A stretch of DNA of 64,000 nucleotides from Auanema rhodensis (Eukaryota > Animalia > Nematoda), in NCBI GenBank assembly GCA_964057225.1, contig OZ059895.1:3534001-3598000 (forward strand). The letters are read 5' to 3'. Numbering within the stretch: the stretch's first letter is position 1; every line of letters starts with the position of its first letter. This document shows, one piece after another, positions 1 to 64,000 of this stretch. The translations under genes and the position numbers were made by a program. Below the pieces are notes generated by a model. It was not told where the DNA came from, made no database searches, and was given only the letters and a program-made list of their open reading frames with translations.

Positions 1-3000
1 GGAAAACATCCGTTCAAGCAACAGAACTTGGAAAGATCCATGTCTGATTAGTCGGTCAGTTCATTATTTAAGGGTAACCTGTGCTGCGTATAATTTATGG
101 GTGTACAAAAATCAAAGTTCTTAATCAAAGTTTAAAAAACAAACTGAATAAAAATTAAAAAATCTGAATGAAAATCTTTCCAACATAGTGTTCAACATAT
201 GATATATTACTATCTTTACAAGATAGATACAAAAAAATCGGAATGTGATCACATGTTCTGATGCTTTGAAGGGCATGTTTTACTAGCCTACGTAGGAAAA
301 CATCCATTCAAGCAACAGAACTAGGAAAGATCCATGTCTGATTAGTCGGTCAGTTCATTATTTAAGGGTAACCTCTGCTGCGTATAATTTATGGGTGTAC
401 AAAAATCAAAGTTCTTAATCAAAGTTTAAAAAACAAACTGAATAAAAGTTAGAAAATCTGAATTAAAATCTTTCCAACATAGTGTTCAACATATGATATA
501 TTACTATTTTTACAAGATAGATACAAAAAAATTGGAATGTGATCACATGTTCTGATGCTTTGAAGGGCATGTTTTACTAGCCTTCGTAGGAAAACATCCG
601 TTCAAGCAACAGAACTTGGAAAGATCCATGTCTGATTAGTCGGTCAGTTCATTAATTAAGGGTAACCTGTGCTGCGTATAATTTATGGGTGTACAAAAAT
701 CAAAGTTCTTAATCAAAGTTTAAAAAACAAACTGAATAAAAGTTCGAGAATCTGAATTAAAATCTTTCCAACATAGTGTTCAACATATGATATATTACTA
801 TCTTTACAAGAAAGATACAAAAAAATTGGAATGTGATCACATGTTCTGATGCTTTGAAGGGCATGTTTTACTAGCCTACGTAGGAAAACATCCATTCAAG
901 CAACAGAACTAGGAAAGATCGATGTCTGATTAGTCGGTCAGTTCATTATTTAAGGGTAACCTGTGCTGCGTATAATTTATGGGTGTACAAAAATCAAAGT
1001 TCTTAATCAAAGTTTAAAAAACAAACTGAATAAAAGTTCGAGAATCTGAATTAAAATCTTTCCAACATAGTGTTCAACATATGATATATTACTATCTTTA
1101 CAAGAAAGATACAAAAAAATTGGAATGTGATCACATGTTCTGATGCTTTGAAGGGCATGTTTTACTAGCCTACGTAGGAAAACATCCATTCAAGCAACAG
1201 AACTAGGAAAGATCGATGTCTGATTAGTCGGTCAGTTCATTATTTAAGGGTAACCTGTGCTGCGTATAATTTATGGGTGTACAAAAATCAAAGTTTATTA
1301 CTATCTTTACAAGATAGATTTCAAAAAAATTGGAATGTGATCACATGTTCTGATGCTTTGAAGGGCATGTTTTACTAGCCTACGTAGGAAAACATCCATT
1401 CAAGCAACAGAACTAGGAAAGATCCATGTCTGATTAGTCGGTCAGTTCATTATTTAAGGGTAACCTGTGCTGCGTATAATTTATGGGTGTACAAAAATCA
1501 AAGTTCTTAATCAAAGTTTAAAAAACAAACTGAATAAAAGTTCGAAAATCTGAATTAAAATCTTTCCAACATAGTGTTCAACATATGATATATTACTATC
1601 TTTACAAGATAGATACAAAAATATTGGAATGTGATCACATGTTCTGATGCTTTGAAGGGCATGTTTTACTAGCCTTCGTAGGAAAACATCCGTCCAAGCA
1701 ACAGAACTTGGAAAGATCCATGTCTGATTAGTCGGTCAGTTCATTAATTAAGGGTAACCTGTGCTGCGTATAATTTATGGGTGTACAAAAATCAAAGTTC
1801 TTAATCAAAGTTTAAAAAACAAACTGAATAAAAGTTCGAAAATCTGAATTAAAATCTTTCCAACATAGTGTTCAACATATGATATATTACTATCTTTACA
1901 AGATAGATACAAAAATATTGGAATGTGATCACATGTTCTGATGCTTTGAAGGGCATGTTTTACTAGCCTACGTAGGAAAACATCCGTTCAAGCAACAGAA
2001 CTTGGAAAGATCCATGTCTGATTAGTCGGTCAGTTCATTATTTAAGGGTAACCTGTGCTGCGTATAATTTATGGGTGTACAAAAATCAAAGTTCTTAATC
2101 AAAGTTTAAAAAACAAACTGAATAAAAATTAAAAAATCTGAATGAAAATCTTTCCAACATAGTGTTCAACATATGATATATTACTATCTTTACAAGATAG
2201 ATACAAAAAAATTGGAATGTGATCACATGTTCTGATGCTTTGAAGGGCATGTTTTACTAGCCTACGTAGGAAAACATCCATTCAAGCAACAGAACTAGGA
2301 AAGATCCATGTCTGATTAGTCGGTCAGTTCATTATTTAAGGGTAACCTGTGCTGCGTATAATTTATGGGTGTACAAAAATCAAAGTTCTTAATCAAAGTT
2401 TAAAAAACAAACTGAATAAAAGTTAGAAAATCTGAATTAAAATCTTTCCAACATAGTGTTCAACATATGATATATTACTATTTTTACAAGATAGATACAA
2501 AAAAATTGGAATGTGATCACATGTTCTGATGCTTTGAAGGGCATGTTTTACTAGCCTTCGTAGGAAAACATCCGTTCAAGCAACAGAACTTGGAAAGATC
2601 CATGTCTGATTAGTCGGTCAGTTCATTATTTAAGGGTAACCTGTGCTGCGTATAATTTATGGGTGTACAAAAATCAAAGTTCTTAATCAAAGTTTAAAAA
2701 ACAAACTGAATAAAAATTAAAAAATCTGAATGAAAATCTTTCCAACATAGTGTTCAACATATGATATATTACTATCTTTACAAGATAGATACAAAAAAAT
2801 TGGAATTTGATCACATGTTCTGATGCTTTGAAGGGCATGTTTTACTAGCCTACGTAGGAAAACATCCATTCAAGCAACAGAACTAGGAAAGATCGATGTC
2901 TGATTAGTCGGTCAGTTCATTATTTAAGGGTAACCTGTGCTGCGTATAATTTATGGGTGTACAAAAATCAAAGTTTATTACTATCTTTACAAGATAGATT

Positions 3001-6000
3001 TCAAAAAAATTGGAATGTGATCACATGTTCTGATGCTTTGAAGGGCATGTTTTACTAGCCTACGTAGGAAAACATCCGTTCAAGCAACAGAACTTGGGAA
3101 GATCCATGTCTGATTAGACGGTCAGTTCATTATTTAAGGGTAACCTGTGCTGCGTATATTTTATGGGTGTACAAACAACAAGGTTCTTAATCAAAGTTTA
3201 GAAAACAAACTGAGTGAAAGTTGAAAAAATCTGAATTAAAATCTTTCCAACATAGTGTTCAACATATGATATATTACTATCTTTACAAGATAGATACAAA
3301 AAAATTGGAATGTGATCACATGTTCTGATGCTTTGAAGGGCATGTTTTACTAGCCTACGTAGGAAAACATCCGTTCAAGCAACAGAACTTGGAAAGATCC
3401 ATGTCTGATTAGTCGGTCAGTTCATTATTTAAGGGTAACCTGTGCTGCGTATAATTTATGGGTGTACAAAAATCAAAGTTCTTAATCAAAGTTTAAAAAA
3501 CAAACTGAATAAAAATTAAAAAATCTGAATGAAAATCTTTCCAACATAGTGTTCAACATATGATATATTACTATCTTTACAAGATAGATACAAAAAAATT
3601 GGAATGTGATCACATGTTCTGATGCTTTGAAGGGCATGTTTTACTAGCCTACGTAGGAAAACATCCATTCAAGCAACAGAACTAGGAAAGATCCATGTCT
3701 GATTAGTCGGTCAGTTCATTATTTAAGGGTAACCTGTGCTGCGTATAATTTATGGGTGTACAAAAATCAAAGTTCTTAATCAAAGTTTAAAAAACAAACT
3801 GAATAAAAGTTAGAAAATCTGAATTAAAATCTTTCCAACATAGTGTTCAACATATGATATATTACTATTTTTACAAGATAGATACAAAAAAATTGGAATG
3901 TGATCACATGTTCTGATGCTTTGAAGGGCATGTTTTACTAGCCTTCGTAGGAAAACATCCGTTCAAGCAACAGAACTTGGAAAGATCCATGTCTGATTAG
4001 TCGGTCAGTTCATTAATTAAGGGTAACCTGTGCTGCGTATAATTTATGGGTGTACAAAAATCAAAGTTCTTAATCAAAGTTTAAAAAACAAACTGAATAA
4101 AAGTTCGAGAATCTGAATTAAAATCTTTCCAACATAGTGTTCAACATATGATATATTACTATCTTTACAAGAAAGATACAAAAAAATTGGAATGTGATCA
4201 CATGTTCTGATGCTTTGAAGGGCATGTTTTACTAGCCTACGTAGGAAAACATCCATTCAAGCAACAGAACTAGGAAAGATCGATGTCTGATTAGTCGGTC
4301 AGTTCATTATTTAAGGGTAACCTGTGCTGCGTATAATTTATGGGTGTACAAAAATCAAAGTTTATTACTATCTTTACAAGATAGATTTCAAAAAAATTGG
4401 AATGTGATCACATGTTCTGATGCTTTGAAGGGCATGTTTTACTAGCCTACGTAGGAAAACATCCATTCAAGCAACAGAACTAGGAAAGATCCATGTCTGA
4501 TTAGTCGGTCAGTTCATTATTTAAGGGTAACCTGTGCTGCGTATAATTTATGGGTGTACAAAAATCAAAGTTCTTAATCAAAGTTTAAAAAACAAACTGA
4601 ATAAAAGTTCGAAAATCTGAATTAAAATCTTTCCAACATAGTGTTCAACATATGATATATTACTATCTTTACAATATAGATACAAAAAAATTGGAATTTG
4701 ATCACATGTTCTGATGCTTTGAAGGGCATGTTTTACTAGCCTACGTAGGAAAACATCCATTCAAGCAACAGAACTAGGAAAGATCCATGTCTGATTAGTC
4801 GGTCAGTTCATTATTTAAGGGTAACCTGTGCTGCGTATAATTTATGGGTGTACAAAAATCAAAGTTCTTAATCAAAGTTTAAAAAACAAACTGAATAAAA
4901 GTTAGAAAATCTGAATTAAAATCTTTCCAACATAGTGTTCAACATATGATATATTACTATCTTTACAAGATAGATACAAAAATATTGGAATGTGATCACA
5001 TGTTCTGATGCTTTGAAGGGCATGTTTTACTAGCCTACGTAGGAAAACATCCGTTCAAGCAACAGAACTTGGAAAGATCCATGTCTGATTAGTCGGTCAG
5101 TTCATTATTTAAGGGTAACCTGTGCTGCGTATAATTTATGGGTGTACAAAAATCAAAGTTCTTAATCAAAGTTTAAAAAACAAACTGAATAAAAATTAAA
5201 AAATCTGAATGAAAATCTTTCCAACATAGTGTTCAACATATGATATATTACTATCTTTACAAGATAGATACAAAAAAATTGGAATTTGATCACATGTTCT
5301 GATGCTTTGAAGGGCATGTTTTACTAGCCTACGTAGGAAAACATCCATTCAAGCAACAGAACTAGGAAAGATCCATGTCTGATTAGTCGGTCAGTTCATT
5401 ATTTAAGGGTAACCTGTGCTGCGTATAATTTATGGGTGTACAAAAATCAAAGTTCTTAATCAAAGTTTAAAAAACAAACTGAATAAAAATTAAAAAATCT
5501 GAATGAAAATCTTTCCAACATAGTGTTCAACATATGATATATTACTATCTTTACAAGATAGATACAAAAAAATTGGAATTTGATCACATGTTCTGATGCT
5601 TTGAAGGGCATGTTTTACTAGCCTACGTAGGAAAACATCCGTTCAAGCAACAGAACTTGGGAAGATCCATGTCTGATTAGACGGTCAGTTCATTATTTAA
5701 GGGTAACCTGTGCTGCGTATATTTTATGGGTGTACAAACAACAAGGTTCTTAATCAAAGTTTAGAAAACAAACTGAGTGAAAGTTGAAAAAATCTGAATT
5801 AAAATCTTTCCAACATAGTGTTCAACATATGATATATTACTATCTTTACAAGATAGATACAAAAAAATTGGAATGTGATCACATGTTCTGATGCTTTGAA
5901 GGGCATGTTTTACTAGCCTACGTAGGAAAACATCCGTTCAAGCAACAGAACTTGGAAAGATCCATGTCTGATTAGTCGGTCAGTTCATTATTTAAGGGTA

Positions 6001-7506
6001 ACCTGTGCTGCGTATAATTTATGGGTGTACAAAAATCAAAGTTCTTAATCAAAGTTTAAAAAACAAACTGAATAAAAATTAAAAAATCTGAATGAAAATC
6101 TTTCCAACATAGTGTTCAACATATGATATATTACTATCTTTACAAGATAGATACAAAAAAATTGGAATTTGATCACATGTTCTGATGCTTTGAAGGGCAT
6201 GTTTTACTAGCCTACGTAGGAAAACATCCATTCAAGCAACAGAACTAGGAAAGATCCATGTCTGATTAGTCGGTCAGTTCATTATTTAAGGGTAACCTGT
6301 GCTGCGTATAATTTATGGGTGTACAAAAATCAAAGTTTATTACTATCTTTACAAGATAGATACAAAAAAATTGGAATGTGATCACATGTTCTGATGCTTT
6401 GAAGGGCATGTTTTACTAGCCTACGTAGGAAAACATCCATTCAAGCAACAGAACTAGGAAAGATCCATGTCTGATTAGTCGGTCAGTTCATTATTCAAGG
6501 GTAACCTGTGCTGCGTATAATTTATGGGTGTACAAAAATCAAAGTTCTTAATCAAAGTTTAAAAAATAAACTGAATAAAAGTTAGAAAATCTGAATTAAA
6601 ATCTTTCCAACATAGTGTTCAACATATGATATATTACTATCTTTACAAGATAGATACAAAAAAATTGGAATGTGATCACATGTTCTGATGCTTTGAAGGG
6701 CATGTTTTACTAGCCTTCGTAGGAAAACATCCGTTCAAGCAACAGAACTTGGAAAGATCCATGTCTGATTAGTCGGTCAGTTCATTAATTAAGGGTAACC
6801 TGTGCTGCGTATAATTTATGGGTGTACAAAAATCAAAGTTCTTAATCAAAGTTTAAAAAACAAACTGAATAAAAGTTCGAAAATCTGAATTAAAATCTTT
6901 CCAACATAGTGTTCAACATATGATATATTACTATCTTTACAATATAGATACAAAAAAATTGGAATTTGATCACATGTTCTGATGCTTTGAAGGGCATGTT
7001 TTACTAGCCTACGTAGGAAAACATCCATTCAAGCAACAGAACTAGGAAAGATCCATGTCTGATTAGTCGGTCAGTTCATTATTTAAGGGTAACCTGTGCT
7101 GCGTATAATTTATGGGTGTACAAAAATCAAAGTTTATTACTATCTTTACAAGATAGATACAAAAAAATTGGAATGTGATCACATGTTCTGATGCTTTGAA
7201 GGGCATGTTTTACTAGCCTACGTAGGAAAACATCCGTTCAAGCAACAGAACTAGGAAAGATCCATGTCTGATTAGTCGGTCAGTTCATTATTTAAGGGTA
7301 ACCTGTGCTGCGTATAATTTATGGGTGTACAAAAATCAAAGTTCTTAATCAAAGTTTAAAAAACAAACTGAATAAAAGTTCGAAAATCTGAATTAAAATC
7401 TTTCCAACATAGTGTTCAACATATGATATATTACTATCTTTACAATATAGATACAAAAAAATTGGAATTTGATCACATGTTCTGATGCTTTGAAGGGCAT
7501 GTTTTA
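1..7506 (+). repeat. Satellite DNA array, left arm (294/295-bp monomers plus 209/210-bp deletion monomers); opposite orientation to the rest of the window
   Basis: Head-to-tail repeats of GGAAAACATCC...GCCTACGTA; ORF-track spacing 713->1007 = 294. Strand label is arbitrary. Confidence 0.99.
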
Positions 7507-7538
7507 AATGAATTGAAGGGCATGTTTTAAATGTTTAA
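7507..7538. other. Inversion junction of the satellite with a 32-nt templated insertion
   Basis: The forward monomer stops at ...GGGCATGTTTTA (7506) and the reverse-complement monomer starts at AATGAACTGACC (7539). Between them: AATGAA TTGAAGGGCATGTTTTA AATG TTTAA. Confidence 0.93.
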
Positions 7539-10500
7539 AATGAACTGACCGTCTAATCAGACATGGATCTTCCCAAGTTCTGTTGCTTGAATGGATGTTT
7601 TCCTACGTAGGCTAGTAAAACATGCCCTTCAAAGCATCAGAACATGTGATCACATTCCAATTTTTTTGTATCTATCTTGTAAAGATAGTGATAAACTTTG
7701 ATTTTTGTACACCCATAAATTATACGCAGCACAGGTTACCCTTAAATAATGAACTGACCGACTAATCAGACATGGATCTTTCCAAGTTCTGTTGCTTGAA
7801 CGGATGTTTTCCTACGTAGGCTAGTAAAACATGCCCTTCAAAGCATCAGAACATGTGATCAGATTCCAATTTTTTTGTATCTATCTTGTAAAGATAGTAA
7901 TATATCATATGTTGAACACTATGTTGGAAAGATTTTAATTCAGATTTTTTCAACTTTCACTCAGTTTGTTTTCTAAACTTTGATTAAGAACCTTGTTGTT
8001 TGTACACCCATAAAATATACGCAGCACAGGTTACCCTTAAATAATGAACTGACCGTCTAATCAGACATGGATCTTACCAAGTTCTGTTGCTTGAATGGAT
8101 GTTTTCCTACGTAGGCTAGTAAAACATGCCCTTCAAAGCATCAGAACATGTGATCACATTCCAATTTTTTTGTATCTATCTTGTAAAGATAGTAATATAT
8201 CATATGTTGAACACTATGTTGGAAAGATTTTAATTCAGATTTTCTAACTTTTATTCAGTTTGTTTTTTAAACTTTGATTAAGAACTTTGATTTTTGTACA
8301 CCCATAAATTATACGCAGCACAGGTTACCCTTAAATAATGAACTGACCGTCTAATCAGACATGGATCTTCCCAAGTTCTGTTGCTTGAACGGATGTTTTC
8401 CTACGTAGGCTAGTAAAACATGCCCTTCAAAGCATCAGAACATGTGATCACATTCCAATTTTTTTGTATCTATCTTGTAAAGATAGTAATATATCATATG
8501 TTGAACACTATGTTGGAAAGATTTTAATTCAGATTGTTTCAACTTTCACTCAGTTTGTTTTCTAAACTTTGATTAAGAACCTTGTTGTTTGTACACCCAT
8601 AAAATATACGCAGCACAGGTTACCCTTAAATAATGAACTGACCGTCTAATCAGACATGGATCTTCCCAAGTTCTGTTGCTTGAATGGATGTTTTCCTACG
8701 TAGGCTAGTAAAACATGCCCTTCAAAGCATCAGAACATGTGATCACATTCCAATTTTTTTGTATCTATCTTGTAAAGATAGTAATAAACTTTGATTTTTG
8801 TACACTTATAAATTATACGCAGCACAGGTTACCCTTAAATAATGAACTGACCGACTAATCAGACATGGATCTTTCCAAGTTCTGTTGCTTGAACGGATGT
8901 TTTCCTACGTAGGCTAGTAAAACATGCCCTTCAAAGCATCAGAACATGTGATCACATTCCAATTTTTTTGTATCTATCTTGTAAAGATAGTAATATATCA
9001 TATGTTGAACACTATGTTGGAAAGATTTTAATTCAGATTTTTTCAACTTTCACTCAGTTTGTTTTCTAAACTTTGATTAAGAACCTTGTTGTTTGTACAC
9101 CCATAAAATATACGCAGCACAGGTTACCCTTAAATAATGAACTGACCGTCTAATCAGACATGGATCTTCCCAAGTTCTGTTGCTTGAATGGATGTTTTCC
9201 TACGTAGGCTAGTAAAACATGCCCTTCAAAGCATCAGAACATGTGATCACATTCCAATTTTTTTGTATCTATCTTGTAAAGATAGTAATAAACTTTGATT
9301 TTTGTACACCCATAAATTATACGCAGCACAGGTTACCCTTAAATAATGAACTGACCGACTAATCAGACATGGATCTTTCCAAGTTCTGTTGCTTGAACGG
9401 ATGTTTTCCTACGTAGGCTAGTAAAACATGCCCTTCAAAGCATCAGAACATGTGATCAGATTCCAATTTTTTTGTATCTATCTTGTAAAGATAGTAATAT
9501 ATCATATGTTGAACACTATGTTGGAAAGATTTTAATTCAGATTTTTTCAACTTTCACTCAGTTTGTTTTCTAAACTTTGATTAAGAACCTTGTTGTTTGT
9601 ACACCCATAAAATATACGCAGCACAGGTTACCCTTAAATAATGAACTGACCGTCTAATCAGACATGGATCTTACCAAGTTCTGTTGCTTGAATGGATGTT
9701 TTCCTACGTAGGCTAGTAAAACATGCCCTTCAAAGCATCAGAACATGTGATCACATTCCAATTTTTTTGTATCTATCTTGTAAAGATAGTAATATATCAT
9801 ATGTTGAACACTATGTTGGAAAGATTTTAATTCAGATTTTCTAACTTTTATTCAGTTTGTTTTTTAAACTTTGATTAAGAACTTTGATTTTTGTACACCC
9901 ATAAATTATACGCAGCACAGGTTACCCTTAAATAATGAACTGACCGACTAATCAGACATGGATCTTTCCTAGTTCTGTTGCTTGAATGGATGTTTTCCTA
10001 CGTAAGCTAGTAAAACATGCCCTTCAAAGCATCAGAACATGTGATCACATTCCAATTTTTTTGTATCTATCTTGTAAAGATAGTAATATATCATATGTTG
10101 AACACTATGTTGGAAAGATTTTAATTCAGATTTTTTCAACTTTCACTCAGTTTGTTTTCTAAACTTTGATTAAGAACCTTGTTGTTTGTACACCCATAAA
10201 ATATACGCAGCACAGGTTACCCTTAAATAATGAACTGACCGTCTAATCAGACATGGATCTTCCCAAGTTCTGTTGCTTGAATGGATGTTTTCCTACGTAG
10301 GCTAGTAAAACATGCCCTTCAAAGCATCAGAACATGTGATCACATTCCAATTTTTTTGTATCTATCTTGTAAAGATAGTAATAAACTTTGATTTTTGTAC
10401 ACTTATAAATTATACGCAGCACAGGTTACCCTTAAATAATGAACTGACCGACTAATCAGACATGGATCTTTCCAAGTTCTGTTGCTTGAACGGATGTTTT

Positions 10501-13500
10501 CCTACGTAGGCTAGTAAAACATGCCCTTCAAAGCATCAGAACATGTGATCACATTCCAATTTTTTTGTATCTATCTTGTAAAGATAGTAATATATCATAT
10601 GTTGAACACTATGTTGGAAAGATTTTAATTCAGATTTTTTCAACTTTCACTCAGTTTGTTTTCTAAACTTTGATTAAGAACCTTGTTGTTTGTACACCCA
10701 TAAAATATACGCAGCACAGGTTACCCTTAAATAATGAACTGACCGTCTAATCAGACATGGATCTTCCCAAGTTCTGTTGCTTGAATGGATGTTTTCCTAC
10801 GTAGGCTAGTAAAACATGCCCTTCAAAGCATCAGAACATGTGATCACATTCCAATTTTTTTGTATCTATCTTGTAAAGATAGTAATAAACTTTGATTTTT
10901 GTACACCCATAAATTATACGCAGCACAGGTTACCCTTAAATAATGAACTGACCGACTAATCAGACATGGATCTTTCCAAGTTCTGTTGCTTGAACGGATG
11001 TTTTCCTACGTAGGCTAGTAAAACATGCCCTTCAAAGCATCAGAACATGTGACCACATTCCAATTTTTTTGTATCTATCTTGTAAAGATAGTAATATATC
11101 ATATGTTGAACACTATGTTGGAAAGATTTTAATTCAGATTTTTTCAACTTTCACTCAGTTTGTTTTCTAAACTTTGATTAAGAACCTTGTTGTTTGTACA
11201 CCCATAAAATATACGCAGCACAGGTTACCCTTAAATAATGAACTGACCGACTAATCAGACATGGATCTTTCCTAGTTCTGTTGCTTGAATGGATGTTTTC
11301 CTACGTAGGCTAGTAAAACATGCCCTTCAAAGCATCAGAACATGTGATCACATTCCAATTTTTTTGTATCTATCTTGTAAAGATAGTAATATATCATATG
11401 TTGAACACTATGTTGGAAAGATTTTAATTCAGATTTTTTCAACTTTCACTCAGTTTGTTTTCTAAACTTTGATTAAGAACCTTGAGTTTTGTACACCCAT
11501 AAATTATACGCAGCACAGGTTACCCTTAAATAATGAACTGACCGTCTAATCAGACATGGATCTTACCAAGTTCTGTTGCTTGAATGGATGTTTTCCTACG
11601 TAGGCTAGTAAAACATGCCCTTCAAAGCATCAGAACATGTGATCACATTCCAATTTTTTTGTATCTATCTTGTAAAGATAGTAATATATCATATGTTGAA
11701 CACTATGTTGGAAAGATTTTAATTCAGATTTTTTCAACTTTCACTCAGTTTGTTTTCTAAACTTTGATTAAGAACCTTGTTGTTTGTACACCCATAAAAT
11801 ATACGCAGCACAGGTTACCCTTAAATAATGAACTGACCGTCTAATCAGACATGGATCTTCCCAAGTTCTGTTGCTTGAATGGATGTTTTCCTACGTAGGC
11901 TAGTAAAACATGCCCTTCAAAGCATCAGAACATGTGATCACATTCCAATTTTTTTGTATCTATCTTGTAAAGATAGTAATAAACTTTGATTTTTGTACAC
12001 TTATAAATTATACGCAGCACAGGTTACCCTTAAATAATGAACTGACCGACTAATCAGACATGGATCTTTCCAAGTTCTGTTGCTTGAACGGATGTTTTCC
12101 TACGTAGGCTAGTAAAACATGCCCTTCAAAGCATCAGAACATGTGATCAGATTCCAATTTTTTTGTATCTATCTTGTAAAGATAGTAATATATCATATGT
12201 TGAACACTATGTTGGAAAGATTTTAATTCAGATTTTTTCAACTTTCACTCAGTTTGTTTTCTAAACTTTGATTAAGAACCTTGTTGTTTGTACACCCATA
12301 AAATATACGCAGCACAGGTTACCCTTAAATAATGAACTGACCGTCTAATCAGACATGGATCTTACCAAGTTCTGTTGCTTGAATGGATGTTTTCCTACGT
12401 AGGCTAGTAAAACATGCCCTTCAAAGCATCAGAACATGTGATCACATTCCAATTTTTTTGTATCTATCTTGTAAAGATAGTAATATATCATATGTTGAAC
12501 ACTATGTTGGAAAGATTTTAATTCAGATTTTCTAACTTTTATTCAGTTTGTTTTTTAAACTTTGATTAAGAACTTTGATTTTTGTACACCCATAAATTAT
12601 ACGCAGCACAGGTTACCCTTAAATAATGAACTGACCGTCTAATCAGACATGGATCTTCCCAAGTTCTGTTGCTTGAACGGATGTTTTCCTACGTAGGCTA
12701 GTAAAACATGCCCTTCAAAGCATCAGAACATGTGATCACATTCCAATTTTTTTGTATCTATCTTGTAAAGATAGTAATATATCATATGTTGAACACTATG
12801 TTGGAAAGATTTTAATTCAGATTGTTTCAACTTTCACTCAGTTTGTTTTCTAAACTTTGATTAAGAACCTTGTTGTTTGTACACCCATAAAATATACGCA
12901 GCACAGGTTACCCTTAAATAATGAACTGACCGTCTAATCAGACATGGATCTTCCCAAGTTCTGTTGCTTGAATGGATGTTTTCCTACGTAGGCTAGTAAA
13001 ACATGCCCTTCAAAGCATCAGAACATGTGATCACATTCCAATTTTTTTGTATCTATCTTGTAAAGATAGTAATAAACTTTGATTTTTGTACACTTATAAA
13101 TTATACGCAGCACAGGTTACCCTTAAATAATGAACTGACCGACTAATCAGACATGGATCTTTCCAAGTTCTGTTGCTTGAACGGATGTTTTCCTACGTAG
13201 GCTAGTAAAACATGCCCTTCAAAGCATCAGAACATGTGATCACATTCCAATTTTTTTGTATCTATCTTGTAAAGATAGTAATATATCATATGTTGAACAC
13301 TATGTTGGAAAGATTTTAATTCAGATTTTTTCAACTTTCACTCAGTTTGTTTTCTAAACTTTGATTAAGAACCTTGTTGTTTGTACACCCATAAAATATA
13401 CGCAGCACAGGTTACCCTTAAATAATGAACTGACCGTCTAATCAGACATGGATCTTCCCAAGTTCTGTTGCTTGAATGGATGTTTTCCTACGTAGGCTAG

Positions 13501-16500
13501 TAAAACATGCCCTTCAAAGCATCAGAACATGTGATCACATTCCAATTTTTTTGTATCTATCTTGTAAAGATAGTAATAAACTTTGATTTTTGTACACCCA
13601 TAAATTATACGCAGCACAGGTTACCCTTAAATAATGAACTGACCGACTAATCAGACATGGATCTTTCCAAGTTCTGTTGCTTGAACGGATGTTTTCCTAC
13701 GTAGGCTAGTAAAACATGCCCTTCAAAGCATCAGAACATGTGATCAGATTCCAATTTTTTTGTATCTATCTTGTAAAGATAGTAATATATCATATGTTGA
13801 ACACTATGTTGGAAAGATTTTAATTCAGATTTTTTCAACTTTCACTCAGTTTGTTTTCTAAACTTTGATTAAGAACCTTGTTGTTTGTACACCCATAAAA
13901 TATACGCAGCACAGGTTACCCTTAAATAATGAACTGACCGTCTAATCAGACATGGATCTTACCAAGTTCTGTTGCTTGAATGGATGTTTTCCTACGTAGG
14001 CTAGTAAAACATGCCCTTCAAAGCATCAGAACATGTGATCACATTCCAATTTTTTTGTATCTATCTTGTAAAGATAGTAATATATCATATGTTGAACACT
14101 ATGTTGGAAAGATTTTAATTCAGATTTTCTAACTTTTATTCAGTTTGTTTTTTAAACTTTGATTAAGAACTTTGATTTTTGTACACCCATAAATTATACG
14201 CAGCACAGGTTACCCTTAAATAATGAACTGACCGACTAATCAGACATGGATCTTTCCTAGTTCTGTTGCTTGAATGGATGTTTTCCTACGTAAGCTAGTA
14301 AAACATGCCCTTCAAAGCATCAGAACATGTGATCACATTCCAATTTTTTTGTATCTATCTTGTAAAGATAGTAATATATCATATGTTGAACACTATGTTG
14401 GAAAGATTTTAATTCAGATTTTTTCAACTTTCACTCAGTTTGTTTTCTAAACTTTGATTAAGAACCTTGTTGTTTGTACACCCATAAAATATACGCAGCA
14501 CAGGTTACCCTTAAATAATGAACTGACCGTCTAATCAGACATGGATCTTCCCAAGTTCTGTTGCTTGAATGGATGTTTTCCTACGTAGGCTAGTAAAACA
14601 TGCCCTTCAAAGCATCAGAACATGTGATCACATTCCAATTTTTTTGTATCTATCTTGTAAAGATAGTAATAAACTTTGATTTTTGTACACTTATAAATTA
14701 TACGCAGCACAGGTTACCCTTAAATAATGAACTGACCGACTAATCAGACATGGATCTTTCCAAGTTCTGTTGCTTGAACGGATGTTTTCCTACGTAGGCT
14801 AGTAAAACATGCCCTTCAAAGCATCAGAACATGTGATCACATTCCAATTTTTTTGTATCTATCTTGTAAAGATAGTAATATATCATATGTTGAACACTAT
14901 GTTGGAAAGATTTTAATTCAGATTTTTTCAACTTTCACTCAGTTTGTTTTCTAAACTTTGATTAAGAACCTTGTTGTTTGTACACCCATAAAATATACGC
15001 AGCACAGGTTACCCTTAAATAATGAACTGACCGTCTAATCAGACATGGATCTTCCCAAGTTCTGTTGCTTGAATGGATGTTTTCCTACGTAGGCTAGTAA
15101 AACATGCCCTTCAAAGCATCAGAACATGTGATCACATTCCAATTTTTTTGTATCTATCTTGTAAAGATAGTAATAAACTTTGATTTTTGTACACCCATAA
15201 ATTATACGCAGCACAGGTTACCCTTAAATAATGAACTGACCGACTAATCAGACATGGATCTTTCCAAGTTCTGTTGCTTGAACGGATGTTTTCCTACGTA
15301 GGCTAGTAAAACATGCCCTTCAAAGCATCAGAACATGTGACCACATTCCAATTTTTTTGTATCTATCTTGTAAAGATAGTAATATATCATATGTTGAACA
15401 CTATGTTGGAAAGATTTTAATTCAGATTTTTTCAACTTTCACTCAGTTTGTTTTCTAAACTTTGATTAAGAACCTTGTTGTTTGTACACCCATAAAATAT
15501 ACGCAGCACAGGTTACCCTTAAATAATGAACTGACCGACTAATCAGACATGGATCTTTCCTAGTTCTGTTGCTTGAATGGATGTTTTCCTACGTAGGCTA
15601 GTAAAACATGCCCTTCAAAGCATCAGAACATGTGATCACATTCCAATTTTTTTGTATCTATCTTGTAAAGATAGTAATATATCATATGTTGAACACTATG
15701 TTGGAAAGATTTTAATTCAGATTTTTTCAACTTTCACTCAGTTTGTTTTCTAAACTTTGATTAAGAACCTTGAGTTTTGTACACCCATAAATTATACGCA
15801 GCACAGGTTACCCTTAAATAATGAACTGACCGTCTAATCAGACATGGATCTTACCAAGTTCTGTTGCTTGAATGGATGTTTTCCTACGTAGGCTAGTAAA
15901 ACATGCCCTTCAAAGCATCAGAACATGTGATCACATTCCAATTTTTTTGTATCTATCTTGTAAAGATAGTAATATATCATATGTTGAACACTATGTTGGA
16001 AAGATTTTAATTCAGATTTTCTAACTTTTATTCAGTTTGTTTTTTAAACTTTGATTAAGAACTTTGATTTTTGTACACCCATAAATTATACGCAGCACAG
16101 GTTACCCTTAAATAATGAACTGACCGACTAATCAGACATGGATCTTTCCTAGTTCTGTTGCTTGAATGGATGTTTTCCTACGTAGGCTAGTAAAACATGC
16201 CCTTCAAAGCATCAGAACATGTGATCACATTCCAATTTTTTTGTATCTATCTTGTAAAGATAGTAATATATCATATGTTGAACACTATGTTGGAAAGATT
16301 TTAATTCAGATTTTTTCAACTTTCACTCAGTTTGTTTTCTAAACTTTGATTAAGAACCTTGTTGTTTGTACACCCATAAAATATACGCAGCACAGGTTAC
16401 CCTTAAATAATGAACTGACCGTCTAATCAGACATGGATCTTCCCAAGTTCTGTTGCTTGAATGGATGTTTTCCTACGTAAGCTAGTAAAACATGCCCTTC

Positions 16501-19500
16501 AAAGCATCAGAACATGTGATCACATTCCAATTTTTTTGTATCTATCTTGTAAAGATAGTAATATATCATATGTTGAACACTATGTTGGAAAGATTTTAAT
16601 TCAGATTTTTTCAACTTTCACTCAGTTTGTTTTCTAAACTTTGATTAAGAACCTTGTTGTTTGTACACCCATAAAATATACGCAGCACAGGTTACCCTTA
16701 AATAATGAACTGACCGTCTAATCAGACATGGATCTTCCCAAGTTCTGTTGCTTGAATGGATGTTTTCCTACGTAGGCTAGTAAAACATGCCCTTCAAAGC
16801 ATCAGAACATGTGATCACATTCCAATTTTTTTGTATCTATCTTGTAAAGATAGTAATAAACTTTGATTTTTGTACACTTATAAATTATACGCAGCACAGG
16901 TTACCCTTAAATAATGAACTGACCGACTAATCAGACATGGATCTTTCCAAGTTCTGTTGCTTGAACGGATGTTTTCCTACGTAGGCTAGTAAAACATGCC
17001 CTTCAAAGCATCAGAACATGTGATCACATTCCAATTTTTTTGTATCTATCTTGTAAAGATAGTAATATATCATATGTTGAACACTATGTTGGAAAGATTT
17101 TAATTCAGATTTTTTCAACTTTCACTCAGTTTGTTTTCTAAACTTTGATTAAGAACCTTGTTGTTTGTACACCCATAAAATATACGCAGCACAGGTTACC
17201 CTTAAATAATGAACTGACCGTCTAATCAGACATGGATCTTCCCAAGTTCTGTTGCTTGAATGGATGTTTTCCTACGTAGGCTAGTAAAACATGCCCTTCA
17301 AAGCATCAGAACATGTGATCACATTCCAATTTTTTTGTATCTATCTTGTAAAGATAGTAATAAACTTTGATTTTTGTACACCCATAAATTATACGCAGCA
17401 CAGGTTACCCTTAAATAATGAACTGACCGACTAATCAGACATGGATCTTTCCAAGTTCTGTTGCTTGAACGGATGTTTTCCTACGTAGGCTAGTAAAACA
17501 TGCCCTTCAAAGCATCAGAACATGTGACCACATTCCAATTTTTTTGTATCTATCTTGTAAAGATAGTAATATATCATATGTTGAACACTATGTTGGAAAG
17601 ATTTTAATTCAGATTTTTTCAACTTTCACTCAGTTTGTTTTCTAAACTTTGATTAAGAACCTTGTTGTTTGTACACCCATAAAATATACGCAGCACAGGT
17701 TACCCTTAAATAATGAACTGACCGACTAATCAGACATGGATCTTTCCTAGTTCTGTTGCTTGAATGGATGTTTTCCTACGTAGGCTAGTAAAACATGCCC
17801 TTCAAAGCATCAGAACATGTGATCACATTCCAATTTTTTTGTATCTATCTTGTAAAGATAGTAATATATCATATGTTGAACACTATGTTGGAAAGATTTT
17901 AATTCAGATTTTTTCAACTTTCACTCAGTTTGTTTTCTAAACTTTGATTAAGAACCTTGAGTTTTGTACACCCATAAATTATACGCAGCACAGGTTACCC
18001 TTAAATAATGAACTGACCGTCTAATCAGACATGGATCTTACCAAGTTCTGTTGCTTGAATGGATGTTTTCCTACGTAGGCTAGTAAAACATGCCCTTCAA
18101 AGCATCAGAACATGTGATCACATTCCAATTTTTTTGTATCTATCTTGTAAAGATAGTAATAAACTTTGATTTTTGTACACTTATAAATTATACGCAGCAC
18201 AGGTTACCCTTAAATAATGAACTGACCGACTAATCAGACATGGATCTTTCCAAGTTCTGTTGCTTGAACGGATGTTTTCCTACGTAGGCTAGTAAAACAT
18301 GCCCTTCAAAGCATCAGAACATGTGATCACATTCCAATTTTTTTGTATCTATCTTGTAAAGATAGTAATATATCATATGTTGAACACTATGTTGGAAAGA
18401 TTTTAATTCAGATTTTTTCAACTTTCACTCAGTTTGTTTTCTAAACTTTGATTAAGAACCTTGTTGTTTGTACACCCATAAAATATACGCAGCACAGGTT
18501 ACCCTTAAATAATGAACTGACCGTCTAATCAGACATGGATCTTCCCAAGTTCTGTTGCTTGAATGGATGTTTTCCTACGTAGGCTAGTAAAACATGCCCT
18601 TCAAAGCATCAGAACATGTGATCACATTCCAATTTTTTTGTATCTATCTTGTAAAGATAGTAATAAACTTTGATTTTTGTACACCCATAAATTATACGCA
18701 GCACAGGTTACCCTTAAATAATGAACTGACCGACTAATCAGACATGGATCTTTCCAAGTTCTGTTGCTTGAACGGATGTTTTCCTACGTAGGCTAGTAAA
18801 ACATGCCCTTCAAAGCATCAGAACATGTGACCACATTCCAATTTTTTTGTATCTATCTTGTAAAGATAGTAATATATCATATGTTGAACACTATGTTGGA
18901 AAGATTTTAATTCAGATTTTTTCAACTTTCACTCAGTTTGTTTTCTAAACTTTGATTAAGAACCTTGTTGTTTGTACACCCATAAAATATACGCAGCACA
19001 GGTTACCCTTAAATAATGAACTGACCGACTAATCAGACATGGATCTTTCCTAGTTCTGTTGCTTGAATGGATGTTTTCCTACGTAGGCTAGTAAAACATG
19101 CCCTTCAAAGCATCAGAACATGTGATCACATTCCAATTTTTTTGTATCTATCTTGTAAAGATAGTAATATATCATATGTTGAACACTATGTTGGAAAGAT
19201 TTTAATTCAGATTTTTTCAACTTTCACTCAGTTTGTTTTCTAAACTTTGATTAAGAACCTTGAGTTTTGTACACCCATAAATTATACGCAGCACAGGTTA
19301 CCCTTAAATAATGAACTGACCGTCTAATCAGACATGGATCTTACCAAGTTCTGTTGCTTGAATGGATGTTTTCCTACGTAGGCTAGTAAAACATGCCCTT
19401 CAAAGCATCAGAACATGTGATCACATTCCAATTTTTTTGTATCTATCTTGTAAAGATAGTAATATATCATATGTTGAACACTATGTTGGAAAGATTTTAA

Positions 19501-22500
19501 TTCAGATTTTCTAACTTTTATTCAGTTTGTTTTTTAAACTTTGATTAAGAACTTTGATTTTTGTACACCCATAAATTATACGCAGCACAGGTTACCCTTA
19601 AATAATGAACTGACCGACTAATCAGACATGGATCTTTCCTAGTTCTGTTGCTTGAATGGATGTTTTCCTACGTAGGCTAGTAAAACATGCCCTTCAAAGC
19701 ATCAGAACATGTGATCACATTCCAATTTTTTTGTATCTATCTTGTAAAGATAGTAATATATCATATGTTGAACACTATGTTGGAAAGATTTTAATTCAGA
19801 TTTTTTCAACTTTCACTCAGTTTGTTTTCTAAACTTTGATTAAGAACCTTGTTGTTTGTACACCCATAAAATATACGCAGCACAGGTTACCCTTAAATAA
19901 TGAACTGACCGTCTAATCAGACATGGATCTTCCCAAGTTCTGTTGCTTGAATGGATGTTTTCCTACGTAAGCTAGTAAAACATGCCCTTCAAAGCATCAG
20001 AACATGTGATCACATTCCAATTTTTTTGTATCTATCTTGTAAAGATAGTAATATATCATATGTTGAACACTATGTTGGAAAGATTTTAATTCAGATTTTT
20101 TCAACTTTCACTCAGTTTGTTTTCTAAACTTTGATTAAGAACCTTGTTGTTTGTACACCCATAAAATATACGCAGCACAGGTTACCCTTAAATAATGAAC
20201 TGACCGTCTAATCAGACATGGATCTTCCCAAGTTCTGTTGCTTGAATGGATGTTTTCCTACGTAGGCTAGTAAAACATGCCCTTCAAAGCATCAGAACAT
20301 GTGATCACATTCCAATTTTTTTGTATCTATCTTGTAAAGATAGTAATAAACTTTGATTTTTGTACACTTATAAATTATACGCAGCACAGGTTACCCTTAA
20401 ATAATGAACTGACCGACTAATCAGACATGGATCTTTCCAAGTTCTGTTGCTTGAACGGATGTTTTCCTACGTAGGCTAGTAAAACATGCCCTTCAAAGCA
20501 TCAGAACATGTGATCACATTCCAATTTTTTTGTATCTATCTTGTAAAGATAGTAATATATCATATGTTGAACACTATGTTGGAAAGATTTTAATTCAGAT
20601 TTTTTCAACTTTCACTCAGTTTGTTTTCTAAACTTTGATTAAGAACCTTGTTGTTTGTACACCCATAAAATATACGCAGCACAGGTTACCCTTAAATAAT
20701 GAACTGACCGTCTAATCAGACATGGATCTTCCCAAGTTCTGTTGCTTGAATGGATGTTTTCCTACGTAGGCTAGTAAAACATGCCCTTCAAAGCATCAGA
20801 ACATGTGATCACATTCCAATTTTTTTGTATCTATCTTGTAAAGATAGTAATAAACTTTGATTTTTGTACACCCATAAATTATACGCAGCACAGGTTACCC
20901 TTAAATAATGAACTGACCGACTAATCAGACATGGATCTTTCCAAGTTCTGTTGCTTGAACGGATGTTTTCCTACGTAGGCTAGTAAAACATGCCCTTCAA
21001 AGCATCAGAACATGTGACCACATTCCAATTTTTTTGTATCTATCTTGTAAAGATAGTAATATATCATATGTTGAACACTATGTTGGAAAGATTTTAATTC
21101 AGATTTTTTCAACTTTCACTCAGTTTGTTTTCTAAACTTTGATTAAGAACCTTGTTGTTTGTACACCCATAAAATATACGCAGCACAGGTTACCCTTAAA
21201 TAATGAACTGACCGACTAATCAGACATGGATCTTTCCTAGTTCTGTTGCTTGAATGGATGTTTTCCTACGTAGGCTAGTAAAACATGCCCTTCAAAGCAT
21301 CAGAACATGTGATCACATTCCAATTTTTTTGTATCTATCTTGTAAAGATAGTAATATATCATATGTTGAACACTATGTTGGAAAGATTTTAATTCAGATT
21401 TTTTCAACTTTCACTCAGTTTGTTTTCTAAACTTTGATTAAGAACCTTGAGTTTTGTACACCCATAAATTATACGCAGCACAGGTTACCCTTAAATAATG
21501 AACTGACCGTCTAATCAGACATGGATCTTACCAAGTTCTGTTGCTTGAATGGATGTTTTCCTACGTAGGCTAGTAAAACATGCCCTTCAAAGCATCAGAA
21601 CATGTGATCACATTCCAATTTTTTTGTATCTATCTTGTAAAGATAGTAATATATCATATGTTGAACACTATGTTGGAAAGATTTTAATTCAGATTTTCTA
21701 ACTTTTATTCAGTTTGTTTTTTAAACTTTGATTAAGAACTTTGATTTTTGTACACCCATAAATTATACGCAGCACAGGTTACCCTTAAATAATGAACTGA
21801 CCGACTAATCAGACATGGATCTTTCCTAGTTCTGTTGCTTGAATGGATGTTTTCCTACGTAGGCTAGTAAAACATGCCCTTCAAAGCATCAGAACATGTG
21901 ATCACATTCCAATTTTTTTGTATCTATCTTGTAAAGATAGTAATATATCATATGTTGAACACTATGTTGGAAAGATTTTAATTCAGATTTTTTCAACTTT
22001 CACTCAGTTTGTTTTCTAAACTTTGATTAAGAACCTTGTTGTTTGTACACCCATAAAATATACGCAGCACAGGTTACCCTTAAATAATGAACTGACCGTC
22101 TAATCAGACATGGATCTTCCCAAGTTCTGTTGCTTGAATGGATGTTTTCCTACGTAGGCTAGTAAAACATGCCCTTCAAAGCATCAGAACATGTGATCAC
22201 ATTCCAATTTTTTTGTATCTATCTTGTAAAGATAGTAATATATCATATGTTGAACACTATGTTGGAAAGATTTTAATTCAGATTTTCGAACTTTTATTCA
22301 GTTTGTTTTTCAAACTTTGATTAAGAACTTTGATTTTTGTACACCCATAAATTATACGCAGCACAGGTTACCCTTAAATAATGAACTGACCGACTAATCA
22401 GACATGGATCTTTCCAAGTTCTGTTGCTTGAACGGATGTTTTCCTACGTAGGCTAGTAAAACATGCCCTTCAAAGCATCAGAACATGTGACCACATTCCA

Positions 22501-25500
22501 ATTTTTTTGTATCTATCTTGTAAAGATAGTAATATATCATATGTTGAACACTATGTTGGAAAGATTTTAATTCAGATTTTTTCAACTTTCACTCAGTTTG
22601 TTTTCTAAACTTTGATTAAGAACCTTGTTGTTTGTACACCCATAAAATATACGCAGCACAGGTTACCCTTAAATAATGAACTGACCGTCTAATCAGACAT
22701 GGATCTTCCCAAGTTCTGTTGCTTGAACGGATGTTTTCCTACGTAGGCTAGTAAAACATGCCCTTCAAAGCATCAGAACATGTGATCAGATTCCAATTTT
22801 TTTGTATCTATCTTGTAAAGATAGTAATATATCATATGTTGAACACTATGTTGGAAAGATTTTAATTCAGATTTTTTCAACTTTCACTCAGTTTGTTTTC
22901 TAAACTTTGATTAAGAACCTTGTTGTTTGTACACCCATAAAATATACGCAGCACAGGTTACCCTTAAATAATGAACTGACCGTCTAATCAGACATGGATC
23001 TTACCAAGTTCTGTTGCTTGAATGGATGTTTTCCTACGTAGGCTAGTAAAACATGCCCTTCAAAGCATCAGAACATGTGATCACATTCCAATTTTTTTGT
23101 ATCTATCTTGTAAAGATAGTAATATATCATATGTTGAACACTATGTTGGAAAGATTTTAATTCAGATTTTCTAACTTTTATTCAGTTTGTTTTTTAAACT
23201 TTGATTAAGAACTTTGATTTTTGTACACCCATAAATTATACGCAGCACAGGTTACCCTTAAATAATGAACTGACCGACTAATCAGACATGGATCTTTCCT
23301 AGTTCTGTTGCTTGAATGGATGTTTTCCTACGTAGGCTAGTAAAACATGCCCTTCAAAGCATCAGAACATGTGATCACATTCCAATTTTTTTGTATCTAT
23401 CTTGTAAAGATAGTAATATATCATATGTTGAACACTATGTTGGAAAGATTTTAATTCAGATTTTTTCAACTTTCACTCAGTTTGTTTTCTAAACTTTGAT
23501 TAAGAACCTTGTTGTTTGTACACCCATAAAATATACGCAGCACAGGTTACCCTTAAATAATGAACTGACCGTCTAATCAGACATGGATCTTCCCAAGTTC
23601 TGTTGCTTGAATGGATGTTTTCCTACGTAGGCTAGTAAAACATGCCCTTCAAAGCATCAGAACATGTGATCACATTCCAATTTTTTTGTATCTATCTTGT
23701 AAAGATAGTAATAAACTTTGATTTTTGTACACCCATAAATTATACGCAGCACAGGTTACCCTTAAATAATGAACTGACCGACTAATCAGACATGGATCTT
23801 TCCAAGTTCTGTTGCTTGAACGGATGTTTTCCTACGTAGGCTAGTAAAACATGCCCTTCAAAGCATCAGAACATGTGACCACATTCCAATTTTTTTGTAT
23901 CTATCTTGTAAAGATAGTAATATATCATATGTTGAACACTATGTTGGAAAGATTTTAATTCAGATTTTTTCAACTTTCACTCAGTTTGTTTTCTAAACTT
24001 TGATTAAGAACCTTGTTGTTTGTACACCCATAAAATATACGCAGCACAGGTTACCCTTAAATAATGAACTGACCGTCTAATCAGACATGGATCTTCCCAA
24101 GTTCTGTTGCTTGAACGGATGTTTTCCTACGTAGGCTAGTAAAACATGCCCTTCAAAGCATCAGAACATGTGATCAGATTCCAATTTTTTTGTATCTATC
24201 TTGTAAAGATAGTAATATATCATATGTTGAACACTATGTTGGAAAGATTTTAATTCAGATTTTTTCAACTTTCACTCAGTTTGTTTTCTAAACTTTGATT
24301 AAGAACCTTGTTGTTTGTACACCCATAAAATATACGCAGCACAGGTTACCCTTAAATAATGAACTGACCGTCTAATCAGACATGGATCTTACCAAGTTCT
24401 GTTGCTTGAATGGATGTTTTCCTACGTAGGCTAGTAAAACATGCCCTTCAAAGCATCAGAACATGTGATCACATTCCAATTTTTTTGTATCTATCTTGTA
24501 AAGATAGTAATATATCATATGTTGAACACTATGTTGGAAAGATTTTAATTCAGATTTTCTAACTTTTATTCAGTTTGTTTTTTAAACTTTGATTAAGAAC
24601 TTTGATTTTTGTACACCCATAAATTATACGCAGCACAGGTTACCCTTAAATAATGAACTGACCGACTAATCAGACATGGATCTTTCCTAGTTCTGTTGCT
24701 TGAATGGATGTTTTCCTACGTAGGCTAGTAAAACATGCCCTTCAAAGCATCAGAACATGTGATCACATTCCAATTTTTTTGTATCTATCTTGTAAAGATA
24801 GTAATAAACTTTGATTTTTGTACACCCATAAATTATACGCAGCACAGGTTACCCTTAAATAATGAACTGACCGACTAATCAGACATGGATCTTTCCAAGT
24901 TCTGTTGCTTGAACGGATGTTTTCCTACGTAGGCTAGTAAAACATGCCCTTCAAAGCATCAGAACATGTGACCACATTCCAATTTTTTTGTATCTATCTT
25001 GTAAAGATAGTAATATATCATATGTTGAACACTATGTTGGAAAGATTTTAATTCAGATTTTTTCAACTTTCACTCAGTTTGTTTTCTAAACTTTGATTAA
25101 GAACCTTGTTGTTTGTACACCCATAAAATATACGCAGCACAGGTTACCCTTAAATAATGAACTGACCGACTAATCAGACATGGATCTTTCCTAGTTCTGT
25201 TGCTTGAATGGATGTTTTCCTACGTAGGCTAGTAAAACATGCCCTTCAAAGCATCAGAACATGTGATCACATTCCAATTTTTTTGTATCTATCTTGTAAA
25301 GATAGTAATATATCATATGTTGAACACTATGTTGGAAAGATTTTAATTCAGATTTTTTCAACTTTCACTCAGTTTGTTTTCTAAACTTTGATTAAGAACC
25401 TTGAGTTTTGTACACCCATAAATTATACGCAGCACAGGTTACCCTTAAATAATGAACTGACCGTCTAATCAGACATGGATCTTACCAAGTTCTGTTGCTT

Positions 25501-28500
25501 GAACGGATGTTTTCCTACGTAGGCTAGTAAAACATGCCCTTCAAAGCATCAGAACATGTGATCACATTCCAATTTTTTTGTATCTATCTTGTAAAGATAG
25601 TAATATATCATATGTTGAACACTATGTTGGAAAGATTTTAATTCAGATTTTCTAACTTTTATTCAGTTTGTTTTTTAAACTTTGATTAAGAACTTTGATT
25701 TTTGTACACCCATAAATTATACGCAGCACAGGTTACCCTTAAATAATGAACTGACCGACTAATCAGACATGGATCTTTCCTAGTTCTGTTGCTTGAATGG
25801 ATGTTTTCCTACGTAGGCTAGTAAAACATGCCCTTCAAAGCATCAGAACATGTGATCACATTCCAATTTTTTTGTATCTATCTTGTAAAGATAGTAATAT
25901 ATCATATGTTGAACACTATGTTGGAAAGATTTTAATTCAGATTTTCTAACTTTTATTCAGTTTGTTTTTTAAACTTTGATTAAGAACTTTGATTTTTGTA
26001 CACCCATAAATTATACGCAGCACAGGTTACCCTTAAATAATGAACTGACCGACTAATCAGACATGGATCTTTCCTAGTTCTGTTGCTTGAATGGATGTTT
26101 TCCTACGTAGGCTAGTAAAACATGCCCTTCAAAGCATCAGAACATGTGATCACATTCCAATTTTTTTGTATCTATCTTGTAAAGATAGTAATAAACTTTG
26201 ATTTTTGTACACCCATAAATTATACGCAGCACAGGTTACCCTTAAATAATGAACTGACCGACTAATCAGACATGGATCTTTCCAAGTTCTGTTGCTTGAA
26301 CGGATGTTTTCCTACGTAGGCTAGTAAAACATGCCCTTCAAAGCATCAGAACATGTGACCACATTCCAATTTTTTTGTATCTATCTTGTAAAGATAGTAA
26401 TATATCATATGTTGAACACTATGTTGGAAAGATTTTAATTCAGATTTTTTCAACTTTCACTCAGTTTGTTTTCTAAACTTTGATTAAGAACCTTGTTGTT
26501 TGTACACCCATAAAATATACGCAGCACAGGTTACCCTTAAATAATGAACTGACCGACTAATCAGACATGGATCTTTCCTAGTTCTGTTGCTTGAATGGAT
26601 GTTTTCCTACGTAGGCTAGTAAAACATGCCCTTCAAAGCATCAGAACATGTGATCACATTCCAATTTTTTTGTATCTATCTTGTAAAGATAGTAATATAT
26701 CATATGTTGAACACTATGTTGGAAAGATTTTAATTCAGATTTTTTCAACTTTCACTCAGTTTGTTTTCTAAACTTTGATTAAGAACCTTGAGTTTTGTAC
26801 ACCCATAAATTATACGCAGCACAGGTTACCCTTAAATAATGAACTGACCGTCTAATCAGACATGGATCTTACCAAGTTCTGTTGCTTGAACGGATGTTTT
26901 CCTACGTAGGCTAGTAAAACATGCCCTTCAAAGCATCAGAACATGTGATCACATTCCAATTTTTTTGTATCTATCTTGTAAAGATAGTAATATATCATAT
27001 GTTGAACACTATGTTGGAAAGATTTTAATTCAGATTTTCTAACTTTTATTCAGTTTGTTTTTTAAACTTTGATTAAGAACTTTGATTTTTGTACACCCAT
27101 AAATTATACGCAGCACAGGTTACCCTTAAATAATGAACTGACCGACTAATCAGACATGGATCTTTCCTAGTTCTGTTGCTTGAATGGATGTTTTCCTACG
27201 TAGGCTAGTAAAACATGCCCTTCAAAGCATCAGAACATGTGATCACATTCCAATTTTTTTGTATCTATCTTGTAAAGATAGTAATATATCATATGTTGAA
27301 CACTATGTTGGAAAGATTTTAATTCAGATTTTTTCAACTTTCACTCAGTTTGTTTTCTAAACTTTGATTAAGAACCTTGAGTTTTGTACACCCATAAATT
27401 ATACGCAGCACAGGTTACCCTTAAATAATGAACTGACCGACTAATCAGACATGGATCTTTCCAAGTTCTGTTGCTTGAACGGATGTTTTCCTACGTAGGC
27501 TAGTAAAACATGCCCTTCAAAGCATCAGAACATGTGACCACATTCCAATTTTTTTGTATCTATCTTGTAAAGATAGTAATATATCATATGTTGAACACTA
27601 TGTTGGAAAGATTTTAATTCAGATTTTTTCAACTTTCACTCAGTTTGTTTTCTAAACTTTGATTAAGAACCTTGTTGTTTGTACACCCATAAAATATACG
27701 CAGCACAGGTTACCCTTAAATAATGAACTGACCGTCTAATCAGACATGGATCTTCCCAAGTTCTGTTGCTTGAATGGATGTTTTCCTACGTAGGCTAGTA
27801 AAACATGCCCTTCAAAGCATCAGAACATGTGATCACATTCCAATTTTTTTGTATCTATCTTGTAAAGATAGTAATATATCATATGTTGAACACTATGTTG
27901 GAAAGATTTTAATTCAGATTTTCTAACTTTTATTCAGTTTGTTTTTTAAACTTTGATTAAGAACTTTGATATTTGTACACCCATAAATTATACGCAGCAC
28001 AGGTTACCCTTAAATAATGAACTGACCGACTAATCAGACATGGATCTTTCCTAGTTCTGTTGCTTGAATGGATGTTTTCCTACGTAGGCTAGTAAAACAT
28101 GCCCTTCAAAGCATCAGAACATGTGATCACATTCCAATTTTTTTGTATCTATCTTGTAAAGATAGTAATAAACTTTGATTTTTGTACACCCATAAATTAT
28201 ACGCAGCACAGGTTACCCTTAAATAATGAACTGACCGACTAATCAGACATGGATCTTTCCTAGTTCTGTTGCTTGAATGGATGTTTTCCTACGTAGGCTA
28301 GTAAAACATGCCCTTCAAAGCATCAGAACATGTGATCACATTCCAATTTTTTTGTATCTATTTTGTAAAGATAGTAATATATCATATGTTGAACACTATG
28401 TTGGAAAGATTTTAATTCAGATTTTCTAACTTTTATTCAGTTTGTTTTTTAAACTTTGATTAAGAACTTTGATTTTTGTACACCCATAAATTATACGCAG

Positions 28501-31500
28501 CACAGGTTACCCTTAAATAATGAACTGACCGACTAATCAGACATGGATCTTTCCTAGTTCTGTTGCTTGAATGGATGTTTTCCTACGTAGGCTAGTAAAA
28601 CATGCCCTTCAAAACATCAGAACATGTGATCACATTCCAATTTTTTTGTATCTGTTTTGTAAAGATAGTAATAAACTTTGATTTTTGTACACCCATAAAT
28701 TATACGCAGCACAGGTTACCCTTAAATAATGAACTGACCGACTAATCAGACATGGATCTTTCCTAGTTCTGTTGCTTGAATGGATGTTTTCCTACGTAGG
28801 CTAGTAAAACATGCCCTTCAAAGCATCAGAACATGTGATCACATTCCAATTTTTTTGTATCTATCTTGTAAAGATAGTAATATATCATATGTTGAACACT
28901 ATGTTGGAAAGATTTTAATTCAGATTTTTTCAACTTTCACTCAGTTTGTTTTCTAAACTTTGATTAAGAACCTTGAGTTTTGTACACCCATAAATTATAC
29001 GCAGCACAGGTTACCCTTAAATAATGAACTGACCGACTAATCAGACATGGATCTTCCCAAGTTCTGTTGCTTGAATGGATGTTTTCCTACGTAGGCTAGT
29101 AAAACATGCCCTTCAAAGCATCAGAACATGTGATCACATTCCAATTTTTTTGTATCTATCTTGTAAAGATAGTAATAAACTTTGATTTTTGTACACCCAT
29201 AAATTATACGCAGCACAGGTTACCCTTAAATAATGAACTGACCGACTAATCAGACATGGATCTTTCCAAGTTCTGTTGCTTGAACGGATGTTTTCCTACG
29301 TAGGCTAGTAAAACATGCCCTTCAAAGCATCAGAACATGTGACCACATTCCAATTTTTTTGTATCTATCTTGTAAAGATAGTAATATATCATATGTTGAA
29401 CACTATGTTGGAAAGATTTTAATTCAGATTTTTTCAACTTTCACTCAGTTTGTTTTCTAAACTTTGATTAAGAACCTTGTTGTTTGTACACCCATAAAAT
29501 ATACGCAGCACAGGTTACCCTTAAATAATGAACTGACCGTCTAATCAGACATGGATCTTCCCAAGTTCTGTTGCTTGAATGGATGTTTTCCTACGTAGGC
29601 TAGTAAAACATGCCCTTCAAAGCATCAGAACATGTGATCACATTCCAATTTTTTTGTATCTATCTTGTAAAGATAGTAATATATCATATGTTGAACACTA
29701 TGTTGGAAAGATTTTAATTCAGATTTTCTAACTTTTATTCAGTTTGTTTTTTAAACTTTGATTAAGAACTTTGATATTTGTACACCCATAAATTATACGC
29801 AGCACAGGTTACCCTTAAATAATGAACTGACCGACTAATCAGACATGGATCTTTCCTAGTTCTGTTGCTTGAATGGATGTTTTCCTACGTAGGCTAGTAA
29901 AACATGCCCTTCAAAGCATCAGAACATGTGATCACATTCCAATTTTTTTGTATCTATTTTGTAAAGATAGTAATATATCATATGTTGAACACTATGTTGG
30001 AAAGATTTTAATTCAGATTTTCTAACTTTTATTCAGTTTGTTTTTTAAACTTTGATTAAGAACTTTGATTTTTGTACACCCATAAATTATACGCAGCACA
30101 GGTTACCCTTAAATAATGAACTGACCGACTAATCAGACATGGATCTTTCCTAGTTCTGTTGCTTGAATGGATGTTTTCCTACGTAGGCTAGTAAAACATG
30201 CCCTTCAAAACATCAGAACATGTGATCACATTCCAATTTTTTTGTATCTGTTTTGTAAAGATAGTAATAAACTTTGATTTTTGTACACCCATAAATTATA
30301 CGCAGCACAGGTTACCCTTAAATAATGAACTGACCGACTAATCAGACATGGATCTTTCCTAGTTCTGTTGCTTGAATGGATGTTTTCCTACGTAGGCTAG
30401 TAAAACATGCCCTTCAAAGCATCAGAACATGTGATCACATTCCAATTTTTTTGTATCTATCTTGTAAAGATAGTAATATATCATATGTTGAACACTATGT
30501 TGGAAAGATTTTAATTCAGATTTTTTCAACTTTCACTCAGTTTGTTTTCTAAACTTTGATTAAGAACCTTGAGTTTTGTACACCCATAAATTATACGCAG
30601 CACAGGTTACCCTTAAATAATGAACTGACCGACTAATCAGACATGGATCTTCCCAAGTTCTGTTGCTTGAATGGATGTTTTCCTACGTAGGCTAGTAAAA
30701 CATGCCCTTCAAAACATCAGAACATGTGATCACATTCCAATTTTTTTGTATCTGTTTTGTAAAGATAGTAATAAACTTTGATTTTTGTACACCCATAAAT
30801 TATACGCAGCACAGGTTACCCTTAAATAATGAACTGACCGACTAATCAGACATGGATCTTTCCAAGTTCTGTTGCTTGAACGGATGTTTTCCTACGTAGG
30901 CTAGTAAAACATGCCCTTCAAAGCATCAGAACATGTGACCACATTCCAATTTTTTTGTATCTATCTTGTAAAGATAGTAATATATCATATGTTGAACACT
31001 ATGTTGGAAAGATTTTAATTCAGATTTTTTCAACTTTCACTCAGTTTGTTTTCTAAACTTTGATTAAGAACCTTGTTGTTTGTACACCCATAAAATATAC
31101 GCAGCACAGGTTACCCTTAAATAATGAACTGACCGTCTAATCAGACATGGATCTTCCCAAGTTCTGTTGCTTGAATGGATGTTTTCCTACGTAGGCTAGT
31201 AAAACATGCCCTTCAAAGCATCAGAACATGTGATCACATTCCAATTTTTTTGTATCTATCTTGTAAAGATAGTAATATATCATATGTTGAACACTATGTT
31301 GGAAAGATTTTAATTCAGATTTTCTAACTTTTATTCAGTTTGTTTTTTAAACTTTGATTAAGAACTTTGATATTTGTACACCCATAAATTATACGCAGCA
31401 CAGGTTACCCTTAAATAATGAACTGACCGACTAATCAGACATGGATCTTTCCTAGTTCTGTTGCTTGAATGGATGTTTTCCTACGTAGGCTAGTAAAACA

Positions 31501-34500
31501 TGCCCTTCAAAGCATCAGAACATGTGATCACATTCCAATTTTTTTGTATCTATTTTGTAAAGATAGTAATATATCATATGTTGAACACTATGTTGGAAAG
31601 ATTTTAATTCAGATTTTCTAACTTTTATTCAGTTTGTTTTTTAAACTTTGATTAAGAACTTTGATTTTTGTACACCCATAAATTATACGCAGCACAGGTT
31701 ACCCTTAAATAATGAACTGACCGACTAATCAGACATGGATCTTTCCTAGTTCTGTTGCTTGAATGGATGTTTTCCTACGTAGGCTAGTAAAACATGCCCT
31801 TCAAAACATCAGAACATGTGATCACATTCCAATTTTTTTGTATCTGTTTTGTAAAGATAGTAATATATCATATGTTGAACACTATGTTGGAAAGATTTTA
31901 ATTCAGATTTTCTAACTTTTATTCAGTTTGTTTTTTAAACTTTGATTAAGAACTTTGATTTTTGTACACCCATAAATTATACGCAGCACAGGTTACCCTT
32001 AAATAATGAACTGACCGACTAATCAGACATGGATCTTTCCTAGTTCTGTTGCTTGAATGGATGTTTTCCTACGTAGGCTAGTAAAACATGCCCTTCAAAA
32101 CATCAGAACATGTGATCACATTCCAATTTTTTTGTATCTGTTTTGTAAAGATAGTAATAAACTTTGATTTTTGTACACCCATAAATTATACGCAGCACAG
32201 GTTACCCTTAAATAATGAACTGACCGACTAATCAGACATGGATCTTTCCTAGTTCTGTTGCTTGAATGGATGTTTTCCTACGTAGGCTAGTAAAACATGC
32301 CCTTCAAAGCATCAGAACATGTGATCACATTCCAATTTTTTTGTATCTATCTTGTAAAGATAGTAATATATCATATGTTGAACACTATGTTGGAAAGATT
32401 TTAATTCAGATTTTTTCAACTTTCACTCAGTTTGTTTTCTAAACTTTGATTAAGAACCTTGAGTTTTGTACACCCATAAATTATACGCAGCACAGGTTAC
32501 CCTTAAATAATGAACTGACCGACTAATCAGACATGGATCTTCCCAAGTTCTGTTGCTTGAATGGATGTTTTCCTACGTAGGCTAGTAAAACATGCCCTTC
32601 AAAACATCAGAACATGTGATCACATTCCAATTTTTTTGTATCTGTTTTGTAAAGATAGTAATAAACTTTGATTTTTGTACACCCATAAATTATACGCAGC
32701 ACAGGTTACCCTTAAATAATGAACTGACCGACTAATCAGACATGGATCTTTCCAAGTTCTGTTGCTTGAACGGATGTTTTCCTACGTAGGCTAGTAAAAC
32801 ATGCCCTTCAAAGCATCAGAACATGTGACCACATTCCAATTTTTTTGTATCTATCTTGTAAAGATAGTAATATATCATATGTTGAACACTATGTTGGAAA
32901 GATTTTAATTCAGATTTTTTCAACTTTCACTCAGTTTGTTTTCTAAACTTTGATTAAGAACCTTGAGTTTTGTACACCCATAAATTATACGCAGCACAGG
33001 TTACCCTTAAATAATGAACTGACCGTCTAATCAGACATGGATCTTCCCAAGTTCTGTTGCTTGAATGGATGTTTTCCTACGTAGGCTAGTAAAACATGCC
33101 CTTCAAAGCATCAGAACATGTGATCACATTCCAATTTTTTTGTATCTATCTTGTAAAGATAGTAATATATCATATGTTGAACACTATGTTGGAAAGATTT
33201 TAATTCAGATTTTCTAACTTTTATTCAGTTTGTTTTTTAAACTTTGATTAAGAACTTTGATATTTGTACACCCATAAATTATACGCAGCACAGGTTACCC
33301 TTAAATAATGAACTGACCGACTAATCAGACATGGATCTTTCCTAGTTCTGTTGCTTGAATGGATGTTTTCCTACGTAGGCTAGTAAAACATGCCCTTCAA
33401 AGCATCAGAACATGTGATCACATTCCAATTTTTTTGTATCTATTTTGTAAAGATAGTAATATATCATATGTTGAACACTATGTTGGAAAGATTTTAATTC
33501 AGATTTTCTAACTTTTATTCAGTTTGTTTTTTAAACTTTGATTAAGAACTTTGATTTTTGTACACCCATAAATTATACGCAGCACAGGTTACCCTTAAAT
33601 AATGAACTGACCGACTAATCAGACATGGATCTTTCCTAGTTCTGTTGCTTGAATGGATGTTTTCCTACGTAGGCTAGTAAAACATGCCCTTCAAAACATC
33701 AGAACATGTGATCACATTCCAATTTTTTTGTATCTGTTTTGTAAAGATAGTAATAAACTTTGATTTTTGTACACCCATAAATTATACGCAGCACAGGTTA
33801 CCCTTAAATAATGAACTGACCGACTAATCAGACATGGATCTTTCCTAGTTCTGTTGCTTGAATGGATGTTTTCCTACGTAGGCTAGTAAAACATGCCCTT
33901 CAAAACATCAGAACATGTGATCACATTCCAATTTTTTTGTATCTGTTTTGTAAAGATAGTAATAAACTTTGATTTTTGTACACCCATAAATTATACGCAG
34001 CACAGGTTACCCTTAAATAATGAACTGACCGACTAATCAGACATGGATCTTTCCTAGTTCTGTTGCTTGAATGGATGTTTTCCTACGTAGGCTAGTAAAA
34101 CATGCCCTTCAAAGCATCAGAACATGTGATCACATTCCAATTTTTTTGTATCTATCTTGTAAAGATAGTAATATATCATATGTTGAACACTATGTTGGAA
34201 AGATTTTAATTCAGATTTTTTCAACTTTCACTCAGTTTGTTTTCTAAACTTTGATTAAGAACCTTGAGTTTTGTACACCCATAAATTATACGCAGCACAG
34301 GTTACCCTTAAATAATGAACTGACCGACTAATCAGACATGGATCTTCCCAAGTTCTGTTGCTTGAATGGATGTTTTCCTACGTAGGCTAGTAAAACATGC
34401 CCTTCAAAGCATCAGAACATGTGATCACATTCCAATTTTTTTGTATCTATCTTGTAAAGATAGTAATAAACTTTGATTTTTGTACACCCATAAATTATAC

Positions 34501-37500
34501 GCAGCACAGGTTACCCTTAAATAATGAACTGACCGACTAATCAGACATGGATCTTTCCAAGTTCTGTTGCTTGAACGGATGTTTTCCTACGTAGGCTAGT
34601 AAAACATGCCCTTCAAAGCATCAGAACATGTGACCACATTCCAATTTTTTTGTATCTATCTTGTAAAGATAGTAATATATCATATGTTGAACACTATGTT
34701 GGAAAGATTTTAATTCAGATTTTTTCAACTTTCACTCAGTTTGTTTTCTAAACTTTGATTAAGAACCTTGTTGTTTGTACACCCATAAAATATACGCAGC
34801 ACAGGTTACCCTTAAATAATGAACTGACCGTCTAATCAGACATGGATCTTCCCAAGTTCTGTTGCTTGAATGGATGTTTTCCTACGTAGGCTAGTAAAAC
34901 ATGCCCTTCAAAGCATCAGAACATGTGATCACATTCCAATTTTTTTGTATCTATCTTGTAAAGATAGTAATATATCATATGTTGAACACTATGTTGGAAA
35001 GATTTTAATTCAGATTTTCTAACTTTTATTCAGTTTGTTTTTTAAACTTTGATTAAGAACTTTGATATTTGTACACCCATAAATTATACGCAGCACAGGT
35101 TACCCTTAAATAATGAACTGACCGACTAATCAGACATGGATCTTTCCTAGTTCTGTTGCTTGAATGGATGTTTTCCTACGTAGGCTAGTAAAACATGCCC
35201 TTCAAAGCATCAGAACATGTTATCACATTCCAATTTTTTTGTATCTATCTTGTAAAGATAGTAATAAACTTTGATTTTTGTACACCCATAAATTATACGC
35301 AGCACAGGTTACCCTTAAATAATGAACTGACCGACTAATCAGACATGGATCTTTCCAAGTTCTGTTGCTTGAACGGATGTTTTCCTACGTAGGCTAGTAA
35401 AACATGCCCTTCAAAGCATCAGAACATGTGACCACATTCCAATTTTTTTGTATCTATCTTGTAAAGATAGTAATATATCATATGTTGAACACTATGTTGG
35501 AAAGATTTTAATTCAGATTTTTTCAACTTTCACTCAGTTTGTTTTCTAAACTTTGATTAAGAACCTTGTTGTTTGTACACCCATAAAATATACGCAGCAC
35601 AGGTTACCCTTAAATAATGAACTGACCGTCTAATCAGACATGGATCTTCCCAAGTTCTGTTGCTTGAATGGATGTTTTCCTACGTAGGCTAGTAAAACAT
35701 GCCCTTCAAAGCATCAGAACATGTGATCACATTCCAATTTTTTTGTATCTATCTTGTAAAGATAGTAATAAACTTTGATTTTTGTACACCCATAAATTAT
35801 ACGCAGCACAGGTTACCCTTAAATAATGAACTGACCGACTAATCAGACATGGATCTTCCCAAGTTCTGTTGCTTGAATGGATGTTTTCCTACGTAGGCTA
35901 GTAAAACATGCCCTTCAAAGCATCAGAACATGTGATCACATTCCAATTTTTTTGTATCTATTTTGTAAAGATAGTAAAATATCATATGTTGAACACTATG
36001 TTGGAAAGATTTTAATTCAGATTTTCTAACTTTTATTCAGTTTGTTTTTTAAACTTTGATTAAGAACTTTGATTTTTGTACACCCATAAATTATACGCAG
36101 CACAGGTTACCCTTAAATAATGAACTGACCGACTAATCAGACATGGATCTTTCCTAGTTCTGTTGCTTGAATGGATGTTTTCCTACGTAGGCTAGTAAAA
36201 CATGCCCTTCAAAACATCAGAACATGTGATCACATTCCAATTTTTTTGTATCTATTTTGTAAAGATAGTAATAAACTTTGATTTTTGTACACCCATAAAT
36301 TATACGCAGCACAGGTTACCCTTAAATAATGAACTGACCGACTAATCAGACATGGATCTTTCCTAGTTCTGTTGCTTGAATGGATGTTTTCCTACGTAGG
36401 CTAGTAAAACATGCCCTTCAAAGCATCAGAACATGTGACCACATTCCAATTTTTTTGTATCTGTTTTGTGAAGATAGTAAAATATCATATGTTGAACACT
36501 ATGTTGGAAAGATTTTAATTCAGATTTTCTAACTTTTATTCAGTTTGTTTTTTAAACTTTGATTAAGAACTTTGATTTTTGTACACCCATAAATTATACG
36601 CAGCACAGGTTACCCTTAAATAATGAACTGACCGACTAATCAGACATGGATCTTTTCTAGTTCTGTTGCTTGAATGGATGTTTTCCTACGTAGGCTAGTA
36701 AAACATGCCCTTCAAAACATCAGAACATGTGATCACATTCCAATTTTTTTGTATCTATTTTGTAAAGATAGTAATAAACTTTGATTTTTGTACACCCATA
36801 AATTATACGCAGCACAGGTTACCCTTAAATAATGAACTGACCGACTAATCAGACATGGATCTTTCCTAGTTCTGTTGCTTGAATGGATGTTTTCCTACGT
36901 AGGCTAGTAAAACATGCCCTTCAAAGCATCAGAACATGTGATCACATTCCAATTTTTTTGTATCTATCTTGTAAAGATAGTAATATATCATATGTTGAAC
37001 ACTATGTTGGAAAGATTTTAATTCAGATTTTCGAACTTTTATTCAGTTTGTTTTTCAAACTTTGATTAAGAACTTTGATTTTTGTACACCCATAAATTAT
37101 ACGCAGCACAGGTTACCCTTAATTAATGAACTGACCGACTAATCAGACATGGATCTTTCCAAGTTCTGTTGCTTGAATGGATGTTTTCCTACGTAGGCTA
37201 GTAAAACATGCCCTTCAAAGCATCAGAACATGTGATCACATTCCAATATTTTTGTATCTATCTTGTAAAGATAGTAATATATCATATGTTGAACACTATG
37301 TTGGAAAGATTTTAATTCAGATTTTTTCAACTTTCACTCAGTTTGTTTTCTAAACTTTGATTAAGAACCTTGAGTTTTGTACACCCATAAATTATACGCA
37401 GCACAGGTTACCCTTAAATAATGAACTGACCGACTAATCAGACATGGATCTTTCCTAGTTCTGTTGCTTGAATGGATGTTTTCCTACGTAGGCTAGTAAA

Positions 37501-40500
37501 ACATGCCCTTCAAAGTATCAGAACATGTGATCACATTCCAATTTTTTTGTATCTATCTTGTAAAGATAGTAATATATCATATGTTGAACACTATGTTGGA
37601 AAAATTTTAATTCAGATTTTCGAACTTTTATTCAGTTTGTTTTTCAAACTTTGATTAAGAACTTTGATTTTCGTACTCCCATAAATTATACGCAGCACAG
37701 GTTACCCTTAATTAATGAACTGACCGACTAATCAGACATGGATCTTTCCAAGTTCTGTTGCTTGAACGGATGTTTTCCTACGTAGGCTAGTAAAACATGC
37801 CCTTCAAAGCATCAGAACATGTGACCACATTCCAATTTTTTTGTATCTATTTTGTAAAGATAGTAATAAACTTTGATTTTTGTACACCCATAAATTATAC
37901 GCAGCACAGGTTACCCTTAAATAATGAACTGACCGACTAATCAGACATGGATCTTTCCAAGTTCTGTTGCTTGAACGGATGTTTTCCTACGTAGGCTAGT
38001 AAAACATGCCCTTCAAAGCATCAGAACATGTGACCACATTCCAATTTTTTTGTATCTATCTTGTAAAGATAGTAATATATCATATGTTGAACACTATGTT
38101 GGAAAGATTTTAATTCAGATTTTTTCAACTTTCACTCAGTTTGTTTTCTAAACTTTGATTAAGAACCTTGTTGTTTGTACACCCATAAAATATACGCAGC
38201 ACAGGTTACCCTTAAATAATGAACTGACCGTCTAATCAGACATGGATCTTCCCAAGTTCTGTTGCTTGAATGGATGTTTTCCTACGTAGGCTAGTAAAAC
38301 ATGCCCTTCAAAGCATCAGAACATGTGATCACATTCCAATTTTTTTGTATCTATCTTGTAAAGATAGTAATAAACTTTGATTTTTGTACACCCATAAATT
38401 ATACGCAGCACAGGTTACCCTTAAATAATGAACTGACCGACTAATCAGACATGGATCTTCCCAAGTTCTGTTGCTTGAATGGATGTTTTCCTACGTAGGC
38501 TAGTAAAACATGCCCTTCAAAGCATCAGAACATGTGATCACATTCCAATTTTTTTGTATCTATTTTGTAAAGATAGTAAAATATCATATGTTGAACACTA
38601 TGTTGGAAAGATTTTAATTCAGATTTTCTAACTTTTATTCAGTTTGTTTTTTAAACTTTGATTAAGAACTTTGATTTTTGTACACCCATAAATTATACGC
38701 AGCACAGGTTACCCTTAAATAATGAACTGACCGACTAATCAGACATGGATCTTTCCTAGTTCTGTTGCTTGAATGGATGTTTTCCTACGTAGGCTAGTAA
38801 AACATGCCCTTCAAAACATCAGAACATGTGATCACATTCCAATTTTTTTGTATCTATTTTGTAAAGATAGTAATAAACTTTGATTTTTGTACACCCATAA
38901 ATTATACGCAGCACAGGTTACCCTTAAATAATGAACTGACCGACTAATCAGACATGGATCTTTCCTAGTTCTGTTGCTTGAATGGATGTTTTCCTACGTA
39001 GGCTAGTAAAACATGCCCTTCAAAGCATCAGAACATGTGACCACATTCCAATTTTTTTGTATCTGTTTTGTGAAGATAGTAAAATATCATATGTTGAACA
39101 CTATGTTGGAAAGATTTTAATTCAGATTTTCTAACTTTTATTCAGTTTGTTTTTTAAACTTTGATTAAGAACTTTGATTTTTGTACACCCATAAATTATA
39201 CGCAGCACAGGTTACCCTTAAATAATGAACTGACCGACTAATCAGACATGGATCTTTTCTAGTTCTGTTGCTTGAATGGATGTTTTCCTACGTAGGCTAG
39301 TAAAACATGCCCTTCAAAACATCAGAACATGTGATCACATTCCAATTTTTTTGTATCTATTTTGTAAAGATAGTAATAAACTTTGATTTTTGTACACCCA
39401 TAAATTATACGCAGCACAGGTTACCCTTAAATAATGAACTGACCGACTAATCAGACATGGATCTTTCCTAGTTCTGTTGCTTGAATGGATGTTTTCCTAC
39501 GTAGGCTAGTAAAACATGCCCTTCAAAGCATCAGAACATGTGATCACATTCCAATTTTTTTGTATCTATCTTGTAAAGATAGTAATATATCATATGTTGA
39601 ACACTATGTTGGAAAGATTTTAATTCAGATTTTCGAACTTTTATTCAGTTTGTTTTTCAAACTTTGATTAAGAACTTTGATTTTTGTACACCCATAAATT
39701 ATACGCAGCACAGGTTACCCTTAATTAATGAACTGACCGACTAATCAGACATGGATCTTTCCAAGTTCTGTTGCTTGAATGGATGTTTTCCTACGTAGGC
39801 TAGTAAAACATGCCCTTCAAAGCATCAGAACATGTGATCACATTCCAATATTTTTGTATCTATCTTGTAAAGATAGTAATATATCATATGTTGAACACTA
39901 TGTTGGAAAGATTTTAATTCAGATTTTTTCAACTTTCACTCAGTTTGTTTTCTAAACTTTGATTAAGAACCTTGAGTTTTGTACACCCATAAATTATACG
40001 CAGCACAGGTTACCCTTAAATAATGAACTGACCGACTAATCAGACATGGATCTTTCCTAGTTCTGTTGCTTGAATGGATGTTTTCCTACGTAGGCTAGTA
40101 AAACATGCCCTTCAAAGTATCAGAACATGTGATCACATTCCAATTTTTTTGTATCTATCTTGTAAAGATAGTAATATATCATATGTTGAACACTATGTTG
40201 GAAAAATTTTAATTCAGATTTTCGAACTTTTATTCAGTTTGTTTTTCAAACTTTGATTAAGAACTTTGATTTTCGTACTCCCATAAATTATACGCAGCAC
40301 AGGTTACCCTTAATTAATGAACTGACCGACTAATCAGACATGGATCTTTCCAAGTTCTGTTGCTTGAACGGATGTTTTCCTACGTAGGCTAGTAAAACAT
40401 GCCCTTCAAAGCATCAGAACATGTGACCACATTCCAATTTTTTTGTATCTATCTTGTAAAGATAGTAATATATCATATGTTGAACACTATGTTGGAAAGA

Positions 40501-43104
40501 TTTTAATTCAGATTTTTTCAACTTTCACTCAGTTTGTTTTCTAAACTTTGATTAAGAACCTTGTTGTTTGTACACCCATAAAATATACGCAGCACAGGTT
40601 ACCCTTAAATAATGAACTGACCGTCTAATCAGACATGGATCTTCCCAAGTTCTGTTGCTTGAATGGATGTTTTCCTACGTAGGCTAGTAAAACATGCCCT
40701 TCAAAGCATCAGAACATGTGATCACATTCCAATTTTTTTGTATCTATCTTGTAAAGATAGTAATAAACTTTGATTTTTGTACACCCATAAATTATACGCA
40801 GCACAGGTTACCCTTAAATAATGAACTGACCGACTAATCAGACATGGATCTTCCCAAGTTCTGTTGCTTGAATGGATGTTTTCCTACGTAGGCTAGTAAA
40901 ACATGCCCTTCAAAGCATCAGAACATGTGATCACATTCCAATTTTTTTGTATCTATTTTGTAAAGATAGTAAAATATCATATGTTGAACACTATGTTGGA
41001 AAGATTTTAATTCAGATTTTCTAACTTTTATTCAGTTTGTTTTTTAAACTTTGATTAAGAACTTTGATTTTTGTACACCCATAAATTATACGCAGCACAG
41101 GTTACCCTTAAATAATGAACTGACCGACTAATCAGACATGGATCTTTCCTAGTTCTGTTGCTTGAATGGATGTTTTTCTACGTAGGCTAGTAAAACATGC
41201 CCTTCAAAACATCAGAACATGTGATCACATTCCAATTTTTTTGTATCTATTTTGTAAAGATAGTAATAAACTTTGATTTTTGTACACCCATAAATTATAC
41301 GCAGCACAGGTTACCCTTAAATAATGAACTGACCGACTAATCAGACATGGATCTTTCCTAGTTCTGTTGCTTGAATGGATGTTTTCCTACGTAGGCTAGT
41401 AAAACATGCCCTTCAAAGCATCAGAACATGTGACCACATTCCAATTTTTTTGTATCTGTTTTGTGAAGATAGTAAAATATCATATGTTGAACACTATGTT
41501 GGAAAGATTTTAATTCAGATTTTCTAACTTTTATTCAGTTTGTTTTTTAAACTTTGATTAAGAACTTTGATTTTTGTACACCCATAAATTATACGCAGCA
41601 CAGGTTACCCTTAAATAATGAACTGACCGACTAATCAGACATGGATCTTTTCTAGTTCTGTTGCTTGAATGGATGTTTTCCTACGTAGGCTAGTAAAACA
41701 TGCCCTTCAAAACATCAGAACATGTGATCACATTCCAATTTTTTTGTATCTATTTTGTAAAGATAGTAATAAACTTTGATTTTTGTACACCCATAAATTA
41801 TACGCAGCACAGGTTACCCTTAAATAATGAACTGACCGACTAATCAGACATGGATCTTTCCTAGTTCTGTTGCTTGAATGGATGTTTTCCTACGTAGGCT
41901 AGTAAAACATGCCCTTCAAAGCATCAGAACATGTGATCACATTCCAATTTTTTTGTATCTATCTTGTAAAGATAGTAATATATCATATGTTGAACACTAT
42001 GTTGGAAAGATTTTAATTCAGATTTTCGAACTTTTATTCAGTTTGTTTTTCAAACTTTGATTAAGAACTTTGATTTTTGTACACCCATAAATTATACGCA
42101 GCACAGGTTACCCTTAATTAATGAACTGACCGACTAATCAGACATGGATCTTTCCAAGTTCTGTTGCTTGAATGGATGTTTTCCTACGTAGGCTAGTAAA
42201 ACATGCCCTTCAAAGCATCAGAACATGTGATCACATTCCAATATTTTTGTATCTATCTTGTAAAGATAGTAATATATCATATGTTGAACACTATGTTGGA
42301 AAGATTTTAATTCAGATTTTTTCAACTTTCACTCAGTTTGTTTTCTAAACTTTGATTAAGAACCTTGAGTTTTGTACACCCATAAATTATACGCAGCACA
42401 GGTTACCCTTAAATAATGAACTGACCGACTAATCAGACATGGATCTTTCCTAGTTCTGTTGCTTGAATGGATGTTTTCCTACGTAGGCTAGTAAAACATG
42501 CCCTTCAAAGTATCAGAACATGTGATCACATTCCAATTTTTTTGTATCTATCTTGTAAAGATAGTAATATATCATATGTTGAACACTATGTTGGAAAAAT
42601 TTTAATTCAGATTTTCGAACTTTTATTCAGTTTGTTTTTCAAACTTTGATTAAGAACTTTGATTTTCGTACTCCCATAAATTATACGCAGCACAGGTTAC
42701 CCTTAATTAATGAACTGACCGACTAATCAGACATGGATCTTTCCAAGTTCTGTTGCTTGAACGGATGTTTTCCTACGTAGGCTAGTAAAACATGCCCTTC
42801 AAAGCATCAGAACATGTGACCACATTCCAATTTTTTTGTATCTATCTTGTAAAGATAGTAATAAACTTTGATTTTTGTACACCCATAAATTATACGCAGC
42901 ACAGGTTACCCTTAAATAATGATTTGACCGACTAATCAGACATGGATCTTTCCAAGTTCTGTTGCTTGAATGGATGTTTTCCTACGTAGGCTAGTAAAAC
43001 ATGCCCTTCAAAGCATCAGAACATGTGATCACATTACAATTTTTTTGTATCTATCTTGTAAAGATAGTAATATATCATATGTTGAACACTATGTTGGAAA
43101 GATT
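7539..43104 (-). repeat. Satellite DNA array (reverse orientation), 294/295/209-bp monomers in higher-order repeats
   Basis: Reverse complement of the left-arm monomer. Spacings 36883->37472 = 294+295 and 42467->42970 = 294+209. Confidence 0.99.
43101..43104 (+). other. Target-site duplication GATT, left copy
   Basis: Satellite GGAAA-GATT-TTAATTCAG is split as GGAAAGATT|element|GATTTTAATTCAG. Confidence 0.95.
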
Positions 43105-43439
43105 CGTTCCGTTATGCTCTCGCACTATCCTATAGACCAATGTAGTCTATAAGATGTGCGATACAGTGTTCCAGATGTAGCGGTATTAATAGAGCATAAT
43201 GGATAACATAAGACTCATGAAAAGAAAGGTTTATTCTACATAATGATTACAATAAGTTACGATAAGAATTAAAGAGATATAAACTATAGGTGAGCTCTGA
43301 GGAGATGACAAGCCATCCTTAGTCATTCCATGAGACAGAACTAAAGTCTGAGTTCCATATAAAGGGCGTGTCAGCTCCTCTCGTCTCTTGTCGTCTAGCT
43401 CTAACCCGCCTGCTACGTATTGATCATCCGAATGGAACG
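43105..43439 (-). repeat. 3' LTR (335 bp)
   Basis: Matches 54270-54604 with no difference found by eye; ends CGTTCC...GGAACG. Confidence 0.97.
43230..43235 (-). terminator. Candidate polyadenylation signal AATAAA in the 3' LTR
   Basis: TTTATT on the + strand, followed on the minus strand by a T-rich tract. Confidence 0.5.
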
Positions 43440-43475
43440 TGCCATTTTTTCGAGTTTATGTCGCGTCCTCGCGAC
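43440..43475 (-). promoter_or_regulatory. Plus-strand priming region: atypical short purine tract (GAAAAAATGGCA) preceded by a GTCGCG-AGGA-CGCGAC hairpin
   Basis: Lies immediately upstream of the 3' LTR on the element strand; perfect 6-bp stem at 43460-43475. Confidence 0.55.
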
Positions 43476-43996
43476 TATCAAAATGTGTGGCTTGTTTCAA
43501 TCGTAGCAAGAGGTTTAGAGGTTTTACATGTTAAAATACATTGTTGTTGTTCAAATAATACAAAATTATACAATATTAACCTCAACAATATTGTCTAAAA
43601 AGGATTTAATAAGTTTTAAATAAAATAATACATGAGTATAAAGCAAAAACACAATCTTTTAAGAATACTAGAGCTATATTTTGTCAGCGAAAGTGCATGA
43701 AAGTAGCTTTTTGGGCACGACGCTGTATGTCTAACCAATATAGAGCAGAGTAGGGAGAGCTAAGTTATACTCTCAATGAAGCTAGGCTGTTTCTTCAGTT
43801 TTGAAAGAAAACATTATTTGTTTGGAATTATTAAAACAATCCCGTATAATTTCCAGAAATGAATCATTAATTACTTGATGATGACTGTTGCTCAGCTTTG
43901 ATTGCAATATAATGTCTCTCATCTTTCATTTCTTCGGGTTTTTAGGGGAAATTATTTGAGATTGGAGTAACTTTTATGATAATTTGTAGCTATTAT

Positions 43997-44023
43997 TATA
44001 TATATATATATTTTTTTTTTTTT
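43997..44023. repeat. (TA)7 plus T13 microsatellite in the element 3' UTR
   Basis: Read directly from the sequence. Confidence 0.85.
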
Positions 44024-44173
44024 CGATGTGCTTGAAACATGACTGCTCATTAAGTTATAGCTTACTGCTCATCTATCTGTTGTTTGTGTTGGTAAAATTA
44101 ATTTTTAGCTCTAGTTTCCTTAAAACGATTTTTATGCAAAATGTTTAACAAGAGTATAATCAATGTGGTTGTT

Positions 44174-47100
44174 TTATCTTCTTCTTGATGGTATCCAATT
44201 ATGATCTGATGGGTCTTCTGAGTCAATTTCGGTGTCTAATTCTTCGTTATTGTTTCCGTGTATAACTTCGATAATTTCGATGTCACTGTCGTCATCTGAG
44301 TCGCTGTTTCTAGCTTTGGAGCGAGTGTTGTGCGCTGCTCCACATGTTGCACTTCGATTGAAAAGTTTCAAGTTGTCTTTGTGTATATCTTGGAGTTTTC
44401 CAAAAGGATTCTTGATTTGTACCATTGATCCTTTTACTTTGATGACCTCAAAAGGTCCATCATAACATTTCCTCAGCTTTTGACCTATTTTATGTGACTT
44501 AATGGTCAACATAACTTGGTCTCCTTCACTGATGTCTCTTTCTTCAATTCGTTGTCTTGAATCGTGTTTCTTCTTTGCTTGTTGCTGATGTTTTTCCAAG
44601 TTATCTTGAATGATAGATTTTCTTTCTTGACGAAGTTGTTCCATGTTTTCTATATCAATGGATATTGTTCCTGATTCCGGTGTTTCAGGTGATAATTCTT
44701 TATCGAGTCTCATACGACTTTCTTTTCCGAATAAAGCTATATATGGTGATATTCCTGTTGTTGAGTGTGTTGTGGTGTTTAACGCAAAGGTGACTTTTGG
44801 CAAAAATAAGTCCCAATCAGTAACTTCTTCGTTCAAATAATGTGTTAATCCTTCTTCTAACGTCCTATGTAGTCTTTCCACTTGTCCGTTAGAGTTCTTC
44901 TGATGCGGGAGTGTTGGTTCATGTTTTATGCCGAGTTTATCACACATATTTTCGAATTTCTTTGATACAAAATTGGAACCTCGATCTGTTATTAGTCGAT
45001 TTGGAGGTCCATAAATGTATACAAAATTTCTGAGGAATCTGTCGATGACAACGTCCGTAACTATTGTAGGTATAGCAATAGTTGTCGCCCATTTGGAAAA
45101 AGAGTCCTGGATTGTAAGAACGTAGTTGTTGTTTCTTTTTGATGTTGGGAAGGGTCCCATGATATCCATATGTATTCTCTCAAATGGTTTAGATGGTATT
45201 TCGAATTGACCCATTGGCTGAACGGTCATAGCATGAGGGTCTTTCTTTCTTTGTGCGCATTTAACGCATTGTTTCACAAAAATTGCTATGTCCGTTTGCA
45301 TATTTGTCCAGAAGAATCTTCGTAATATGGCTTCTTTAGTTTTATTAATTCCTTGATGTGCCCCGATTGCTGGGTCTTCATGAAATTCTTCGATGATCTT
45401 GCTGATCAGTTCGCTCTCTCGTGGTAAAACTAAGGCTGGGTGTGGTCTTTTCGTGCTCGGTTTTGTGTACAGCATGTTATCAATTACACAATAACGATCA
45501 TTGGAGAGCATGTTTTTCTTTGTTCTGTATTCAATTTCGGCAATTGTCTTTTTGATCCAAGGTGTATTGCTTTGTATTTGTTTAATGTCTGGTATGTTAA
45601 CAAAGTTAACCTGAGCAAGTTGAGGCTCTTTAACTTTCTTTTTCTTTTCTGGCTTTGGATCATTAGTTTCGTCTCCAATGTATCGTGAAAGAGCGTCACA
45701 GACTTTGTTTAGTCTACCTTCACGATATCTGATCTCAATGTTGTATTCCTGTATTACTAATTGAAATTTTGCTAGTCTTCCAAACAAATCTCTTCGTGTC
45801 ATTAAGCTTGTTAATGGTCGGTGATCCGTAATGCATATTGCGTGTGATCCAAGTATATAAGTCCGAAACTGAGCAAGCGCGTATACTAATCCTAGGGCTT
45901 CGATCTCAATAGGAGGATAGTTTCGTTCGGCTTTAACTAATTTTCTACTTGCAAAAGCAATAGGATGTAAGTTTTTCAAAGGTTCATTCGGATCTTCAGG
46001 TTGTAACAGTACTGCTCCGATGGCTATATTGCTGCCATCGCTTTCAATTATGAAAGTACGATCTGCTCTTGGTGGTTTCAGTACTGGTGCTTCCATTAAT
46101 CTTTTCTTTAATTTTTCTAGCGCTTGTTGGCACTGATCTGACCATTTGAAATCTGTGTCCAGTTTTGTGAGATCATATAGAGGGCTTGCGATGTGAGCAA
46201 AGTCTTTAATGAATTTCCGAAAGAATCCTACCATTCCCAAAAATGCTCTAACTCCCGTAGGTGACTGTGGAGCAGGATAGTCTTGGATGGCGGAAACTTT
46301 CTTTGGATCAGGCTTAACTCCATCTCTTCCAACAATTAACCCAAGAAATTTGACTTCTGGTCTAGCAAATGAGCATTTCTTGAGCTTTATCTTCAATCCT
46401 AGTTCTTCAATTCTTTCGAGTACTTCTTCAATATCATATATGTGTTGTTCTGCATTATCTGATATAACAAGTAGATCGTCTAAGTAAACGAATAGTCTGC
46501 ATTTGCATCTGCTTTGAAGGTATCGTACCGCAGTTTGGAAGGTATGTGGAGCGCCACATAATCCCATAGGCATCCTTCTGTATTGATACGTTCCCGTATT
46601 TGTTGTGAAGGCTGTTAAGGATCGGTCTGATTTCTTTAATGGTATTTGGAAAAATCCCGAAACTAAATCAAAATTGGAAAAATATTTTGATCCAGCTGCC
46701 ATATCAATAATGTCGGAGATATTAGGAATTACATATGTTTGCTTCCGTGTAACGTTGTTTAAGGCGCGGAAATCAGTTACAAAACGAAATGTATCGTCCT
46801 TTTTCCTCACTAATACGACAGGACTATTGAACAGTGATGTTGATGGTTCGATTATTCCTTGTTGAAGCATTTCCTGTACTTGTCTTTCAATTTCCTCTTG
46901 TTTCCCTAAGGGTATACGAGTGATCCTAGGTTTAGGCATATCCATGTCAGTTCTTAATGGTATGCTGTGTTCTACAGGGCCTTTGAACAGTCCTATATTT
47001 TTGTCTTCATTGAGGAAAGCCTTTTTTCGTCTGCGAATTATAGAACGTAAATGATCTTTAAGATTTTGTGTAAGATCGGCATCTTTTAGATCAAGTTCTT

Positions 47101-50100
47101 TCATAAAATCAGTTGGAAAAGTAGGTAATTTACTTTCCCAATCAGCTTCAGGTGGAATATAGTCTTGTTTTTGATCAGTTGTGAAGATTTCATAGTCAGG
47201 CATGATTCCTATCTCAGCTTTAGTAATTACGTGTCCTGATGGTAATTCAATAAATTTGTTGGAGTTGTTTTTGAACGTGATATCAATGGAATTAACATCG
47301 CGAAATGCTGTATGGTATTTGGGTGTTAACATATTGTTATTATCTATCGAGAGCATCGCGAAAGAATCGTCTCTGATGGGTTTTTCTAATTGAACTTGTA
47401 GTGTACAAGTTTCGTTTGGAAGCATATCTCGCTGTTTTAAGTTAATCAGATTGACAGTTGTTGATGTTTTGCTGAGTCTTCCGTCAATTCCATTAGCTAA
47501 CCGTACTACGCGGTTTCCAATTTCTAGTGTCCTTTTGTATGGTCTAAGTTTCATGCCAATGTTTTGACTGTCAAGTGTCTTCATGAAATCTAATCCAATT
47601 AATGCTGGTGAAGGGCAGTCTTCATCGTTGGATATATAGAATGTATGATCGATTTCATATCCGGCAATTTCGACGGTTAGATCTATTGTACCGATGAATC
47701 GAAATTCTGATCCGTTTGCTGTTGTAGCACTTGATTTATTGTTCTTTACAAAGTCGTTTAAAGTCAAGTAATGTAGTGTTGATACTCTGATATAACTGAT
47801 AGATGATCCTGAATCCCATAAGGTGAGGACTAATCTGTCATTAACAGTCATCCATAATAGTGGTAAAGATTGATCTTTCCTTTTTGAAATTGAACAAACC
47901 AATGGTATTGCAATTGGTATATACGTCAGTATTGATGGGTAGTATTGCTTCATTATGTTTCTTGGAATGGGTTGATCAGGTTGAGTAACTAGCTCTAAGG
48001 TTTCTTCGTATGTAGGTGGGTTACTATTTCGATCCTTCAGTTCAATGTGCATGACTGGTATCGGAATTGATTTGAGGAAGTAGACCTTGATGATAAATGC
48101 TAGTATGATCACAATTATTATAACAGATGTGATTGCACCAATTGTAATTAGTGTTCGTTCGATTGTCCCTACCATCGTATCAATGAATGAATTCCAAGTG
48201 TTTTTTGTGAATTCGTGTGCTTTAGATATGTAGTCACTACTCTTCTTTAAAACACTATAAGCGGCTGATATTTTAGGATCATTGTGAATTGTATGAAGTA
48301 CATGATTTTGACGGATTGACGCTAAACTAGCACCATAAGCAATGGCTGTGGTCATGGAGTATACACGTGATGTTAAATTAGTGTAAAGGTGTGCTCCAGT
48401 GAATTTTAATGGTGTGATCTTTTCGTGATGCAGTCCATCTCCCATGGATATGAGACTGACATCTACTGTGCCATTGATTCCTTTCCATTCACCGTCTGCT
48501 GACCATACGTCTGTTGGTACGTGATCACAATTGATTTCTTTTCCGTGGGGTAGAAGATCTTTTGATCCTGGTGCTGCGAATAGTAATTGGCCTTCTTCGG
48601 TTAAAATTGGCGTTTCGAGATAACATGTATTGTTTACCGTGTGATTGTGATAAATAGTTTTTGTGAAAACTGTTGGGCAAACATGTACGTGTAATATCTC
48701 ACTTCCAACGAAACGAGCTGCTATGTCTTCTCTTCCAAGGATAGTACGCATAGCGATTGTTGGTTCGATTTGTAAAATTGATCGCCATAGCTCTAGATAT
48801 CTATTTTGGATCTCACATATTGATTCGTATGACTCTTTGAAATGTTTCTGTAGCTCGCTTTGAATCATTGTTGTGGCGTATTGCAAATGATCTTGTGCAA
48901 TCTTGCTCGTAATGTTTTGGCGATACTGTTCTTCCGAGTCAATTTTCGAAGCTATGTAATGAGCTTGAGCCTGAACAGACTGTATTTCTTTTGCTGTTGG
49001 TGTTGATGAAGCTCTCTGTTTCCGAATCAATGTCGTGGGTAAGTATGTTATTTCGTCCATTATTGGAATTTGTTGATCTTTATAAGTGGCGTAGAGCTTT
49101 GTTGATGTTGGCGCCTGGGTAGTCGATATTGTCGCGCGTGCGGTAGTTGTTGCGGTTGTGTAGCTCTCTGTTATTTTCGGCTCGGCTGTCGACGATGGCG
49201 CGCGCGCGGTAGTCGCTGCGGTTGCTTGAGGGCTTGTTATTGCATGCGGCTGCATTGCGGGATCTGATTCGATGGTCGTCTTCCGATCGATTATGGGTTG
49301 GGCTGATGTTGCTGCCGCGCCGCCTGCAGCGACGCTCGGCGTACGCGTCGTGGTTTGCAGCGATTCAAGCTCGAGTTTCTCTGCCATTAGTCTCCTTAGG
49401 TGTTCTGGTGATATTCTACTTGAAGTATAAGGCAATTTCTTTTCAGCAAGTAGTGGCAAGAAAATTTTCAATAATAAATCTTTAGAGATTTTACTAGGCT
49501 TGATGAGCTTAGGGTGTGGACCGATTGGTATTCCAAAATTATTTTTGATATCGTAAAACAGTTTATCAGTATTTTGTACAAACATTCGTGATGCAGGAAG
49601 ATTAATAAATTTCATCTCATCAATGTCTGCTGCTGTTTTGTTTTTCCTAATTTTTATGAGAGTTTTAAGTTCGGTTACAAGATTAATTGTTTCTTGTATG
49701 AATTCGCTCTTTTGTGCTTCTTCATTTGTTAGTATCTTTTGTCGTATCGGTGGTAATTTCACAAAAGATTGTAACACTTCTTGTCTAGATGGAACAGTGA
49801 GGTTTTCTTCGATTATGACTGGGGTATTAGCTAAATCAAGCGCAATACTTTCAGTTCTTTCACGGTAAGTGCCTTCTTTGGTATGAAGAATGCGATCGAA
49901 TTCAATAACAGTTAACCGATCAGATATTTGTTGAAGTAATTGTTTGGGTGTTAGATAAGATATTCCTGTCTTTGTTGCTAACGCCAGTTCTCTTTGTGCA
50001 ACATATTGTAGGATTGCTTCATCTTTATCGCGAAAATCGTATTGTTTAAGAAAATGTCTTAAGGATTTATCATAAATTTGGATTTTAAAGAAAAATTCAA

Positions 50101-52843
50101 ATTTCTCGCGATTAGCAGTTATCCATTCCTTTAAAGAGTACGTGGGATCTGCCATTCGTCTTCCTTTGATTAAAGAGATAATCTGCGTAATGCCCGGATT
50201 GCTCATAATTGGTCTCAAAAAGGCATATGGGCATATGTGAAGCGTATGAGTCTCAAAATCTTCAACTTCCATTACTCTATCTTGGTCTAAAGGGAATGAA
50301 CATCCTGTAGCGATTGCGCGTTTTTGTCTTTTAAACGGCAATTTTCTAAACTCTCTTTCTACGAGGATAGTAATGTTATTGTCATTTGGAAATTTGGGGA
50401 GTATGATGTAGTTCCCCGATGTTGTGTGAAATGCTGGTTGTCTAAAACACGAAGCGATAGGTTTTGGGGTTGGTTTGTTCGAAAGGATAAGAGCAGATTG
50501 TGTGCTCGGAATTAGGATAGTATCGCCGCTAATGATGGCTTCATATGTGTGCATATCTATGTAATTGCAACGGGAATCCGTAGTTTGTGGATCCCAAATA
50601 ATTATTGATGTGTTTGATTTGCAGTTACCATGATGCGCACTGCACCCTTCAGTGTTTAGTAGTAAGTTTGAAAGGATGGTATCGTCTGGCATGCGGGTCA
50701 TAACACCCCGCTCCAGTACTAAACGCGACCGCTCCTCGCACTCGTCGCGGCTAAACGCTCGCGCCGGATCGAAGGAGGGTTCAGGGGTTGCTTGGGCAAT
50801 ACTATCGATTCTTTCTAGTTCCATATTATTCCACTTTCGATCGCGAATTGCCTGCCTGCATGACTGCACGCTTATAGGCTCTATCCTATCGATTGTTTTG
50901 TTGCTGTCGCGAAGGAATAATAAATCGCGTACACACAGCCTGTGCACTTCCTTCGAGCAGCGCCACGCGTCCCACTCGTGGGCTGTGTGATTGCGAGTGT
51001 ATAGATGGACTTGTGTTTGGATCACGTGGTTTGCTTCGGTTAATTTGCATTTCTTTAATGTTGGAGGCATGAGTAGTGCTCCCCCTGTTGCTTTTGTGCA
51101 TGCTTGGTAGCTTGACGCACAAGGTAGCAGTATTGCTGCTGCTAATGCCATTACAACAGTTAATGAGAGTGGTGAAAGAGAGATGGAGTTAACTCTTGAA
51201 GAGCTCCTATCTCTTCCTCTCGATTGGTTTCTTCGTTCTTTAAATTGTACTCGCCTTTGTCCATTTCTTCCTCCTTGATTGTTATATCGAGGATTATAAT
51301 TATTTTGGTACCAATTAGTACCATTATTGCTGTTTTGACGCTCGTTATTTCTTCCAAAATTATTTGGACGGCGATTATTTCCAAAATTATTATTACGTTG
51401 TTGGAAATTGTTATAATTTGAACGGTTTTTATTTGTTTGATAATTTTGATAATTTTGATAATTTTGATTACCGCGCTGGTAACTTCGGTCAAAAGTTCTG
51501 TTATCTCTTCTCTCTTTATTGCGCGTAAAGGGAGCTAGTGCTTGGTTAACTGCATTCACTAGCATCGCCTGAGTGTCTGCCGTCTGGTTCAATATTGATT
51601 CTTCCCAGCGAGCAGCCTCAATCGCCTCAGCAAAGGTTTTGGGCCTTGCTCGGATCACTCCTGCCTTCAGAGTATTTTTAAGTCCTCTCAGGAAGGTTGA
51701 TCTTAGTATGTGATCCTTATGTGGGTCATCACTGGCAAAAGCACTAAGGCTTATTGTTCGCAAAGCCTGAGCAAAGGCATCAATCGAAAGATCCCCTTGA
51801 CTAGTGTTTTGAAGGCTGATCAGTGCTGGGTCCTGATTATATTCAGGACAGAGCTTTGATGTTAAAGCTGCTAACAAATCGTTCCATGAACCCGATGTTT
51901 TAAGGTGTTCAGGAGTTTGTTTGTATGCTTCTTCTGCCGCATCATTTTTAAGAAGCAACGGCAGAAGAGTCAACCTTTCAGGTATCACTAGGCCAAGTGC
52001 ATTAGCGAAGACATTAAATTTCGCGGTAAAGTCGCGGAAATTGCGGCTACCGTCATAAACAGGGCAGTAGGGTGATGTTAAAACTTGGGCAATTGTTGTT
52101 TTCCCCGCTCCGGGTAAATTGGTTGCGGGCTCGGTCATTTTTTTCGGAACAGCTATTACTGTATGTGCAGATCTTGAACTTCCTGACGTAGGAGTAATGT
52201 GCTCTGTTTGGTTATATTGGTTAGGTGTCGTCAATTCGTCTAATCTTGGACTATTGAGAATTGGGGTTGATGTTTGTGGGTTATTTTTCAAAAGTTTTCT
52301 TTGCTCCGGTGAGGTGATTGGAGATAACGTATAGCGCGTGTATGTATTGGGTATTGTAGCAAGTCGCTGTGCTCGGCTAGATTTTGGGTTTGGGTCTTTG
52401 GGTGAGCGATTCAATAAATCAACGACTTTGTTTTTGAGAGATTGTAAGCCTGTTGTTGAAGGTGAACCAGTAGGTTCTTGACTTGAGAGAGAGAGAGAGA
52501 TATCAGAATTATTTAGATTTTTATTATTTTTATTTTTATGTATATTGGAAGAGCGTACCTTTTCTTTCGTAGTGGTGTTCGGTGTCTGTTCGTCTATCAC
52601 CAAGGGTCGCTCGTCGTCTCCAGATGGTATATAGTCCGGATCACTAGAACGTTCTGAAGGAGAAAACGTACCTGCACGGGGCGTGTAAAATTTTTCCACG
52701 TTAGGCTTCTCCTCTGCTGTGTCTTCGTTGATAATGGCGACACTTTGCGCGCGAGTTCGGCTTCTGGTTACTGGAGCTGAGTCGCGGGGATCCGGGTTGG
52801 AGTGCGTACTGAGAGGTACTGCTGAGTTATACCTTCTCTCCAC
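44174..52843 (-). CDS. Gag-Env-Pol polyprotein in a single frame (2889 aa from a GTG; first in-frame ATG at 52138, so the true start is uncertain)
   Basis: Uninterrupted 8.7-kb ORF containing capsid-like, glycoprotein, DSG protease, YLDD RT, RNase H and HHCC/DDE integrase motifs. Confidence 0.95.
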   Translation of the reverse strand: MERRYNSAVPLSTHSNPDPRDSAPVTRSRTRAQSVAIINEDTAEEKPNVEKFYTPRAGTFSPSERSSDPDYIPSGDDERPLVIDEQTPNTTTKEKVRSSNIHKNKNNKNLNNSDISLSLSSQEPTGSPSTTGLQSLKNKVVDLLNRSPKDPNPKSSRAQRLATIPNTYTRYTLSPITSPEQRKLLKNNPQTSTPILNSPRLDELTTPNQYNQTEHITPTSGSSRSAHTVIAVPKKMTEPATNLPGAGKTTIAQVLTSPYCPVYDGSRNFRDFTAKFNVFANALGLVIPERLTLLPLLLKNDAAEEAYKQTPEHLKTSGSWNDLLAALTSKLCPEYNQDPALISLQNTSQGDLSIDAFAQALRTISLSAFASDDPHKDHILRSTFLRGLKNTLKAGVIRARPKTFAEAIEAARWEESILNQTADTQAMLVNAVNQALAPFTRNKERRDNRTFDRSYQRGNQNYQNYQNYQTNKNRSNYNNFQQRNNNFGNNRRPNNFGRNNERQNSNNGTNWYQNNYNPRYNNQGGRNGQRRVQFKERRNQSRGRDRSSSRVNSISLSPLSLTVVMALAAAILLPCASSYQACTKATGGALLMPPTLKKCKLTEANHVIQTQVHLYTRNHTAHEWDAWRCSKEVHRLCVRDLLFLRDSNKTIDRIEPISVQSCRQAIRDRKWNNMELERIDSIAQATPEPSFDPARAFSRDECEERSRLVLERGVMTRMPDDTILSNLLLNTEGCSAHHGNCKSNTSIIIWDPQTTDSRCNYIDMHTYEAIISGDTILIPSTQSALILSNKPTPKPIASCFRQPAFHTTSGNYIILPKFPNDNNITILVEREFRKLPFKRQKRAIATGCSFPLDQDRVMEVEDFETHTLHICPYAFLRPIMSNPGITQIISLIKGRRMADPTYSLKEWITANREKFEFFFKIQIYDKSLRHFLKQYDFRDKDEAILQYVAQRELALATKTGISYLTPKQLLQQISDRLTVIEFDRILHTKEGTYRERTESIALDLANTPVIIEENLTVPSRQEVLQSFVKLPPIRQKILTNEEAQKSEFIQETINLVTELKTLIKIRKNKTAADIDEMKFINLPASRMFVQNTDKLFYDIKNNFGIPIGPHPKLIKPSKISKDLLLKIFLPLLAEKKLPYTSSRISPEHLRRLMAEKLELESLQTTTRTPSVAAGGAAATSAQPIIDRKTTIESDPAMQPHAITSPQATAATTARAPSSTAEPKITESYTTATTTARATISTTQAPTSTKLYATYKDQQIPIMDEITYLPTTLIRKQRASSTPTAKEIQSVQAQAHYIASKIDSEEQYRQNITSKIAQDHLQYATTMIQSELQKHFKESYESICEIQNRYLELWRSILQIEPTIAMRTILGREDIAARFVGSEILHVHVCPTVFTKTIYHNHTVNNTCYLETPILTEEGQLLFAAPGSKDLLPHGKEINCDHVPTDVWSADGEWKGINGTVDVSLISMGDGLHHEKITPLKFTGAHLYTNLTSRVYSMTTAIAYGASLASIRQNHVLHTIHNDPKISAAYSVLKKSSDYISKAHEFTKNTWNSFIDTMVGTIERTLITIGAITSVIIIVIILAFIIKVYFLKSIPIPVMHIELKDRNSNPPTYEETLELVTQPDQPIPRNIMKQYYPSILTYIPIAIPLVCSISKRKDQSLPLLWMTVNDRLVLTLWDSGSSISYIRVSTLHYLTLNDFVKNNKSSATTANGSEFRFIGTIDLTVEIAGYEIDHTFYISNDEDCPSPALIGLDFMKTLDSQNIGMKLRPYKRTLEIGNRVVRLANGIDGRLSKTSTTVNLINLKQRDMLPNETCTLQVQLEKPIRDDSFAMLSIDNNNMLTPKYHTAFRDVNSIDITFKNNSNKFIELPSGHVITKAEIGIMPDYEIFTTDQKQDYIPPEADWESKLPTFPTDFMKELDLKDADLTQNLKDHLRSIIRRRKKAFLNEDKNIGLFKGPVEHSIPLRTDMDMPKPRITRIPLGKQEEIERQVQEMLQQGIIEPSTSLFNSPVVLVRKKDDTFRFVTDFRALNNVTRKQTYVIPNISDIIDMAAGSKYFSNFDLVSGFFQIPLKKSDRSLTAFTTNTGTYQYRRMPMGLCGAPHTFQTAVRYLQSRCKCRLFVYLDDLLVISDNAEQHIYDIEEVLERIEELGLKIKLKKCSFARPEVKFLGLIVGRDGVKPDPKKVSAIQDYPAPQSPTGVRAFLGMVGFFRKFIKDFAHIASPLYDLTKLDTDFKWSDQCQQALEKLKKRLMEAPVLKPPRADRTFIIESDGSNIAIGAVLLQPEDPNEPLKNLHPIAFASRKLVKAERNYPPIEIEALGLVYALAQFRTYILGSHAICITDHRPLTSLMTRRDLFGRLAKFQLVIQEYNIEIRYREGRLNKVCDALSRYIGDETNDPKPEKKKKVKEPQLAQVNFVNIPDIKQIQSNTPWIKKTIAEIEYRTKKNMLSNDRYCVIDNMLYTKPSTKRPHPALVLPRESELISKIIEEFHEDPAIGAHQGINKTKEAILRRFFWTNMQTDIAIFVKQCVKCAQRKKDPHAMTVQPMGQFEIPSKPFERIHMDIMGPFPTSKRNNNYVLTIQDSFSKWATTIAIPTIVTDVVIDRFLRNFVYIYGPPNRLITDRGSNFVSKKFENMCDKLGIKHEPTLPHQKNSNGQVERLHRTLEEGLTHYLNEEVTDWDLFLPKVTFALNTTTHSTTGISPYIALFGKESRMRLDKELSPETPESGTISIDIENMEQLRQERKSIIQDNLEKHQQQAKKKHDSRQRIEERDISEGDQVMLTIKSHKIGQKLRKCYDGPFEVIKVKGSMVQIKNPFGKLQDIHKDNLKLFNRSATCGAAHNTRSKARNSDSDDDSDIEIIEVIHGNNNEELDTEIDSEDPSDHNWIPSRRR
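44400..45400 (-). other. Integrase domain (HHCC zinc finger, DDE core, GPY/F motif); boundaries approximate
   Basis: HEDPAIGAHQG...CVKC; IHMDIMGPF; TDRGSNF; NGQVERLH; YDGPFEV. Confidence 0.95.
45680..46060 (-). other. RNase H domain; boundaries approximate
   Basis: FIIESDGS...IGAVLLQ; AFASRKL..AERNY..IEIEAL; TDHRPL; CDALSR. Confidence 0.95.
46280..47050 (-). other. Reverse transcriptase domain (Ty3/Gypsy type); boundaries approximate
   Basis: SPVVLVRKKD..RFVTDFRALN; FDLVSGFFQI; MPMGLCGAP; YLDD at 46475-46486; VKFLG. Confidence 0.97.
47560..47870 (-). other. Retropepsin-type aspartic protease; boundaries approximate
   Basis: LWDSGSSISYI (DSG at 47807-47815), flap TANGS, C-terminal LIGLDFM. 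Confidence 0.92.
48074..51184 (-). other. Envelope glycoprotein region: signal peptide, Cys-rich ectodomain, furin site, mucin-like segment, gB-like core helix, TM anchor
   Basis: Signal SLTVVMALAAAILLPCASS|YQAC; KRQKR at 50318-50332; about 10 N-X-S/T sequons; HLQY...ICEIQNRYLELWRSILQIEPTIAMRTILGREDIAARFVG...VC...CYLETP; TM TLITIGAITSVIIIVIILAFIIKVYFL. Confidence 0.88.
51190..52138 (-). other. Gag: capsid-like domain (about 51590-52070) followed by an N/Q/R-rich low-complexity tail with no zinc knuckle
   Basis: PVYDGS..F..F..KF; W..L..AL; QGDLSIDAFAQALR; FLRGL; PKTFAEAIEAARWEE, all typical retrotransposon Gag motifs. Confidence 0.85.
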
Positions 52844-52933
52844 CTTGTTAGGACTCTTGGTTTGAAAAAACCTCGAGTGTCTGATTACGTGTGGGATGAT
52901 GGAATTTGAACGTAATTGGGTGGGTATGTACGT

Positions 52934-53137
52934 TTAGTTGTTGGTGGTAAGTTGGGAAAAGCTAGATTGAGACTGACAACTGGTTTGGTCAAGTCGGAAG
53001 GATAGGAATGAATCCAAGGTTCTGGCCATAACTTTAGATCCGCCTTCTACCGTACTTTGAAATTGGACTTTGGTTATCTTGGTCTTTTGGGTCCAATTTG
53101 TATAGCATTTGCATTTTTCTTTTCTCTTTGCACGCAT
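52934..53137 (-). CDS. 67-aa upstream ORF in the same frame as the polyprotein, separated from it by a single TAA
   Basis: 53137-52843 is divisible by 3. Manual translation: ...QLTTNN*TYIPTQLRSNSIIPHVIRHSRFFQTKSPNKVERRY... Confidence 0.35.
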   Translation of the reverse strand: MRAKRKEKCKCYTNWTQKTKITKVQFQSTVEGGSKVMARTLDSFLSFRLDQTSCQSQSSFSQLTTNN

Positions 53138-54256
53138 TATGGATGATTGCCTGGTCTCAATGGGCTTATTCCCTTCTCTTTTTTATAGAATTTTTTGATT
53201 TTTAGTCGCAAACTCCCTTAGGCATTCCAAAAAGTTGCATTAAAATTAGACTTTGGTAATCCATCACTCTATCCAAGAAGAATTACTAGTCCCAATTGCA
53301 TACTTAATTCGTTCGTTCATGGTTCAACGGGAAGTAAGGATCTTTTTTAAGAAATCTACCGTAGTCGTTTTGCAAACCAAAGATCTCGTTTTATAATATT
53401 GAAGTTACATAGCTGACTAAAATTTACAAGAACTATACGAAATTATAAAAAGAATAAGATGATTTGGAATTGAGTCTCATGTTTCTAAACAACAAAACGG
53501 TATGAGGAAGGTGACATATAGTATGGGGAGAAAATCCAACTAATATGCTTTAGCCAACTCGACCTGACGAATAAGTTTAAATTGGGAGATCAGTTTGTGA
53601 GAATATCGCAGGATTTTTCGGACTATAGCGAATGTAAGTTATTAAATTAAACATCCTCTCACTTGTTGTGAGGTTTCCCGTACGATTTTTAAGCGTTTTG
53701 TTATGTTTTTGGATGGTAAATGCTAAAAGTTGTCTGAACGATTTTAAACGCAAAATATAATAGTCCTTATCGCAAAATTATTTAAAATTCAAATTGGCAT
53801 GCTTTTCATCCACAAAATTTAAGAAATAACTGGAGTTATTCTTTCCTCAAAGCCGAAATCAATCCTTAAAAGGAGAATGGTGTGGGTAATAATCAAAATA
53901 TATATAAAATCTTTAGGTGAATCTGTTCACGAATTCAGCCTAAAGTCCTCATGTGGCTTCGAGGTCGGGTAACAGTATAATCAGATGTTAATAGCAAGGA
54001 TATGTGACTTAGGTTCAGACATGACAAAATTGTGAACAACGGGATCAAGTAAAATAAATTCTTCCCAAAATGTATAATTTTACTCTCTTATTATGAGAGT
54101 TCCTTGCATCTGTTCCCTATAACGATGTTGGCCCCTCCGTTTTGTGTTTTAGCGTGGAGAAGATGGCAATGGATAAGAGAAAGTTGAAAAGAAAATGAAT
54201 ATTGCAAGAGTGAATAAAATTTAAGAAAATAAGAGAATAGTAAAAGAAACGTTCGA

Positions 54257-54269
54257 GGTGGAACCTCCA
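54257..54269 (-). promoter_or_regulatory. Primer-binding site complementary to the tRNA-Gln 3' end
   Basis: TGGAGGTTCCACC directly abuts the 5' LTR; metazoan tRNA-Gln ends ...GGTGGAACCT-CCA (recalled, not searched). Confidence 0.85.
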
Positions 54270-54604
54270 CGTTCCGTTATGCTCTCGCACTATCCTATAG
54301 ACCAATGTAGTCTATAAGATGTGCGATACAGTGTTCCAGATGTAGCGGTATTAATAGAGCATAATGGATAACATAAGACTCATGAAAAGAAAGGTTTATT
54401 CTACATAATGATTACAATAAGTTACGATAAGAATTAAAGAGATATAAACTATAGGTGAGCTCTGAGGAGATGACAAGCCATCCTTAGTCATTCCATGAGA
54501 CAGAACTAAAGTCTGAGTTCCATATAAAGGGCGTGTCAGCTCCTCTCGTCTCTTGTCGTCTAGCTCTAACCCGCCTGCTACGTATTGATCATCCGAATGG
54601 AACG
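54270..54604 (-). repeat. 5' LTR (335 bp)
   Basis: Direct repeat of 43105-43439; adjacent to the PBS. Confidence 0.97.
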
Positions 54605-54608
54605 GATT
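54605..54608 (+). other. Target-site duplication GATT, right copy
   Basis: GGAACG|GATT|TTAATTCAG. Confidence 0.95.
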
Positions 54609-57600
54609 TTAATTCAGATTTTTTCAACTTTCACTCAGTTTGTTTTCTAAACTTTGATTAAGAACCTTGTTGTTTGTACAACCATAAAATATACGCAGCA
54701 CAGGTTACCCTTAAATAATGAACTGACCGTCTAATCAGACATGGATCTTCCCAAGTTCTGTTGCTTGAATGGATGTTTTCCTACGTAGGCTAGTAAAACA
54801 TGCCCTTCAAAGCATCAGAACATGTGATCACATTCCAATTTTTTTGTATCTATCTTGTAAAGATAGTAATAAACTTTGATTTTTGTACACCCATAAATTA
54901 TACGCAGCACAGGTTACCCTTAAATAATGAACTGACCGACTAATCAGACATGGATCTTTCCAAGTTCTGTTGCTTGAACGGATGTTTTCCTACGTAGGCT
55001 AGTAAAACATGCCCTTCAAAGCATCAGAACATGTGACCACATTCCTATTTTTTTGTATCTATCTTGTAAAGATAGTAATATATCATATGTTGAACACTAT
55101 GTTGGAAAGATTTTAATTCAGATTTTTTCAACTTTCACTCAGTTTGTTTTCTAAACTTTGATTAAGAACCTTGTTGTTTGTACACCCATAAAATATACGC
55201 AGCACAGGTTACCCTTAAATAATGAACTGACCGTCTAATCAGACATGGATCTTCCCAAGTTCTGTTGCTTGAACGGATGTTTTCCTACGTAGGCTAGTAA
55301 AACATGCCCTTCAAAGCATCAGAACATGTGATCAGATTCCAATTTTTTTGTATCTATCTTGTAAAGATAGTAATATATCATATGTTGAACACTATGTTGG
55401 AAAGATTTTAATTCAGATTTTTTCAACTTTCACTCAGTTTGTTTTCTAAACTTTGATTAAGAACCTTGTTGTTTGTACACCCATAAAATATACGCAGCAC
55501 AGGTTACCCTTAAATAATGAACTGACCGTCTAATCAGACATGGATCTTACCAAGTTCTGTTGCTTGAATGGATGTTTTCCTACGTAGGCTAGTAAAACAT
55601 GCCCTTCAAAACATCAGAACATGTGATCACATTCCAATTTTTTTGTATCTATTTTGTAAAGATAGTAATAAACTTTGATTTTTGTACACCCATAAATTAT
55701 ACGCAGCACAGGTTACCCTTAAATAATGAACTGACCGACTAATCAGACATGGATCTTTCCTAGTTCTGTTGCTTGAATGGATGTTTTCCTACGTAGGCTA
55801 GTAAAACATGCCCTTCAAAGCATCAGAACATGTGACCACATTCCAATTTTTTTGTATCTGTTTTGTGAAGATAGTAAAATATCATATGTTGAACACTATG
55901 TTGGAAAGATTTTAATTCAGATTTTCTAACTTTTATTCAGTTTGTTTTTTAAACTTTGATTAAGAACTTTGATTTTTGTACACCCATAAATTATACGCAG
56001 CACAGGTTACCCTTAAATAATGAACTGACCGACTAATCAGACATGGATCTTTTCTAGTTCTGTTGCTTGAATGGATGTTTTCCTACGTAGGCTAGTAAAA
56101 CATGCCCTTCAAAACATCAGAACATGTGATCACATTCCAATTTTTTTGTATCTATTTTGTAAAGATAGTAATAAACTTTGATTTTTGTACACCCATAAAT
56201 TATACGCAGCACAGGTTACCCTTAAATAATGAACTGACCGACTAATCAGACATGGATCTTTCCTAGTTCTGTTGCTTGAATGGATGTTTTCCTACGTAGG
56301 CTAGTAAAACATGCCCTTCAAAGCATCAGAACATGTGATCACATTCCAATTTTTTTGTATCTATCTTGTAAAGATAGTAATATATCATATGTTGAACACT
56401 ATGTTGGAAAGATTTTAATTCAGATTTTCGAACTTTTATTCAGTTTGTTTTTCAAACTTTGATTAAGAACTTTGATTTTTGTACACCCATAAATTATACG
56501 CAGCACAGGTTACCCTTAATTAATGAACTGACCGACTAATCAGACATGGATCTTTCCAAGTTCTGTTGCTTGAACGGATGTTTTCCTACGAAGGCTAGTA
56601 AAACATGCCCTTCAAAGCATCAGAACATGTGATCACATTCCAATATTTTTGTATCTATCTTGTAAAGATAGTAATATATCATATGTTGAACACTATGTTG
56701 GAAAGATTTTAATTCAGATTTTCTAACTTTTATTCAGTTTGTTTTTTAAACTTTGATTAAGAACTTTGATTTTTGTACACCCATAAATTATACGCAGCAC
56801 AGGTTACCCTTAAATAATGAACTGACCGACTAATCAGACATGGATCTTTCCTAGTTCTGTTGCTTGAATGGATGTTTTCCTACGTAGGCTAGTAAAACAT
56901 GCCCTTCAAAACATCAGAACATGTGATCACATTCCAATTTTTTTGTATCTATCTTGTAAAGATAGTAATATATCATATGTTGAACACTATGTTGGAAAGA
57001 TTTTAATTCAGATTTTTTCAACTTTCACTCAGTTTGTTTTCTAAACTTTGATTAAGAACCTTGAGTTTTGTACACCCATAAATTATACGCAGCACAGGTT
57101 ACCCTTAAATAATGAACTGACCGACTAATCAGACATGGATCTTTCCTAGTTCTGTTGCTTGAATGGATGTTTTCCTACGTAGGCTAGTAAAACATGCCCT
57201 TCAAAGCATCAGAACATGTGATCACATTCCAATTTTTTTGTATCTATCTTGTAAAGATAGTAATATATCATATGTTGAACACTATGTTGGAAAAATTTTA
57301 ATTCAGATTTTCGAACTTTTATTCAGTTTGTTTTTCAAACTTTGATTAAGAACTTTGATTTTCGTACTCCCATAAATTATACGCAGCACAGGTTACCCTT
57401 AATTAATGAACTGACCGACTAATCAGACATGGATCTTTCCAAGTTCTGTTGCTTGAACGGATGTTTTCCTACGTAGGCTAGTAAAACATGCCCTTCAAAG
57501 CATCAGAACATGTGACCACATTCCAATTTTTTTGTATCTATCTTGTAAAGATAGTAATAAACTTTGATTTTTGTACACCCATAAATTATACGCAGCACAG

Positions 57601-60600
57601 GTTACCCTTAAATAATGATTTGACCGACTAATCAGACATGGATCTTTCCAAGTTCTGTTGCTTGAATGGATGTTTTCCTACGTAGGCTAGTAAAACATGC
57701 CCTTCAAAGCATCAGAACATGTGGTCACATTCCAATTTTTTTGTATCTATCTTGTAAAGATAGTAATATATCATATGTTGAACACTATGTTGGAAAGATT
57801 TTAATTCAGATTTTTTCAACTTTCACTCAGTTTGTTTTCTAAACTTTGATTAAGAACCTTGTTGTTTGTACAACCATAAAATATACGCAGCACAGGTTAC
57901 CCTTAAATAATGAACTGACCGTCTAATCAGACATGGATCTTCCCAAGTTCTGTTGCTTGAATGGATGTTTTCCTACGTAGGCTAGTAAAACATGCCCTTC
58001 AAAGCATCAGAACATGTGATCACATTCCAATTTTTTTGTATCTATCTTGTAAAGATAGTAATAAACTTTGATTTTTGTACACCCATAAATTATACGCAGC
58101 ACAGGTTACCCTTAAATAATGAACTGACCGACTAATCAGACATGGATCTTTCCAAGTTCTGTTGCTTGAACGGATGTTTTCCTACGTAGGCTAGTAAAAC
58201 ATGCCCTTCAAAGCATCAGAACATGTGACCACATTCCTATTTTTTTGTATCTATCTTGTAAAGATAGTAATATATCATATGTTGAACACTATGTTGGAAA
58301 GATTTTAATTCAGATTTTTTCAACTTTCACTCAGTTTGTTTTCTAAACTTTGATTAAGAACCTTGTTGTTTGTACAACCATAAAATATACGCAGCACAGG
58401 TTACCCTTAAATAATGAACTGACCGTCTAATCAGACATGGATCTTTCCAAGTTCTGTTGCTTGAACGGATGTTTTCCTACGTAGGCTAGTAAAACATGCC
58501 CTTCAAAGCATCAGAACATGTGACCACATTCCTATTTTTTTGTATCTATCTTGTAAAGATAGTAATATATCATATGTTGAACACTATGTTGGAAAGATTT
58601 TAATTCAGATTTTTTCAACTTTCACTCAGTTTGTTTTCTAAACTTTGATTAAGAACCTTGTTGTTTGTACACCCATAAAATATACGCAGCACAGGTTACC
58701 CTTAAATAATGAACTGACCGTCTAATCAGACATGGATCTTCCCAAGTTCTGTTGCTTGAACGGATGTTTTCCTACGTAGGCTAGTAAAACATGCCCTTCA
58801 AAGCATCAGAACATGTGATCAGATTCCAATTTTTTTGTATCTATCTTGTAAAGATAGTAATATATCATATGTTGAACACTATGTTGGAAAGATTTTAATT
58901 CAGATTTTTTCAACTTTCACTCAGTTTGTTTTCTAAACTTTGATTAAGAACCTTGTTGTTTGTACACCCATAAAATATACGCAGCACAGGTTACCCTTAA
59001 ATAATGAACTGACCGTCTAATCAGACATGGATCTTACCAAGTTCTGTTGCTTGAATGGATGTTTTCCTACGTAGGCTAGTAAAACATGCCCTTCAAAGCA
59101 TCAGAACATGTGATCACATTCCAATTTTTTTGTATCTATCTTGTAAAGATAGTAATATATCATATGTTGAACACTATGTTGGAAAGATTTTAATTCAGAT
59201 TTTCTAACTTTTATTCAGTTTGTTTTTTAAACTTTGATTAAGAACTTTGATTTTTGTACACCCATAAATTATACGCAGCACAGGTTACCCTTAAATAATG
59301 AACTGACCGACTAATCAGACATGGATCTTTCCTAGTTCTGTTGCTTGAATGGATGTTTTCCTACGTAGGCTAGTAAAACATGCCCTTCAAAGCATCAGAA
59401 CATGTGATCACATTCCAATTTTTTTGTATCTATCTTGTAAAGATAGTAATATATCATATGTTGAACACTATGTTGGAAAAATTTTAATTCAGATTTTCGA
59501 ACTTTTATTCAGTTTGTTTTTCAAACTTTGATTAAGAACTTTGATTTTCGTACTCCCATAAATTATACGCAGCACAGGTTACCCTTAATTAATGAACTGA
59601 CCGACTAATCAGACATGGATCTTTCCAAGTTCTGTTGCTTGAATGGATGTTTTCCTACGTAGGCTAGTAAAACATGCCCTTCAAAGCATCAGAACATGTG
59701 ATCACATTCCAATTTTTTTGTATCTATCTTGTAAAGATAGTAATAAACTTTGATTTTTGTACACCCATAAATTATACGCAGCACAGGTTACCCTTAAATA
59801 ATGAACTGACCGACTAATCAGACATGGATCTTTCCAAGTTCTGTTGCTTGAACGGATGTTTTCCTACGTAGGCTAGTAAAACATGCCCTTCAAAGCATCA
59901 GAACATGTGACCACATTCCAATTTTTTTGTATCTATCTTGTAAAGATAGTAATATATCATATGTTGAACACTATGTTGGAAAGATTTTAATTCAGATTTT
60001 TTCAACTTTCACTCAGTTTGTTTTCTAAACTTTGATTAAGAACCTTGTTGTTTGTACACCCATAAAATATACGCAGCACAGGTTACCCTTAAATAATGAA
60101 CTGACCGTCTAATCAGACATGGATCTTCCCAAGTTCTGTTGCTTGAATGGATGTTTTCCTACGTAGGCTAGTAAAACATGCCCTTCAAAGCATCAGAACA
60201 TGTGATCACATTCCAATTTTTTTGTATCTATCTTGTAAAGATAGTAATAAACTTTGATTTTTGTACACCCATAAATTATACGCAGCACAGGTTACTCTTA
60301 AATAATGAACTGACCGACTAATCAGACACGGATCTTTCCTAGTTCTGTTGCTTGAATGGATGTTTTCCTACGTAGGCTAGTAAAACATGCCCTTCAAAGC
60401 ATCAGAACATGTGATCACATTCCAATTTTTTTGTATCTATTTTGTAAAGATAGTAATATATCATATGTTGAACACTATGTTGGAAAGATTTTAATTCAGA
60501 TTTTCTAACTTTTATTCAGTTTGTTTTTTAAACTTTGATTAAGAACTTTGATTTTTGTACACCCATAAATTATACGCAGCACAGGTTACCCTTAAATAAT

Positions 60601-63600
60601 GAACTGACCGACTAATCAGACATGGATCTTTCCTAGTTCTGTTGCTTGAATGGATGTTTTCCTACGTAGGCTAGTAAAACATGCCCTTCAAAACATCAGA
60701 ACATGTGATCACATTCCAATTTTTTTGTATCTGTTTTGTAAAGATAGTAATAAACTTTGATTTTTGTACACCCATAAATTATACGCAGCACAGGTTACCC
60801 TTAAATAATGAACTGACCGACTAATCAGACATGGATCTTTCCTAGTTCTGTTGCTTGAATGGATGTTTTCCTACGTAGGCTAGTAAAACATGCCCTTCAA
60901 AGCATCAGAACATGTGATCACATTCCAATTTTTTTGTATCTATTTTGTAAAGATAGTAATATATCATATGTTGAACACTATGTTGGAAAGATTTTAATTC
61001 AGATTTTCTAACTTTTATTCAGTTTGTTTTTTAAACTTTGATTAAGAACTTTGATTTTTGTACACCCATAAATTATACGCAGCACAGGTTACCCTTAAAT
61101 AATGAACTGACCGACTAATCAGACATGGATCTTTCCTAGTTCTGTTGCTTGAATGGATGTTTTCCTACGTAGGCTAGTAAAACATGCCCTTCAAAACATC
61201 AGAACATGTGATCACATTCCAATTTTTTTGTATCTGTTTTGTAAAGATAGTAATAAACTTTGATTTTTGTACACCCATAAATTATACGCAGCACAGGTTA
61301 CCCTTAAATAATGAACTGACCGACTAATCAGACATGGATCTTTCCTAGTTCTGTTGCTTGAATGGATGTTTTCCTACGTAGGCTAGTAAAACATGCCCTT
61401 CAAAGCATCAGAACATGTGATCACATTCCAATTTTTTTGTATCTATCTTGTAAAGATAGTAATAAACTTTGATTTTTGTACACCCATAAATTATACGCAG
61501 CACAGGTTACCCTTAAATAATGAACTGACCGACTAATCAGACATGGATCTTTCCAAGTTCTGTTGCTTGAACGGATGTTTTCCTACGTAGGCTAGTAAAA
61601 CATGCCCTTCAAAGCATCAGAACATGTGACCACATTCCAATTTTTTTGTATCTATCTTGTAAAGATAGTAATATATCATATGTTGAACACTATGTTGGAA
61701 AGATTTTAATTCAGATTTTTTCAACTTTCACTCAGTTTGTTTTCTAAACTTTGATTAAGAACCTTGTTGTTTGTACACCCATAAAATATACGCAGCACAG
61801 GTTACCCTTAAATAATGAACTGACCGTCTAATCAGACATGGATCTTCCCAAGTTCTGTTGCTTGAATGGATGTTTTCCTACGTAGGCTAGTAAAACATGC
61901 CCTTCAAAGCATCAGAACATGTGATCACATTCCAATTTTTTTGTATCTATCTTGTAAAGATAGTAATAAACTTTGATTTTTGTACACCCATAAATTATAC
62001 GCAGCACAGGTTACTCTTAAATAATGAACTGACCGACTAATCAGACACGGATCTTTCCTAGTTCTGTTGCTTGAATGGATGTTTTCCTACGTAGGCTAGT
62101 AAAACATGCCCTTCAAAGCATCAGAACATGTGATCACATTCCAATTTTTTTGTATCTATTTTGTAAAGATAGTAATATATCATATGTTGAACACTATGTT
62201 GGAAAGATTTTAATTCAGATTTTCTAACTTTTATTCAGTTTGTTTTTTAAACTTTGATTAAGAACTTTGATTTTTGTACACCCATAAATTATACGCAGCA
62301 CAGGTTACCCTTAAATAATGAACTGACCGACTAATCAGACATGGATCTTTCCTAGTTCTGTTGCTTGAATGGATGTTTTCCTACGTAGGCTAGTAAAACA
62401 TGCCCTTCAAAACATCAGAACATGTGATCACATTCCAATTTTTTTGTATCTGTTTTGTAAAGATAGTAATAAACTTTGATTTTTGTACACCCATAAATTA
62501 TACGCAGCACAGGTTACCCTTAAATAATGAACTGACCGACTAATCAGACATGGATCTTTCCTAGTTCTGTTGCTTGAATGGATGTTTTCCTACGTAGGCT
62601 AGTAAAACATGCCCTTCAAAGCATCAGAACATGTGATCACATTCCAATTTTTCTGTATCTATCTTGTAAAGATAGTAATAAACTTTGATTTTTGTACACC
62701 CATAAATTATACGCAGCACAGGTTACCCTTAAATAATGAACTGACCGACTAATCAGACATGGATCTTTCCAAGTTCTGTTGCTTGAACGGATGTTTTCCT
62801 ACGTAGGCTAGTAAAACATGCCCTTCAAAGCATCAGAACATGTGATCACATTCCAATTTTTTTGTATCTATTTTGTAAAGATAGTAATATATCATATGTT
62901 GAACACTATGTTGGAAAGATTTTAATTCAGATTTTCTAACTTTTATTCAGTTTGTTTTTTAAACTTTGATTAAGAACTTTGATTTTTGTACACCCATAAA
63001 TTATACGCAGCACAGGTTACCCTTAAATAATGAACTGACCGACTAATCAGACATGGATCTTTCCTAGTTCTGTTGCTTGAATGGATGTTTTCCTACGTAG
63101 GCTAGTAAAACATGCCCTTCAAAACATCAGAACATGTGATCACATTCCAATTTTTTTGTATCTGTTTTGTAAAGATAGTAATAAACTTTGATTTTTGTAC
63201 ACCCATAAATTATACGCAGCACAGGTTACCCTTAAATAATGAACTGACCGACTAATCAGACATGGATCTTTCCTAGTTCTGTTGCTTGAATGGATGTTTT
63301 CCTACGTAGGCTAGTAAAACATGCCCTTCAAAGCATCAGAACATGTGATCACATTCCAATTTTTCTGTATCTATCTTGTAAAGATAGTAATAAACTTTGA
63401 TTTTTGTACACCCATAAATTATACGCAGCACAGGTTACCCTTAAATAATGAACTGACCGACTAATCAGACATGGATCTTTCCAAGTTCTGTTGCTTGAAC
63501 GGATGTTTTCCTACGTAGGCTAGTAAAACATGCCCTTCAAAGCATCAGAACATGTGATCACATTCCAATTTTTTTGTATCTATTTTGTAAAGATAGTAAT

Positions 63601-64000
63601 ATATCATATGTTGAACACTATGTTGGAAAGATTTTAATTCAGATTTTCTAACTTTTATTCAGTTTGTTTTTTAAACTTTGATTAAGAACTTTGATTTTTG
63701 TACACCCATAAATTATACGCAGCACAGGTTACCCTTAAATAATGAACTGACCGACTAATCAGACATGGATCTTTCCTAGTTCTGTTGCTTGAATGGATGT
63801 TTTCCTACGTAGGCTAGTAAAACATGCCCTTCAAAACATCAGAACATGTGATCACATTCCAATTTTTTTGTATCTGTTTTGTAAAGATAGTAATAAACTT
63901 TGATTTTTGTACACCCATAAATTATACGCAGCACAGGTTACCCTTAAATAATGAACTGACCGACTAATCAGACATGGATCTTTCCAAGTTCTGTTGCTTG
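54605..64000 (-). repeat. Satellite array resumes in the same orientation and register
   Basis: The monomer continues exactly where it was interrupted; 209-bp monomers become more frequent toward the window end. Confidence 0.99.

Follow-up and report, generated by a model that had tools for sequence, protein, structure and literature searches.

Retroviruses and insect errantiviruses carry env 3′ of pol and express it from a spliced RNA. The structural polyproteins of flaviviruses and alphaviruses run from capsid through an internal signal and a glycoprotein to cytosolic enzymes, with cuts made by host and viral proteases. Non-canonical nematode endogenous retroviruses (NERV) were described by Sacco et al. 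in 2022 (J Gen Virol), reportedly with one continuous gag-env-pro-pol ORF, a nyamivirus-like glycoprotein and accessory helicase ORFs. GAG-ENV-POL gypsy elements with an HSV/gB-type Env have been catalogued in Nematoda, Bryozoa and Platyhelminthes by Chary and Hayashi (eLife 2026, PMC13524379), who credit Sacco et al. 2022 for the flipped env/pol order in nematodes; the sections of their main text available to us held no treatment of polyprotein continuity, topology or processing. Among nematode gypsy elements, Cer1 of C. elegans needs its genomic RNA to stay unspliced, yet it also makes a spliced CERV product, with acceptors reported as TTTCAG/TTGCAG; it lacks a recognisable Env (PMC10309623).

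Here we describe a Ty3/gypsy element of the GAG-ENV-POL layout in Auanema rhodensis, within a window that is the whole 64,000-nt stretch of DNA analysed. It shares with the catalogued elements (PMC13524379) the gene order, a gB-type Env with signal and TM, and a Ty3/gypsy Pol. Its LTR-to-LTR size is 11,500 bp, against 11,542 bp in Clat_1, and its Gln primer site, like that of the Caenorhabditis members, is of the type given in 8 of the 36 nematode rows of Suppl. 1, with an identical 12-mer in two of them; Auanema is not in those 36 rows. The original prediction did not recognise the architecture as a described family, and the claim of novelty falls because this catalogue already holds it. Our additions are modest: sequence support for an unspliced, threaded polyprotein, CG...CG LTR ends and a helical insert in Env. 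We consider it probable that the locus is an intact, likely recent member of the published group, with a polyprotein that by prediction passes through the ER membrane two times and is likely made from unspliced RNA. Our literature search for nematode gag-env-pro-pol elements and endogenous retroviruses found no further description, and we do not claim the mechanism as unpublished; a search on Burro elements found nothing relevant.

The window is nearly all host satellite (1..43104, resuming at 54605-64000, with no strand assigned) in mixed 209/295-bp units, and the sole non-satellite island is the element, which takes up 11,500 bp of the minus strand at 54604-43105. Positions are those of the window, and all element features given below lie on the minus strand. 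The satellite units form higher-order patterns and change orientation once, near 7506-7539. The element is bounded by a 5′ LTR (54270..54604) and a 3′ LTR (43105..43439), each of 335 bp and 100% identical, with AATAAA at LTR position 205, and by a 4-bp target-site duplication that reads AATC on the minus strand (left 54605..54608, right 43101-43104). In 3/3 DNA runs loose ends ran from the element into satellite at 54605 and 43104. A tRNA-Gln primer-binding site (54257..54269) directly follows the 5′ LTR; its first 12 nt, as reverse complement, are identical to the sequence that PMC13524379 Suppl. 1 gives as Gln_UUG_CUG for Clat_errantivirus_4 and for Ctro_errantivirus_1. Since the LTRs are identical and the frame is intact, the insertion is likely recent. 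The termini of both LTRs are CG...CG, not TG...CA, and their outermost 6 bp form an inverted repeat (CGTTCC/GGAACG). LTRs usually end in TG...CA, which is common and not universal, with known exceptions. We treat the CG...CG ends as a variant within Ty3/gypsy; the integrase may favour ends of an unusual kind. A search with the LTR-PBS pattern for sister DNA gave 0 matches and two metagenome scans gave no sister-element DNA; a viral scan gave two distant loci, neither with an Env match.

A single ORF, Gag-Env-PR-RT-RH-IN, occupies 44174..52933 and measures 2,919 codons stop to stop. It is the only ORF of at least 150 aa in the window; the remaining frames of its strand are broken by 178 and 222 stops. 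Along it Pfam finds, in order, Gag (weak), a viral fusion glycoprotein/gB, protease, RT, RNase H and integrase. This stop-free frame and the domain order bear out the original prediction of gag, env and pol, in that order, in one uninterrupted polyprotein; of the bounds it gave (44174..52843) the ORF stands, but 52843 falls inside the frame, which starts at 52933. The accessory helicase ORFs reported for NERV are absent from the element.

The first ATG of the ORF is Met266 at 52138, in the context AAAAAA-ATG. The 265 open codons ahead of it (52139..52933) are ATG-free in all frames; these 795 nt contain 0 ATG against 5-9 expected, and a stop-free frame arose in 0/5000 shuffles. Because the 795 nt are open in frame and ATG-free they hint at an N-terminally extended form of Gag; the 265-aa region had no relative among the fetched proteins and no Pfam match. 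Upstream, an ATG-led ORF of 67 codons in the Gag frame (52934..53137) runs into the stop codon at the upstream edge of the long ORF. The leader contains 18 ATGs, which count against simple ribosome access to Met266. From Met266, Gag extends over 51170..52138 and consists of a capsid region, with a weak Retrotrans_gag match at aa 331-419 (E 0.0012, below the Pfam cutoff), followed by an Asn/Arg-rich segment in which no CCHC finger was found.

The Pol part comprises an aspartic protease (aa 1695-1785, 47579..47851, DSG at aa 1707), reverse transcriptase (aa 2042-2200, 46334..46810, YLDD at aa 2150), RNase H (aa 2264-2397, 45743..46144) and an integrase with zinc finger and core (aa 2507-2677, 44903..45415, HHCC and D-D-E motifs). 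The nearest solved structure to its RT is that of Ty3 (E 5e-43; retroviral RTs reach no better than 2e-23). With its LTR pair, target-site duplication, tRNA primer site and PR-RT-RH-IN order the element is Ty3/gypsy (Metaviridae). Env-bearing BEL/Pao elements (Atlas, Tas-like) likewise encode Env in a single polyprotein, but after the integrase and not before Pol, and P0070, P0130 and P0081 are gB-bearing BEL proteins among our Env matches. Belpaoviridae membership was ruled out by this position of Env ahead of IN and by the absence from the ORF, in Pfam, of the BEL/Pao markers Peptidase_A17, DUF1759 and DUF5641, all present in BEL control proteins. The plan of Retroviridae and insect errantiviruses, in which a spliced env follows pol, was rejected too, since env comes before pol here and the sense strand is without TTNCAG. 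The PR-RT spacer (window 47150-47500) looks dUTPase-like by eye and has no Pfam hit in the element; one relative, P0131, has a marginal Pfam dUTPase match (E 0.037).

In a FastTree phylogeny of 94 RT sequences the element falls amid Env-before-Pol proteins of Caenorhabditis and Diploscapter; this placement is weakly supported, and midpoint rooting of the tree was poor. Twenty relatives were looked up, and 10/10 with an organism name are from nematodes. Auanema RT fragments are 76-83% identical to the RT of the element. Judged by these nearest proteins, a rhabditid host is likely.

Between Gag and protease lies the membrane glycoprotein of about 1000 aa that the original prediction had placed there, as signal, ectodomain and TM spanning about 51.1-48.1 kb. 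It consists of a predicted internal signal peptide (aa 589-608, 51110..51169), a gB-like (class III) ectodomain (aa 609-1595, 48149..51109) and a predicted transmembrane helix (aa 1596-1614, 48092..48148). Pfam matches Monjiviricetes_fusion at aa 1350-1621 (E 1.4e-13) and, below cutoff, Glycoprotein_B at aa 1347-1430 (E 3.6e-8). The ectodomain was modelled with AlphaFold2 from 73 sequences (pLDDT 71.6, pTM 0.50). The model was compared with PDB by Foldseek, where every match listed was herpesvirus gB (best E 6e-10), and with a viral structure library, where rhabdo-like virus, nyavirus and herpesvirus glycoproteins were found (best E 7e-13), Nyavirus G at rank 4. The gB likeness is a match at the level of domains only, because TM-scores were low (0.10-0.19 by query, about 0.23 by target; rmsd 12-26 A). 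As modelled, Env is a gB-like, class III fusogen. It has one furin-type site, RQKR, at aa 869-872 (50318-50329); only 39/84 family proteins have such sites.

The spacer between the gB halves is 474 aa, among the longest of 84 proteins (range -8 to 487). Right after the furin site it holds an all-helical insert (aa 873-1200, 49334..50317), adjoined by a disordered Thr/Ala-rich stretch at about aa 1200-1300. The insert, of ~330 aa, is present in a few relatives, and its model (9 sequences) has pLDDT 71.8 and pTM 0.71. It had no Pfam match, 0 matches at E<=0.001 in BFVD, weak matches near 0.9 only in the ESM Atlas, and a best Z of 3.7 in PDB with no family assigned. The insert is possibly a new fold, which absence of matches alone does not show.

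The topology proposed at the outset, a chain that passes the membrane twice and returns Pol to the cytosol, holds by prediction. Only two membrane-spanning segments were predicted in the polyprotein (dG 0.8 and -4.0; next best 6.5), and this places Gag and Pol together on one face of the membrane, with Env on the opposite face. For the element, a further TM ahead of PR, which would leave Pol in the lumen, was rejected (dG 6.5, three prolines). Among relatives, a second segment between TM and PR had dG <2 in 0/70 proteins and <5 in 4/70, and by the looser Kyte-Doolittle test a second hydrophobic patch preceded PR in 8/50. A signal-like segment lies ahead of Env in 26/28 and 13/13 Gag-Env proteins; since Met is found within 45 aa before it in only 8/28, the segment fits an internal signal. 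The charge distribution follows the positive-inside rule modestly (of 50 proteins, 29 are up and 9 down). From these models the polyprotein likely threads the membrane twice, with capsid and enzymes in the cytoplasm.

The course of events that we propose is as follows. Translation would begin at Met266 on the full-length RNA, Gag would stay cytosolic, and the internal signal would send Env into the lumen. A signal peptidase cut near aa 608 would yield Gag-signal and Env-Pol, and therefore no lasting Gag-Pol fusion. The TM would halt transfer and leave the tail and PR-RT-RH-IN cytosolic, and furin would cleave Env at RQKR. Signal-tethered Gag and Env-Pol would meet on the same membrane before budding, where Env trimers would crowd the protease and a late-domain-like tail motif would recruit budding machinery; the element protease would then cut V-N-x-hydrophobic sites in the cytosolic linkers, giving free Gag and enzymes. 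The likeness to flavivirus and alphavirus polyproteins is one of working only, with no homology; the element is reverse-transcribing and has a class III fusogen.

Candidate processing sites were sought in the linkers with a motif chosen by eye, [VI]N[ASNT][VIL]. It occurs in 31/50 cytosolic tails (shuffle mean 1.7) and before 12/28 signals (shuffle mean 0.39), and tails carry 10.5 per 1000 aa where ectodomains carry 0.27; a second set, which shares close kin with the first, gave 12/21 tails and 5/13 before signals. The element itself has the motif at aa 459, 581 and 1880 and relaxed forms at aa 1679, 1827 and 2442, several of these sites at domain borders, and also a relaxed form at 1083 in the lumenal insert. 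We infer from the placement at domain borders that V-N-x-hydrophobic is the site of the element's protease. The element's own predicted tail (47867..48091) has only the relaxed form, the candidate site VCSI at aa 1679. P[TS]AP is an ESCRT late domain, and it is found in 8/50 and 4/21 tails of the two sets (shuffle means 0.22 and 0.08). The element tail has PPTY (aa 1639), not P[TS]AP; PPxY was rejected as a family trait, being not enriched (3/50 versus 0.93 in shuffles, and 0/21).

The Env-TM-PR part of the layout is bridged by contigs in 3 DNA runs from 3 studies (47334-48830, 46220-48830 and 46918-48551), one of which is possibly the source of the window's own assembly, and Env contigs have a depth like that of Pol contigs. 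No contig bridging the Gag-Env junction was among the pieces listed from these runs; the evidence for this junction comes from the window itself and from P0002 and other relatives. An Auanema protein with 45-50% identity has Gag-signal-Env-TM-PR-RT in one chain. Our Env-search set numbers 151, made up of the top 150 among 373 Env-PR matches and this Auanema protein; it contains 60 with Env before Pol in one chain, 74 with Env only, 12 with Pol only, 4 with Pol before Env and 1 with neither; two of the four Pol-before-Env proteins were domain-scanned and are BEL/Pao. An RT-only search was also run, which therefore avoids selecting relatives by their Env. Among the 120 listed, Env came before Pol in 22/22 proteins of at least 44% identity, a cutoff set after viewing the list, and short proteins were left out of this search. 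A search of short proteins found Gag joined to PR in 0/9, and Env stem, TM or tail before PR in 4/4 that had PR. The relatives are gene predictions, and frame joining was read at the protein level.

Splice-acceptor words were counted in a test planned beforehand, with shuffles and the antisense strand as comparison for this one element. TTNCAG, the core of the nematode acceptor, is absent from the sense strand of both the ORF and the whole element, against 9.7-9.9 expected in the ORF, and zero was reached in 0/1000 synonymous shuffles. It is the most depleted (rank 1) of 1024 gapped words and the sole zero count among 693 well-expected words; antisense it is not depleted (7 versus 10.9 expected). 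The two distant loci of the viral scan have 2 and 21 on their plus strands, a weak control. Because its sense strand has no such words an unspliced RNA is favoured, and splicing looks to have been selected against in the element. Cer1 differs in having TTTCAG-type acceptors (PMC10309623).

Copies with large deletions were found in the DNA runs. A joint of 51021 to 44609, which keeps gag and signal and removes most of env/pol, is present in 3/3 runs (X1, X2, X7) at depths of 79, 104 and 27. The env/pol contigs of these runs lie at about 25-28, 43-52 and 9-16, and depth is not copy number. The joint takes out aa 638-2775, a multiple of three by coordinates. Because of that divisibility, gag-only deletion copies might supply extra capsid in trans. 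As a splice, this 6,411-bp joint was rejected, being not GT-AG and occurring in DNA runs. A second, diverged and doubly deleted copy has joints 52559/50330 and 50253/44367 (runs X2, X12); its 52559 joint begins at a donor-like AG|GTACG, with no AG end in the window letters.

Several other accounts of the locus were weighed. A satellite array is hard to assemble and Env-less deletion copies exist, so the Env block might be a misassembly or a one-off insertion in an ordinary gypsy element; the relatives, the contigs of other runs and the published GAG-ENV-POL group refute this, and we give it practically no weight. The Env block recurs beyond this copy, as the original prediction needed it to, on the strength of the bridging contigs in 3 runs and the 22/22 RT relatives. 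We also regard as improbable a spliced RNA that lacks env and yields an ordinary Gag-Pol, or a separate env RNA with its start at Met595 in the signal. Cer1 does make a spliced product (PMC10309623), one joint of the diverged copy starts at a GT donor-like site, 52559, and Met595 is inside the hydrophobic core of the signal. These points have to be set against a whole element whose sense strand lacks TTNCAG, a common deletion joint that is not GT-AG and is found in DNA, the few relatives (8/28) with a Met up to 45 aa upstream of the signal, and Env in frame with Pol in 60 proteins.

Harder to set aside, and still doubtful in our judgement, is an account that keeps the topology but has Pol cut early from the Env tail and packaged through Gag or RNA contacts, with gag-only copies perhaps adding Gag, so that products are not equimolar; the original prediction had proposed that Pol would enter particles through Env, in nominally equimolar amounts. 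Candidate protease sites between TM and PR in 31/50 proteins could release Pol before budding, and the 51021-44609 joint, in 3/3 DNA runs, has two to three times the depth of env/pol contigs, depth being no copy number. Retroviral-type proteases normally need dimerisation at assembly, which tethering to the Env trimer would supply, and the deleted copies are known from DNA runs. Somewhat better placed, at a little under an even chance as we see it, is that Env serves cell-to-cell spread or membrane anchoring within one animal, with no free infectious particle. The organism-named relatives are all nematodes, and PMC13524379 argues for long vertical descent; against this use of Env, the ectodomain is intact, and so are the furin site and the motifs that resemble late domains. 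A within-animal Env is compatible with the threaded topology that we prefer.

Building on that preferred topology, we put forward tentatively, as less likely than not, a fuller picture: an RNA that is never spliced, a flavivirus-style polyprotein, Gag tethered by the Env signal, Pol and a late-domain signal on the Env tail, V-N cuts in the cytosol only, gag-only copies topping up capsid in trans, and a lineage-added helical domain of 330 aa and possibly new fold, together making an assembly unlike that of any studied retrovirus. If membrane threading is right, a free-living nematode lineage would have a third way to package Pol, beside the Gag-Pol fusion and separately made Pol. The missing acceptors, the protease-like motifs in the linkers and the late-domain-like motifs in the tails make specific predictions for membrane threading.

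Some relatives vary the arrangement. P0047 is an Env-before-Pol polyprotein with an RRM domain between Gag and Env. Related gypsy polyproteins of Strongyloides papillosus (P0200-P0204) gave no gB match and no strong TM; they have a signal-like segment near aa 430-450 and at least about 600 aa ahead of PR, and from their sequences they possibly carry a different cargo in the Env slot.

What the first reader, a model, noticed from the sequence alone, without database searches (positions are those of the whole stretch)
48074..51109. The envelope looks like a class III fusogen of the herpesvirus gB / chuvirus glycoprotein type
The segment at 48608-48889 (HLQYATTMIQSELQKHFKESYESICEIQNRYLELWRSILQIEPTIAMRTILGREDIAARFVGSEILHVHVC...CYLETP) matches by eye the gB domain III-IV pattern LQF.Y..IQ...WCE.QN...LW....K.NP......GR.VSAR.LGD...V..C...CYSRP. 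The N-terminal YQAC and spaced cysteines also fit. Established: gB-like env has been reported in the Ascaris Tas element and chuvirus-like glycoproteins in mosquito elements, both BEL/Pao. Here the RT and IN are Ty3/Gypsy-like, which suggests an independent capture and possible infectivity.
Basis: partly seen in the sequence, partly recalled or inferred. Interest (0 to 1): 0.85.

Follow-up and report, generated by a model that had tools for sequence, protein, structure and literature searches.

The report
Nematode gag-env-pol retroelement, known kind
This is an unbroken, likely recently inserted jumping gene, probably from a roundworm, whose one long protein carries, between its capsid and enzyme parts, an envelope predicted to fold like the herpesvirus gB membrane-fusion protein; this kind of element is already catalogued, and only an extra inserted domain with no known look-alike stands out.

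Summary
Observation confirmed. The motif lies exactly at 48608-48889, inside one 2919-codon frame (gag-env-PR-RT-RNaseH-IN) of an 11,500-bp Ty3/Gypsy element with identical 335-bp LTRs, a 4-bp target duplication and a tRNA-Gln primer site, inserted in satellite DNA. The envelope is class III: Pfam Monjiviricetes_fusion above cut-off (E 5e-14), family profile to gB E 2e-16, predicted model to postfusion gB Z 12-13 over up to about 400 residues, both halves collinear. The novelty claim fails. Gypsy elements with gB-type env in gag-env-pol order are published for nematodes (PMC13524379; 36 rows, 8 with a tRNA-Gln primer site). All 19 named of 30 relatives looked up are nematode proteins. Env and RT both group it with a Caenorhabditis element, so there is no sign of a separate recent capture. 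The same env family also occurs in BEL/Pao polyproteins. This scan noted the same class before in flatworm and other DNA. What remains odd: a ~430-residue insert (a helical domain with no Pfam, PDB or viral match, plus a mucin-like stretch) in the gB cleavage loop, conserved in Auanema elements, and LTR ends CG...CG. Infectivity is untested.

The parts
54605..54608 (-). target-site duplication AATC, 5' copy
   Evidence: the empty-site 13-mer occurs 106 times on this strand of the satellite
54270..54604 (-). 5' LTR, 335 bp, ends CGTTCC...GGAACG (not TG...CA)
   Evidence: 0 differences from the 3' LTR
54258..54269 (-). primer-binding site complementary to the last 12 nt of tRNA-Gln
   Evidence: reverse complement equals the tRNA-Gln 12-mer listed for Clat_errantivirus_4 and Ctro_errantivirus_1
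44174..52933 (-). single open frame, 2919 codons stop to stop (P0001); first ATG at 52138 gives 2654 aa; order gag-env-PR-RT-RH-IN
51587..52066 (-). Gag capsid-like domain (aa about 290-449), followed by an N/Q/R-rich stretch
   Evidence: Pfam Retrotrans_gag E 0.0012, below cut-off; shared with many relatives
51110..51187 (-). hydrophobic segment, likely an internal signal sequence cut before YQAC
   Evidence: hydropathy 2.18; a hydrophobic stretch precedes env in most relatives; cleavage inferred
50330..51109 (-). env N-half (aa 609-868): class III fusion domain and domain II, conserved cysteines
   Evidence: 58% identical to Auanema P0002
50912..50923 (-). predicted fusion loop 1 (LLFL, aa 671-674), tip of the long beta-hairpin
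   Evidence: model; column 672 is a large hydrophobic residue in 94% of 51 rows
50753..50755 (-). predicted fusion loop 2 residue F727
   Evidence: large hydrophobic in 57 of 57 rows, aromatic in 75%
50318..50329 (-). furin-type site RQKR
   Evidence: R-x-K/R-R in the spacer of 33 of 69 rows
49364..50317 (-). inserted alpha-helical domain (aa 873-1190) without a known match
   Evidence: model pTM 0.73, pLDDT 72; best Z 3.6 among 48,161 chains; no viral-library hit at E<=0.001; no Pfam hit; first 188 aa 48% identical to P0002
49025..49363 (-). S/T/P/A-rich mucin-like linker, predicted disordered
   Evidence: pLDDT <50; 23% identical to P0002
49013..49024 (-). RKQR, a minimal R-x-x-R site; possible second cut, uncertain
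   Evidence: RTLR at the same place in P0002, not clearly kept in the other Auanema fragments
   Evidence: aa 1330-1530 are 67% identical to P0002
48074..48172 (-). predicted transmembrane anchor
   Evidence: hydropathy 2.97
48008..48019 (-). PPTY (PPxY) motif in the predicted cytoplasmic tail
   Evidence: seen in 2 of 69 rows, this element and P0002
47579..47851 (-). aspartic protease (DSGS)
   Evidence: Pfam PF13975 E 9e-7
46334..46810 (-). reverse transcriptase (YLDD), Ty3/Gypsy type
45743..46144 (-). RNase H
   Evidence: Pfam PF17919 and PF17917
44426..45415 (-). integrase (H2C2 zinc finger, rve core, weak SH3-like tail)
43105..43439 (-). 3' LTR, 335 bp
43101..43104 (-). target-site duplication AATC, 3' copy

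Best explanation
This is an unbroken Ty3/Gypsy LTR retroelement, likely of a rhabditid nematode and likely recently inserted into satellite DNA, whose single gag-env-pol frame encodes an envelope predicted to have the class III (gB-type) fusion fold and likely used to fuse virus-like particles with host cells. Shown: the LTRs, target duplication, primer site, one open frame, domain order, and the profile match to gB and Monjiviricetes G. Predicted: the fold and two hydrophobic fusion loops. Inferred: the hydrophobic segment after Gag acts as an internal signal, so env enters the ER while Gag and, after the transmembrane anchor, PR-RT-RH-IN stay in the cytosol. Signal peptidase, a furin-like protease (RQKR) and the element's protease would then release the parts. 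Env would trimerise, be carried on particles, and drive entry, most likely from somatic cells into the germ line as for Drosophila gypsy (as discussed in PMC13524379). The helical insert and mucin-like linker sit in the gB cleavage loop and would project outward, most likely as an attachment or shielding module. It belongs to the published nematode GAG-ENV-POL, HSV/gB-type group, and env came down with pol rather than by a fresh capture.
For: Element anatomy. Domains. Fold. Fusion-loop conservation. Env is as conserved against Auanema P0002 (58% and 67%) as protease (53%) and the Gag C-terminal stretch (58%), which points to selection on env. 283 relatives at E<=0.001. Of 152 proteins examined, 64 have Gypsy gag upstream and/or pol downstream of env, 17 are BEL/Pao, 71 could not be labelled. 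19 of 30 looked up carry names, all nematode. RT, env-N and env-C trees all pair P0001 with C. japonica P0011 (support 99, 99, 84). Published class; same tRNA-Gln primer 12-mer; the printed Nematoda_C1 row Clat_errantivirus_4 shows the same cysteine pattern by eye.
Against: No expression, particle or fusion evidence. The full model has a low pTM (0.41), and Foldseek TM-scores are low (query-normalised 0.17-0.29) because the insert is 44% of the chain. PF00606 is below its cut-off. Over 16 elements the patristic distances of RT and env are not significantly correlated (Mantel p 0.26 and 0.13), so co-descent is shown only locally. Copy number could not be checked because no genome is held. The host is inferred from relatives only.
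Confidence: 0.85

Rival explanations
1. Independent, lineage-specific capture of a chuvirus- or herpesvirus-like glycoprotein by a Gypsy element.
For: Structural matches to chu-like, rhabdo-like, nyavirus and herpesvirus proteins. The title of Sacco et al. 2022, seen in a reference list, names RNA-virus glycoprotein capture as the origin of the nematode group as a whole.
Against: Nearest relatives are envs of nematode retroelements at 25-60% identity, against 8-16% structural identity to the listed viral proteins. Env and RT place it with the same Caenorhabditis element. The class is published and argued to be ancient.
Confidence: 0.05
2. The env keeps its fold but no longer serves infection; it is a membrane anchor for intracellular particle assembly, or a passenger kept only because it shares one frame with gag and pol.
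For: The single frame forces any copy that still transposes to keep env open, so an open frame alone says little. No RNA or particle data.
Against: Frame pressure would not keep cysteines, fusion-loop hydrophobicity and 58-67% identity at the level of protease, while the neighbouring mucin-like stretch has fallen to 23%.
Confidence: 0.1
3. The insert is cut out at both basic sites and released as a soluble accessory protein rather than staying on the spike.
For: RQKR before it and RKQR after it; RTLR at the second place in P0002; it folds on its own in the model (pTM 0.73); two canonical sites flank long spacers in P0026 and P0044.
Against: The second site is only R-x-x-R and is not clearly kept in P0006, P0009 or P0078; most relatives with a site show just one.
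Confidence: 0.3

Closest known systems
Nematode GAG-ENV-POL, HSV/gB-type env-carrying Ty3/Gypsy elements ('errantiviruses' of Chary and Hayashi, eLife 2026, PMC13524379; non-canonical nematode ERVs of Sacco et al. 2022, title only), nearest the Caenorhabditis tRNA-Gln group such as Clat_errantivirus_4
   Same: Gypsy pol, env between gag and pol, gB-type fold, hydrophobic segments on both sides of the ectodomain, tRNA-Gln primer site with the same 12-mer, LTRs of about 300-400 bp, similar domain I-II cysteine pattern
   Different: The spacer between the env halves is 503 aa, second longest of 69 (Gypsy median 148), and holds a helical domain found whole only in Auanema proteins; PPxY tail; no Auanema row among the paper's 36 nematode elements, though Auanema assemblies were screened
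Herpesvirus glycoprotein B (class III fusogen)
   Same: Central helix and domain IV by sequence profile; overall postfusion fold; N-terminal C-x16-C; cleavage site in the domain II-III loop
   Different: 12-15% identity; smaller core of about 540 aa; part of a polyprotein; no gH/gL/gD partners in the element; large insert
Monjiviricetes (rhabdo-, nyami-, chuvirus) glycoproteins, Pfam PF24664
   Same: Above the Pfam cut-off; the N-half of the family profile matches PDB entries named 'Glycoprotein' (7u9g, 8a1e; recalled as rabies G) at E 5e-6
   Different: Not a stand-alone viral gene; no single virus family stands out
BEL/Pao elements with gB-like env (Ascaris Tas, mosquito chuvirus-like elements)
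   Same: 17 of 152 proteins with this env family are BEL/Pao polyproteins, mixed among the Gypsy envs in three groups
   Different: There env follows pol, the spacer is short (maximum 79 aa) and the pol is of another lineage; Tas itself was not compared

Membership tests
Class III viral fusion proteins | Profile match to gB or Monjiviricetes G | tested here: met
   PF24664 above cut-off; profile to gB E 1.8e-16
Class III viral fusion proteins | Fold: beta-rich fusion domain, long central helix, domain IV | tested here: met
   Predicted model; Z 12.6, rmsd 4.4, 403 aligned to HCMV gB; Foldseek E 1.5e-10
Class III viral fusion proteins | Two hydrophobic fusion loops | tested here: met
   Loop positions from the model; columns 672 and 727 hydrophobic in 94% and 100% of rows; membrane insertion not shown
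Class III viral fusion proteins | Signal sequence and C-terminal transmembrane anchor | tested here: met
   Hydropathy peaks at aa 583-612 and 1588-1628; hydropathy only, no signal-peptide predictor
Class III viral fusion proteins | Trimer | not tested
Class III viral fusion proteins | Membrane-fusion activity | not testable with these tools
   Needs a bench assay
Ty3/Gypsy LTR retrotransposons | PR-RT-RH-IN order with Ty3-like RT | tested here: met
Ty3/Gypsy LTR retrotransposons | LTRs, tRNA primer site, target duplication | tested here: met
   the purine tract before the 3' LTR is short
Ty3/Gypsy LTR retrotransposons | TG...CA LTR ends (usual, not required; recalled) | tested here: not met
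   The ends are CG...CG
BEL/Pao | Peptidase_A17, DUF1759, DUF5641; env after pol | tested here: not met
   Absent from the element but present in the 7 BEL/Pao relatives among 19 scanned
Nematode GAG-ENV-POL HSV/gB-type elements (PMC13524379) | Gypsy pol, gB-type env, gag-env-pol order, uninterrupted frames | tested here: met
Nematode GAG-ENV-POL HSV/gB-type elements (PMC13524379) | Nematode host | tested here: inconclusive
   Inferred from relatives: 19 named of 30, all nematode; nearest Auanema
Nematode GAG-ENV-POL HSV/gB-type elements (PMC13524379) | Cysteine-bridge class C1 or C2 | tested here: inconclusive
   By eye like the Nematoda_C1 rows and unlike C2 (4 rows seen); figures not seen, no computed alignment
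Chuviridae glycoproteins | Nests within chuvirus G in a phylogeny | not tested
   No named chuvirus sequences were held; chu-like entries rank among others

The most novel reading that the evidence does not exclude
In the Auanema-like lineage the class III envelope carries its own attachment subunit: a ~320-residue helical domain of a fold not yet in the PDB, grown from a ~100-residue core seen in Caenorhabditis elements and held on a mucin-like tether in the gB cleavage loop, doing in one chain what gD and gH/gL do for herpesvirus gB. Its integrase also works on CG rather than CA ends.
Probability: 0.2. Interest if true: 0.6.

Novelty: new member of a known kind. Interest (0 to 1): 0.28.

Why it matters
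As a class it is already in print, so it adds one clean, young, full-length example, likely from the Auanema branch, which is not among the paper's 36 nematode elements. How gB-type envs of retroelements recognise and enter cells without herpesvirus helper proteins is stated as unknown in PMC13524379. The conserved inserted domain is a concrete candidate for that role, and the non-standard LTR ends are a lead on integrase specificity.

Tried and rejected
No genome is held, so copy number and solo LTRs were not counted. Sacco et al. 2022 is not in the library; only its title and the eLife paper's summary of it were seen, and it may already describe long env inserts or LTR ends. Word-seeded homologue searches found only P0002 and nothing for the insert among proteins of 2917-5000 aa (weak evidence). 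The protein atlas did not complete. Insert domain: no Pfam family, no PDB chain at Z>=5 among 48,161, no viral-library match at E<=0.001; this does not show that the fold is new. The three-copy complex job for the insert gave no verdict. Expression: no RNA holder listed; the three runs with the same species label are contigs of guessed type. One origin for the BEL/Pao-linked envs was rejected with the N-half (AU p 0.004) but not with the C-half (p 0.13); both used quick LG+G4 trees with long branches, no viral outgroup, and only labelled rows with near-complete halves (65 and 79 rows of 152), so no direction of transfer is claimed. The global RT-env distance correlation was not significant. 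Pfam Ground-like, TIMELESS and Pox_H7 hits were below cut-off and dismissed. One paper search on non-canonical LTR ends listed nothing on CG...CG ends in nematodes; one search does not show absence from print.

Full report
Observation. Both lie in one frame of 2919 codons, 52933-44174, the only long frame in the window. Pfam gives Monjiviricetes_fusion above its cut-off (E 4.9e-14) and Glycoprotein_B at E 1.3e-8, below its cut-off. Alone, the sequence reaches gB in the PDB only at E 0.0025. A profile of 80 sequences (the window's env and 79 relatives) reaches gB at E 1.8e-16 through the C-half, and entries named 'Glycoprotein' (recalled as rabies G) at E 5e-6 through the N-half.

Fold. An AlphaFold2 model of aa 609-1590 (pLDDT 72, pTM 0.41) matches postfusion gB by Foldseek (E 1.5e-10) and VIA-align (Z 12.6, rmsd 4.4, 403 aligned, model 1-900 against HCMV gB 91-657), so both halves are collinear with gB and the middle is looped out. 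The viral library ranks rhabdo-like, herpesvirus, nyavirus and chu-like proteins together, so the chuvirus label is not specific. Two loop tips are hydrophobic across the family: column 672 in 94% of 51 rows and column 727 in all 57 rows.

The element. Two identical 335-bp LTRs (54604-54270, 43439-43105) bound 11,500 bp, with a 4-bp duplication AATC of a site found empty 106 times on that strand of the surrounding satellite. Identical LTRs suggest a recent insertion (inference). The primer site matches the tRNA-Gln 12-mer listed for two Caenorhabditis elements. The order is gag, hydrophobic segment, env, membrane anchor, protease, RT, RNase H, integrase. Pol is Ty3/Gypsy: best PDB match Ty3-G at E 3e-109, with no BEL/Pao families. 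The LTR ends are CG...CG, not TG...CA.

Relatives. The env has 283 relatives at E<=0.001; the best 150, the query and P0002 were analysed. 64 of 152 have Gypsy gag before and/or pol after env, 17 are BEL/Pao with env last, and 71 could not be labelled. The nearest is an Auanema protein at 48%. Of 30 proteins looked up, 19 carry names and all are nematode: 9 Auanema, 7 Caenorhabditis, 3 others. Against P0002 the env halves are 58% and 67% identical, protease 53%, the mucin-like stretch 23%, so env is under constraint beyond keeping the frame open. Among 16 elements with RT, RNase H and both env halves, all three trees pair this element with a C. japonica element, and one seven-member group recurs in the RT and env-N trees, but overall distances are not significantly correlated. 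BEL/Pao envs fall into three groups among the Gypsy envs; one origin is rejected by the N-half (p 0.004) but not by the C-half (p 0.13).

What is known. Chary and Hayashi (PMC13524379; I read the abstract, section 5 part 1, discussion part 1, keyword passages, all 36 nematode rows of supplement 1 and a few rows of other supplements; figures not seen) report that nematode, bryozoan and flatworm Ty3/Gypsy elements carry HSV/gB-type env in GAG-ENV-POL order and argue for an ancient origin. They cite Sacco et al. 2022 for the nematode group; that paper is not held and I saw only its title and their summary. 8 of the 36 nematode rows have a tRNA-Gln primer site; none is from Auanema, though two Auanema assemblies were screened. 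Earlier notes of this scan reached the same class for flatworm and other DNA; none matched this sequence.

What is left over. The spacer between the env halves is 503 aa, second longest of 69 (Gypsy median 148, BEL/Pao median 42). It starts after RQKR and holds a ~320-aa helical domain and a ~110-aa mucin-like stretch ending at RKQR. The domain is predicted to fold on its own (pTM 0.73). It is found in Auanema proteins and, as a ~100-aa core, weakly in C. japonica proteins (P0007 E 5e-7, P0011 E 8e-4 in a 152-sequence set). It has no Pfam, PDB or viral-library match, which does not prove a new fold. Keyword look-ups in the eLife text found no mention of such a domain; Sacco et al. and the figures could not be checked.

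Mechanism. Shown: anatomy and homology. Predicted: class III fold and fusion loops. Inferred: one polyprotein crosses the ER membrane twice, leaving Gag and Pol in the cytosol and env in the lumen; host and element proteases cut it; env trimers on particles fuse with target cells, most likely to reach the germ line; the insert projects from the cleavage loop as an attachment or shielding module, or is released if the second site is cut. Confidence 0.85 for class and role, 0.2 for the attachment-subunit reading. No expression data were obtained.

Verdict. Real, and correctly recognised as a class III envelope, but a new member of a published kind. Interest 0.28, carried by the inserted domain and the LTR ends.

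Noticed in passing
window 54270-54604 and 43105-43439: The LTRs begin CGTTCC and end GGAACG (a 6-bp inverted repeat), so both processed 3' ends would be CG rather than CA; the boundaries are fixed by the 4-bp target duplication and the many empty sites in the satellite.
   Followed up: partly
window 1-43100 and 54609-64000: The rest of the window is a satellite array of about 295/294/209-bp units in a higher-order pattern at about 33% GC; skews flip and inverted copies appear near 7-8 kb, so the array changes orientation there.
   Followed up: no
window 43443-44367, 50253-50330, 52559-54371: Contigs from three runs with the same species label (X1-X3, type guessed) hold internally deleted relatives, one of about 2.8 kb keeping both untranslated regions and a 78-nt scrap of env, at greater depth than the coding parts; likely a non-autonomous family.
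   Followed up: no
window 52139-52933: 265 stop-free codons, S/T/P/N-rich, precede the first in-frame ATG; a non-AUG start or splice could extend Gag. The leader from the LTR to the ATG is 2131 nt with 18 ATGs.
   Followed up: partly
window 48008-48019: PPxY motif in the env tail between the membrane anchor and the protease, kept in Auanema P0002; could serve budding or endocytosis (inference).
   Followed up: partly
P0021, P0034, P0035, P0049, P0062, P0103 and 11 more: BEL/Pao polyproteins carry the same env family in three groups mixed among Gypsy envs, which hints at repeated exchange of env between the two superfamilies; the 6 looked up have no source name, so their hosts are unknown.
   Followed up: partly
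P0017, P0022, P0027, P0044, P0057, P0115, P0128: Other relatives have spacers of 300-515 aa at the same loop that do not match this insert; the loop seems to be a hot spot for unrelated additions.
   Followed up: no
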